From: Geosiphon pyriformis uo1
Lineage: Eukaryota; Fungi; Glomeromycota
Direction of reading: 5' to 3'
Assembly (NCBI GenBank): GCA_016748015.1
Contig: JAAOMT010000675.1
Location: 744,001 to 808,000, forward strand
DNA: 64,000 nt
Position 1 is the stretch's first letter; the number at the start of each line of letters is the position of its first letter. Below are positions 1 to 64,000 of the stretch, piece by piece. Under the pieces are notes generated by a model, which made no database searches, was not told the origin of the DNA, and worked only from the letters and a program-made list of their open reading frames with translations. The translations under genes were made by a program, and so were the position numbers.

Positions 1-3000
1 TACCTCAGAAAATGCCTCACCCAATAATCTGGAAACCAACCAAAAACAATCATCTACCAACAACATACCTCCAGCCACTGTTACTAATGACAAATCACTA
101 ACAGCAATCTTCCTGTTCAAACTTGAAAAAACCACAACAGTTTCATTATTCAGTAAAGTTGTTCTTGATATCAAACCAATTACTGCCATGTACACTGATG
201 CAAAAGTTGATGGCCATGTCATCAAACTGATCCTAGATAGTGGATCAGCTGGCAGCATCATCACATGACAACTCATGAACCAATTAGGTTGCAGAGTTGA
301 TTGTACTGTCAGCATGCGCATAATCACTGCTAATGGAGCAACCAAAACCCCTATTGGTGAAATTGATGACTTCTCTTTTGAAGTCAATGGTATTATTACT
401 TCCATCAAAGTTCTAGTGATAGAACCAACTTAATATCAAGCATTAGTAGGAAATGACTGGTTGTTTAAGACCAACACTATACTAAACTAAACAATACAGA
501 AGCTTCAACTTAACCAAAATGGTTGACACACACATATACCAGCCACATGTGGCCACTTCAAGCCAATCAATATGCCAGCACCTTTTATCAAGTTTAAGGA
601 AGAAGAGAAAAAACCTACCTGGGAAGCCTATCAAGTGTTCTGGGCCAACAAAGACTACAACAAGTTGCTGCCAATATTCTTCTGAGATGACAAAAAAGGA
701 AAGAAGAACCTACCTGGAATTCTGACCAAACCTGGAAAACCGACAACGATCAAGATGAAATAACAATGTGAGAAGAGAAAAAAATAATGATAAGGGAAAA
801 AAGAAAGCAAAAGAAGAAGATCCAATACTGACTACTATTTATAATGACTGCACCTATACTATTCTACAACGATCTACTTATCGTCAACCAAAACTCATAT
901 GCGTTAATTGTGACAAGAAATTGTTGTCAATAGATATGTGCTGTAGTGACAATAAGGAATACTTAACAGTAACCAAATTCTACTGCCACACATGCATCAT
1001 AGAATGCTTTAGATATCCAAAATAGCAAGAAAAATGGAACAATAAATCTTGTCTAGCTTGTGAAGAAACATTACTTAACGAAGGAATGTGGAACAACATT
1101 TCTGGTCAAGGAGGAACATATGATACTGTGTGCCAGTACACAATTCTCATCAGTGACTGGGTTAGAAAAAGGACACTAATAGAAGCTGTCTGGAAAAAAG
1201 CCATACAGCAGTTGGACAGTTGTCCACATGATGATGATAAGATATGGAGAATGGCAATTGCCAAAATCAAAAAAACATCACCAAAAGAAATAAGGATGAT
1301 CAAAAACAACCCACCAGAATCCATAGAACTTAACTGGAACTCAAAACCAGTTATAAATCTCTTGGACCCAAAACAATTCTACAAACACTATCAAGAACTA
1401 GTACCTACAAGAGAAAAGCAGGCACAATGCTTGGAAGAAATCAACACCTGACTATGTGATTACTGTTTGATTTCATGTAACTTCCAATATTGTAATAAGT
1501 GTAACCTTATTTACAATCCACTACCACGCATGATTTACATGATCCCAGAAAAAAAAGAATCAATCAACAGCTGTGCATCAGAATTGGAATCAACTTTCAA
1601 TCCTAATTCAAACTCTGACAATAATAATGACAAAAATAACAGTTCCAGCTCCACTCAATATGGCAACAAAGATAACAAAAATTTGGACTCCAATTCAAAC
1701 CCCGAAACATACATTGCACTCTCTGATCTCACCAAGGAATAAGAACTCAAATGGTTCAGTGATAATAATAAAAATATTATGCCAGAACACATGCATAATA
1801 CTGATACAGGATTTGATCTAAGATATCCAAAGAAATATCTCATCAAATTGAAACCATATTTGCATACTTGTATTGATCTGAAAATAGCACTGAAAATTCT
1901 AGCAATGACAAGCATCCAGGAGTAGTTTAGCAAAAAAAGGGATCAACATCAGAGGAGGAATAATTGACACAGAATACATAGAAAATATTATTGCTATGCT
2001 ACAAAATGACTCAGAAAAGACCTACACCATAGATCCAAACAAAAAAATAGCACAGGCAATATTTCTACTTTTGGTTAAAATAGCTAAATTAGTATTAATG
2101 GGAAACAGGAAAAAATTAAGGATAACAGCAAGAGAGATACAAGGATTTGGATCTATGGATAGAATAGATATACTAGTTAATATGATAGAGGAAGAGATTA
2201 TTAACAAAGAAGAAATTATCTCAAACCATCAATCAATTTCTATTCCACCATATAACCAGTATATGTTAGCCATAAAAAAAGAAGTAAAGAATCAAGCTCA
2301 GTTGTTTGAAGCAAAAGCCACTATTTGCAAATCAGGAAAGATTGAATTCACTAATCTCTACATATCAGCCAAAAGCCCCAAAAACATCAAAATTTCTATC
2401 TACAACACAATGGGAAGTGTCATTAAAATACCAAAGAGAACCATTATTGAATATTTAACTACCAAAGTTGAGGATCAACCACCAAACCACATTCCAGATT
2501 TTCTACAGCTTTGCGGATATGTGGATATTACATCACAAACTATCTATGGACAAAGTGAATGTTATTTGCTCCAACCAGAACAATTGGAACAGATAAACAT
2601 GGAGAATCTGAATCCATTCCAACAGATACAACTAAAGATATTACTCAGCAATTTTAATGACATTTTTGCTAGTGAAAATGAATTTGGTCACACCAGCATT
2701 ATTCAGCATCAGATCAAAACTGGAGATGCAATGCCAATTAAACAAAGAAGATACAGAATACCATTAGCTAGCCATGAGATCATTTGTCAAGAAATCAATT
2801 AGATGCTTAATAATAGGCTAATTCAGCTATTAATGAGTCCATAGTTATCACCAGTGGTACTAATTTGAAAGAAAAATGAGAAAATCTGTTTTTGTGTGGA
2901 CTATTGAAAACTGAATAAAGTAACTAAAATTGATAGTTATCCAACTCCAAAGATCCAAAAACTATTTGATGCTTTTGAAAAAAATAAATGGTCCTTGACA

Positions 3001-5406
3001 CTAGATTTAGATGGTGGTTACTGGCAAGTAGCCATGAACTCAGCCAACAAGGAAAAAACAGCATTTACCACAAGAGAGAGAAATTTTGAGTTTGAAGTCA
3101 TGCCATTTGGCTTGATAAATACACCAGCAACATTTCAATGGCTTATAGAAATTGTCTATACTGAATTACTATGGAAATCAGTAGTCGTATACTTGGATGA
3201 CACCAATATGTTCTCAAAAACATTTGATAATTATCTGCATCATCTCTAACAAGTGTTTGAAAGATTAAGAAAAGCTGGATTAAAACTAAATGCAACAAAA
3301 TGTTTCTTTGAAAAAACTGAACTCAAGTTTTTGGGACATGTAGTAAGTAAAGATGGAATCAAAACAGATCCAGACAAGATTGAAGTTGTTAAGAACTTTT
3401 CAGTACCAACTAACTTGACAGAACTAAGAGCATTTTTGGGATTCGCAGGCTATTATTACCACTTTATCAAAGACTTTTTGAAATTGGCTCAGCCATTTCA
3501 CCATCTACAAACCAAGAATGTGAAGTATAAATAGACCAAAGCTTAACAAAAAGCATTCTACACATTAAGAAAAAAGCTTATTCAAGCTTCAGTATTGATG
3601 TATCCAGATCATAGCAAGCCATTCATAATTACAACTAATGCATCTGGTCAAGCATTGAGAGCAGTACTTTCACAGAAAAAACCAGATAGAAGAGAACATC
3701 CAGTAGCTTATGTTAGTAAAAGCTTAAGTCTAGCAGAAAAAAACTATAGAACTCCAGCACTAGAATACTTAGCTATCTATTAGGCTATTATCAAATGGAA
3801 AGAATACTTGAGTCAGAAGTTTGATGTATATACTGATCACAAAGGATTGATTTCAATCCAGAAGCAAAAATTTAGAAACAATTACCATGTCAGATGGAAA
3901 ATAGAACTTTCACCATTCAATTATACAGTACATTATAAAAAAGAAAAAGACAATAGAAATGCTAACAGTTTGTAGTAAATGAGACAAATCTAAAAACATT
4001 TCAACCCAAAAATATAACAAAAGATGAATATCCAAAAATACAAACAATTTCAACATTATATAAATACCCAATTGTTCAAGGAAAAATTATCTCAACAGGA
4101 ACAAAGAAGCATAAAACAACAATCAAAATATTTTATCAACCATCAAAATGTACTTTACTGAAAGAACAGAAGAAATTCAGAGCAACCAACCAGAGTAATC
4201 ATAAAACCAGAGAAAGAAACAATATTATTTAACATGCACTCAGATCCAACAGCAGAACACTTTTACAAAGAAGCAACCATGGAAAGAACCAAAAAAAGAT
4301 ATTATTGGCTATCAATGTATCTAAACATCATTCAATACGTTCAAAATTGTAATGCTTGTCAAAGAAGAAATGGAACAAAACCCAGTAAATCATTAAGACT
4401 AATCAAAGTAAGACAACCATTTGATCACATTGGAATTGACTTAGTTGGACTATTAACAATCACCAGTAGAGACAACAGATATATTGTAGCAGCTATGAAC
4501 TATCTTACAAAATGGCCAGAAGCAAAAACCATTCAAAGAGCAGATGCAGAATTCATTGCCGAATTTGTTCATCAAGATCTGATTTGTCAACATGGATGTT
4601 CAAAAAAATTATTATCAGATCAAAGAACCCACTTTGTGAACAAAATATTGACAGAATTAAGTCAAAGATTTAGAATTAAAAGACCATTATTATCACTATA
4701 CCATTTACAAACAAATGGCTTAGTTGAAAGATTTAATAGAATACTGTGTGAAGCAATAGTCAAAATTAGCCAAAAAAACCAGAACAAATGAGATTTGTTT
4801 ATACTATCAATATTATTTGCTTATCGGACAATAAAGCAAGATACCATACAAGCAATATCATTTGAATTGGTATATAGTAGAACAACAACATTACCAGTTG
4901 AGATAGAGATTAATATATATCTAATTAAACCAATAACAGAAGATAATTTCCAAGAAACATTGTTGAAAAGAACATATGACTTAATAAAAACACTAAAAAA
5001 CAGATGACGAAAAGCAGCTAATAACATCCAAAAGTCACAAAAAAAGCAAAAAAAATAACACAATAACTAACTACCAGATAAACCAGTTGAATTCAAGATT
5101 GGAGACAAAGTACTATTACATTATACCAAAGTGGAAAAACAATGGAATGGAAAATTTGACCTCAAATAGAACAGACCATTTCACATAAAAGAAATTCTAG
5201 GAAATAAAGCTTATAAATTAAGATAAAACAACAAAATCTTAGCCAAAGCAGCACATGGTAATTGACTGAAACTATATCACTAAATAGTATCATTATTTAC
5301 CAATAACATTCCACAACTGGGAGTACAAAGAATACTAGTTCAACCAGATAAGATTTTACAAGATCTGAAACCAATCATAGTTATTGAACCAAACACGTCA
5401 AATTGA
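1..5406 (+). pseudogene. pol: pol polyprotein of element A (PR, Cys-rich, dUTPase, dUTPase-like, RT, RH, IN), many stops and frameshifts
   Basis: Collinear ORF fragments 768-5007; most stops are explainable as CAA>TAA, CGA>TGA or TGG>TAG; ends with a GPF module and no chromodomain. Confidence 0.95.
1745..2160 (+). pseudogene. dut: dUTPase domain in element A pol (frameshifted by a short deletion before motif 2)
   Basis: TDTGFDL, SRSSL, GGIIDTEY, KIAQAIF and REIQGFGSM correspond to motifs 1-5 of trimeric dUTPases. Confidence 0.93.
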
Positions 5407-5461
5407 ACAACCAAAAAGTATATAAAGACACAGTACATGTGACAAAAGCAACAAAAAAAAA

Positions 5462-6097
5462 ATGGAAATACCAAATTATATTCACACTATAACTCAACAA
5501 TTGTTCCAGGCCTTAAGTCAACAACAGTTAGATATGAAAATTGTTATTAACAACCAAATAATTTGCTATCAAAACACCCAAAAAAAAACAAAAAATACAC
5601 CATATCAGTGGCCACCAAAGAATGACAAAAACTGGACAGATAACTTAATAAAAAAAGTGAAGAACACTTTTGGAAAAATACCTATTATAACACCAACAGA
5701 AGAACTTACAAAAGAAAATTGGAAGCAATAGACAGAATGACTTTCAATATTATATTGCTACTACCAGTTAGGTCAAAAATTGAATATTCAGGAGTTGTAT
5801 ATCAACAAATCCAAGAAAATATTCAACCAAGACATAATACAACAAATTAAAGAATTTATTGGAAAGAAAACAAGTTCAACACTACATGTTAAAACAATGT
5901 ATTGACTATACAACATATTTCGAAATTATCCAGAAATACTGTTACACTCTGACATGAAAACCATAACCATTAACCAATAGAGAAAAATAAACAATACACA
6001 AGTAGAAGATGTGAGAAACAGAGTTGAACAAACAATACTTGAAAAAGAAGTATTAGAATTAATTCAAAACAAAGATTTTGATAGAGCTCAATATTAA
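5462..6097 (+). pseudogene. Accessory ORF3 of element A (env position, ~211 aa, soluble, unknown function)
   Basis: One frame from ATG 5462 to TAA 6097 with a few internal stops; homologous ORFs at the same position in B, C, D and F. Confidence 0.85.
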
Positions 6098-6111
6098 AAA
6101 AGAGGAGATAG
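6096..6111 (+). other. Polypurine tract of element A
   Basis: aaaaaagaggagatag directly before TGTTAC of the 3' LTR. Confidence 0.85.
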
Positions 6112-7000
6112 TGTTACTCATAAAAAAAAACAAATATAGAAAAAATAATAGACCAATAGGAGAATAGTAGTTAGCACATGAGCATATTGTTCAGCAATAT
6201 AAAGCAATGTCAGAAATTATGGCACATTGCTTAGCAATATAGAGCAATATCAGAAATCGCAGCATATTGTTTAGCAATATGGAGCAATGTTAAGAAAATA
6301 TAGCACATTGCTTGAGAAATTATAGCACATTGCTCAAGAATGTGAGTGATCTCATAAAACCCAAATTATGTATATATAATGGTAGTATTAGAAATAGAAA
6401 AGACAGACCTCTTAGTTTAGATTTTATCTAAGCAACTTTCCAATTCACAAATATTAATAAATAATTATTCTTTATCTTAAATCCACTCTTCACTATTAAC
6501 ATGAAGTATTGATAGTAATTGATACTTAACCATGCTAGAACAATAGCTCTTGATTACAGCTATTAATGGGATACTAACTTGCAATTGCTTTTGTTTATTT
6601 TCTTTTATTTTCTTTTATTTTCTTTGTTTTACTAATTGATTGAAGATTAAGCACTGAGTTATTGACATCAAGAATAGTCTGGTAAAAGACTCCAAAGAAA
6701 GGGTATAGGATTTATATATATTAACGGATAGCTTATCAGAAAGGCATCTCTGCCAGATTACCGGTCACCATGCTGAGAAAGAAATTTGATGGAATTGCAA
6801 TTCTGGAAGGCTACTAAAAAGACAACAATTGAATCTCTGTCTATTATACAAAGAACTCAACAACAAAACCTTCAGATAAATCACACCATCAAATAATAAC
6901 AACATACTAACATTACCAATACCATTTACCAGATTAATCACTGAGCACCAAGTTACAGGTTTGTTATTTGATTTGAAACCCCAAATATTCATCTGTAACA
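6112..7000 (+). repeat. 3' LTR of element A (889 bp)
   Basis: TGTTAC...GTAACA termini; TATA-like tatatataa near 6371; downstream half similar to the LTR of E. Confidence 0.93.
6172..6340 (+). repeat. U3 tandem array in LTR A (~40-bp units containing the palindrome ATTGC-N3-GCAAT)
   Basis: gcatattgttcagcaatataaagcaatgtcagaaatt.. / gcacattgcttagcaatatagagcaatatcagaaatc.. / gcatattgtttagcaatatggagcaatgttaagaaa.. plus partial units. Confidence 0.85.
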
Positions 7001-8110
7001 TTGGTTAAAATTAAAGATATTTCTGTAAATTAAACCAAGATAAAAAGCCATTCTAATATTTTAAACAATAAATGTGTTAATAAATTGGCAGATTGAATTA
7101 CATATTCAAAATTTATTTTCTTAATAAACATTAAAAAAAATTTTTGATAACTAATAATAAAGTGGTATTTAGTAATATTCAGTATTTTATTAAGACAGTA
7201 TATAATACTATAAGGTATTTTTAATGCAAAATTGGATTAGGTTTTAATATTATAAATTTTTTACATATTAATAACATTAATTAGAAACTTATTGTATTGG
7301 TTTGACATTTCAATTTTTACATAACAACTAGATACACAAGCAAAAAAACTGTTAGTTTATGTATGTATTTGATAAAAACACTGTATAAAAAATTGTTTAT
7401 AATTGTTAAAAAGTATTTATATAATTATAATTATTTAAATATATTGTATATATGTTGTAGTGAAATAAAGTTTTTGGATTATAGTTTTGTTTATAGCTTA
7501 AATTTATTTGCCTATTATAATTTATTGTATGAATATTTTTTTTGAAAATTCTTAACTAATGTAATTTTGGCCTTATTTTTGGTTTTTTAATTATTGGTTT
7601 TATGTGCTTTTAATATAAGTTTATATACAGTTTTGTATAAAAGATTTGTGTTTGAAAATTGGTTAAAAAAGACCAAAATTTTTCTTAAAGATGTCAATTT
7701 AATTATGGCTAAATTGGTTAAGTTTGTTTAGAATTTAGTTATTAGTTACAAAAAGCATATTTAAATGCTTAATTTAATATTTCAGACTAACATGGATTAA
7801 AGAAGTTTGTTGAATAAAAATTGCTTTTTGTTTGATGTTGTTTACAGCTTTTTAGTTAGAGTTTTAGTTAGTGTTGTCTGTTTGTTAAAAATTAAAAAAA
7901 ATCATGCTATTAATTTTAGTTCAAAAATAAATTGTCTGTTTTTTACAAGTACAGCTAAAGATGTTTTTGTTAATATAATTATATAGTATAACTTTAACTG
8001 GTTGGATGGCTAATTATATATAGCAAGCATATAAATTACATATAATTTAAAACTCCAAATAGTTGTATTGTATTAGATAATAATTGGACTTTATTTATAA
8101 AATAAAATAA
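7001..8110 (+). mobile_element. Eroded LINE relic (RNase H end, CCHC finger, ORF2 C-terminus, 3' UTR, A-tail) into which element A inserted
   Basis: KIKSHSNILNNKCVNKLA matches KVKSHSGILKNEHANMIA; MYLIKTLYKKLFIIVKKYLY..ICCSEIKFLDYSF matches MYFIKALYHCLPIAIRKCFY..LYCGEVEVSDHAF; LYKRFVFENW matches LFKGFVFDGW of the LINE at 23271-29410; similar 3' UTR ending in aaaataaaa. Confidence 0.85.
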
Positions 8111-8520
8111 ATATTTATTTTTATTATTAATTTAATAATTAAAAACACTTTAAAAAAATTATAAACTTTAATTAGTATTTTAAAATATATATAAAATCTT
8201 ATAACTTAGTATGTTAATTTTTATTTAATAAAATCAAATATATAAAAAATTTGTTTAATTTTTTAAATACATATATATAAAAACCAATAAAATTATAACA
8301 GATTTTAATTTAATAAATAAATATTAAATATTTAATAATTAAAACTAAAATTATAATTAAAATTAATAATATTATAATATTTTTTAATCTATAATTATTC
8401 TTATAAATAATTTTATTTAAAAAATATATTGTTATGATTGAAAACTATAGTTTTTATTAGTTATTATATCTATTAACTATTAATGTTACATAATTAACCA
8501 CTTTATTTTTAAATAGTAAT

Positions 8521-8637
8521 TAATAATTTAATTATTAACTTAATTATTAATCTGATTAATAATCTGACTGTTAATTTGATTATTGACCTAATTAATAACT
8601 TGATTGTTAATCTGATTAATGACTTAATTATTGACCA
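8521..8637. repeat. Degenerate 12-bp minisatellite (~10 units)
   Basis: tattaatctgat taataatctgac tgttaatttgat tattgacctaat taataacttgat tgttaatctgat taatgacttaat tattgacc. Confidence 0.75.
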
Positions 8638-9061
8638 CTTTTAATAACTATATAAGTAATAAGTCTTTTAGCTATAAAAGAACATGATCAAAATAACAAA
8701 ATAAAACTCATTATTAATTATTTTTTTTCATATTGCTTATTTTTTCTTTTTTCTTTTCAAGTATTTAAACATCTTGGAATAAAAGATTACTTATTGGTCT
8801 TTACATATCTTATTTTTTTCTTTTTTTAATTTGTATTATTAGAATTAAACTAAAAAATTATTGCTTGCTTTTGTAATTTCTTAAATAAAAAAACAATTAA
8901 AAAACATAATAATACTTATTATTAATTCTAAAAATTACTGAATTGAAACATAAAATAATAGTAGCAATATTATCTTGTTGACAATTATGAACTATTTTTT
9001 TATCTTTAAATTTTCAAAAAAAATTTACAACTGTGATTTTTATAAAATTAATTATATACAT

Positions 9062-10043
9062 TGTTACCAGTAGAATTTTAGCTATTAATTAGCATGAAAT
9101 TACCCTTATAATTCCTATTATTAATTAGCATAAATTATTATTAATTTGATTATCACTTATTATTTAATCAAATTATCAAATATTATTACTCAATCAATAA
9201 TCCGATTTGTACTCTAGAAATTAAGATGATCAAATTACACAATACTCTGAATCTTTTAACATAGTCAAAATTCGCCGAAATTAATGAAAATTCGCCGAAA
9301 TAATCAATAGTTCAGTGAAATAACTTGTAAATTCGCCAAAATGTATTTTTAGTTTACCCAAATTGTAGCAAAGAGAAAAGTACAAGTTCAAAGACTAGTA
9401 CTACAACAAGTTGTATAAAAAAAAAGCTTTTCTCTTCAAAAAAATATATCTTCTTATCTTCTCCTAGTATCTTACTATAGTATCTTACTGTAGATATCTT
9501 AATTGAAACAAATCATCTTTTACAAAATCAAATAAAAATCAAATATTCAAAAACCAAATTCTTAAATTATTACACTTAAAATTCCCTCAATACAACTAAC
9601 GTTTTGAAATTGATTAGCTACCAATTTCAGTAAACTGTTAGTGACTCCAGGCCTAGATAGAAAACGTTTTCCTTAACAAAATTCTATTTCTTTTACATTT
9701 TTTTTATTTTTTTTCTTCTTTTCTTATTACAATCATTGGGGTAGCCTACAGACGAGATTTCTGTAGAAGATTTAACTTTTACAGCAAAGTAACTACACAT
9801 TTTTTAGTGAGCTTCCAAACAAGCAATTCCTGGGAAAAAGTTGATGTTTACTACAACATAACTACATAAAGTAACTGGCAAGAAATTGGCCATTCCACTT
9901 ATAAGCCCAGCAGTTCAAATTATAAGAGATAATTTGAAGATAAATTCAGTTACTGGAGGTTTAACTACTTCTAGAAAATGTGAATTTGCAACCAACAGAC
10001 ATTTACAACATTCAAGAAAAGAGACCAAAAACCTCTGGTAACA
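9062..10043 (+). repeat. 5' LTR of element B
   Basis: TGTTAC...GTAACA; direct repeat of 18003-18981. Confidence 0.97.
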
Positions 10044-10045
10044 TT

Positions 10046-10063
10046 TGGTGCTCTCCCACAGAA
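10046..10063 (+). promoter_or_regulatory. Primer-binding site of B (TGGTGCTCTCCCACAGAA)
   Basis: Starts with TGG 2 nt after the LTR; complementary to a tRNA 3' end ...GAGAGCACCA, which is not initiator Met. Confidence 0.88.
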
Positions 10064-10088
10064 ATAACACAGCAACAACAAATTCAAA

Positions 10089-13000
10089 GTGGTGACCACA
10101 CCAGACACAACAACTCTAGAGTATCATTAGTCAATTTACATCTACTGCAAGCAAAGATTCAACATCCCAGACGGAATTGAAGTTGTCAAGAAATCAGTAT
10201 ACCAATACATTGAAAATCGCATCAACAATTATTTTTTTGGAAACTACAACATTTTAGAAGTTAGAAGCAATCTCTACAATAATTTAGTACACTATTCACA
10301 ATTGGGAACAGAAGACCTGAACAGTGAAACACTTGCTACTTACTTTCAAGAACTTAATTTTAATATTATTGAGTATTGTGAAGAAAAATACCCAGTACAG
10401 CCCAAATACTCTTTTAACTTTGAATCAGAAACAGAGACAAGCAACAAAGACAAACAAAAAGTGAAACAATACTCAAGAACCACTCCAAACACTCCAATAC
10501 TACCAAAGACAACTGCCAAACACTTGCAAACACCTGAACAAAGAACCAATGTCAAATTACCACTTTCTATTACACTATTTCCAATTTCACTTGTTCAACC
10601 ACAAACACCAAGTTCACTACTTAACCATTTCTCCAGACCAGAAGATTTTCAGTCACCTAGAAATCCTACTCAACAACAAGAACCAATATTAACAAGTGCC
10701 AATATCATTGATTACTTACAGAAAAACGAAAGTAATCATTCAGAAAGCTTGGAAAGTGAAGAAACTAAATCAGAACCAGAAAATGAAGAAGAAATGGCAA
10801 CTGCTTACATTGCAAAAATTCCAGAATTCACTGGTGAAGACAATGATACCAGTCCTCAAGAATGGCTTGACAAAGTTCAAAAAGCAGGAGATGCAAATGG
10901 TTGAATTGCAGCAAGAATGCTCAAAGCAATTCTCTACTTTCTTCAAAAAACAGCAGAAGAATGGTTTGAAAATTTAGAAGAACCATTTGAGAACTGGCAA
11001 GCATTCAAAGATGCTTTTTTACAACAATTTACTAATAACAACACCTCTATTACTTTCTGCAATTGCTTTTGCAATATCAAACAAGAAACATCTGAAACTG
11101 TCATGACTTATCTTGGAAGATTCAACAAACTTCTTCAACAAATTCGACAATTGGAAACTAATAACTACTATTCTAATGCTCAGATTCTGAATCAGTTTAT
11201 AGCAGGATTAAAAGACAAATTGATTAAGAAAGTCCGTCCACATGCACCAGCAGACTTAGCAACTGCCATCAGACATGCAAAGAACTATGAAATGGCTATG
11301 GAAAAAGCAAACCACACCAAACTCATCAACCTAGCTATTGGAGAAACCAGTTCAGCAGCTGAAAAGAAGATAGATCAACTCACAAAGAAGGTTGAAAGCT
11401 ACTTCACAAATCAACAACAACAGCAACAACAACCACAAAGATATCAACTCCCACAATGACGCAACCAAAACAATTTTGGATCACCATTCAACAACCAACC
11501 TCAAAATTGTCATTATTGTGGAATTCCAAGACACTGGAAATGAGATTGTAGAAAATTACAAAGAGACCAACAAAACAGAAGTAATCAACATTACTCTTCA
11601 CCATAACAATCTTATTACCAATTTCCACCACCAACTTATTATTCACTAAGACCACAAAATTAAAACAGTTACTATTAACCAGCTCCACAACCAATGCAGC
11701 AACAATATCAGCAACCTTTATCAATTCAGCCATATCAGACACCACCTATTCAACAATATCAAGTACCAGCAAGAAGATTGGTTCAACATAACCAATTCAC
11801 ACCCCAAAATCAATTTCAGAATAACAACAACAGAATCAATCCAAATAACCAGTTGGTTTTCCGAAATTCTGGTCAGCAAAGACCCAATCACTATTACACT
11901 CAACCCAGTTATCTTACAATACCAGAGAAATCGGATTTTTAACAACTTGCACTTTCTGAAAGTAAAGTTGCAACACCCAGATCAAACCCTTCCAACAACA
12001 CTATTCCATCAGCTCAAATTGCCCAAAATGCCAATCTTTCAAATATATTCCCATTCGAATTTAAAGCAAATGAATCACTATTCTTGCTTAGTAATGCAGC
12101 AGCTAATGAACAAAGAGCTATTACTGCTATGTACACTGAAGCTACAGTAGAAGAAAAACCCATCTGACTAATTCTAAATAGTGGATCAGCTGGAAGTATT
12201 ATCACCTACCAGTTAATGCAACAGCTTCAAAGAACTGTTGACAGACCAGCCCAAACTGTAATTGTTATAACAGATAGTATGAAAAAGACACCAGTAGAAG
12301 AAATTGACAATTTTCTATTCATCATTGATGGAATCACCATTCCAATCAAAGTTCTAGTCATGGATGCACCCCAATACCAAGTTCTGGTCGAAAATGATTG
12401 GCTTCTTAAGGCCAATGCAAACTTAGACTGGGAAACTCAGGAATTAAAAAATCTCATACCAAGGACAATACACCATAGTACCTGCTACTTGTGGTACTTT
12501 TAACAAATGATTAGAAAAGCCCCAGTATTTGAATTTGAAGAGGAGAAAGAAATACCACTTATTGAAACTTACATGGCTCTTGGATCAACATCCAATTGGG
12601 GTGAAAAAACAGAACAGGAAATTTTTGAAGAATCAAGAAGATGGAAGAAAGTTAGATATTCTACACCAGAACCACAGAAACAACCACCCTATATTCCACT
12701 TAAATGCAAAAATTGCAATAAAAAACTTTCATTAATGGAAGCATGTATTTCTCCAGAAGAAGAATATGAAACTCGTACCTGTTATTTTTGTAAAGCATGC
12801 TATAAAGAATGATTTGGATCTCTAAAAAGAAGTAGAAAATAGGACAACACATCTTGCCTTACATGTGGAGATATGTTACCAGAAGAATGCAACTGGATTG
12901 ATGTTGCAATAAGAGGAGGAGTATGTGATTAAACTTGTCAATATGCTCTATCAATTTCGGAAAAAGTCAGAAGAGGAACACCATTTGATGCAGCATACAA

Positions 13001-16000
13001 CAGTGCTTTCAATAAACTTTACCACTACCTTCATGATACTGAAATGATTTTTGACCTAGTAATAGCATTGATCAATGGAGCCACTTAAGAAGATGTCTGC
13101 CAAATGAAAGAAGCTAAATACATTGAGTATATTATAGAATTAACTGGATTTGATTATGAAGATGAAGTAGAAACCTACCACCAAATTGCAAGCCACACAT
13201 ATCTGACTCAAGAAGCTCAAATTTAACAATTAAAGCAAATGAACATTCAATTGTGTAAAGAATGCATCATGCTTTGTGATGACAAATGGTGTCCAGAATG
13301 CTATGCTCTTAGCATTCCCCTGCCAGAGGAAAATGATGAAAATGAAATCGAATTTGGAGTATCTGAACTGGTAGAAGAACTACCAACCATCCCCATTTAT
13401 CTTCTTGAAAAGCAATCACCTCTACAACTTAAATATTTTGACAACTATGGCCAAAAAATCAGACCAGAAAAAGCACACAAAATTGATGCTGGATATGACT
13501 TAAGATATCCAGAAAAAGATATTTTGGTTCTTTAACCAAAGTTCTTGACAAAAATCAATCTCAAAATTGCTTTTGAAATTTCACCTGGAGCAATAGTTCA
13601 AATTGCACCCAGATCATCATTGGCAAGCAAAGGAATCAATGTTAAAGGAGGAGTTATAGATGCAGGATATACTGAAGACATTACTATCATGTTACAAAAT
13701 GAAACAAACAAACCATTCAGGATTGAACATGCTGAGAAAATTGCCCAAGCAATTTACCTACTTCTAATCAACATTTTGGAGTTACAATCAGTTAAAAACA
13801 GAGAACAATTGAGAAAAAGTAAAAGAGGAACTCAAGGTTTTGGTTCAACTGAACGATTTACAATTCCAGTAAACATAGCTCTCAATACACAAAATAAATC
13901 TTACCAGATTCTTCAACTTCCCCAACCAATTACCATTTCACCTTTTGGTAAACATCACAAAATTTACACTTGTTCAAAATCCATTACTATCCAACAAATC
14001 TTTGAATCCAATGAACAAATCTGTTTAAAACATGAAATCTCAATCCCAAATGTTTATATTCCCAAAGAAATGAAAAAATTTCAAGTTATATTCTATAATC
14101 CCAATAATTACCCCATTGTCTTATTGAACAAACTAGAGATTGGAATCATACACAGTAATATTTTTCAAGATGAAAACCCTTAAATTGTCTCTAATTTCAT
14201 CGAAATTATAAGACATACACTACTTTCAAATCCAAACATCATTTCTACCACTGAAAACTACCACCTTTTAGAAGAAAAACTCTCTCAAATTAACATGGAT
14301 CCCTTAGAACCCCAACAACAAAGACAATTGAAACAATTGATAGCTGAATTTGCAGATATATTTGCAAAAGACAACAATAACCTTGGAAAAACGGATATTG
14401 TTCAACACCAAATTCATACAGAAGATGCTCCACCAAAACAACAACAAGTCTATTGAGTTCCACTTGCTAGCCACCAATTTATTAGAGAAGAGGTCCAAAG
14501 AATGCTCAATAACAGATTGATTCAACCATCAAAAAGTCCATGGGCCTTACCAGTAGTTTTTGTCAAAAAGAAAAATAGAAAAATCAGATTCTGTGTTAAT
14601 TATTGACAATTGAATAGTGTTACAATTGGAGATACCTACTCTCTTCCAAGAATTGATAACATATTAGATGCTTTAGAAAAAGCCAAGTTCTTCTCAACTT
14701 TAGACTTGAAAAGTGGATACTGGCAAGTCAAAATGGACCCAAAAGATAGACCCAAAACAGCATTTACCACCCAAGAAGGAAACTATGAGTTCAATGTTAT
14801 GCCTTTTGGATTCTGCAATGCACCAGCAACATTCCAACGACTCATGGATGTTGTATATAAAGGATTCTTATGGCAATCAATAGTTGTTTACCTTAATAAT
14901 ACTGATGTGTATTCACCAAGCTTTGAAGTCTATCTTATTTACCTGTGAGAAGTTTTTCAACAATTATGAAAAGCAGAATTGAAGTTGAATATTGAGAAAT
15001 GTCACTTTGGAAAAACAAGCTTAATCTTTCTTAAACACATAGTTAGCAAAAATGAAGCCAAACCAAACTCTGGAACAATTAGTGCTGTCAAAAACTTTCA
15101 AACTCCCAAAAATACCATAGAACTAAGAGAATTTGTAGGATTAGCCTTCTACTATCGAAAATTTATAAAGGAATTCTCAGAAATTGCCAAACCACTTAAT
15201 TATCTTACCAACAAAAATGTGCTATACAAATAGACAAAAGAACAACAAAAAGCTTTTAAAATCCTCAAAACAAGATTGACAACAGCCCCAGTTCTTGTTT
15301 ACCCAGACTTCAACAAATGGTTTCAACTAGCCACTAATGCTTTACACATAGCTTTTGGTGCCATCCTATTACAATTGGATGAAAATGGCCAGGAACAAAT
15401 TATTGCTTATGCTAGTAGAACACTCAAGCCAACAAAACTCAAATATAGCTCAACAAAACTAGAAGCTGCCGCAGTTATTTGGGCTCTCAAACACTTTCAA
15501 CAATACTTGAAGAATAGAAAAGAGTTTGACATTATAACTGACAATATTGACCTCAAATGGTTTAATAAAAATAAAAAAGAACAAAGTGCCAAACAGTCTC
15601 AATAGAATGATTTTTTAGCAGACTACAAATATATAGTAAATCACAAACCAGAAAAACTACACACCAATATTGACAGCCTTTCAAGAATGAGACAATATTA
15701 ATACCAACATCAACACCAACAAAACACCAACAAACTTAACAGCAGAACAAATAACAAAATCAACAACAATGAATTCAGAAAACTACAACAACATCAAAAA
15801 CTATTTAAAGACTCTCACCATGCCAGAAAATTGGTCTTTAAGTAAAAAACATTGATTACAATACCAATCCAAACAATATTTTATATATCACAACAAAATC
15901 TATTACAAGAATCATAGAAATCCAAACCAACCACTCAAATTAGTACAAAAAAATGAAAAAGAAACAATCTTATACAACATGCACACAGATTCTTCTTCAG

Positions 16001-17154
16001 CACACTTGGGAAGAAATGGAACAATTCAAAGAACTCTTGAACATTACTTTTGGCCTCAAATGCAAAAAGACATTCGACAATATATAGAATCTTGTAATAG
16101 TTGTCAAAGAAGAGAAGGAACTCACTCCACAGAACCTTTAAATCCAATCAAAGTTGGACAACCTTTTGACAGAGTTGGAATTGATTTAGTCGGACCATTA
16201 CCTATTACAACTCAAGAAAATTGTTATATTGCAGTTGCAATAGATTATCTTACCAAATGGCCTGAAACTAAAGCCATTCAAAGAGCAGATGCAAAATCAG
16301 TAGCAAATTTCATCTATCAAAACATTATTTGTAAACATGGATGTCCAATTGAACTTTTATTTAATTAAGGAACATATTTTGTGAACAACTTGATACAAGA
16401 AATTTGTGAATGATTCAATGTCAAAAGATCTCTATTATCACTTTATTACCCTCAAACAAATGGACTTGTAGAACATTTCAACAGAACATTGTGTGAATCT
16501 TTAACCAAAGTCTCAACAGATTTTGAGCAGGAATGAGATATCTTTATTCCATCAGTGTTACTAGCATACAGAACACTAAAACAAGATACTATGAAATACA
16601 CACCATTTGATCTTACTTATGAAAAGACAGCAACATTATCAATTAATTTCACAATGGAAACATACCCTGTACAACCAATTAATAAAGAAAACTTTTAAGA
16701 AACACTCCAAAGAAGAACCTACACTCTTCTTAGTACACTGGAAGAAAAAAGAAGAATAGCAGCAACTCATATTAAACATTCCCAAGCTCAACAAAAAGAA
16801 AGACATAACAACAAATTACCACCCATAACCAATGAATTTAAAGTTGGAAATAAGATTCTCTTACACAGAACTAAGGCTGAAAAACAATGGAGTGGAAAAT
16901 TTGAAAACAAATGGGATGAACTATTTTATATTCACGAAATTCTAGGCAATAGATTATACAAGTTAAGACTTAATGACAAAGTACTAGCAAAAGTTGCACA
17001 TGGAGATAGATTGAAACACTATCATTCCAGAAACAATCCTAAATTATTAATTCCACAAATTGGTACACATTCCCCTTTAATTAATTCTGAAGATATTTTC
17101 CGAAATTTAGAACCAATAATTATAATAAAACAACAACCAAACTTGAATACTTAA
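10089..17154 (+). pseudogene. gag-pol: Single gag-pol polyprotein of B (N-extension, CA, CCHC knuckle, Q/N-rich linker, PR, Cys-rich, dUTPase, RT, RH, IN)
   Basis: Capsid MATAYIAKIPEFTGED..WLDKV from 10794; CHYCGIPRHWKxDC at 11508; PR near 12170; RT 14520-15050; IN RVGIDLVGPLP; gag and pol stay in frame across a TAA where C has CAA. Confidence 0.95.
13420..13853 (+). pseudogene. dut: dUTPase domain in element B pol
   Basis: DAGYDL, APRSSL, GGVIDAGYTEDI, EKIAQAI, RGTQGFGST. Confidence 0.96.
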
Positions 17155-17315
17155 TTCAACATAATTTTACAATAATCTTTTTAATAACACACAAAGACAA
17201 AAATAGTAAATAATTACAAAAACACCCAAAACCCAAAAACAAATAAAACCTCATATCCAAAAAAAATAAGAATAATTTCTTTATTCTTCCTTTTCATTAA
17301 TTAGTCAATTTTATC

Positions 17316-18022
17316 ATGATTATTCCCTAAAATATTCAACAAATATCCCAAAATTAATGTTAGCCTTGAAAACACTTCCTAACTTATCCATAACGATTAA
17401 TAGAAGTTAAATTAATTAGATTCAAAAAAAAACCACAGCCTCAATAGTAAATAATTCTCAGAACTACCACTCCTATAGAAAAAAAACAAGAGGTTATTCT
17501 GAAAAAAGATTACCAGAACTTTTGAAGCAAGCACTGAAAGAAAACCTTTTAATTGCCCCTATTGACATTTTACCAAATGCCACAATTCAACAGAAACTTC
17601 TACTATGTCTTAATGAACAGAACAATGAACATACCCTTATATATAGATATTTTCATATTGGAAAAACACTTTACGAATGAAAACTAGAACTTGAAGCAAC
17701 CAACATCACTCCTAAGGCTATACAAAAACAAATTCACAATGAATTTAAGACAGCAGCTAGATCAACAAACACTCGTTACAAACTTAGAGCAGCTTTTAGA
17801 CTCTATGATTTATTCACCAATTGTGAAAACGTCTTACAAAATCTAATACTCCAACCAATGAAAGTTCAATACATTGGAAAATTTACAGAACTGAAATTTC
17901 AACAATTTTCAGACCAAATCACTTCAATTATCTTGGACCACTATCTTAACATCACAGATAGTGCTTGGACTTCAATGGAGCTCAGTCTTGAGAAGGAGAT
18001 TATGTTATCAGTAGAATTTTAG
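17316..18022 (+). pseudogene. Accessory ORF3 of B; reads through the PPT and stops ~20 nt inside the 3' LTR
   Basis: MIIPxNIQQISQ..MLALKT..YRYFHIGKTLY..KLRAAFRLYDLF..IGKFTELKF..SLEKEIMLSVEF*; homologous to F 58199-58918. Confidence 0.85.
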
Positions 18023-18981
18023 CTATTAATTAGCATAAAATTACTCTTATAATTCCTATTATTAATTAACATATATTATTATTAATTTGATTATTACTTA
18101 TTATTTAATCAAATTATCAAATATTATTATTCAATCAATAATTCGATTTGTACTTTAGAAATTAAGATGATCAAATTACACAATACCCTGAATCTTTTAA
18201 CATAGTCAAAATTTGCTGAAATTAATGAAAATTTGCCGAAATAATCAATAGTTCAGTGAAATAACTTGTAAATTCGCTGAAATGTATCTTTAATTCACCC
18301 AAATTGTAGCAAAGAGAAAAGTGCAAGTTTAAAGACTAGTACTACAACAAGTTGTATAAAAGAAAAGCTTCTCTCTTTAAGAAAATGTATCTTCTCATCT
18401 TCTTTTAGTATCTTACTATAGTATCTTACCATAGATATCTTAATTGAAACAAATCATCTTTTACAAAATCAAATAAAAATCAAAATTCAAAAACTAAATT
18501 CTTAAATTATTACACTTAAAATTCCTTCAATACAACTAACATTTTAAAATTGATTAGCTACCAATTTTAGTAAACTGTTAGTGACTCCAGGCCTGAATAG
18601 AAAACGTTTCTCTTGACAAAATTCTATTTCTTTTACATTTCTTTTATTTTTTTTTCTTTTCTTATTACAATTATTGGGGTAGCCTACAAACGAGATTCCT
18701 GTAGAAGAGTTGACTTTCACAGCAAAGTAACTACACATTTTTTAGTGAGCTTCCAGACGAGCAATTCCTGGGAAAGAGTTAATGTTTACTACAATGTAAC
18801 TACATAAAGTAACTGGCAAGAAATTGGCCATTCTACTTATAAGTCCAGCAGTTCAAATTATAGGAGATAATTTGAAAATAAATTCAGTTACTAGAGGTTC
18901 AACTACTTCTAAAAAACGTGAATTTACAACCAACAGACATTTACAACATTCAAGAAAAGAAACCAAAAACCTCCAGTAACA
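18003..18981 (+). repeat. 3' LTR of element B
   Basis: Direct repeat of 9062-10043, preceded by the PPT. Confidence 0.97.
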
Positions 18982-21900
18982 ATATCAAATTTTTATTTAT
19001 TCAATTCACTTCTTTATTGTAATTTTTTCTTTAATTAATTTTATTACTTTACAATTTTGTTCTCTTTTGCTATTTGTTAGCTTGTTATTTTAACTTGTAA
19101 TATTATTATATACTTGATAAAATTTATTAAAATGCAACATATTCAAAGATTGAATGTTTTCTATAGAAGAAAAAAAAAGTACATAAATTTGTCAAAACAT
19201 TTAAATATATTACTATTAATACAAATTATATAAAAACTAAACCATATGAATCAAGTCATTTCTAATATTAAAAGCTTTTTTAATTAAAAATTCCATTGTT
19301 TTTATTATGTAACTGCTCAATAAAAGCAATATTAAAATATTTAATTAAATAACAAACTTTATAAAAAACAAAATTACTAAAAATTAAAGACATTAAAATA
19401 CTTTTAAAGAATTAAAATATTAAAAACAGAGTATTATTCAAAAATAAATTATAACCACAAAAAATTTTGATTAAATTAGCCAAAAAATTGTTGACTAAAT
19501 TAATACAAAAATAAACTAAAAAAAATAAAAAATAATAAAAAAACCAACTTAATACTTAAAAATTTAAAGATTTATAATTAAACAGTCAACTTACAATATT
19601 ATTAACATTTGAAAAACTCAAAATAAAAACCAATTTGTGCTTAGTTTATATCTGCTTAAAAAACTTCAAGTTATACAAAAAAAGATAATATAATCTATTA
19701 TTAGAAAAATTTAAAAACAGATTAATTTTAAAATTTAAATTTTTTAAATCAAAGTGTTTTACTTATTACATATATTAATCAAAACAAAGCTAAACTAAAT
19801 TTTATAATTAATAATAAGATACAAAACTGTCAAAACTAAATAAAAAAATTGTTTGTTAACAATAATTTTTTTTAAAACTTTGCCAGTAAAAACTTAATAT
19901 TTGAATAAATTTTGGTCAAATTAAGTTTTAATAATTTATTTGTAAACACAAAAATACTTAAATATTTATAAGTTTTTTTTTCTTAATAATTGAAATAAAA
20001 AAACCATTAATTATTAAAAAAAAAATACTAACTCTATAATTAATAAAAATAGTTACTGTTTTATTATTTATTAAAATATTATTAATTTAAAAAAACATTT
20101 GTAATATTCAAAATGTATTAAGTTATAAATTAACTGTATTTTATTCAAATTGTATTATTAATAAAACATTAATAATAAAAAATAATATTATATCTATTAA
20201 GCTAAAATTTGTTATAATTTAATTAACTTAATTATTAAAAATATTACTAAAAAACCTAACAAATTTGTTATATATTTTGATTTTTTTTAAGCTATTTTTT
20301 AAATTTTTTTAATCTATAAAATTATATACTTTGCATATATTTTACAAAACCAATCAAAGCTCATAATTTTTTTTAAAATATTATTACAAAGAACATTAAA
20401 CTTATTATATGCCAGCAAAATTCTGTTAAACAAAATTTTAGAGAAAATTTTTTAAGTTATTTCAAATAAAGCAATAAATTATGTGTTTATTAAAATGTTT
20501 TTTTATTTATATAACTTGAGAATTATCAAAATTCAAGTTTTTTTTCAAGATTAAAGAACAAATTTATGCATTAAACACAAATTTATAAAATCTAAAAACA
20601 TATTCAATACATCTTATTACAATGTTTTTACAACTTATTTAAAATATTAGATAAAACAACTGCTTTCTGTTAGATAAATTTATTAATAAATCTAATAATT
20701 TATTAAAATTAATAAAATATATAACACCAGAAAAAATATTATTAGCAACATAAATTAGCAAAAAATATTGTTAATATTATATTTTAGATATATTATCTAA
20801 CATCTTATGTTTTTTTGTTTAATTATTTATAATTATATCTATTTTAAATTTAACTAGCTTAAGCTTTAACACCAATTTTTTATTAACTACCAAATAATTC
20901 AAAACCATTTTATAAAAAGAATACTCTAAAATACTTTGAATTATATAACTTTTATTTATCTTAAAACTCTTTATCTTTTTATTAATAACAGATTTAATTT
21001 GTATTTTTTTAATATACTAAAATTTTACTATTTTTGACATATTATAAAACTTTTTTGTCTTTGATAAAACAAATTAAATAATATTAAAATAAGTATCTGA
21101 ATTAATAAAAATCATTATCTTAAATATATTATTAACATTAAAAAAGAACCAATAATTTAAAAACAAATTAAATATATTGCTTAAAGCTAAACAAAAAATC
21201 TTAATCAATTTAAAGACTAGAGTTTTTAATTTGTAAAAACATGACAAAAATTTGGTAAAAACACTGTTATAATTCTTAAACTAGATTTTAAAAAATATTT
21301 TATTTACAAAAAGGCAGATTATTTTTTAAATAATATTTTATATTTTATTTATATTTAAAAAATTTTTTGTAGTAATAAAATTATTAATATACATAACAAT
21401 AGTATTAAGTATTAACTCTGAACAAGCTGTACTTTATTTTATTAGTATTTTTAATATTAAATTTTTAGTAATTTTCATTGACTTATATGTAAAAAGTTTT
21501 TAAAACTATATTTAAAAGATTATTAAGACTAATATTAATATAAATAACATTGTAATTAATATTAAAAAATTTATTTACATATGTAACTTTTCTGTTAATC
21601 AATATATTTACAAGATTAAGTAAAATAAAAATAAAATTAATAGTCTTTTTAACATTTTTAGAATTTTTTATATAAAAACTTAATAAATAAACTATTAATT
21701 AAAGAATTAATTAAATTAAAATCTAGATATTTTTTGAAATTAACACTGTATTTAATATAATCTTTATTAAAGTTATCTTTAAAAATAATAAAAGTACTTT
21801 TATTAAACATATTAACTATAAAAAAATTAATAAGTGCTTGATCTAATTACTTTTTTAAAAATATATCTGCATAAAATCCCAAAACAGAAACTGATTATTT

Positions 21901-23405
21901 GTTTTTGAACAATAAACAAATTATTAAAAATTTATTTAGAATCTTTAAAATTTTTGAAACATGCTTAGCCAAATATTTATTTATAATTAATATAATACTA
22001 ATACTTATATACTTTAAATTTAAATCAAAAATAAATATTTTACATTTGTAAATTTATTTACAATTTATAGTTTGAAATTAAAATGTTATTTTTTAATTCA
22101 TTATACTATCTTATAATATTATTCTGCTTGGCAAAAACATTTATTTCTTTAATATTATACATAATTATTTTTTAAGTTAAGTTACTTATTGAAAATAAAA
22201 TAAAAATATTATATATTATTTAAATTAAAAAACTTTAATTTATCTAAAATAAATTTTATTAAACTTTTTAAAACCATCATATTAGTTTCTAAGCCACCAA
22301 TTTTGATATTTAGAACTTTGAATTTATTATTAGTAAGATTTTGAAATGTATTAAGATTACTACATAAAACAAAAAAATTGGCAATAATATATTAATAATT
22401 ATGTTCAATACCAAGTTAATGTTTAATATGAGCACTTTTTTTATATAGTTTAATAATTATAAAGAAAAAAAATCAGTCAATTTGTAAAAAATTTCAGTAA
22501 TACAATCAGATAAAAGTTTTATAAAGCATTTTAATATGTCCAAATAGGAAGCCAAAGCTAAAATAATCTGATTTTTTTTAGATTTATTAATTAATACATT
22601 TACCAAAAAGCATTAATAAATAATTTAAACAAAAATATTTTAGAATTACTATTTACTACAAAGACCTAAATTACTTTATTAAAAAAAATTAAACAAAACA
22701 CAGTGGTTTGCTTTTTTGCATAAATATAAACAAAATGTATTTTATTTAACTTAAAGAATTTTTTAAATTTTATTTAAGTAGTTTGAAACCAAATTTGCAG
22801 ATATTTAAAATATAACAAAATTTTTATACTTAACATATTTAAAAAGTAATTAACCAGTTCAGATTAAATTAATGTCTCTAAAAACAAAAGTTAAATAAAT
22901 AGCAGTATTTTTATTTATAACAGATTTGAAATACATAACAGCACAATATGTTTATATATAAGAAACAAAATTGTAAAAAATAAAACAAGTTTTTTTATTA
23001 TAAAACCAAACCAAATCCAATAGATTATAAATAATAATACTTATTAACAGAATATATAAGAAAACATAATAGCAGTCTTTTAAATTCTATATTTGTTTAT
23101 TAGTATTAACTTTAATAATGTCTATTAAATTTTTTTCAATAAGATTAACTATTTGAAAACAACCAAATTAATAATTTTAGAACTTTCAAATTCAACTAAA
23201 GCTTTTTGTTAAAAATCAATAAGCTGTATTTTAATAAAAACAACTTTACCAAATTTAAATAATATTAATTATAAAAAAAAACTTTCTCTTGTCAATCTCC
23301 TGACTATAATGAGAGCATTTGTATTGCTGAAGATTTAGCTTTTTCCTTTCTTCTTCTTTCTAGTTACCTTTAGTTATTTCTTCCGACATACCCAATTTTG
23401 TTGTA

Positions 23406-25364
23406 ATAAAACCAGTAGGCTTTTCTGCTAGTGGTTCTGGTATTGGTTTGACTGGATTGGAATTTCGGTCTAGAACTAAAAAGAAAGTACGAGTTAAGAG
23501 TGTCTATGTTTGTGATCTTTTATACAAAAAATTGAAAAAATCTGGTGTTACTAAAGTTGTGGTGAACTCATTGGCTGGACTTTTTCCTGAACATGTTTTA
23601 CAAACTAATTGTAGTAAATGCAAGGTGTCTTAGGGTAGTGAGATTAAGAGTGAAGATGCCAGCATTAGTGGAGTTTTAGACGTTGAGAACATAGACAACA
23701 TGGTAGCTGAAGAGACTAGTTATATAGATTCTAATGCTTCTGAGGCTGATGACATGGTGAACAATGCAACTCCTAAGAAAACACAAACAAGAACCTATGT
23801 TTTGGGACCACTGCCAAAAACACCTTCCTTCAGAAACTTGAGTGATGACAATACTGAGTTGGTGCTTCCTAAGTCTAAATTTGTTGGGTCCAATCAGCTG
23901 CTGTCAGCCAAATCATGTGTTCCAGATAGACATAGCTTTAAGCCAATTAGATCATTTACTTTGAATGTGGAGTTGGCTGCTGTGCTTGGCAAAACTAATG
24001 GCAATAAATTAATTTCAATCAAAAAAATTTTTTATAAAATTAATGGTTTTGGGAGAGCCTCTACTCCTTCAAAATTTCCAGGAATCATCAAATCTTTATT
24101 TATTTCTGAATTTAGCATGAATAAGGTAAAAGAATTGGCAATTCGTGAAAAAACTGTGGTAAATAATGATCTTAAAAAGGTTAGCAGCTGTTCAGATAAG
24201 AAAATTGTTGTTAAGAAGATTTTGGTTGATCTTCCCAAGTTGGCTGTTAAATCTGTTTTTTCTAAGTTTAGAAAGATTGTATCAATCAAAATACAACTGA
24301 TTGGTCTGTGGCAAAAGGCTTTGGTAGAGTTTGAGTTTTTTGAAATAGCTGATTTGGTTACAGCTAAGTGGTCTGTTTTCATGGGAAAGAATTTTGTTTA
24401 TGTAGCAAAAGCCATTGATGATAAACAATCATGGGTTTCTAGAGATTTGCATCAGGCATTGCTTTATACTTTTTTAGTTGGTATTATGGCTTATGATCTT
24501 TCAAATTTGTTAGAATCATATGGTAAGAAAACTTGTTTCATTGGCCGTAATCTTAGCTCTTATGTGCATGATAGATGTGCAATTGTGTGTTTTGTTGATG
24601 AGACCTCCAAATTGACTGCTATTGGTTCTGCTCCAGTATTTAAGAGTGTGAATTTGTGCTGGGCCAGTTTTTTTTTGGCCCATTGTGTTTAGTACAAACA
24701 GTTTGGTCATATCTCTACAGGATGTTTAATGGGTAGAAATTTTGGTATTCATGATAAACAGATGGTGACTTCTCAAGATCAGGTTCATTTGGCCTATATA
24801 TATAAAAAGAAGCAAATGCCAATTGTTTGTCCAGTTTCTTTTGATAGGAAAACTTGAGCCCAGGTTGTAGGTGGCTTTTCTTCTTGTGTGGTTTTGTCAG
24901 TTCCTTCTGGTGCTAATTTGCTTTCAAGTATAGAATCTTCAATAATGGCTTCCAGCCTTCTTGATGGTTCTGGCTTGGCCAAATGCTTGGCTTTTTTGGA
25001 GTGCTCTATAGAACTTTTGTCAGATCAGATTTTAGAGATTTTAGGGAAATTAAGCTTTGTGGAATTGGTGCTGATGTCTTCACCTTCTTGTGTCTTTTTT
25101 CTTTTTGTTGCTTCTCTCTTGGATCCAGCTTTGAACTCGGATATGGCTGTGGATAGTGTGGTGGTACTCTTTTCTTCTTTTCTTCCAGTAATTAATAATG
25201 CTACTCCCGAACTAAGTTTGAGCAGTTCAAAGGTTTTTACCACCAAAGTGAGTGGTTTGAAATCAAAAATGATGGCTTTAAAAGTCTTGGTTGGTTTGGT
25301 ATTGGTGAGATTGGACTCATTGTGTTCTGGTTTGGGTTTGTTGGCTCTTCCTCCATCTCAATAA
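23406..25364 (+). pseudogene. LINE ORF1 (RRM-like segment, CCHC knuckle, C-terminal coiled-coil-like region)
   Basis: One frame with a few stops; VVKKILVDLPKLAVKSVFSKFRKIVSIKIQLIGLWQKALVEF is RRM-like; degenerate knuckle CVxYKQFGHISTGC near 24685; start inferred from ATG>ATA. Confidence 0.82.
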
Positions 25365-28300
25365 TTAGTTTAATTTGGAAAATTGCCACTTGTAATGTTT
25401 GAAATATGAACAATTCTGCAAAACAGGAGGATATTGTTTGTTGGCACAGAGATATGAGCAATTTGATTTCAATTATTACTAAGACCAAGTTATGAAGTAA
25501 GGTTTGTTCATGGATTGCTGATAGGTTTGATGATGTTCGTGTTTTCACTTCTGGTATGAATTCTGGTAACTCTGGTTCAGGTGTTGCCATTATTATGGAC
25601 ATTTTTCTAGTTCGTCATATGTGTAAAATTTCTAAGGTTTCTGGTTGGCTCCTCTCTGTCAGGCTACTTTTCAAAAACAAACTCTCTGTGTTGATTTTGG
25701 GGTTCTATGCTGGTGCTTCTTTGGTAGTTTGGTTCTCCCAAGCTGGTAAAATTAACTCTATGATTGCTAATGCTATGAATGAGTCCTCTTTTGTTGTTCT
25801 GGATAGTGATTTCAATGAAGATGGCTCTTGTAGATATGCCAGCTTTAAGAAATGTCTAGATCTTGGTTTGGTCAACTTCTTGGGTGAAAGTTCTTTTGTG
25901 AAGATACCTACCTGAACTAACTCTTATGGTGTGGCTAAAACAATCAACTTTCTGTTTGTCTCCTCGAACTTGGTCAATGCTGTGGTAGATCATGTTGTGT
26001 GTGATATTGGAAAAATTTTTGATACTGATCATCAGGCTGTTTTTGTGTCTATGAGTTTGGGTGGACTTTTGGATATGCAGTTAAACTCTCTTCACAAGCA
26101 AGTAAATAGAAATTGGTGGAAGTTCAATTTTAAGAATGCTAGTAAAGATAAGTGGAATGATTTTAAGTATGCCACATTGGCCAATACAGTAATATTCTCA
26201 GATAAGTTTTCTGCAGCTTTGAGGTTTTCGGATTTAGATGCAATATGGAATATTATTTATAAGATCATTGTTCTTTCAGCTAGTGAAATATTCAGAAAAA
26301 TATGGTTTAAGGACTTTGATCATGTTTTTACCAAGGAATCTTTGAGGTTTCATAGACTTGAACTTTTGGTTTCTAAGATTGTTGGAGCCTTTTGTGAAGA
26401 TGGTATTGACAATTTTGTTTTTCTTATGAGGTGCTGGCATTCTTTGAACAATACTAAAGCTTTGGTTGTTTAAGATTTGGTGGACTCTGGTACAGTCTTT
26501 AATCATGTTTGTTCTGTACTCTTTGGTGCTAGAAAATTTTATCATGCTTTGAAGCTTGTAGAATCTTTAAGGGCTAAAGAGGTGAACATCAGGTCTGCTA
26601 TAAATAAAAAGATGGATAGCTTTGAAACAAATAAAAGTCATACTATAAGGAGTGTATTGGAATGCCTATTTCACAAAGTGATGCTTGACCATTTAGTTGT
26701 CAATGATGAGCTGGTTTTGGAGCCTGATTTGGTTAAGTCTAAGGTTGATACAATTATGGAAAATTGGACTTGGAAGCATCAGATGGTTCTTAATGTTTCT
26801 AGTGAGTAATGTCATTAATATTAGTCTTTGGGTTATGTTTTTAATGGAGCTTTTGTTGGTGTGATGTGTTCAGTTGGTTTTGATGAATTTTTTGAGGTGC
26901 TTTTATTGATGATACAATTTGGATTGATAGCAGTCAGAGTGCTACTCAACACATTCTTGATGTTGCTAGTGAGTTTTTCCAGATTAATAACATTTCTATT
27001 AACAATAATAAAACAGTGGTCATTCCTATCAACAACAAGATCAGCAATTCTTCTCTTTTTATCAGTGGTGTGTCCATTTCTATCACCAAAAAAGGGGAGT
27101 CTCATTGGTATTTGGGTATTTATTTTTCAACTGAAGGTCTTTCAAAGCCTAGTTTAGCTAAGGCACATTTAAATATTCATTTTTTTACCAATCTGGTCTT
27201 AAAGAAAGCTGTATTGAATAAGCAGTTTTTGTATTTGGTATTAGCAGTTCTCTATTCTATTGTCAGTTACAGAACTTAGTTTAGTTTTGTTTCTGTTGGT
27301 GTGTGTAATAAGTGGGATGCTTTAATTTGTAGAGGCTTAAAGCTTAGGTCTGGTCTATCTCTTAACTTTCCTGGTAATATATTATACCACTTCTCATTTT
27401 ATGGTCTAAAGTTTTTCTCACAAATTCAATCTGAAAGTAAAATTGCTTCACTTGTGAGCCTTGTAAACTCTGGTGGGATTTTGGGTCATTTGTTCTTTTA
27501 CCAGTCACATGATTTGCAGGTTCAGTGTTGGCACCTTGTTTATTTATTGGTTTTTCTTATTTATACTCATATCAACATCTTTAATAATTTTCTGGCAGAC
27601 TTGGTTCGTATTTTTCTTGATTGTAATTTACCTCTGAGTGGCTCTTTGGCCAATTCTTTTTGGTTATGTAATAGGGTGCCCATGTCAGTTGTTCTGGATG
27701 AGTCAAAGTTTGTCAAGTTCTTCCCTTCTCTCTGGTAGTATGGTATTGCTTTTGTGGATCAACTTTGTGATTATTATAGTGCTGTTTTTGATTGGTACAT
27801 TTTTAAATAGTAAAAAAGATTGGATCCATGTGGCTCTATTCTGGAGTGGTTCAAGCTGTCTGCTGCATTTCTCAATAATGTGACCTTGTCTCTGACTCAT
27901 CCCTTGGCTGTGTATGGTAGTAGTTCTTCGAACATTCTTGGATCTAGTGACTTTGTGTCTGTTTGTAATCATCTTTTGCAGATTGATAATGGCATTTTAT
28001 CTGTATACATGGATAGATCCTTGAAGAATCAGGACACAGCTAGCTGTAGAGCTGGTACTGTCATCTTTTTTGAGGATATTGGTTTGGGTTTAGGTGTTGG
28101 TGTGTCAGGTTTGATGTCTTCTACTCTGGCTAAATTGCAAGCTATTGTATTGACTCTGGAGTGTGTTTTTTTATCTAGTTCTGTTCACCTGTTTTCAGAT
28201 AGTCAATTTGCTTTGGATGTTTACAAGTCAGAACTGGATCTGGTGTGTCCTGATTTTTGTAATCAGTGTTGAGTTGAGCATCAACATATCATTAATGTTA

Positions 28301-29286
28301 TTCATGATAAGAATTTGAGGGTTAGTTGACACAAGGTAAAGAGCCACTCTGGTATTTTGAAGAATGAACATGCTAACATGATTGCTGGTGCCATCTCTCT
28401 TTCAGACTGGTGTCTTCCTCTTTGCCTGGATGAACATTTTATTGTGTCTAATTATGGTATAATTTCTGGTAATTCTAGGCACTTTGTTTGTAATATCTAT
28501 TATTCTATTTGTTGTGTGTATTAAGAGGTTGGTTTTGGTTCAAGGTTCTTGGAGGGTGGTTTGTTTTCTGATGTTGATTGGGTCTGCTCCTCATTGGTGT
28601 AACATCCTAATTTGTACATGGCTACTGGTTTTACCAGCCAATCTTCAGCTAATGCACACATGTACTTCATAAAAGCTTTATACCATTGCTTGCCTATTGC
28701 CATTCGGAAATGTTTTTATAGTAAACTGTATTCTAGTGTGTTGTGCTTGTATTGTGGTGAAGTGGAGGTGTCAGATCATGCATTCTCTTATATGATTGAT
28801 GAATCTGCCTGCCATTAGTTATTGGACTCCCATGTGAATTCTTAGAAGACACTTTCTGGCTTTGCTCATTTTTCTTTGTGTGTTTTGCAGCTGTTATTGT
28901 TCTGTTCTCCTGGTTTTTCTGTGTTTATAGCTCTCTTTAAGGGTTTTGTTTTTGATGGTTGGTTCCACAAAGCTGTTTCCATTTTCTATAATCTCAAGAT
29001 TACTAGTATGGAGGTTGTTAAATTTGTGCACTCTCTCAGTATGACTTTTAGGGATAATATTTGGTTGATTTGCACTAAACACCACACCTATATGGAAAAG
29101 AATGGTTTGATTTCTCTTGATAGTTTAGCACTTGTCCCAGTTTCTGGTTTGGCTTTGGGGTTTTCTGCTGGTGTATTAAAACTGCTTGGCATTACTAATG
29201 CTTTTAGTATGCGTTTTGGTTTTTACAAATCTTGTTTGTTTTTTTCAGATGTTAGTGGCTCAGTATTAGTTCATATAGCTGCATAG
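25361..29286 (+). pseudogene. LINE ORF2 (AP endonuclease, partial RT, RNase H, zinc finger)
   Basis: IATCNV, DFNE and DTDHQAV (APE); AFIDDTIW and YLGIYFS (RT 5-7); VYMDRSL, LAKLQAI, FSDSQ and KVKSHSG (RNase H); CLYCGEVEVSDH. Confidence 0.92.
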
Positions 29287-31840
29287 TGTTGTCCTGATCA
29301 GCCCGAGTAGCTGGTTATATGTAGAAATTACATGATTCACACCTAGTTTAGATTATTTCTTTGATGTATAATACTAGGCTGTGTTTAGATCTTACTCATT
29401 AAAATAAAAAAAATAATATTAATTTAACCACTAATTTAAAAAAATTTATTAGAATTTTCTTGATTATAATTTTTAAATTTGATTTAATGTTAATTTTTTT
29501 TAAATTAACATTAATTAATTTTATTTTTCTATAGTTAGCTGTTTCATAGCTTTTAGACTAACTTCAAAAATAAATAAAGTTTTAATAATATTATAAAACT
29601 TTAAGAGAATTAATGCTCTCTTAAAACCATCAATTTTATAAAAATTTTTTTAATAAACTTGATTTTTTTATTCAAATTTTTGCTAAGTACAGCCATAAAA
29701 TTAATGTTCAGTGTAAATAATTTAACTAAGTTAAAGTACTTTCTTTTTTAAATTTATAATAGATTAAAAAATAGAATTAATTAAAAAAAAACTAAAAAAG
29801 CAAGAATTTTATTATTTTTAAAGTTTGCAAAAACCAGTTTTTTAAGAGGTTTTTTCAAATTATAAAATCAAATACAAGTTTTTTTAAGTGTTGTTTTATC
29901 TATGTTTTTATTGTTATTAAAGCTATTAAAATCTATAAAATTAGTTTTTTTACTATTGTATTCTTTAAATTATCTATATTAGACAAATTATTAATACTAT
30001 TTTTTTTACTTTTTATTTTATTGCTTTAAAAGCAATATTTAATAATATTACTATTTTCAAGCCAAAAATTTAGCTAAAAATTTATAAAATTAAAACTAAT
30101 AACAGATTTTTTGATTTTTGATCAGAATTTTTTAGTATATAAACATATAAATTGTGATTTTTTTTTCATGTTAAAACAATTTTTATTCTAGTTTTACCAA
30201 AATTTACAAAACTAGTTAACATATTAATCTGTTTTATAACTATAAACAAATTCATATTGAAAAAAATAGTTAAAATAAATAAAAAAATAAGTAAAAAAAA
30301 ATAAGTATGATTAAATTTTTCAAATCTTGGTGGTTTTATTGTAAGCAAAAAATTAATAAAACAAAGAGTTTTTAAAATTAAAAATATTAAGCAAAATTAA
30401 AAAAAATTATATTTTTATTATATTTTTAAAATAATTTTTATAATTAAAGTATTAATTTGATTTTGCACTTTTTTTAATTATTATATTTTTATAATTATAA
30501 CTAAAATAAAAAGTAAAAAAGTTTTAAATATTATTTTTTTTTATTGTAATTAATAATATTTTAACAAAAAAAGTTTTTTTTATTATAAAAATAACTAAAT
30601 AAAATGGTTTAAACCATTTTTTTACATATTAATAATATAAAATTATTAAAAACTGTTTTTAAAATATTTTTATTATTTTTAATTAGTGGTTTTTTTTTAG
30701 TTAAAAAAACATATTAAAATTAGTCTTAATATTATTTTTATTTTCTCTAAAAGCTCAAAGTTTTTAATAATAAATTAATTAACAAACTGGTTTTTTTTGT
30801 TTTTATTACTATTATTACTTTATAAATAACCATAAAAACCAAAAAATTTAAAAAGCAGCAATTATTACTTATATTTACTATTATTATATTAAATATTTTT
30901 ATAATTTCAGATAAAATCTTAAATACAATTTTTTTAATAGTAATCAGTTTTTTTTCTAATATAAATAATAATATTTTTTAAGATAAACTAAAATTAATTA
31001 TTGGTTATATTATTAAATATATAGCTGCTATTTTAATATTTAATATTTTTTTAAGATTAAATAAGTTTTTATTAAGACAGTATTTTAGTTTATACATAAA
31101 TTTATTAATATTAAATTTGTATTTAAAAATAATTTAAAGTTTTTTGTATAAAATTTGGTTTTTAAACTTCTTTAAATATTGTATTTTAAATTGAATTTAT
31201 TAATTTTATTCTTTTTTTACTTTTTAAATAGTTAAATCTTTAATAATTTCTAATTTTTTTTTTGTTGTTATTACTAATTTTGTTTTGTGTAATATGATTT
31301 TAGATATATTTATAATTAATATAAAAACAATTTTTGGTATTTATAATAAAGTTTTTAAAGTTATATTAAAATTTGTTAACATTTTTAATATAATTACAAT
31401 TGTTTTAACATGCTAATTAATCTTAATAGACAAAAATAGGTTTAAAATTTTTTTTATAAATTAAAAAAAACTATTTTTTTATAATATATTTAAAACTAAT
31501 TTAATTAATTTTTTTTTAGCTGCTTAATTTTTAAATTAACAAGCTAGTTTTTTAGATTGATAATTATATTTGTTTTATTTTTTATTTTTTTAATTTTAAT
31601 AAAGAATTTTAAAATATAATTGTTACTTTTGGTTTTAAAAATAAATAATCTAGTTATAACAACTTGTTACATAAAACAATCTTGAAAATAGTTTCAATTA
31701 GTATCAAAAATTTTATTAAATTTTAAAAAAATAATATGTATTATTTATTTTATTGAATAAATTAAAGTTGGATCATTAATTTTACTAAAAATAAATATAA
31801 TATTTAATTATTGCAAAATAAAAAATAAACAAATAATTAA

Positions 31841-32891
31841 CTAATCTTAACATCTTATATTATTTTGTTTTAAAAGATTATATCTATTACAAATGTATTT
31901 TGTGTGTGGTTTTTCTTTTTTTTCAGTAGCAGACTTATAATATTTGGTTTTTGAGTATTCTTTATGTTATGATCTAATATATTTTTAACTTGCTCAAGCT
32001 TATTTTTTTTATTGGCATTATTAATTTGATTGTTTTTTAGAATTTGGTTTTGATTTTGAAATATAGATACTACTTTTTTATGTTGGCCAAGAAATTGTTT
32101 TAATTATATTATTATCTTACTATGATTATTATGTTTAATAGCAAACTGAGCAGCTTATTATACAAGTTTCTATACTTTACTATATTTTTGTTTTTTCTGT
32201 GCTACAAAACATAAAACATTAATAATAGTTTTAGGTATAATTAAAAAATTTAGGATTATTATTTCATTGAAAAAAATTTTTATAGCCTTTTAATTTGTGA
32301 AGCAAAAAGCTTCAATGACTAAATTATTATCTCTTTTTTTATTAGTATATTATTATAAAAGTATTATTTGAATTTAAAATTTTGCAATTTTTGGATATAG
32401 CATCACTTAAAAATAATAATAACAAACAATATCACAAAATATACTAGACAAGCATGAACAAAAATAAGAAACAGAATTAACAATTATAATAAAATATGAA
32501 TGTTTGCTGTTTTCTAGTCATAAGTCTGTAATCTTCCAAACTTTTTTGATATTTTTTTCATTAACTTTAGCAATTATTAATTTTAATAAGATTTATTTTA
32601 TGTTATACAAATTTTCAATAAAATCACTTATTATATTAGAACTAGAATCCCAAATATTAAAATGTTGTTAAATAAACAACTTAAAAAAGTATACTAGAAA
32701 ATAAATTTCTTTATTTCATCATAAATATTGATATTCAATGATAATTGACTTATAATAAAGTATAGATATTGTGCCATTTCTAAATGTTCTATAAATAAGA
32801 TATAAGACATAAAGTATTGAGTTATTTGTTTGTTAATTTCAAAAAAAAAATCATAATTAATTGATATAATTCTCATATAAAATAAAAGTAT
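31841..32891 (-). pseudogene. MULE/FAR1-type transposase relic, 3' part (SWIM finger, C-terminal basic and knuckle-like region)
   Basis: Minus strand reads EINKQITQYFMSYILFIEHLEMAQYLYF..DFIENLYNIK..KVWKITD..SYFCSCLSSIFCDIVC (degenerate SWIM) ..AAQFAI..YKSATEK; continues across the TSD of C. Confidence 0.8.
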
Positions 32892-33848
32892 TGTTATTAG
32901 AGATTTTTGGTTTTTTTTTAATGTTGTTAATGCTTGTTTGCTGTAAATTCACGACTAAAGGAAGTAGTTAGATTTCCAATAACTGGATTTATTTTCAAAT
33001 TATCTCCTATAATTTGAACTGCTAAGTTTATTAGTGGAATCACCAATTTCATGCCAGTTACTTTATATAGTTATGTTGTAGTAAACATTACTTTTTCCCA
33101 GAAATTGCTTATCTGAAAACTTACTAAAAATGTGTAGTTACTTTGTTGTGAAAGTCAACTCTTCTATAGGAATCTCATCTGTAAACTATCTTAATAATTA
33201 TAATACAAAAATAATAAAAAAATAAAAGAAATAAAATTCTAACAAGAGAAACATTTTTTATTTAGACTTGAAGTTACTAACAGATTATTGAAATTGGTAG
33301 CTAATCAATTTTAAAATATTAGTTGTGTTGAGAGAATTTTAAGTGTAATAATTTAAAGAATTTGGTTTTTGAATATTTAATTTTTATTTGAAATGTGTAA
33401 AAGATAATTTGTTCTAATTAAGATATCTAAAGTAAGATACTATGTTAAAATACTATAAGAAAATATATTTTCTTGAAGAAAAAAGCTTTTCTTTTATACA
33501 ATTTGTTGTAGTACTAGTCTTTGAACTTGCACTTTTTTTTTGCTTTAATTTTGGTGAACTAAGGATACATTTTGACAAACTACAAGTTATTTCTACAAAT
33601 TATTAATTATTTCAGCCAATTTTCATTAATTTCGGCGAATTTTGACTATATTAAATGGTTCAGAGTATTGTGTAATTTGATTATCTTAATTTTTATGATA
33701 CAAATCAAGTTATTAATTGAATGATAATATTTAATAATTTTGTTAAATAATAAGTAATAATTGAAATAATAATAATATATGCTAATTAATAATAAGAATT
33801 ATAAGGATAATTTTATGCTAATTAATAGCTAAAATTCTATTGATAACA
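32892..33848 (-). repeat. 3' LTR of element C
   Basis: Similar to the reverse complement of the B LTR; PPT gaggaggag adjacent at ~33853-33861. Confidence 0.95.
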
Positions 33849-34535
33849 TAATCTCCTCCTCAAGACTGAGCTTTATTAAAGTTCAAGCATTATCTGTAAT
33901 ATCAAGATAATAATTCAAAATAATTGAAGTGATTTGGTTTGAAAATTGTTGAAATTTCAGTTTTGTGAGCTTTTCAATATATTGAATCTTTATTGGATAA
34001 AGTATTGGATTTTGTAGGACATTTTCACAAGTGTTGAATAAATCATAGAGTCTAAATGCTGCTCTAAGTTTGTAACAAGTGTTTGTTGGTCCAGCTGTTG
34101 TTTTGAATTCATTGTGAATTTGTTTTTGTATAGTTTCAGGAGTGATGTTTGTTGCTTTAAGTTTCAGTTTTCATTTATAAAGTGTTTTTCTAATATGAAA
34201 ATATCTATAAATAAGAGTATATTCATTGTTTTGTTCCTTAAAAAATAATAGAAGTTTTTGTTAGATTGTGGTATTTGGTAGAATGTTAATAGAGGCAAAT
34301 AAAAAGTTTTCTTTTAGTGTTTGCTTCAAAAGTTCTGATAATTGATTTCCAAAGTAACTTCTTGTTTTTTTCTATAAAGGTAATAATTTTGCAAATTATT
34401 TTCTTCTGGTATTGTGGTTTTTTTTTGAGTGTAATTAATTTAATTTTTATTAATTATTATGGATAGATCAAGAAATGTTTTTAAAACTAACATTAATTTT
34501 TGGGATATTTGTTGAATATTTTAAGGAATAATCAT
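33829..34535 (-). pseudogene. Accessory ORF3 of C
   Basis: Collinear with ORF3 of B and F. Confidence 0.8.
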
Positions 34536-34699
34536 GATAAAATAACTAACTAATAAACAAAATTTTGAAAAAAAATAAAGAAAATTATTTTTGGATATAG
34601 AGTTTTATTTATTTTTGGGTTTGAGTGTTTCTTGTAATTATTTACTATTTTTGTTTTATGTGTTGTGTATTTGAAAAGAAATATTGTAAAAATATTAAC

Positions 34700-37600
34700 T
34701 TAAGTGTTCAAGTTTGGTTATTGTTCTATTATAACTATTGGTTCTAAATTTCGGAAAATATCTTCAAGATTAATTAAAAAAAAATGTGTACTAATTTGTG
34801 GAATTAATAGTTTAGGATTGTTTCTGGAATAATAATGTTTTAATCAATCTCTATGTGCAATTTTTGTTAGTACTTTGTTATCAAGTCTTAACTTGTATAT
34901 TGTTTAAAATTTCATAAATATAAAATGATCCATCCTATTTATGTTCAAATTTCCCACTCCATTGTTTTTTAGTCTTAGTTCTGTTTAAGAGAACTTTATT
35001 TTTAACTTTAAATTCGTTGGTAATTGGTAATAGTTTGTTATCATGCCTTTTTTTTTATTGAGCTTGAGAGTGTTCAATATAAGTGGCTGCTATTTGTCTT
35101 TTTTTTTTAGTGTACTAAAAAAAATGTATGCTCTTCTTTGGAGTGTTTTTTGAAAGTTTTCTTCATTGATTGGTTGCATTGTATATGTTTCTACTGTGAA
35201 ATTAATTGGTAATATTGCTGTTCTTTCATAAGTAAGATCAAATAGTGTGTGTTTTATAGTATCTTGTTTTAGTGTTTTGTAGATTAGTAATACTAATAGA
35301 ATAAATATATTCCATTTCTGCTTAAAATCAGTTGAGATTTTGGCTAAAGATTCACATAATGTTTTGTTGAAACATTCTACAAGTTCATTTGTTTGAGGGT
35401 AATAAGGTAATAATAGAAATTTTTTGACATTGAATCATTCAAAAATTTCTTGTATTAAGTTGTTCACAAAATGTGTTTCTTAATCAAATAAAAGTTCAAT
35501 TGAGCATCTATGTCTACAAATAATGTTTTTATAGATAAAATTTGCTATGGATTTTGTATCTGCTTTTTGGATGGCTCTAGCTTTAAGCCATTTGGTAAGA
35601 TAATCTATTGCAACTGTAATATAATAATTTTCTTGAGTTGTAATAGATAATGGTCTGATTAAATCAATTCCAACTCTGTTAAAAGGTTGTCCAACTTTGA
35701 TTGGATTTAAAGGTTTTGTGAAACAAGTTCTTCTTTTTCTTTGACAATTATTACAAGATTCTATATATTGTTGAATGTTTTTTTGCATGTGGGGCCAAAA
35801 ATAATGTTCAAGAGTTTTTTGAATTATTCTATCTTTTTTCAAGTGTGCTGAAGAAAAATCTGTGTGCATGTTATATAGAATTGTTTTTTTTTCATTTTTT
35901 TGTATTAATCTGAGTAATTGGTTTGAGTTTCTGCAATTTTTATAATAGATTTTGTTATAGTGTATGAAATATTGTTTTAATTGGTGTTGTAATTAATGTT
36001 TTTTACTTGGAAACCAATTTTTTGATATGGTAAAAGTCTTTAAATAGTTTTTGATGTTGTTGTAATTTTTGGAATTCATTGTTGTTTGGTTATTTTTGTT
36101 AATAGATTGATAAGTTGTGGTAAGATTACTGTTGGTGTTAATCTTGTCTTATTCTTAAAAGACTATTAACATTGGTGTGTAGTTTTCCTGGTTTGTAATA
36201 TACAATATATTTGTAGTCTGCTAGAAAATTATTCCATCAAGACTGTTTAGCACTTTGTTCAATTTTTTTTTATTGAGCTATTTAAGACTAATATTGTCAA
36301 TTATTATGTTAAATTCTTTTCTATTTTTCAGATATTGTTGAAAGTATTTAAGAGCCCAAATAACTGTGGCAGTTTCTAATTTAGTTAAGTCATATTTGAG
36401 TTCTGTTGGTTTGAGTGTTCTATTGGCATAGGTAATGACTTGTTCCTGACCATTTTCATTCAATTGTGATAGAATTGCACCAAATACTGTGTGTAAAGCA
36501 TCAGTAGCTAATTAAAACTGTTTATTAAAGTTTGGATAAGCAAGAACTGGAGCTGTTGTCAATTTTGTTTTGAAGGTTTTAAAGACTTTTTATTGTTTTC
36601 AGTCCATTAATATGGCACATTTTTTTTAGTAAGATAATTAAGTGGTTTGGCAATTTCTGAGAATTCTTTTATAAATTTTTAATAATATAAAGCTAATCCT
36701 ACAAATCCTTGTAGCTTTATAGTATTTTTGGGAGTTTGAAAGTTTTTAATAGCACTAATTATTTTAAGATTTGGTTTAACTCTATCTTTGCTAACAATGT
36801 GTTCAAGAAAGATTAAACTTGTTTTTTTAAAATAATATTTCCCAATATTCAACTTCAATCCTGCTTTCTATAATTATTAAAAAACTTCTTGCAAATGAAT
36901 AAGATGATCTTTAAAGCTTGGTAAGTACATATTAGTGTTATTCAGATAGACAACTATTAATTGCCATAAGAGTTCTTTATAAACAACATTCATGAGTCAC
37001 TGGAATGTTGCTGGTACATTGCAAAATCTAAAAGACATAATATTAAATTTATAGTTTCCTTCTTAAGTGGTAAATGCTATTTTAGATCCATTTTGACTTG
37101 TTAGTATCCACTTTCCAAGTCTAAAGTTGAGAAGAATTTGGCTTTTTCTAGAGCATCTAACATGTCATTAATTCTTGGAAGAGAATAAGCATCTCTAATT
37201 GTCATACTGTTCAGTTGGTAATAGTTAACACAAAATCTGATTTTTCCGTTTTTTTTTTAACCAAAACTACTAATAAGACCCAAAAACTTCTTAATAGTTG
37301 AATTAATCTGTTATTAAGCATTTTTTGGACTTTTTCCCTAATAAATTGGTAGCTGGCAGGTAGTACTCAATAGGTTTGTTACTATTTTGGTGGGACATCT
37401 CCTATGTGGATCTGATGTTGGACAATATCAGTTTTTTCAAAGTCATTGTTGTTTTTTGCAAATATATCAGCAAATTCAGCTATCAGTTGTTTTAATTGTC
37501 TTTGTTGTTGGGATTTCAAAAGACTCATGTTGATTTAGGAGAGTTTTTTTCTAAAAAGTAATAGTTTTCAATAATAGAAATGATGTTTGAGTTGGGAAGT

Positions 37601-40600
37601 AGGGTATGTCTTACAATTTGGATGAAATTAGAGACAATTTGAGGGTTTTTATCTTGAAAGATGTTGTTATATATGATTCCAATTTCTAATTTATTTAATA
37701 GAACCAATAAGATAATTGTTGGAGTTGTAAAATATAACTCAAAATCTTTTTATTCTTTTGGAAATATAAATGTTTGGAATTGAAATTTTATGTTTTACAC
37801 AGATTTGTTTATTGAATTCAAAAATTTGTTGAGTAATAATGGGTTTTGAGCAGGTGTAAATTTCGTGATGTTCTTCAAAAAATAAAATGGTAATTGGTTG
37901 GAAAAGTTGAAAAATTTGGTAAAATTTATTCTGTGCATTAAGAGCTATGTTTACTGAAACTGTAAATCGTTCAGTTGAACCAAAATCTTGAGTTTCTTTT
38001 TCACTTTTTCCTAATTGTTATCTGTTGTCAACTGATTGTAAACCTGAAATATTGATTAAGAATAGGTAAATTGCCTAAGCAATTTTTTTAGCATGTTCTA
38101 TTCTAAATAGTTTATCAGTTTTATTTTGTAGCATAATTGTAATGTTTCCAGTATATTTTGCATTTATGACTTTTTTTCTAATACTGATTTTTTTGCTTGC
38201 CAATGATAATCTGGATGCAATTTGAATTATTGCTCCTAGTAGTATTTTAAGAGCAATTTTGAAGTTGATTTTGGTTAAAGCTTTTGGTTAGAGAACCAAA
38301 GTATTTTTTCCTAAGTATTATAAATCATATTCAGCATCTATATTATGGGCTTTTTTTGGCTTAATTCCTTGACCATTATTTTTAAAATATTTGAGTTGTA
38401 GAACTGGTTGACTTTTAGTGAGATAGATTGGTGTTGTTGCAATTTCTTCTTCTGGCTTATGTTCTCTAAATTTGATTTCCTCTTGGTCGTTTTTATTGGG
38501 TAAGGGGATGTTGAGAACATAGCATTCTGAACATTATTTGTTATTACAAGACATAATGCATTTTTCACACAATTGAATGTTTATTTGCTCTAATTATTAA
38601 ATTTAAGCTTCTTGGGTTAGATAAGTGTAACTTACAATTTGGTAATATGTTTCTACTTTATCTTTATAGTTGAATCTAGCTAATTTCATAGTGTATTCAA
38701 TGTATTTAGCTTCTTTTATTTGGCAGACATCTTCTTATATAGCTTTATTGATTAAAGTTATAGTTAAGTCAAAAATCATTTTAGCATTATAAAAATAGTA
38801 ATAGAGTTTATTAAAAGCACTATTGTATGCTGCATTAAAAGATATTTCTTTTCTGACTTTTTTCGAAATTGATAGAACATATTAACAGATTTGGTCACAC
38901 ACTTTTTTTCTCATTGCAACATCAATTTAGTTGTATTTTTCTGGTAACATATCTTTACATATAAGACAAAGAGTGTTGTCCTATTTTCCACTTCATTTGA
39001 GATATCTGAATTGTTCTCTATAGCATGTTTTACAGTAGTAATAGGTATAAGTTTCATATTTCTTTTCTGAAAAGATACATGTTCTTATTAATGAAAGTTT
39101 CTTTTTGTAATCTTTACATCTAAGTAGAATATAAGATAGTTGTTTTTGTGGTTTTGGTGTAAAATATCAAACAATATTCCATCCTTTGGTTTTCTCAAAA
39201 ATTTCTTGTTCTGTTTCTTCAGCCCAATTGAATGTTGGTTCAAAAGCCATGTATGTTTCAGTAATTGGCATTTCTTTCTTTTTTTTAAATTTGTATATTA
39301 GAGCTTTTTTAGATTATTTATTAAAAGTACCATATATAGCAGATACTCAAGTGTATTGTCCTTGGTATGAAATCTTTAGTTCTTGGGTTTTTCAATCTAG
39401 ATTTGCATTGGTTTTAAGAAGCCAATCATTTTTGACAAAAGCTTAATATTGGAGTACATTCATGACTAAAACTTTAACTGGAATGATTATTCCATTGACC
39501 ATAAATGGAAAGTTGTCAATTTCTTCTATTAGAGTTTTCTTTATATTATCAGCTGTAAAAATTACTGTTTGAGCTGGTCTGTCAATATTTTGATTGAGTT
39601 GTTGTATTAATTGATAGGTAATAATACTTCCAGCTAATCCATTGTTTAGAATTAAGCAGATTTGTTTTCTTTTTACTTTAGCTTTAGTATATATAGCAGT
39701 AATTATTTTTTGCTCATTGACTGCTGCATTGCTAAGCAAGAATAGTGATTTATTGGCTTCAAATTCAAATGGAAATATATCTAAAAGGTTAGCATTTTAA
39801 GCAATTTAAGCTGGTAGAATAGTATTGTTGAAAGAGTTTGATCTTGGTACTGTAACTTTACCTTCAGAAAGTACAGTTTGTTGAAAATTTGATTCTTTAG
39901 GCATTGTAAAATAGCTGGGTTGAGTGTGGTAGTGATTGAATCTTTGCTGATCAGAATTTTGAAAAACCAACTGGTTGTTTGGGTTGATTCTGTTGTTATT
40001 ATTCTAAAATTAATTTTGAGATGTGAATTAGTTTTGCTGAACCAATTTTTGGGCAAATACTTGGTATTATTGTGTAGATGGTGGCTAATATTGTTGAATC
40101 TGTAAAGATTGCTGTGATATTGGTTGTAAGACTGGTTGGTAATAGTTGTTTTGATACTGTAATCTTGATAAATGATATGCTGGTGGTAAAAATTGGTAAT
40201 AGAACTGTTGATGTTGGAAATAATGTTGATTATTCCTGTTTTGTTGGTCTCTTTGCATTTTTCTACAATCTTATTTTCAATGTTCTGTAATTTCACAATA
40301 ATAATAGCTTTGTAATTGATTGTTGAATAATAAAGAGTAGTTGTTTTGATTGCATTATTGGAGTGGCTGATATCTTTATGGTTGTTGCTGTTGTTGTTGA
40401 TTGGTAAAATAACTTTCAACTTTCTTTGTAAGTTGGTCCATTTTTTTTTCAGCTGCTCAGCTGGTTTCTTTAATAGCAAGATTCACAAGTTTAATATGAT
40501 TTGCTTCTTTTATTGCCATTTCATAGTTTTTTGCATATCTAATGGCTGTTGTTAAGTCTATTGAGACATGTAGACAAACTTTTTTGATTAGTTTATCTTT

Positions 40601-41711
40601 TAATTTTACAATAAACTGATCCAAAATTTGGGTATTGGAATAGTAGTCATTGGTTTCCAATTGTCAAATTTGTCTAAGAAGTTTATTGAATTTCTCAAGA
40701 TAGAGCATGACAGTTTTGAATGTTTCTTGCTTAATATTGTGAAAGCAATTTTGGAGATGGATAAAGATGTTGTTGTTAGTAAATTGTTGTAGAAAAGCAT
40801 TTTTAAATGCTTGCCAGTTTTTAAAGAGTTCTTCTAAGTTTTCAAACCATTCATTTGCTGTTCTTTAAAGAAAATAGGGAATAGCTTTTAGCATTTTTAC
40901 AGCATTTCATCCATTTGTATTTCCTGCTTTCTGAACTTTGTCAAGTTATTCTTATAGACTGGTGTCATTATTTTCACCAGTAAATTCAAAAATTTTTGTG
41001 ATATATGTAGTTGCTATTTTTTCTTTATATTTGGTTGTTTTTTCTTGTTTTGACTCAGTTTTTTTACTTTTTAAGTTCTCTAAATGATTGCTTTGATTTT
41101 TTTTCAAGTAATCAAGAAGATTAGTGCTGGTTAATATTGGTTCTGGTTGTTAAGTAGAGCTTTTTGGTAAAATGAAATCTTCTGGTCTTGAGAATTAGAT
41201 AAGAAGTGAATTTGGTGTTTGTAATTAAGCAAGTAAAATTGGAAATGATATAATAGAAAATGGTAATTTGATGCTGGTTTCTTGTTTAGGTGTTTGCAAA
41301 TGTTTGGCAGTTGTTTTTGATGTATTATAAATTGTATGGCTTGCTCGAAGTTTTTCCTTCTGTTTTCTGGTTCTAATTCAAAATCAAAAAAGCATTTGGA
41401 CTATACTGGGTATTTTTTTCATAGTACTGAATAATGTTAAAGTTGAATTCTTGAAAGTAGGTGCCAAGTGTTTTACTGTTAAGATCTTTAGTTCCCAATT
41501 GTAAATGATATAATAAATTATTGTAGAGGTTGTTTCTAACTTCCAAAATGTTGTAATTTCCAAAAAAATAATTGTTAATACAGTTTTCAATATATTAATA
41601 TAGTAATTTTTTGAAAGTTTTAATTCTGTTTTAGATGTTGAATTTTTGTTTGCAGTAAGTGTAAATTGACTAATAATACTTTAGAGTTGTTGTGTTTGGT
41701 GTGGTTGCCAC
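34700..41711 (-). pseudogene. gag-pol: gag-pol of C including the Cys-rich domain (~38515-39125) and dUTPase (~37970-38400)
   Basis: Fragments 35480-35869 (IN), 36278-36463 (RH), 39443-39739 (PR) and 40457-40660 (CA) are homologous to B. Confidence 0.93.
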
Positions 41712-41757
41712 TTTAAATTTTGTTGTTGCTGTATTATTTCTATAGAAGAGCACCAAA

Positions 41758-42733
41758 TATTACTAGAGGTTTTTGGTTTCTTTTCTTTAATGTTGTTAAT
41801 GTTTGTTTGCTGTGAATTCACGACTAAAGGAAGTAGTTAGACCTTCAATAACTGGATTTATTTTCAAATTATCTTCTATAATTTGAACTGCTGGGCTTAT
41901 TAGTAAAGTGGCCAATTTTGTGTCAGTTATTTTGTATAGTTATGTTGTAGTAAACATTACTCTTTTCCAGGAATTGCTTATCTGAAAGCTTACTAAAAAT
42001 GTGTAGTTACTTTGCTGTAAAAGTCAACTCTTTTACAGGAATCTCATCTGTAAACTACCCTAATGATTATAATAAAAAAATAAAAAAAAATAAAAAATAT
42101 ATATAAAAGAAATAGAATTCTAACAAGAGAAACGTTTTCTATCCAGGCCTGAAGTTACTAACAAATTACTGAAATTGGTAGCTAATCAATTTCAAAATGT
42201 TAGTTATGTTGAAAGAATTTCAAGTGTAATAATTTAAAGAATTTGGTTTTTGAATATTTAATTTTTATTTGAGATCTGTAAAAAGTAATTTGTTCTAATT
42301 AAGATATCTAAAGTAAGATATTATAGTAAGATACTATGAGAAAATATATTTTTTTAAAGAGAGAAGCTTTTTTTTTATACAACTTGTTATAGTACTAGTC
42401 TTTGAACTTGCACTTTTTTTTTTGCTTTAATTTTGGTGAATTAAAGATATATTTTGGCAAACTACAAGTTATTTCACTGAACTATTGATTATTTCGGCCA
42501 ATTTTCATTAATTTCAGCGAATTTTGACTATATTAAATGGTTCAAGATATTGTGTAATTTGATCATCTTAATTTCTATTGTACAAATTGGATTATTAATT
42601 GAGTAATAATATTTGATAATTTGATTAAATAATAAGTAATAATTGAAATAATAATAATAATATATGCTAATTAATAATAGGAATTATAAGGATAATTTTA
42701 TGCTAATTAATACTTAAAATTTTACTGATAACA
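41758..42733 (-). repeat. 5' LTR of element C
   Basis: Direct repeat of 32892-33848; degenerate PBS adjacent at ~41738-41755. Confidence 0.95.
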
Positions 42734-43309
42734 GTATACAATATTCAAAAAAACAATTCTATTCTGTCTTATTTTCAAGTCTTGTATTTAATATATTAGT
42801 AAGATTATACAAACTACTATTTGCTAAAAGCATATGTTTAATAATGTTGTTAAGATTTTTAATATAAAAAATAGTTTGAGTTCTTATAGTAAATATTTTT
42901 GATGTGAATGCACAGACTTATGCTTGTTGGCTGGAATAAAAAGCTTTCATTAAGTAATTTTTAGCATTAATATATGTTTTAATAAGCTGTAACCAGAAAT
43001 TTTTTTTACATAAATTATTATAACATAGAAAAAAATCATAAACAAAACTTTTATATTGATTATAAAGCTTTAACTTAAAATTTTTTGATAGGTTTTCATT
43101 AATATAAAAAATACAATAAATTTAATAAGTTATTTTGTATACTTGAACAACTGCTGTATCTGTTGCAGGATTAACATTAGTAATAAACACTAATAGTTTT
43201 GTCATTGTTGCTTTTTTTGTGTATTCTAAAATTCATTTATACAATTTAGCAGTTTTATCTAATACAAAAGCTTGTACAATAAAATAAGATCTTGTGTTAT
43301 TATTTATGA
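42734..43309 (-). pseudogene. MULE/FAR1-type transposase relic, middle part
   Basis: Minus strand reads NNNTRSYFIVQAFVLDKTAKLYKxILEYTKKAT..LVFITNVNPATDTAVVQV..IYCIFYINENL..QAxVCAFTSKIFT..NLNNIIK, matching the MULE catalytic core (TDxDxA, CxxH and E-N regions). Confidence 0.88.
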
Positions 43310-44265
43310 TATTACAGATGATTCTTTGGGGTGTCGAGTAAATAACAAACCTGTAACTTGGTGCTCAAGACAATTGGTGATGATGATAATCTGAAGGTAT
43401 TTTATCTGAAGATTTTCCAATTGAGTTCTTTGTATAATGGACAGAAATTCAATGGTAACAGTTTATTAGTAGTTTCCTGAAACCGTAGTTTTGTCAATTG
43501 CTTGTTCAGCTTGATGGTTGATGATTCTCTTGGTATGATATCCTCTGTAAATGTATACCAGTGTTGTTTCCTGACATCAGTTCCTCTGTAAGTCCTCCAA
43601 GAGTAAGTATTGTTTAAGCAAGTTTATTCCTCTGTAAGTCCTCCAAGAGTAAGTATTGTTTAAGTAAGTTTTATTCCTCCATAAGTTTTCCAAGAGTAAT
43701 TCCTTTAATCAAGTTAATAGACAACAAAAAAAATAACAAAAAGATAAAAGAAAATAAATAAAAGATGAAATAAGCCAAGGTGATTTGCAAGTTAGTATCT
43801 TGTTAATAGCTGTGATCAAAAGCTATTGTCCAGTGGGGTTAAGTATGGATTATTATCAACATAAGATGTTGATAATGGAAAGAAGTTTTGTAATATAGAA
43901 TAATTATTTATTGATAATTGTGTTTTAAGGCTAAGGATTCTGTGGTATTAATTTTTTTTTTCTGCTTCTAATGCTACTGCTATATATACATATTTAAGAT
44001 TCCTCAATTCCTTAATTTTTTGCGACAGGAATCCTGGAATTCCTGGAATTCTGTGATTCCTGATGAGAGGAATCCTGCAATTCCTAATAAGAGTAATCCT
44101 AAAATTCTGGAATCCTGTAATTCCTTGTCAGGGAATCCTAAAATTCCTGGAATCCTGCAATTTCTCTGAAAGGAATCTTGAAATTCCACATTTACTATGT
44201 CTACATCTGATTGGCTAATATCTACTGACTAATAATATTATATTTCCTATATTCTATGAGTAACA
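43310..44265 (-). repeat. 3' LTR of element D (956 bp; long GGAAT(T)CC array ~44010-44190, 46-bp repeats ~43583-43700)
   Basis: Direct repeat of 52703-53555 apart from array copy number. Confidence 0.95.
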
Positions 44266-44278
44266 TTATTCTCTTCTT

Positions 44279-44908
44279 TTAATATTGAGTTCCATTGAAA
44301 TCTAATTCCTTTAATTTCCCCTCTTGAATTATTTCTTGAACTTCTTTTTTGAGTATTATTTGTGTTATTTTAGTTTATAGTTCTTCAAATTGGGCGTTGG
44401 TCATTTTTCCCAATTGATTACTTGTAACTGTATCCATTACTGTGTTGAGTAAGATTTCTGGTCAGTCTTAAAATCTCATATATAGCCAATAAATAGCTCG
44501 AGCTTGTGTAGTTAGATTGTTTTTTCCCACAAATTGTTCCAGTTGTCTCAGTATTATTGTGTTGAATAATTGTTTTGTTTTGTCAGTGTACAAATTCTGG
44601 ATATTTATGTGTTGTCCTAAGTAAAAATGACAATAGTTTTTTGGAAATTGTTGTGTCTACCAAGTCCAAGTTTCTCTGGTAAATTTTTGGTGTAGTCTGA
44701 CTATTTGTTGTTTTTTTATGGCCAATTTTACCTTGGTCATAATCTTGTCAACAATATTTTCGAGTTTTCTCTGTACCTTGTGTTGTGATATCTTTGCTGT
44801 ATTTTTGTAATGAATGGTTTGTTGATTGATTGTAATTTCCATCTCCTGGTGTTGGATTAATTGAAAAATTTGTTGGGCCAGTAAATGGATATTGTCTGTA
44901 ATTTCCAT
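44279..44908 (-). pseudogene. Accessory ORF3 of D
   Basis: MEITDNIHLLAQQIFQLI..CHFYLGQHINIQ..ARAIYWLYMRF..QLGKMTNAQFEEL..DFNGTQY*; in frame over 630 nt. Confidence 0.85.
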
Positions 44909-44961
44909 TTTTCTGATTTCTTCTGTCATGTTAACCATGTTCTTATATATTCCTTTGTCGA

Positions 44962-47900
44962 TCAATTGGATGTGTTATTGTTGATAATAATGATTGGTTC
45001 TAGATCTCGTGGAATCTTATCTGGTTGGACTAATATTCTCTGTACTCTTAGTTGTGAAATATTACTGGTGAATGATAATGCTATATGGTGGTATAATGGT
45101 ATGGTTTCAGTTAATTTTCATGTGCTGCTTTGGTCAAGATTTTGTTATTCAATCTTAATTTGTAAGTTCCATTTCCTAAAATTTCTTCTATGTGAAATGA
45201 TCTATCCTATTTGGGATCAAATTTTCCATTCCATTGTTTTTCCACTTTGGTACGATGTAGTAGTACTTTGTCTCCAATCCTAAATTCAACTGGTTTATCT
45301 GATAGTTGGTTATTATGTCTTTTTTTTTGTTTTTTTTGTGACTTTTGTATGTTATCAGCTGTTCTTTGTCATTTGTTTTCTAATGTTTTCATTAAGTCAT
45401 ATGTTTTTCTTAACAATGTGTTTTTGAAATTCTCTTCTGTTATTGGTTCAGTTGGGTATGTGCTGACTTTTATTTCCATTGGTAGTATTGCTGTTCTACC
45501 ATATACTAATTCAAATGATGTTACTTGTATAGCATTTTGCTTTATTATCTGATAAGCAAATAGTACTGATGGTATCAACAAATCCCAATCATTCTGGTTT
45601 TCTTGGCTGAGCTTAGTTATTGCCTCACACAATGTTTTGTTGAATCTTTTGACTAATCCATTGGTTTGTGGATGGTATGGTAATGATAGTGGTCTCTTAA
45701 TTCCGAATTTTTGACTCAATTCTGTTAATGTTCTGTTTACAAAATGAGCTCTTTGGTTTGATAATAATTCTTTTGGACATCTATGTTAACATATTAAATC
45801 CTGATGAACGAATTTGGCAATGGATTCTGCATCCACTCTTTGAATTGCTTTTGCTTCTGGCTATTTAGTGAGATAGTCCATGGCTACTGCTATGTATCTG
45901 TTTTTTCTGCTGGTGATTGTTAATGGTCTGACTAAATTAATTCCAATACAGTCAAATGGTTGTTCCACTTTGATTGGTCTTAATAGTTCACTGGGTCTTG
46001 TTCCTCCTCTTAGCTGACAAGCATCACAATTTTGAACATATTGGATGATGTCTGGATACATTGATGGCCAATAGTATCTTTTTCTGGTTTTTTCTATGGT
46101 TGTTTTTTTGTGAAAATGTCTTGCTGTTAGATTTAAGTGCATGTTGAATAATATTGTCTCTTTTTCTGGCTCTGTAATTACTCTGGTTGATTGATCTAAA
46201 TCTCTTCTATCTTTCCAATAAAGTATATTTTGGTAAGTGATAAAATATTTTGATTGTTGTTTGATACTTTTTCGTTATGTTTGAGATAAATTCTCCTTGA
46301 ACTGTTGAGTGTTTATATATTGTTGAAGTTGTTGATATTTTTGTATGTTCATCTTTTGTTATATTTTTTTGTTGGTATTGTTCTGGTTTTGTTATATTTT
46401 TGGGTTTGAAATGTTCTTAGATTTGTTTTATTCATGACAAACCATCAGCATTTCTGTTGTCTTTTTTTTTCTTATAGTGTATAGTATAAGTATATTATGA
46501 AAGTACCATTTTTTATCTGGATTGGCAGCCATCATCATATTCTTGCTTTTGAAGTGATGTTAATCCTTTATAATCTGTGTATATATCAAACTTTTGGCTC
46601 AAGTATTTGTTTCACTTCATGACTGCTCAATAGATTGCTAAGTGTTTTTGTTCTGGTGTTTCATAGTTCTTTTCAGCTGGTATTAGACTTCAGCTGGCAT
46701 ATGCTATTGGATGTTCTCTGCCGTCCAGTCCTCTCTGAGATAGTACTGCTCCCAATGCTTGGCCAGATGCATCAGTGATGATAATGAATGGTTTGCTGTG
46801 ATCTGGATAGATCAGTACTGGAACTTGAATAAGCTTTCTTTTTAGAATATCAAAAGCTTCTTGTTGACTTTCTGTCTATTCATATTTTGTATTCTTGGTT
46901 TGCAGTTGGTTGAGTGGCTGCACTATCTTGGAAAAGTTCTTGATAAAACATTAATAGTAGCTGGCAAATCCCAAGAATGATTTCAGTTCTGTCATATTAG
47001 TCAACACTAAAAAGTTCTTTACTATCTCTATTTTCTTTGGATCTGTTTTGATGCCATTTTTGCTGACTATGTGTTCCAAGAATTTTAGTTCTGTCTTGCT
47101 GAAGAAGCACTTTGTTGCATTTAACTTTAGTCCTGTTCTTCTTAGTCTTTTGAACACTTGTTGAAGATGATGAAGATGATCATTAAATGTTTTTGAGAAC
47201 ACATTAGTGTCGTCCAAGTATACAACTACTGATTTCCACAATAAGCCAGTATAAACAATTTCCATTAGCCATTGGAAAGTTGCTGGGGCATTGGTTAAGC
47301 TGAATGGTATTACTTTAAATTCAAAATTCCCTTCCCTTGTGGTAAATGCTGTTTTCTTTTTGTTAGCTGGATCCATGGCTACTTGCCAGTAATCACTGTT
47401 CAGGTCTAATGTTGAAAACCATTTGTTTTCACCGAAAGCATTAAATAATTCTTGGATCCATGAAGTGGGGTAGCTATCTTCATAAGTTACTTCATTGAGT
47501 TTTCTATAATCTACACAAAAGCAAATTTTCTTATTCTTTTTTTGGATGAGTACCACTGGTAATAACCATAGGCTCATTGATGGTTGAATTAGCTCATTGT
47601 CAAGCATTCAGTTTATCTCTTGACAAATAATCTCGTGGCTAGCTGGTGGTACTTTGTATGCTCTTTGTTTAATTGGCATTGCATCTTCAGTCTTGATCTA
47701 ATGCTGAATGATGTCAGTTTGGCCAAACTTGTTTTCGCTGGCAAAAATGTCATTAAAATTGTTGAGCAACATCTTGAACTGCATACGTTGGAGTGGATCT
47801 AATTTTCCCATGTTTATTTGTTCCAATTGCTCTAGTTGGAGCAAATAACATTCACTTTGTCTATATATTGTTTGTAATGTAATATCAACATATCCACAAA

Positions 47901-50900
47901 GCTATAAAAAGTCTGAAATGGTGCTTAGTAGTTGATTCTCTATTTCTGTAGTCAAATATTCAATGATGGTTCCTTCCAGTATATTGACAACATTTTTGGT
48001 GTTGTTGTAAATGAGAATTTTGATGTGGCTATAGTTCTTGGCTGGTATGTGGAGATTGATAAGTCCAATTTCTCCTAATTTACAAAGACTTGCTTTTGCT
48101 TCAAAAATTTGTGCTTGGTTCTTCACTTCCCTCTCTATTGTTACCATGTACTGGTCATATGATGAAATAGAAATTGCTTGACTGGTTGAGATAATTTCTT
48201 CTTGGCCAACAATTTTTTCTTCTGCCATATTGACTGGCACATCTATTCTACCCATTAATCCGAATCTCTATATTCCTTTCGCTGTCATTTCTAATTTCTC
48301 TCTGTTTCCTACTGATACTAACTGAGCTACTCTAACCAGAGGCAGGAATATTGCCTGTGCTATTTTTTTATTTGGCTCTATAATATAGGCCCTTTCAGAA
48401 TCATTTTGTAGCATGGCAATGATATTTCCTACATATTCTGTGTCAATTATTTCTCCTCTTATATTTATCCCTTTTTTCACTAGATTACTCCTAGATGCTA
48501 ATTGAACCATTGTTGTTGCTGGAATTTCCAGTGCTATTTTCAAATCAATGCAGGTGCATGAATGTGGCTCCAATTTGATGGCATCTTTTCCTGAATATCT
48601 CAGATCAAACCTGACATCAGTATCATGCATGTGTTCTAGCATAATACCTTCATTATTATCACTAAACCATTTAAGTTCCTGTTTCTTAGTAAGGTCAGGA
48701 AGCACAATATATTGTTTATAGTTTGAATTGGAGTTTAAATCTGAGTTGGAATCATTGTCATTGCTCTTGCCATATTGAACAGAGCTGGAACCAGTGTTTT
48801 TATTGTTGTCATTATCGGAGTTTGAATTGGAATTAAAATTTGATTCCAATTTTGATGTACAGCTGCTGATTGGTTCCTCTTCCTCTGGGATTGTGTAGAT
48901 CATGCATGGTGGTAGATTGTAGATGAGGTCACATTTATTACAATACTAAAAGTCACATGGGATTAAGCAATGTTGACATAATTGAGTGTTCAACTGCTCT
49001 AAACATTGCTCTTGTTCTTCTCTAGTAGGTGCCAAATGCTGGTAATGTTTATAGAATTCTTCAGGGTTGTTCTTAATGTTGCCAAAGATGTCAAAAGTTT
49101 GAATGTATTCGGGTTTGGGAAGTAATAGAAGATTATTTTTTATCTCTAGTAGTTTGCTGGTTGTTGTGCCTTCTGCTTTTGCATATGCCATTCTCCATAG
49201 TTCATCTTCATTGTGGGGATATCCTTCCAATCGTTACAATGCTTGTTTCCAAGTGTCATCAATTGGTGTTCTTTTGCTTACCCAATTGTTTATTAGTATA
49301 GTGTATTAACATGTCTCGTCACATGTTCTTCCATGCCCAGGAATGTTACTCCACATTCCTTCATCTAGTAGAATAGTTCTATATGCGAGACATGGTTGGT
49401 TATTCCACTTTTTTTGTCATTTTGGTCATCCAAAATGCTCTATGATGCATGGGCAGCAGTAAAATCTTGTGGCCATAGAGTATTCCTTGTCGTCGCCACA
49501 GCATGCGCCCATTAATGACAATTTCTTGCTGTAATTAACGCATTCCAATTTTGGTTGATAATAATTGGTTGGTAGTAATGAAGTGTATGTGTCTGAACTA
49601 TAAATGCTGCTGGTAAGAGTGGTTCCTTTTTTTTTCTCCTTTCTCTTTCCCTTATCAGTTTCTTCCCACTTCCAGTTGGCTGGTTTGTCTTGGTCATTAT
49701 CAGTTTTCCAGATAAGTTCTTTGTTTTCCTTCTCTTTTCCCTTATCGTCCCAAAAAAGTATCAGTGATAGCTCATTGTGGTCTTTGTCGGCCCATAAGAC
49801 TTGGTAGGCTTCCCAGGTCAGTTTCCTTGTTTCTTTCTCAAACTTGATGAGCAGTTGGGCATTGCTTGGCTTAAAGTGGCCACAAGTGCTTGGTGTTTGA
49901 GTATGCTGACCACCAAAGGTTAATTGTAGTTCTTGGGTGGTTCAATCAAGGGTAGCATGGGTTTTTGACAACCAATCATTGCCCACTAGAGCCTGGTATT
50001 GTGTGGCTTCTATTACAAGGACTTTGATGGGTACCATGATGCCATTAATTTTGATAGATAGGTTGTTTATTTTGCCTATTGGAGTTTTGGTCACTCCATT
50101 AGCTGTAATGATTCTTGCATTGGCAGCTCGGTCAACTTGGTGACCTAATTGATCCATGAGTTGTCTTGTTATAATGCTGCCAGCTGATCCACTATCTAAA
50201 ATCAGTTTGATGGCATGGTCATCAATTTTGGCATCTATATACATGGTAGTGATTGGCTTCTCTTCCAGAGCTGCTCTACTGAATAACAGAATTTCGATCA
50301 TTTCTTCTAAGTCAAAGAAAAAGATGGCCACAAGCAATTCATCATTGGTGACAGTTGCTGGTGGAATGTTGTTGGTAAGTGCTTGTTGTTGGTTGGATCC
50401 CAAATTGTTGGTGGTGGCATTTTCTGGGGTAACCAGGAGACTTAAATAGTTCTGAGAATTTGGGTTTTGGATGGCACTGGTATCTGAATTCCAAGAACAT
50501 GATTCTGATGGTGAGTTGGAAGAACTGAGGATCAGTTGGTGAACAACCATTGCCAATCTCCAGTTTTGTGTAATTCTAGGTCTGAGGTGGCTTGATGTCG
50601 TATTAACTGAATTCCGGAGTAGTGTTTGAATTGATTGAGGTTGATAGATTACTTGTGACTGCAGTTAATATATTATGGGTGGCTGCAGTTGATATATTGT
50701 TGGTGGCTGCAGTTGATAAACTGGAGTCTGATATATTGGTGCATGATAAATTGGCTACTGTGTCATTGGCAGGTAAGTGTTTTGCTATTGTTTCTGATTT
50801 TGCTAATATCTCAGAGTTTGAAATTGGTGATTGGGGTTTCTGTATTGATTTCCCAATCGCTGGTGGTTATAAGTGTTGCAGTTTGCTTTGATGTGCCCTT

Positions 50901-52643
50901 GTTTACCACAGTTGTGACAGACATACATCTCTGGCTGCCACTGCTGATTGGCCAATATTGAGAGATGCACTTGATTTTGGGAACGATTGTAGTTTCCTGG
51001 ATTGCTGTGTCATTGAGGTGGTTAATAAATTGCATGATTGTCAGCTAAGTATCTTTCTAATTTCTGATTAATTGAATTACTGAATTGTTTCAATTTGGAG
51101 TCCAATTCAGATGATCCATTCATTACTAGATTAATGGCTTGGGCATGGTTGGCCTTGGACTCAGCTGATTCAAAATTACTGGCATGTGTGACTGTATCTT
51201 GAAGGGTGCCTAGATGCAATGGGCATACATGTTGCAAGATGCTGCTGCACAGGCCACGGATAAACTGGTTGAGGATCTGTGGCACTGTGAAATAGTTGGC
51301 ATCAATTGCCTGGATCTGGCACAGATTTCTATGGAAGTGTTCCAGGTAAGTGGTGACTGCTTCAGTTTCTCCTTGCTTCATGGTGGTGAATGTATTGACT
51401 AGATGGTTAATACTGTTATTGTTGCTGAAATATTTTAAAAATTCCACTTTGAAGGCATTGAAGTCTTGTGGTTTATTGATCAAGCTCTAATACTATGAAT
51501 TGGCAGTATCTTTGAGAAAGTAGGGAATGGCTTGCATTGCTCAGGCATCATTCCATCCATTGGCTGTGATGGCTTTTTCCACATTGTTCAGCCATACTTG
51601 AGTGTCATCCTTTTTGCCGGTGAAATTATCCAGTTTCGCAATTTGTACATAGACCATTGAATCTAAGTTGGGTGGTTGTGGTGGTTGTTAAAGTGGTTGT
51701 TAATTTTGTTAAGGTGGTAGTTGAAGTGGCTGCTGTATGGATTCAGCTATTAGATCAATTGATGGTTGATCAATAACAATTACTGGAGGTAAGTTTGGTT
51801 GATTAATTGGATCAGGGTTTTGATTATCCTGAGTTAGCAGTATCTAAATATTCAGAGTTTCAACTTTCAGATTTACTGAATTTAAATTTTGCTGGTTTTG
51901 AAGATTCGGGTTTCAAATTTCAGGTTTTCAGTGATCGGGTTCTGGTAAGTGAATTCTTGATCCTCAGTTTCTTCTTCTTCCTCTTCTTCTGATTCCATTA
52001 CCTTCCATGGATCAGAGATTCCAAAATCTGGTGGAGATGGCAGTAATCAAATTCTTAACGGCATTGATGATTGTGATTTAAATTCCTCAAAATATTTGCT
52101 ATATGGTCCTAATAACTCTGCTTTTCTTTGTTTACTTTGGAATGAGAATCATCCAAATCTTGATGTCACATTTGGTGTGGACATACCTGCTGATGTAATA
52201 TTAATAGTGCTTCTGGGTATGTGATAATATGATGGATATGGTGGGGATTTAATTCTTTGTTTCTTCCAGATTGGTAGTTGTATCTTTTTAGGCATTACTG
52301 CTGGTGTTTGTAATCTTCCTTTATTTTTGTCTGTGTAAGTAATAGGAAATTGTTGTTGCACATATCTTTCAATGGTTTGATTAATTTCCCTGATGATTGA
52401 GACAAAACTGTGATTTCTTGGTAAGCTGGTGTGTTGAAATAATTCTGTATAGAAATTTTCTCTTGCTGATTCAATATTAATGATTCCTCCTAAACAGTCT
52501 GTGATTTTATTGTTGACATAATAGTTGAAGACTGATTCTGCTAGATAATGGTTGTTGTTTAGTTCTAACTGTTGGCTGTATTTTTGGAACAAGAATTTGG
52601 TGAATCCTAAGTGGTTGGCTCCTATAATTTCTAATTTTGCCAC
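44962..52643 (-). pseudogene. gag-pol: gag-pol of D (N-extension, CA, CHNCGKQGHIKANC knuckle ~50880-50920, PR, Cys-rich, dUTPase ~48250-48675, RT, RH, IN)
   Basis: ORF fragments 45369-52643 include LILDSGSAGS, FDLRY..ASRSNL..KIAQAIF, YLDD and TNGLVKRFN. Confidence 0.96.
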
Positions 52644-52683
52644 TGTTGATTAGTTGTTGGTGCTGGTTCTCTGTAGGATTATA

Positions 52684-52700
52684 CCTCACAGGGAGCACCA
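52684..52700 (-). promoter_or_regulatory. Primer-binding site of D (TGGTGCTCCCTGTGAGG)
   Basis: 2 nt from the LTR; complementary to a tRNA end CCTCACAGGGAGCACCA. Confidence 0.88.
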
Positions 52701-52702
52701 AA

Positions 52703-53555
52703 TGTTACAGATAATTCTTTGGGGCATTGAGTAAATAACAAACCCATAACTTGGTGCTCAAGATGATTGGTAACGATAATAATCTGAAGATATTTTATCT
52801 GAAGGTTTTCTAATTGAGTTCTTTGTATAATGGACAGAAATTCAATGGTAACAGTTTATCAGTAGTTTCCTGAAACTGTAGTTTTGTCGATTGCTTGCTC
52901 AGCTTGATGGTTGATGATTCTTTTGGTACAATATCCTCTGTAAGTGTATACCAGTGCTGTTTCTTGATGTCAGTTCCTCTGTAAGTCCTCCAAGAGTAAG
53001 TATTGTTTAAGCAAGTTTATTTCTCTGTAAGTCCTCCAAAAGTAAGTATTGTTTAAGTAAGTTTTATTCCTCATAAGTCCTCCAAGAATAATTCCTTTAA
53101 TCAAGTTAGTAAACAACAAAGAAAATAACAAAAAGATAAAAAAAAATAAATGAAAGATGAAATAAGCCAAGGCGATTTGCAAGTTAGTATTCCATCAATA
53201 GTCATGATCAAGAGCTATTGTTCCAGTAGAGTTAAGTATGAATTATTATCAACATGAGATGTTGATAATGAAAAGAAGTTTTGTAATATAGAATAATTAT
53301 TTATTGATGATTGTGTTTTGAGGCTAAGAATTTTGTGGTATCAATTTTTTTTTTCTGCTTTTAATGCTACTGCTATATATACATATTTGAGATTTCTCAA
53401 TTCCTCAATTTCTTGCAACAAAAATTCTGGAATTCCTGGAATCCTGTGAATTCTGATGAGAAAAATCTTGGAATTCCATATTTACTACGTCTACATCTGA
53501 TTGGCTAATATCTACTGACTAATAATACTATATTTTCTATATTCTATGAGTAACA
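52703..53555 (-). repeat. 5' LTR of element D (853 bp)
   Basis: TGTTAC/GTAACA termini; direct repeat of the 3' LTR. Confidence 0.95.
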
Positions 53556-54319
53556 ATGATAAAGAAAAGAGAAAGTAGTATTTAATAACAATTGGTTTTT
53601 GTTATATTGTTATTTAGAACAATATCTGATACTTTAACCAAAGAACAACTTGTGCAAAAGACATCCAAAATATATGAATAAGCCAATTTTTATTAATTTT
53701 AAACTCTATAACTTATTTGGAATTATTTGATTTGTGATTTATAAGAGTTGTTAATAAGTAAGATATATTGTATTTTTTATTGTCATAAACTTTAAATTTT
53801 TGTATTGCATTTATAAAGTTACAATTAAGAATAAATGCTGTTAGAAATTTCACTTTTAATAATTTTTTTTAGGTAATAATTAATAAATTTGCATATTTTA
53901 TAAAAAATCAAATTTTTTGAAAAATGTTATCTGAAATCTTTTGATATGTTAAAGCATATTTTTTAGTGTTGAGATCTAATAGATAATTGTATGTATTATT
54001 AAAAATAGTAAAAGTTATTTTGTATAAGTTTTTGGTACAGTTAATATTGACATGCCAATTATATCCTTAATGTTTTAATTTGGTATTCTAATAATTTTAA
54101 ATGTTAATCTTTTTTTTGGTTTGTATTAGCCATCAAATTTGCATTTAAAAGTGCAATATTTAATGCTATTATCTAGATATTGTTTTAATCTCTTTTGAAT
54201 AACTCCAAATCTTTGTTATTTACTATAAATTTTTATAATTACATTAACATCTTCTCATGTTTTAAAACTATAACTGGTGCAAAGTTTTATAGTTAAATAA
54301 ATATAAGAAAATCTGACAT
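53556..54319 (-). pseudogene. MULE/FAR1-type transposase relic, 5' part (FAR1 DNA-binding region and start of the MULE domain)
   Basis: Minus strand reads SYSFKTxEDVNVIIKIYSKxQRFGVIQKR..CTFKCKFDG and LIHIFWMSFAQVVLWLKY..IVLNNNITKTNCYxILLSLFFII, which joins NNNTRS across the TSD of D. Confidence 0.85.
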
Positions 54320-54373
54320 TAAATATGACTAAAATTATAATCAAAGATCTTATCTTTATTTAGGTTTCTAATT

Positions 54374-54545
54374 AAACCAAATCAAACCAAACTTTGGGTG
54401 TTGTTTAAGTTCAGTTTAAATTATAAACTGAACTTAAACTGAACCAATTTTTTAAAGTAAATTCGATTTAAGTTTGGCATTAAACTTTTTTGACAAGTCT
54501 AAGTTTGGTTTAAGTTTGGTTCAAAGTTCATAAACTTGTTTAAGT
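54374..54545. repeat. Cluster of AAACYRAAC-type direct and inverted repeats with a perfect 16-bp hairpin; probable DNA-transposon subterminal region
   Basis: gtttaagttcagttta (54403-54418) and taaactgaacttaaac (54424-54439), flanked by aaaccaaatcaaaccaaac and aagtttggtttaagtttggttc. Confidence 0.65.
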
Positions 54546-54759
54546 TCAATGAAATTAAAAAAAAATATAACTTGTATTATTTGTTTAATTACTATAATCA
54601 GTTAAAAAAATATATAAAACTATGCATGTATAACAATTCTACTTTCCAACTTACCAAAATAAATTCATTGTTGGTATTATTCAATATTACCAAAGTTTTA
54701 AAATTCGAAATAATAGAATTTAATAATCCAAATAGTCCAAATATTAATATATTTAGTAA

Positions 54760-54970
54760 ATATAGTTTTCAAAATAAAGTATGAGATTATTTTAATAAGT
54801 TTAAATAGACAAAAAAAAACAGCTAAATATATAGTCTTAAAATATGTGCATAAACTATTTTTCTATAAAACTATAGTATTACTAAACTCTTATGGCATTA
54901 TTTAGAAACTTTCTATTAAACAATATATATTATAATGAAAGAATATTATAAAAAAAGGCAAAATATTTAG
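54760..54970 (+). pseudogene. Probable BED zinc-finger (hAT-type transposase N-terminus) relic
   Basis: FQNKV*DYFNK (VWxYF with TGG>TGA), TAKYIVLKYVHK (Cys>Tyr by TGT>TAT), SITKLLWHYLETF (STxxLxxHL-like); frameshifted. Confidence 0.5.
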
Positions 54971-55341
54971 AAAGATTATAAGTCAATTAAAAAAATGTTT
55001 TAATAGTAAAATTGCTATTTTTTTTATGATTTTTGGCCAATCTAACTAGAAAACTGCTCTAGCTTTCTGTAGTAATTACTATTAACATTAATAATAAAAA
55101 ACTTTGTGATATAGTTACTATTTAGCTTATTAAACACCAGTAATCATTTTTTATAATAGAAAACTTCAAATTAATTAAAATATTCTAATATTTGAATTTT
55201 ACTTTTCAATTTGTTTGTATTGATACAATTAAAAATAGAATCATGAAACTTTATGTCTTAGATAGACAATAATTAAGAGTAAGTATTATTTTTATTATAA
55301 AATATTTTTTTTTTTATTTATATTTATAACATAATAGATAT

Positions 55342-56250
55342 TGTTACTTATAGAATATAGGAAGTATACTAGCATATAAATTAGCCAATCAAAAGTAGCT
55401 GTAATAAATGTGGAATTTCAGGATTCCTCTCAAAGAAATTGTAGAATTTCAGAAATTTCAGAATTCTCATACAAGAAATCACAGAATTCCAAGAATTTCA
55501 GGATTTTCATATAAGAAATTGCAGGATTCCAGAATTTTAGGATTCCTTTCAAAGGAATTGCAAGATTCCAAAAATTTCAGGATTTCTAATGTAAAGAATC
55601 AAAGAATTGAAGAATCTCAATTATGTATATATATCAGTAGCATTAAAAATAAAAAAGACAAACTTCTCAGTTTATATTTGATTTAAGCAACCTTCCATTC
55701 ACAAATATCAATAAATAATTATTCACTATCTCAATCCATTTTTCACTATCAACATTTCATGTTGATAAGAATTAATACTTAACCACTTTGGAACAATAAA
55801 TCTTGATTATGGCTATTGATGGGATACTAACATTTATTGTCTTGGCTTATTTCTTTATTTTCTTTATTTTATTTCTTTTCATTTTCTTTTGTTATTTTTT
55901 TTTGTTTTACTAATTGATTAAAGAGAAAAGTGCTAAATTATTGATGTCAAGGATAGCCTGGTAAAAGATCCCAAAGGAAGGGTATAACATTGAGAATTTA
56001 AAGATAGCTTATCAGAAAAGCATCTCTGTCAGATTACCAGCCACTATGCTAAGAAAAAAATTCAATAGAATTGCAATTCCGGGAGACTATTGAGAAGACA
56101 ATACTTGAATCTCTGTTCATTATACAAAGGATTCAACCAAAACCTTCAGACAAACAACACCTTCAAATTACTATCATTATGAATAGCTTCTGAGCATCAA
56201 GTTACAGGTTTTGTTATTTGATTTAAGACCCCAAATAAACACTTGTAATA
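55342..56250 (+). repeat. 5' LTR of element E
   Basis: TGTTAC...GTAATA; GGAATTCC-type array ~55410-55620; 3' half similar to LTR A. Confidence 0.92.
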
Positions 56251-56252
56251 TT

Positions 56253-56269
56253 TGGTGCTCTCTGTGAGG
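56253..56269 (+). promoter_or_regulatory. Primer-binding site of E (TGGTGCTCTCTGTGAGG)
   Basis: Matches the D PBS with one transition. Confidence 0.88.
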
Positions 56270-56312
56270 TATAATTCTACAGAGAACCAGCACCAACAAC
56301 AATAATTCAAAA

Positions 56313-57249
56313 GTGGCAGAATCAGAAATCATAGGAGCAAACCATTTAGGATTTACCAAATTTTTGTTTCAACAGTACAGCCAACAATTAAAATTAAACA
56401 ATAACCATTTTCCAGCAGAATCAGCCTTTAACTTTTATGTCAATGATAAAATTACAGACTGCTTAGGAGGAACAATTAACATTGAATTCACAAGAGAAAA
56501 TTTTTATACAGAATTATTTCAACATACCAGCTTACCAAGAAATTACAGTTTTGCACCAATTATCAGAAAAATCAATTAAACTATTGAAAGATACACCCAA
56601 CAACAATTCTCCATTACCTATACAGACAAAGGCAAAGAAAGATTGCAAACACCAGCAGTAACACCCAAAAAAATACAACCATTCACTTGGAAAAAAACCA
56701 GAGTTGAATTACTAACTAATCTATCATACTATTATACACCAGGAAGTGCCATTAATATCTCTTTAGCAGATGCATCCACATCAAATACAACATCAACCTT
56801 AGAACAATTTCCATTTCAAAATAAACAAAGAAGAACAGAGTTATTAAGACTATATGGCGAATATTTTGAAAGATTTAAATTACAATTACCAATGCTATTA
56901 GGACTTTGATTACCACCACTTCCATCAGACTTTGGAACAGCTAATTTATGGGAAGTAATAGAATCAGAAAAAGAGGAAGAAGAAGAAAGTGAAGATCAGG
57001 AATTTACTTACCAAAACCTGATCCTAAAAAATCTGGAAGTTGAAACTTTGAACATTCAAACCCAGCAAACTTAGAACAATCCAAACTCCGAAACAATTAA
57101 TTAGCAAAACTTACCTCCAGTAATTGTCATCAATTAACCACCAATTGAACTAATTATTGAATTGATTCAACAGCAGACACTTCAGCAATCTATTCAACAA
57201 TAACTTCAACCACTACCACCATAACAACAACAACAAATAACATATACAT
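56313..57249 (+). pseudogene. gag: gag N-terminal extension of E
   Basis: (V)AESEIIGANHLGFTKFLFQQY.. is closely similar to D 52149-52643; in frame to the degenerate capsid start at 57237. Confidence 0.9.
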
Positions 57250-57560
57250 TGTTACCGGAGGTTTTTGGTCTCTTTTCTTGAATGTTGTAACTGTCTGTTG
57301 GTTGCAAATTCACGTTTTCTAGAAGTAGTTGAACCTCCAGTAACTGAATTTATCTTCAAATTATTTCCTATAATTTGAACTGCTGGGCTTATAAGTAGAA
57401 TGATCAATTTTGTGCCAGTTGCTTTATGTAGTTACATTGTAGTAAATGTTAACTCTTTTCCAGGAATTGCTCATCTGGAAGCTCACTAAAATGTGTAGTT
57501 ACTTTGCTGTGAAAGTCAACTTTTCTACAGGAATCTTGTCTGTAGGCTACCTTAATGATT

Positions 57561-57592
<32 letters not shown>

Positions 57593-58230
57593 AAATGTAA
57601 AAAAATAGAATTCTGTCAAGGGAAACGTTTTTTATCCAGGCCTGGAGTCACTAACAGTTTTACTGAAATTGGTAGCTAATTAATTTCAAAACATTAGTTG
57701 GGTTTTGGGAATTTTCTAAGTACAATAATTAAAAAATTTGGTTTTTTGAATTATTTGATATTTATTTTTTTTTGTGTGTATAGAAATGGTTCTAAGTAAT
57801 AAATCTAAAATAAGATACATTTTCTCGAAAAGAGAAGCTCTTTTTTTATACAACTTGTTGTAACACTATTCTATGAACTTGAACTTTGCTCTTTTCTACA
57901 ATTTTGCTGAACTAAAGATATATTTTGGCAAACTACAAGTTATTTCTGTGAATTATTAGATATTTCGGTGAACTATCAATTATTTCAGGGAATTTCTACA
58001 AATTTCAGCGAACTTTTGAATGTTACATATTTTGGGGTATTGTATGATTAATCATTGCACTTAGGTTATATTTGTGTTATGTACAAATTGGGTTATTAAT
58101 TAAATGATAATTTTGGACATTTTGCTAATATAATAAGTGATAATTTAAAATAATAATATATGCTAATTAATGATAAGATTTATAAGGGTAATTTCATGCT
58201 AAACAATATCTCTAATTTCATCTGGTAACA
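57250..58230 (-). repeat. 3' LTR of element F
   Basis: TGTTAC/GTAACA termini; homologous to the B and C LTRs. Confidence 0.95.
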
Positions 58231-58918
58231 TAACCTCCTTCTCAAGACTGAGCTTCGTCAAAGTTCAAGTATTGTCTGTAATTTCCAGATAATAATCCAA
58301 AATTATTGAAGAAATTTGGTCTGAAAATTGTTAAAATTTCAGTTCTGTAAGCTTTCCAATGTATTGAATTTTCAAAGGCTGTAAAATTGGGTTTTGTTGG
58401 ACGTTTTCACAGGTGTGGAATAGGTCATAAAGTTTAAGAGCAGCTCTTAGTTTATAATGACTGTTTGTAGGTCCAGCTGTTGTCTTAAATTCATTGTGGA
58501 GTTGTTTCCGAATAGCTTCTTTTGTGAGATTTGCTGTTGTAAGCTCCCATTTTTGTTCGTAAAGTGTTTTTCCAATGTAGAAATATCTATATATTGGAGT
58601 GTAGTCATAGTTTTCTTTGTTAAGACACAGTTGAAGTTTTTGTTGAATAGTAGTATTTAGTAGAATACTAATAGAAGTAAGCATTAAGTTTTCTCTTAAA
58701 GCAAGCTTTAAAAGTTCTGGCAGGTGAATTCCAGAATAACTCCTTGTGTTCTTCTTATATGGGTGATATTTTTGTAAATTTGGGACTAAATTTGTAACTA
58801 CTTCTGTTTGGGTATAATTAATGTGGCTTCCAATAACAGTAATAGATAATTCGGGTATTGTTTTTAAAGCTAACATTAGTTTTTGAGATAATTGTTAAAT
58901 GTTTTGAGGAATAGTCAT
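58199..58918 (-). pseudogene. Accessory ORF3 of F (best-preserved family 2 copy)
   Basis: ORF 58331-58876 extends in frame to ATG 58918 (MTIPQNIxQLSQKLMLAL) and to TAG 58199 inside the LTR. Confidence 0.87.
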
Positions 58919-59038
58919 TATAAGAGATTTGAAAATAAAAGAAAATTATTTTTGGTGTATGAGTTTTTATTATTTTTGCTTTGTTTTTGTGAGATTGTTT
59001 CTAAATTATAAGGAGATAACTATAATAATAAATTTAAG

Positions 59039-62000
59039 TTAAGTGTTCAAGTTGGGAGGTTGTTCAATGACAACTATTGGTTCTAAATTTCGAAGAATAT
59101 CTTCGGAATTGATTAAAAGGGAATGTGTACCAATTTGTGGAATTAATAGTTTAGGATTGTTTCTGGAATTATAGTGTTTTAAACAATCTTCATGTGCAAC
59201 TTTTGCTAGGATTTTGTCATCAAGTCTTAGCTTGTATAATTCATTGCCTAGAATTTCATGGATAAAAAATGGTCCATCCTATTTATTTTCAAATTTTCCA
59301 CTTCATTGTTTTTCGGCTTTAGTTCTGTGTAAGAGAATTTTGTTTCCAATTTTAAATTTATTGGTGACTGGTGGCAATTTGTTGTCATGCTGTTCTTTTT
59401 GTTAAGCTTGGGAGTGTTCAATGTGGGTTGCTGCTATTTGTTGTTTTCCTTCCAATGTGCTAAGCAGAGTGTAGGCTCTTCATTGTAGTGTTTCTTAAAA
59501 GTTGTTTTCATTAATTGGCTGTACTGGGTATGTTTCTACTGTAAAACTAATTGGTAATATTGCTGTCCTTCCATAGGTTAAATCAAATGGTGTGTGTTTT
59601 GTGGTATCTTGTTTTAGTGTTCTATATGCTAGTAACACTGATAGAATAAAGATATTTTATTCCTGCTCAAAATCTGTTGAGACTTTGGCTAAAGATTCAC
59701 ACAATGTTCTGTTGAAATGTTCTACAAGTCTATTTGTTTGTGGATGGTAGGATGAAGATAATGGTCTTTTAACATTGAATTGTTCACAGATTTTTTGAAT
59801 TAGATTGTTTACAAAATGTGTTCCTTGATTGGATAAAAGTTCGATTGGGTATTTGTGTCTACAAATAATGTCTTCGTAAATGAAGTTTGCTACTGATTTT
59901 GCATCTGCTTGTTAAATGGCTCTGGCTTCAGGCTATTTGGTAAGATAATCTACAGCTATTATAATATAATGGTTTCCTTGGTTTGTAATAGGTAGTGGTC
60001 CGACTAAATTGATACCAACTTGGTCAAAAGGCTGTCCAACTTTGATTGGATTTAAAGATTCTGTAGGGCGAGTTCCTCCTCTTCTTTGACAATTATCACA
60101 AGATTTAACATATTCATGAATGTTATTTATCATTTAGGGCCAAAAGTAGTGTTCTAATGTTCTTTGAGTGGTGCTATCTTTTTCTAAATGTGCTGATAAA
60201 AGGTTTGAGTGCATGTTGTATAAGATAGTTTTCTTCTTATTTTCTTGTATTAATCTGAGTAGTTTGTCTAGGTTTCTGAAGTTTTGATAATAAATGGTGT
60301 TGTTGTGTAGAAAATATTGTTTGGTTTTTTGTTGTAATTGGTGTTTTTCATCTGAAGACCAATCTGTTGGAATTGTTAGTGTCTCCAAATATTGTTTAAG
60401 ATTGTTGTAGTTTTCAGGGTTCATTGTTTGTTGTTTTTGTTACTGCTAATTCAAATGGGTGTTGGTTTTGTGTTCTAATTTTGCCTCATTCTTGAGAGAC
60501 AATTAACATTGGTGTAGAGTTTTCCTGGTTTGTAATGTACAATGTATCAGTAGTTGGCTAAAAATCCTGTCCATCAGGTTTGTTTGGCATTCAGCTGAGT
60601 AATTTTGTTTTGAAGCCATTTGAGTCCAATATTATCAGTAATAATATTGAATTCTTTGGGTCTGAGGTAAAGGTTGAAGTGATGTAAGGCCCAGATTACT
60701 GTTGCAGTTTCTAATTCTGTTACAGGGTAGTTTTTTTTAGCTGGTTTCAATGTTCTGCTAGCATAAGCAATTACTCGCTTATTTCTATTGTCATTTAATT
60801 ATAATAAGATGGCACTAAAAGCAGTATAAGAGACATCTGTTGCTAACCGGAATTGGTTGCTGAAATCTAAATAGGCAAGAATTGGAGCTGTGGTTAGTTT
60901 TTCTTTGAGGATTTCAAATGCATTTTGGTGTTCAACAGTCTATTTTTATTCAATGTTTTTGGTGGTAAGCTGGTTGAGAAGTTTTGTGATTTCTGAGAAT
61001 CTTTTAATAAACTTCCGATAGTAGAAGGCTAACCCTATGAATCCTCTTAGTTCTGTAGTATTTTGAGGAGTTTTGAAGTTTTTAACAGTGCTGATTTTTC
61101 CAGAGTCTGGTTTGATTCCATCTTTACTAATAATGTGACCAAAAAAGACCAAGCTTATTTTTCCAAAGTAGCATTTTTTGATGTTGAGTTTCAGTTCTGC
61201 TTTTCGTAATTGTTAAAAGACTTCTCGCAAGTGTTTTAAGTGTAATTCGAATGATGGAGAATAAACATCAGTATTATCAAGCTAAACGACTACTGACTTC
61301 CAAAGAAGTCTTTTGTACACAATATCTATTAATCTCTGAAATGTTGCTGGTGCATTGCATAATCCGAAAGGCATTATATTGAATTCGTAGTTTCCTCCTT
61401 GGATTGTGAAGGCTGTTTTGGGACAATCTTTGGGGTCCATAGCAACTTGTCAGTATCCACTTTCTAGATCTAGTGTTGAAAAGTATTTGGTCTTTTCAAG
61501 GACATCCAACATATCATCAATTTGGGGAAGGGAATAGGCATCTTCAATGGTGACACTGTTGAGTTGTTGATAATCAACACAAAACTGTATCTTTCCATTT
61601 TTTTTTTTAACTAAGACCACAGATGAGGTCCATGAACTCATTGATGGTTGAATAAGCCCATTGTTGAGCATCTGTTATACTTCTTCATGGATAAATTAGT
61701 GACTTTCTGGAGCAACTTAGTAGGCTTGCTGTCACTTTGGTTTGGCATCTCCTGTGTAGATTTAATGTTGAACCAAATTGGTTCTTCCTAAGTTATTGTT
61801 GTTTTTGGCAAAAATATCGGCAAATTCTGCAATTAGCTTTTTGAGCTGGCTCTGTTGTTATAGTTCAAGTTGTCTCATGTTGATTCGAGATAGTTTTTCT
61901 ATGACAACATGGTAGTTTTCAGAGCTGGGGTTTGGGTTGATTTTTGGTAGTAAATGTCTAATAATTTCAGAAAAATCGGGGACTGTTTGGGGTAATTTTT

Positions 62001-64000
62001 GTTGAAAGATATTACTGTGAATAATTCCAATTTCTAAGTTATTTAATAAAACTATGGAGAAATTGTTGGGATTGTAAAAAGTAACTCGAATTTTCTTTGT
62101 TTCTTCTGGAATATAAATGTTTGGGATTGAGATATTATGTTCCAAGCAGATTTGTTCATTGGACTCAAAAATTTGTTGTGTGGTTGTTGGCTTTTCACAA
62201 GTGTAAATTTCAGGGTGTTCTCCAAAGGGTAAAATGGTAATTGGTTGTGGAAATCATAAAATCTGATAAGATTCTTTCTGTTTATTGAGGGCTATGTTTA
62301 CTGGAACTGTGAATTGTCCAGTTGAACCAAAACCTTGGGTTCCTCTTTCACTTTTTCCCAATAGTTCTCTTTGATTGACTAATTGTAAATCCAAAATGTT
62401 GATTAAGGGTAAATAAATGGCTTGGGCAATTTTCTCGGCATGTTCAATCTTAAATGGCTTGTCAGTTTCGTTTTGGAGTATTACTGTTATGTTACCAGTA
62501 TATCCAGCATCAATTATTCCTCTTCTGACATTGATTCCTTTGCTTGTCAGAGAGAACTAGGAGGCGATTTGAACCATTGCTCTTGGCGAGATTTCGAGAG
62601 CAATTTTGAGGTTGATTTTTGTGAAAGATTTGGGTTTGAGAATGAGAGTATCCTTGTCTGGATATCTTAGGTCATATCCAGCATCAATTTCATGTGCTTT
62701 TTCAGATTTTATTCCTTGTCTGTGGTTGTTGAAGTATTTGAGTTGTAAGACAGACTGATTTTTGATAAGATAAATGAGTGTTGTTTTAATTTCTTCTGTT
62801 GCTTCAGGTTCTCCAAATTCAATTTTATATTCATCACTTTTGCTGGACAAGGGAATGCTAAGAGCATAGCATTCAAAACACCATTGTTTATTACAAGACA
62901 TTATGCATTCCTTACATAATTTAATGTTCATTTGTTCTAGCCGTTGAGCTTGAGCTTCTTTAGTTAGGTAAGTGTAACTTGCAATTTGATGGTACACTTC
63001 TACTTCATCTTCATAATTGAATCCAGCTAATTCTATGGTGTATTCAATGTATTCTGCTTCTTTCATTTAATGAACATCTTCTTTGGTAGCTCTATTAACT
63101 AATGCCATTGCTAAGTTGAAAATCATCTCAGCATTATAGGAGTAGTGATAAAGTTTGTTGAGAGTATTGTTGTATGTTGTATCAAAAAGTGTTCCTCTTT
63201 TGACTTTTTCTGAAATTGATAAAGCATATTGGCAGGTTTGATTGCAGACTCCTTCTCTCATTGCTACATTAATTCAATTGTATTCTTCTGGTAACATATC
63301 TCCACAAGTCAAACAAAGGGTGTTGTCCTATTTTCTACTTCTTTTTATTAGATAGCTCTATCATTTTCTGTGGCAAGCTTTGCAGTAATAACAAGTATGA
63401 TTTTCATATTCTTCTTCAGGTGAAATGCAGGCTCCCATTGAAGAAAGTTTCTTGTGGCAGTCTTTGCATTTGAGTGAAATGTAAGAGTGTCATTTCTTTG
63501 GTTCTGGTTTAGAATATGAAATGTTCTATTCAGGGGTTTTTGATTCCTCTGGATATGATTTTGTTGCAAAATATGTTTGCTCAGTTTCTTCAGCCCAGTT
63601 AAATGTTGATTCAAAGGCCATAAATGTTTCGACTACAGGCTTTTCTTCCTCCTTTTCAAATTTGAAAACAGGGGCTTTCTCCAATCGTTTGTTGAATGTA
63701 CCACAAGTAGTGAGTACTCGGGCATGTTGTCCTTGATATGAGAGTTGTAATTCTTGAGTTTTCCAGTCTAATTTTGCATTGGCTTTTTGAAGCCAATCAT
63801 TTCCGACAAGGGCTTGATACTGGGGCACATCCATTATAAGAACTTTGACTGGAATGGTGATTCCATCAAGAGTAAACAGAAAATTGTCAATTTCTTCTAT
63901 GAGAGTCTTTTTCATGCTATTAGCAGTGACGATTACTGTCTGAGCTGGTCGGTCAACATTTTTCTTTAACTGTTGTATCAACTGGTAGGTAATAATGCTT
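59039..64000 (-). pseudogene. pol: pol of F
   Basis: Fragments 59933-63981: IN, RT (FSTLDLESGY), dUTPase (DAGYDL), PR. Confidence 0.95.

Follow-up and report, generated by a model that had tools for sequence, protein, structure and literature searches.

A Ty3/Gypsy lineage outside the chromoviruses in Geosiphon pyriformis with a separate integrase reading frame

Canonical Metaviridae carry either a single gene (gag-pol), a pair (gag plus pol), or a set of three (gag, pol, plus env), with the integrase (IN) encoded inside pol (PMC7879559). The earlier note on this DNA took typical fungal Ty3/Gypsy elements to be chromoviruses, but the accessible text of PMC2864245 shows that fungal elements are not only of that kind, and it describes dUTPase-bearing ones, namely PosPlaTy3-5, the Phanerochaete elements, and Tuber Tmt1. 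In PosPlaTy3-5, as in the elements reported here, the dUTPase lies between the protease (PR) and the reverse transcriptase (RT), and the order PR-dUTPase-RT is already known in fungi; these fungal elements have one or two ORFs, the same text mentions neither a separate IN nor a Cys-rich domain, and a figure legend in it also points to a further ORF without known function in the set. Ylt1-like elements and SN_1006, compared here by description only, are likewise fungal and lack a chromodomain, but they come from ascomycetes and basidiomycetes, and no split IN is mentioned in the available portions of PMC2864245 and PMC3248453. The bdelloid elements Juno, Vesta, and TelKA (PMC5408684) and the planarian Burro (PMC6431247) have a pol dUTPase, in Burro between PR and RT, and non-envelope ORF3s, some of them enzymatic like the NUDIX ORF3 of locus L011 below; as far as the parts of these papers at hand describe them, they differ in their animal hosts, in an IN drawn within pol, and in other types of ORF3. 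Troyka is likewise an unusual LTR lineage with the Gypsy domain order, but according to the available part of PMC12440569 it has target site duplications (TSDs) of 3 bp, CG...CG ends, animal hosts, and mostly a single Gag-Pol, whereas the present elements have 4-bp TSDs and TG...CA ends; as a precedent for a separate integrase ORF, Troyka was not borne out by that text. A search at the level of titles and abstracts, outside subscription journals, Repbase Reports, and supplements, found no Gypsy clade whose integrase has an ORF to itself. The main feature of the present elements is an IN that occupies such an ORF and starts at its own ATG.

According to self-BLAST and inspection of the ends, the window, i.e. 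the whole 64-kb stretch of G. pyriformis DNA analysed, whose closest named proteins come from that species, holds six decayed Ty3/Gypsy copies, which self-BLAST assigned to family 1 (A, D, and E) and family 2 (B, C, and F). On the forward strand lie A (1–7000, its 5' part cut by the window and its 3' LTR at 6112–7000), B (9062–18981), and E (55342–57249), which consists of a 5' LTR, a primer-binding site (PBS), and a Gag N-terminal extension and is interrupted by F. The reverse strand carries the complete copies C (32892–42733) and D (43310–53555), together with F (57250–64000), which is inserted in E and cut on its 5' side by the window. All copies in the window are dead. The termini are TG...CA, and the TSDs are 4 bp long, as the earlier note had read them, in all three copies that are complete (ATAC/ATAC in C, TCAT/TCAT in D, and ACAT/ATAT, one transition apart, in B). 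In B, the 5' LTR (9062–10043), preceded by ACAT, differs by 6.6% from the 3' LTR (18003–18981), followed by ATAT, and the putative PBS (10044–10054) has a core, TGGTGCTC, that is common to B, C, D, and E and thus to both families. Matches between the LTRs of the two families are confined to short stretches, mainly a T-rich tract, in agreement with their description as unrelated; the same description of the Gag N termini did not hold, because these share a conserved core.

Both families have the module order N-terminal extension, capsid-nucleocapsid (CA-NC), PR, Cys-rich domain, dUTPase, dUTPase-like stretch, RT, RNase H (RH), IN, and ORF3, a common layout that had been proposed for them and that self-BLAST, end inspection, and Pfam on B confirmed. 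When B was translated through its stops, Pfam recognized Retrotrans_gag/Ty3_capsid, aspartyl protease, dUTPase, RVT_1, RT_RNaseH, Integrase_H2C2, and rve. In ORF1 of B, on the forward strand, the core of the pre-capsid extension (10110–10404) is homologous between the families (25% over 64 aa, E = 4e-5), has pN/pS values of 0.55 (B-C) and 0.31 (D-E), and is preceded by no in-frame ATG within the internal region. It is followed by the capsid and CCHC nucleocapsid (10794–11549; PF03732 and PF19259, the CCHC being read from the sequence), the aspartic protease (12099–12434; PF08284), and, after the modules considered below, RT and RH up to the end of ORF1 (14289–15698; Pfam, with Ty3 RT as the best PDB sequence match, E = 7e-77). 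Two LTRs with a PBS and a polypurine tract (PPT), a Ty3-type capsid with a CCHC nucleocapsid, and the order PR-RT-RH-IN are all as in canonical Metaviridae and Ty3, but here the IN is an ORF of its own rather than a part of pol, and the third ORF is soluble rather than env. Since the IN lies outside pol, the lineage is a variant of Metaviridae rather than a canonical member.

The Cys-rich domain of B (12687–13320, forward strand; ~210 aa) contains 13 mostly conserved Cys residues, including four CxxC pairs, and is likely zinc-binding; it matched no family in Pfam or PHROGs, the two databases scanned. The adjoining dUTPase (13464–13850, forward strand; PF00692, E = 2e-22) is, by its motif content, a trimeric one; across 21 Geosiphon-type copies, the majority state shows every one of motifs 1–5. 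The next 85 aa (13905–14162, forward strand), in which the catalytic motifs are absent, had been called a dUTPase-like domain, a description that finds a weak echo in the hhalign comparison with dUTPases, which aligned as expected in register (probability 21%, P = 1e-3), and, in a doubtful register, in another profile match (probability 70%); the stretch is possibly a remnant of a dUTPase fold. The Cys-dUTPase cassette is missing from six of the nine other clade polyproteins examined and therefore, instead of characterizing the lineage as a whole, marks only a subclade. The Geosiphon subclade would have gained both modules between PR and RT, the element protease would excise them, and the dUTPase would likely exclude uracil from the cDNA while reverse transcription runs.

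Selection on the modules was assessed by transversion-only pN/pS between subfamilies within each family. In the B-F comparison the values were 0.08 for the Cys-rich domain, 0.10 for dUTPase, 0.11 for the dUTPase-like stretch, and 0.26 for ORF3, beside 0.18 for RT and 0.17 for IN; in D-A, the four modules gave 0.23, 0.18, 0.47, and 0.45, respectively. Shifted-frame controls ranged from 0.65 to 3.3 (B-F) and from 0.53 to 5.2 (D-A). Overall, the Cys-rich domain spanned 0.06–0.23 and dUTPase 0.10–0.18, while the intervals included 1 for the dUTPase-like stretch in B-C and D-A and for ORF3 in B-C. Past purifying selection is seen in both families on the Cys-rich domain, dUTPase, and ORF3, but in family 2 alone on the dUTPase-like stretch. 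The claim of the earlier note that the accessory modules are under selection, checked here module by module, accordingly stands with the exception of the dUTPase-like stretch in family 1.

ORF3 of B (17316–18022, forward strand; ATGs at 17316 and 17357) crosses the PPT, stops inside the 3' LTR, and is broken in this copy. It has 332 homologues, intact lengths recurring at 221, 239, and 225 aa; its motif YxxG...RxYxxF was found again in four further metagenome loci, and related soluble ORF3s occur across several lineages of the clade. Locus L011 carries a NUDIX ORF3. All eight homologues inspected for it lack a hydrophobic stretch of transmembrane level (19-residue KD mean maxima of 0.5–1.3, the top being 1.29), which bears out the proposed solubility and differs from errantiviruses and env-bearing Gypsy elements, whose ORF3 is a transmembrane envelope protein. 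The label "complex-retrovirus-like" is loose in that no env-like ORF is present. A structure model with a pLDDT of 78.9 (45.7 when modeled from Geosiphon copies only) predicts a helical fold for ORF3. When this was searched by fold, nothing in PDB or BFVD matched at E ≤ 0.001 and no Z reached 5, and the ORF3 profile found nothing among PDB sequences. DUF1016_N of Pfam was matched by 6 of 43 members, the best of them scoring 18 bits where the cut-off is 32.8, and the FtsQ matches of 17 of 43 members in NCBIfam (E = 4e-4) mark the noise level for such weak hits; in the fold comparison, VIA Z was 3.3–3.8 for Spo0J, KorB, and ParB, below Z 5. For a DUF1016/ParB-like identity, the comparison with nine YhcG N termini was not significant (hhalign probability 3%; 2 of 40 shuffles scored as high). 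ORF3 might be a nucleic-acid-binding regulator.

In the RT-RH tree, whose references are unnamed database elements with no named GyDB element among them, the elements form one clade outside the chromoviruses (16 rows, support 100/99), 7 of the 16 "split" rows being proteins without DNA that are so labeled only by their missing IN. The clade clusters among Ty3/Gypsy elements and away from the caulimoviruses, and the chromovirus branch is separate (98/91), although it comprises three references only (L005, P0110, and P0125), the chromodomain-like C terminus of L005 being judged by eye. Scanning viral contigs with the RT alignment yielded seven loci, which were used as references, and scans of the contigs with the IN and PR alignments detected no relative. 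The IN tree recovers the clade with an SH-aLRT of 100 (24 rows). Families 1 and 2 form sister lineages of a single subclade (100/99), and their shared layout is therefore due to common descent; the trees support the idea of a non-chromoviral Metaviridae lineage. Among the metagenome clusters only one has a named member, a 47-aa fragment from Diversispora eburnea, and the hosts of the clade are likely arbuscular-mycorrhizal-type fungi.

The junction between RH and IN carries the main finding. In B, ORF1 ends at a conserved TAA (15699–15701) followed by a 67-nt, A/C-rich spacer without ATG (stop and spacer, 15699–15768), after which ORF2 (15769–17154, forward strand) encodes a stand-alone IN with its own ATG, an H2C2 motif, a core, and a GPF-type C terminus. 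The GPF motif is decayed in B and intact in F, and Pfam scans of IN detected no chromodomain. All five window copies holding the junction have RH closed by a stop and IN opened by its own ATG: besides B, these are A (stop 3991–3993, ATG 4024), C (36140–36138, 36079), D (46419–46417, 46352), and F (TAG 60477–60475, 60424). The stop is at the same codon in all five and in both families, whereas elsewhere in ORF1 stops occur at 1.3–1.7% per codon. A metagenome scan with an IN motif, which was derived from the window copies and biases the sample to this clade, returned 30 loci, of which 23 span the junction; 19 are split, and the remaining 4, which are fused, lie outside the clade. Each of five stand-alone IN proteins appears with an unchanged full length in two or more records, seven database polyproteins stop after RH without IN, and in Logan contigs the depth falls at the spacer, where loose ends also occur. 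The gap from stop to ATG varies from -8 to +111 nt and uses all three frames, and copies of the same family can differ in frame (B +1, F +2; A 0, D +1). The closest junctions are an ATGA overlap (L027), ATGGATAA (L024), and gaps of 2–6 nt (L011, L028, and L032). No other ATG occurs in any of the 15 tabulated junctions, in part a matter of composition because the spacers are G-poor, and a purine occupies position -3 of the IN ATG in 19 of 20.

The variable gaps, the use of all three frames, the ATG-free spacers, the purine at -3, and the lack of splice-type spacing point to termination-reinitiation as the likely route to IN: ribosomes would terminate after RH and restart at the integrase ATG on the same RNA. 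Stop-start coupling in which the two codons overlap or lie close together, the situation of L027 and L024, is known from the SART1 LINE, a non-LTR element, and from the victoriviruses, which are dsRNA viruses, but is not known for an LTR-element integrase. Many spacers here are longer than such classic overlaps, measuring 30–67 nt in Geosiphon and up to 111 nt in other lineages. The same clade and layout could instead have IN, and ORF3, made from subgenomic RNAs through splicing or an internal promoter, which we regard as rather unlikely. An mRNA 5' leader would fit the long spacers and the strong start context, a YAG stands 2–3 nt before the ATG in L011, L024, and L027 and an AG directly before it in A and D, and ORF3s of LTR elements typically come from spliced messages, according to the accessible part of PMC5408684; however, there is no fixed YAG or branch-site spacing upstream of the ATG (the last YAG lies 2–145 nt away in 20 junctions), and the stop near the ATG in many lineages would be unneeded under splicing.

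The earlier note explained the four accessory modules differently, as the mark of an old lineage and as counter-defence against cytosine loss in the host, which now seems improbable. The purifying selection on the modules would suit it, as would a DNA-binding ORF3 that opposes silencing, and the decay itself is evident, with a CpG observed/expected ratio of 0.15 and 226 transitions against 14 transversions between LTR pairs. The decay, however, affects both strands and all four C contexts (42 C>T, 37 G>A, 13 T>C, and 15 A>G), and its C>T and G>A changes distinguish the two LTRs of a single copy; they therefore date from after integration, a stage at which a particle dUTPase is unable to counter them. 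In addition, the cassette is missing from most of the other polyproteins as noted above, and none of the modules has a match among known anti-silencing proteins. A host C>T process acting on both strands has eroded the copies since their insertion.

Least credible is that IN is reached by internal ribosome entry on the A/C-rich, G-poor window spacers, which overlapping junctions do not leave room for, or by programmed readthrough or frameshifting into a fused Pol, which the in-frame junctions with a single stop (A, L009, L025, and L032) would permit but for which the three frames and the conserved Met start of every IN allow no single rule. We thus favor, with moderate confidence, a non-chromoviral Ty3/Gypsy clade, likely of arbuscular-mycorrhizal-type fungi, in which the Gag-PR-RT-RH frame ends at a conserved stop, IN and a soluble ORF3 are separate, and IN is likely made by termination-reinitiation on the same RNA. 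This reading builds on the layout, the conserved stop and ATG, the single clade in the RT-RH and IN trees, the related ORF3s of several lineages, and the purifying selection. Only tentatively may it be extended to an undescribed, Glomeromycotina-wide, genus-level clade of polycistronic Metaviridae, whose Gag-PR-RT-RH would be accompanied by a free IN made by termination-reinitiation and packaged without fusion and by a conserved, helical, nucleic-acid-binding ORF3 regulating the element, whose subclades would swap nucleotide-sanitizing and zinc modules (dUTPase, NUDIX, and Cys-rich), and which would make up much of the LTR DNA filling 41% of the Geosiphon genome.

In textbook LTR elements, the integrase is carried into the particle within Pol. 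A free integrase would need to bind the RNA, RT, or Gag to get there, and a successful clade that has one raises two questions: by what means a eukaryotic RNA allows translation of a downstream ORF, and by what route the enzyme is packaged. LTR elements make up 41.2% of the G. pyriformis genome, as given in the accessible text of PMC11952901, and hundreds of ORF3 and polyprotein fragments are annotated as "hypothetical proteins" of this fungus. Annotation tools that look for a single pol frame would score intact elements as defective. The conserved ORF3 and Cys-rich domain represent selected protein families without known function.

Self-BLAST of the window revealed six LTR elements in two families, family 1 (A, D, and E) and family 2 (B, C, and F), among which B, C, and D are complete copies. 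Their termini are TG...CA, save the 3' end of D, which is TA. The 4-bp TSDs proposed in the earlier note were seen in all three complete copies, two of them perfect and one with a transition, and the two families indeed have unrelated LTRs except for short, mostly T-rich matches. The primer site TGGTGCTC is common to both families. Because F sits within E (55342-57250), the insertion of F is the younger event. Among the matches of the PR-to-RT region of B, 29 of 38 were Geosiphon pyriformis proteins, the best showing 60-75% identity, which points to G. pyriformis or a close relative as the host; LTR elements are reported to make up 41.2% of the G. pyriformis genome (PMC11952901). The sense strand of the internal regions (e.g. 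10044-18002) contains 41-44% A and 10-16% G. The window also holds a decayed, T-rich element without LTRs (23600-29300, forward strand), part of which matches (57%, E 2e-73) the LINE-RT-like, non-Gypsy N-terminal end of a chimeric gene model from Geosiphon, and whose read-through frames gave zero matches in a Pfam search. A more decayed relative lies at ~20250-21160 on the reverse strand.

The RNase H (RH) domain of A, B, C, D, and F stops at an identical codon (four TAA, one TAG), and the ATG of integrase (IN) follows 30-67 nt past the stop, in frame 0 in A, +1 in B, C, and D, and +2 in F; outside the RH end, stops make up 1.3-1.7% of ORF1 codons. Scanning for an IN motif gave 30 metagenome loci, of which 7 stop short of the junction and 23 span it. 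Of the latter, 19, or about 13 distinct lineages by our grouping, are split and 4 are fused, with L010 read by eye and the frames of L016, L017, L026, and L030 damaged. In 15 tabulated loci, the distance from stop to ATG varies between -8 and +111 nt, all three frames are represented, and the overlaps ATGA and ATGGATAA occur; no further ATG lies between the stop and the IN start. A purine occupies position -3 in 19 of 20 IN start contexts. Six complete INs were searched for in the protein collection, and all were found there; for five of them, other records contain copies of equal length. One IN cluster contains a 47-aa Diversispora eburnea fragment. The junction region is covered by 3084 Logan contig records, from one DNA run possibly of the same origin as the window, and the drop in depth inside the spacer and the loose ends at both its borders indicate that other subfamilies carry other spacers. 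Downstream of a fused-pol Gypsy element, L022:5328-6203 encodes a Harbinger-type DDE transposase (PF13359).

ORF1 would yield a polyprotein cut by the protease (PR), and such processing is established for the Ty3/Gypsy family. As judged from sequence, the most probable route to integrase is termination and reinitiation, because the stop is close to the ATG, overlaps are present, the frame is free, and no conserved splice signal is seen. The main rival is expression of integrase from a subgenomic RNA; across the junctions examined, no splice acceptor or branch site occurs at a fixed spacing before the IN ATG. Packaging of free IN would have to depend on RNA or protein contacts.

In the RT-RH tree (41 rows kept; 28 of 69 dropped as one long branch, near-copies, partial rows, or surplus animal rows), 16 elements without fused IN, 7 of them proteins without DNA, form one clade (100/99). 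This clade lies outside the branch of three chromovirus-like references, among animal-type Gypsy elements, the references being unnamed database elements rather than Ylt1, SN_1006, or other named clades. A quick tree of 47 rows agrees. In the IN tree (45 rows kept, 26 of 71 dropped), 24 rows group together (SH-aLRT 100) and the four fused loci fall outside. Families 1 and 2 group with the metagenome locus L009 (100/99) in the RT-RH tree, which makes them sisters. PR and RT are 769-874 aa apart in B, D, and the metagenome polyprotein P0020 and 263-307 aa apart in six other proteins of the clade. In two more the spacing is 566-690 aa, and these carry a dUTPase with a different Cys-rich stretch. 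These distances and module contents indicate that the Cys-dUTPase cassette is the mark of a subclade.

With stops read through, B matched capsid, protease, dUTPase, RT, RNase H, and integrase in a Pfam scan that gave no chromodomain, and D has the same order within one frame; the common layout described earlier holds. The Cys-rich domain is homologous across both families and P0020, has 13 Cys conserved in most alignment rows, and gave zero matches to Pfam and PHROG. Each of the five dUTPase motifs is the majority state among 21 copies. The enzyme likely restricts uracil in cDNA, and the role assumed for viral dUTPases agrees with this (PMC2864245). The stretch that follows has only a weak match to dUTPases (probability 21%, P 1e-3); three other Gypsy polyproteins have PR-RT stretches with faint similarity to it (E 0.07-2.6), which suggests that it could be an older remnant rather than a local duplication. 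The Gag N-extensions, considered unrelated in the earlier note, have a common core (E 4e-5). No in-frame ATG lies between the PBS and this core in B, C, D, or E, and public gene models disagree on the Gag start, variously joining LTR-borne frames across the PBS to the N-extension (9900-10110); a start by splicing or at a non-AUG codon is therefore possible. In the database proteins P0133, P0145, and P0158, ORF1 extends 170-330 aa beyond RNase H into a Cys/His-rich tail without integrase, and P0133, P0155, and P0158 carry CxxC motifs close to the N-terminus.

Divergence between paired LTRs is 6.6%, 10.3%, and 9.0%, in total 226 transitions and 14 transversions. Since transversions are so few, we infer that most of those separating subfamilies arose during active replication. 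Subfamilies were compared within each family (B-F, B-C; D-A, D-E). Transversion-only pN/pS between B and F was 0.11 for PR, 0.08 for Cys, 0.10 for dUTPase, 0.11 for the dUTPase-like stretch, 0.18 for RT, 0.31 for RH, 0.17 for IN, and 0.26 for ORF3, with all eight intervals below 1. Between D and A it was 0.23 for Cys, 0.18 for dUTPase, 0.45 for ORF3, and 0.10 for RT, and 0.47 for the dUTPase-like stretch, whose interval includes 1. Selection on the accessory modules is thus seen in both comparisons for Cys, dUTPase, and ORF3, and only in B-F for the dUTPase-like stretch. With all changes counted, the N-extension core gave 0.31 (D-E) and 0.55 (B-C) and its low-complexity half about 1.05; the weaker B-C values for Cys (0.86), IN (1.06), and ORF3 (0.79) are expected where post-insertion decay dominates. 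Post-insertion changes in LTR pairs (e.g. 9062-10043 and 18003-18981) are 94% transitions, and polarised changes comprise 42 C>T and 37 G>A versus 13 T>C and 15 A>G. C>T decay affects both strands and all four C contexts, which does not resemble CpA-specific RIP or CpG-only decay. As these changes followed integration, the suggested counter-defence against cytosine loss finds no support.

For ORF3, 332 homologues were identified, among which lengths of 221, 239, and 225 aa recur; 119 of the 120 matches listed name G. pyriformis. The contig that carries the homologue P0303 is equal in length to the one that carries P0020. P0305 is the ORF3 of L009, and alignment shows the YxxG...RxYxxF core to be common to four further loci. 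ORF3 runs across the PPT into the LTR (17980-18022; L009 near 3110, oriented), and the junction GAGCTCA(G/A)TCTTGAG(A/G)AG(A/G)AGATTATGTTA is nearly identical in family 2 and L009. The model folded from a diverse alignment is largely helical (pLDDT 78.9), and no significant fold match to it emerged in PDB or BFVD; DNA-binding domains of Spo0J, KorB, and ParB scored Z 3.3-3.8. Six of 43 members matched DUF1016_N, with scores short of its cut-off, and a direct profile test of the DUF1016/ParB-like idea was not significant. A role of ORF3 as a nucleic-acid-binding regulator is a tentative lead of rather low probability. A Pfam match (E 1e-10) identifies a NUDIX hydrolase domain in the third ORF of L011 (L011:1945-2889), possibly a second kind of nucleotide-sanitising enzyme in the clade.

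The window elements are a variant of Ty3/Gypsy. The ICTV Metaviridae profile places IN within pol (PMC7879559), whereas here it is its own ORF, and Troyka is described with a 3-bp TSD and CG...CG ends (PMC12440569) in contrast to the 4-bp TSD and TG...CA found here. Fungal (PMC2864245) and planarian (PMC6431247) elements are known to carry a dUTPase between PR and RT, and rotifer elements combine a dUTPase with non-envelope ORF3s (PMC5408684). A Gypsy clade with split integrase was absent from the titles and abstracts searched, which lie outside Repbase, subscription journals, and supplements. What the window adds is a Cys-dUTPase cassette under selection in the Geosiphon subclade, a related ORF3 clade-wide, and long spacers.
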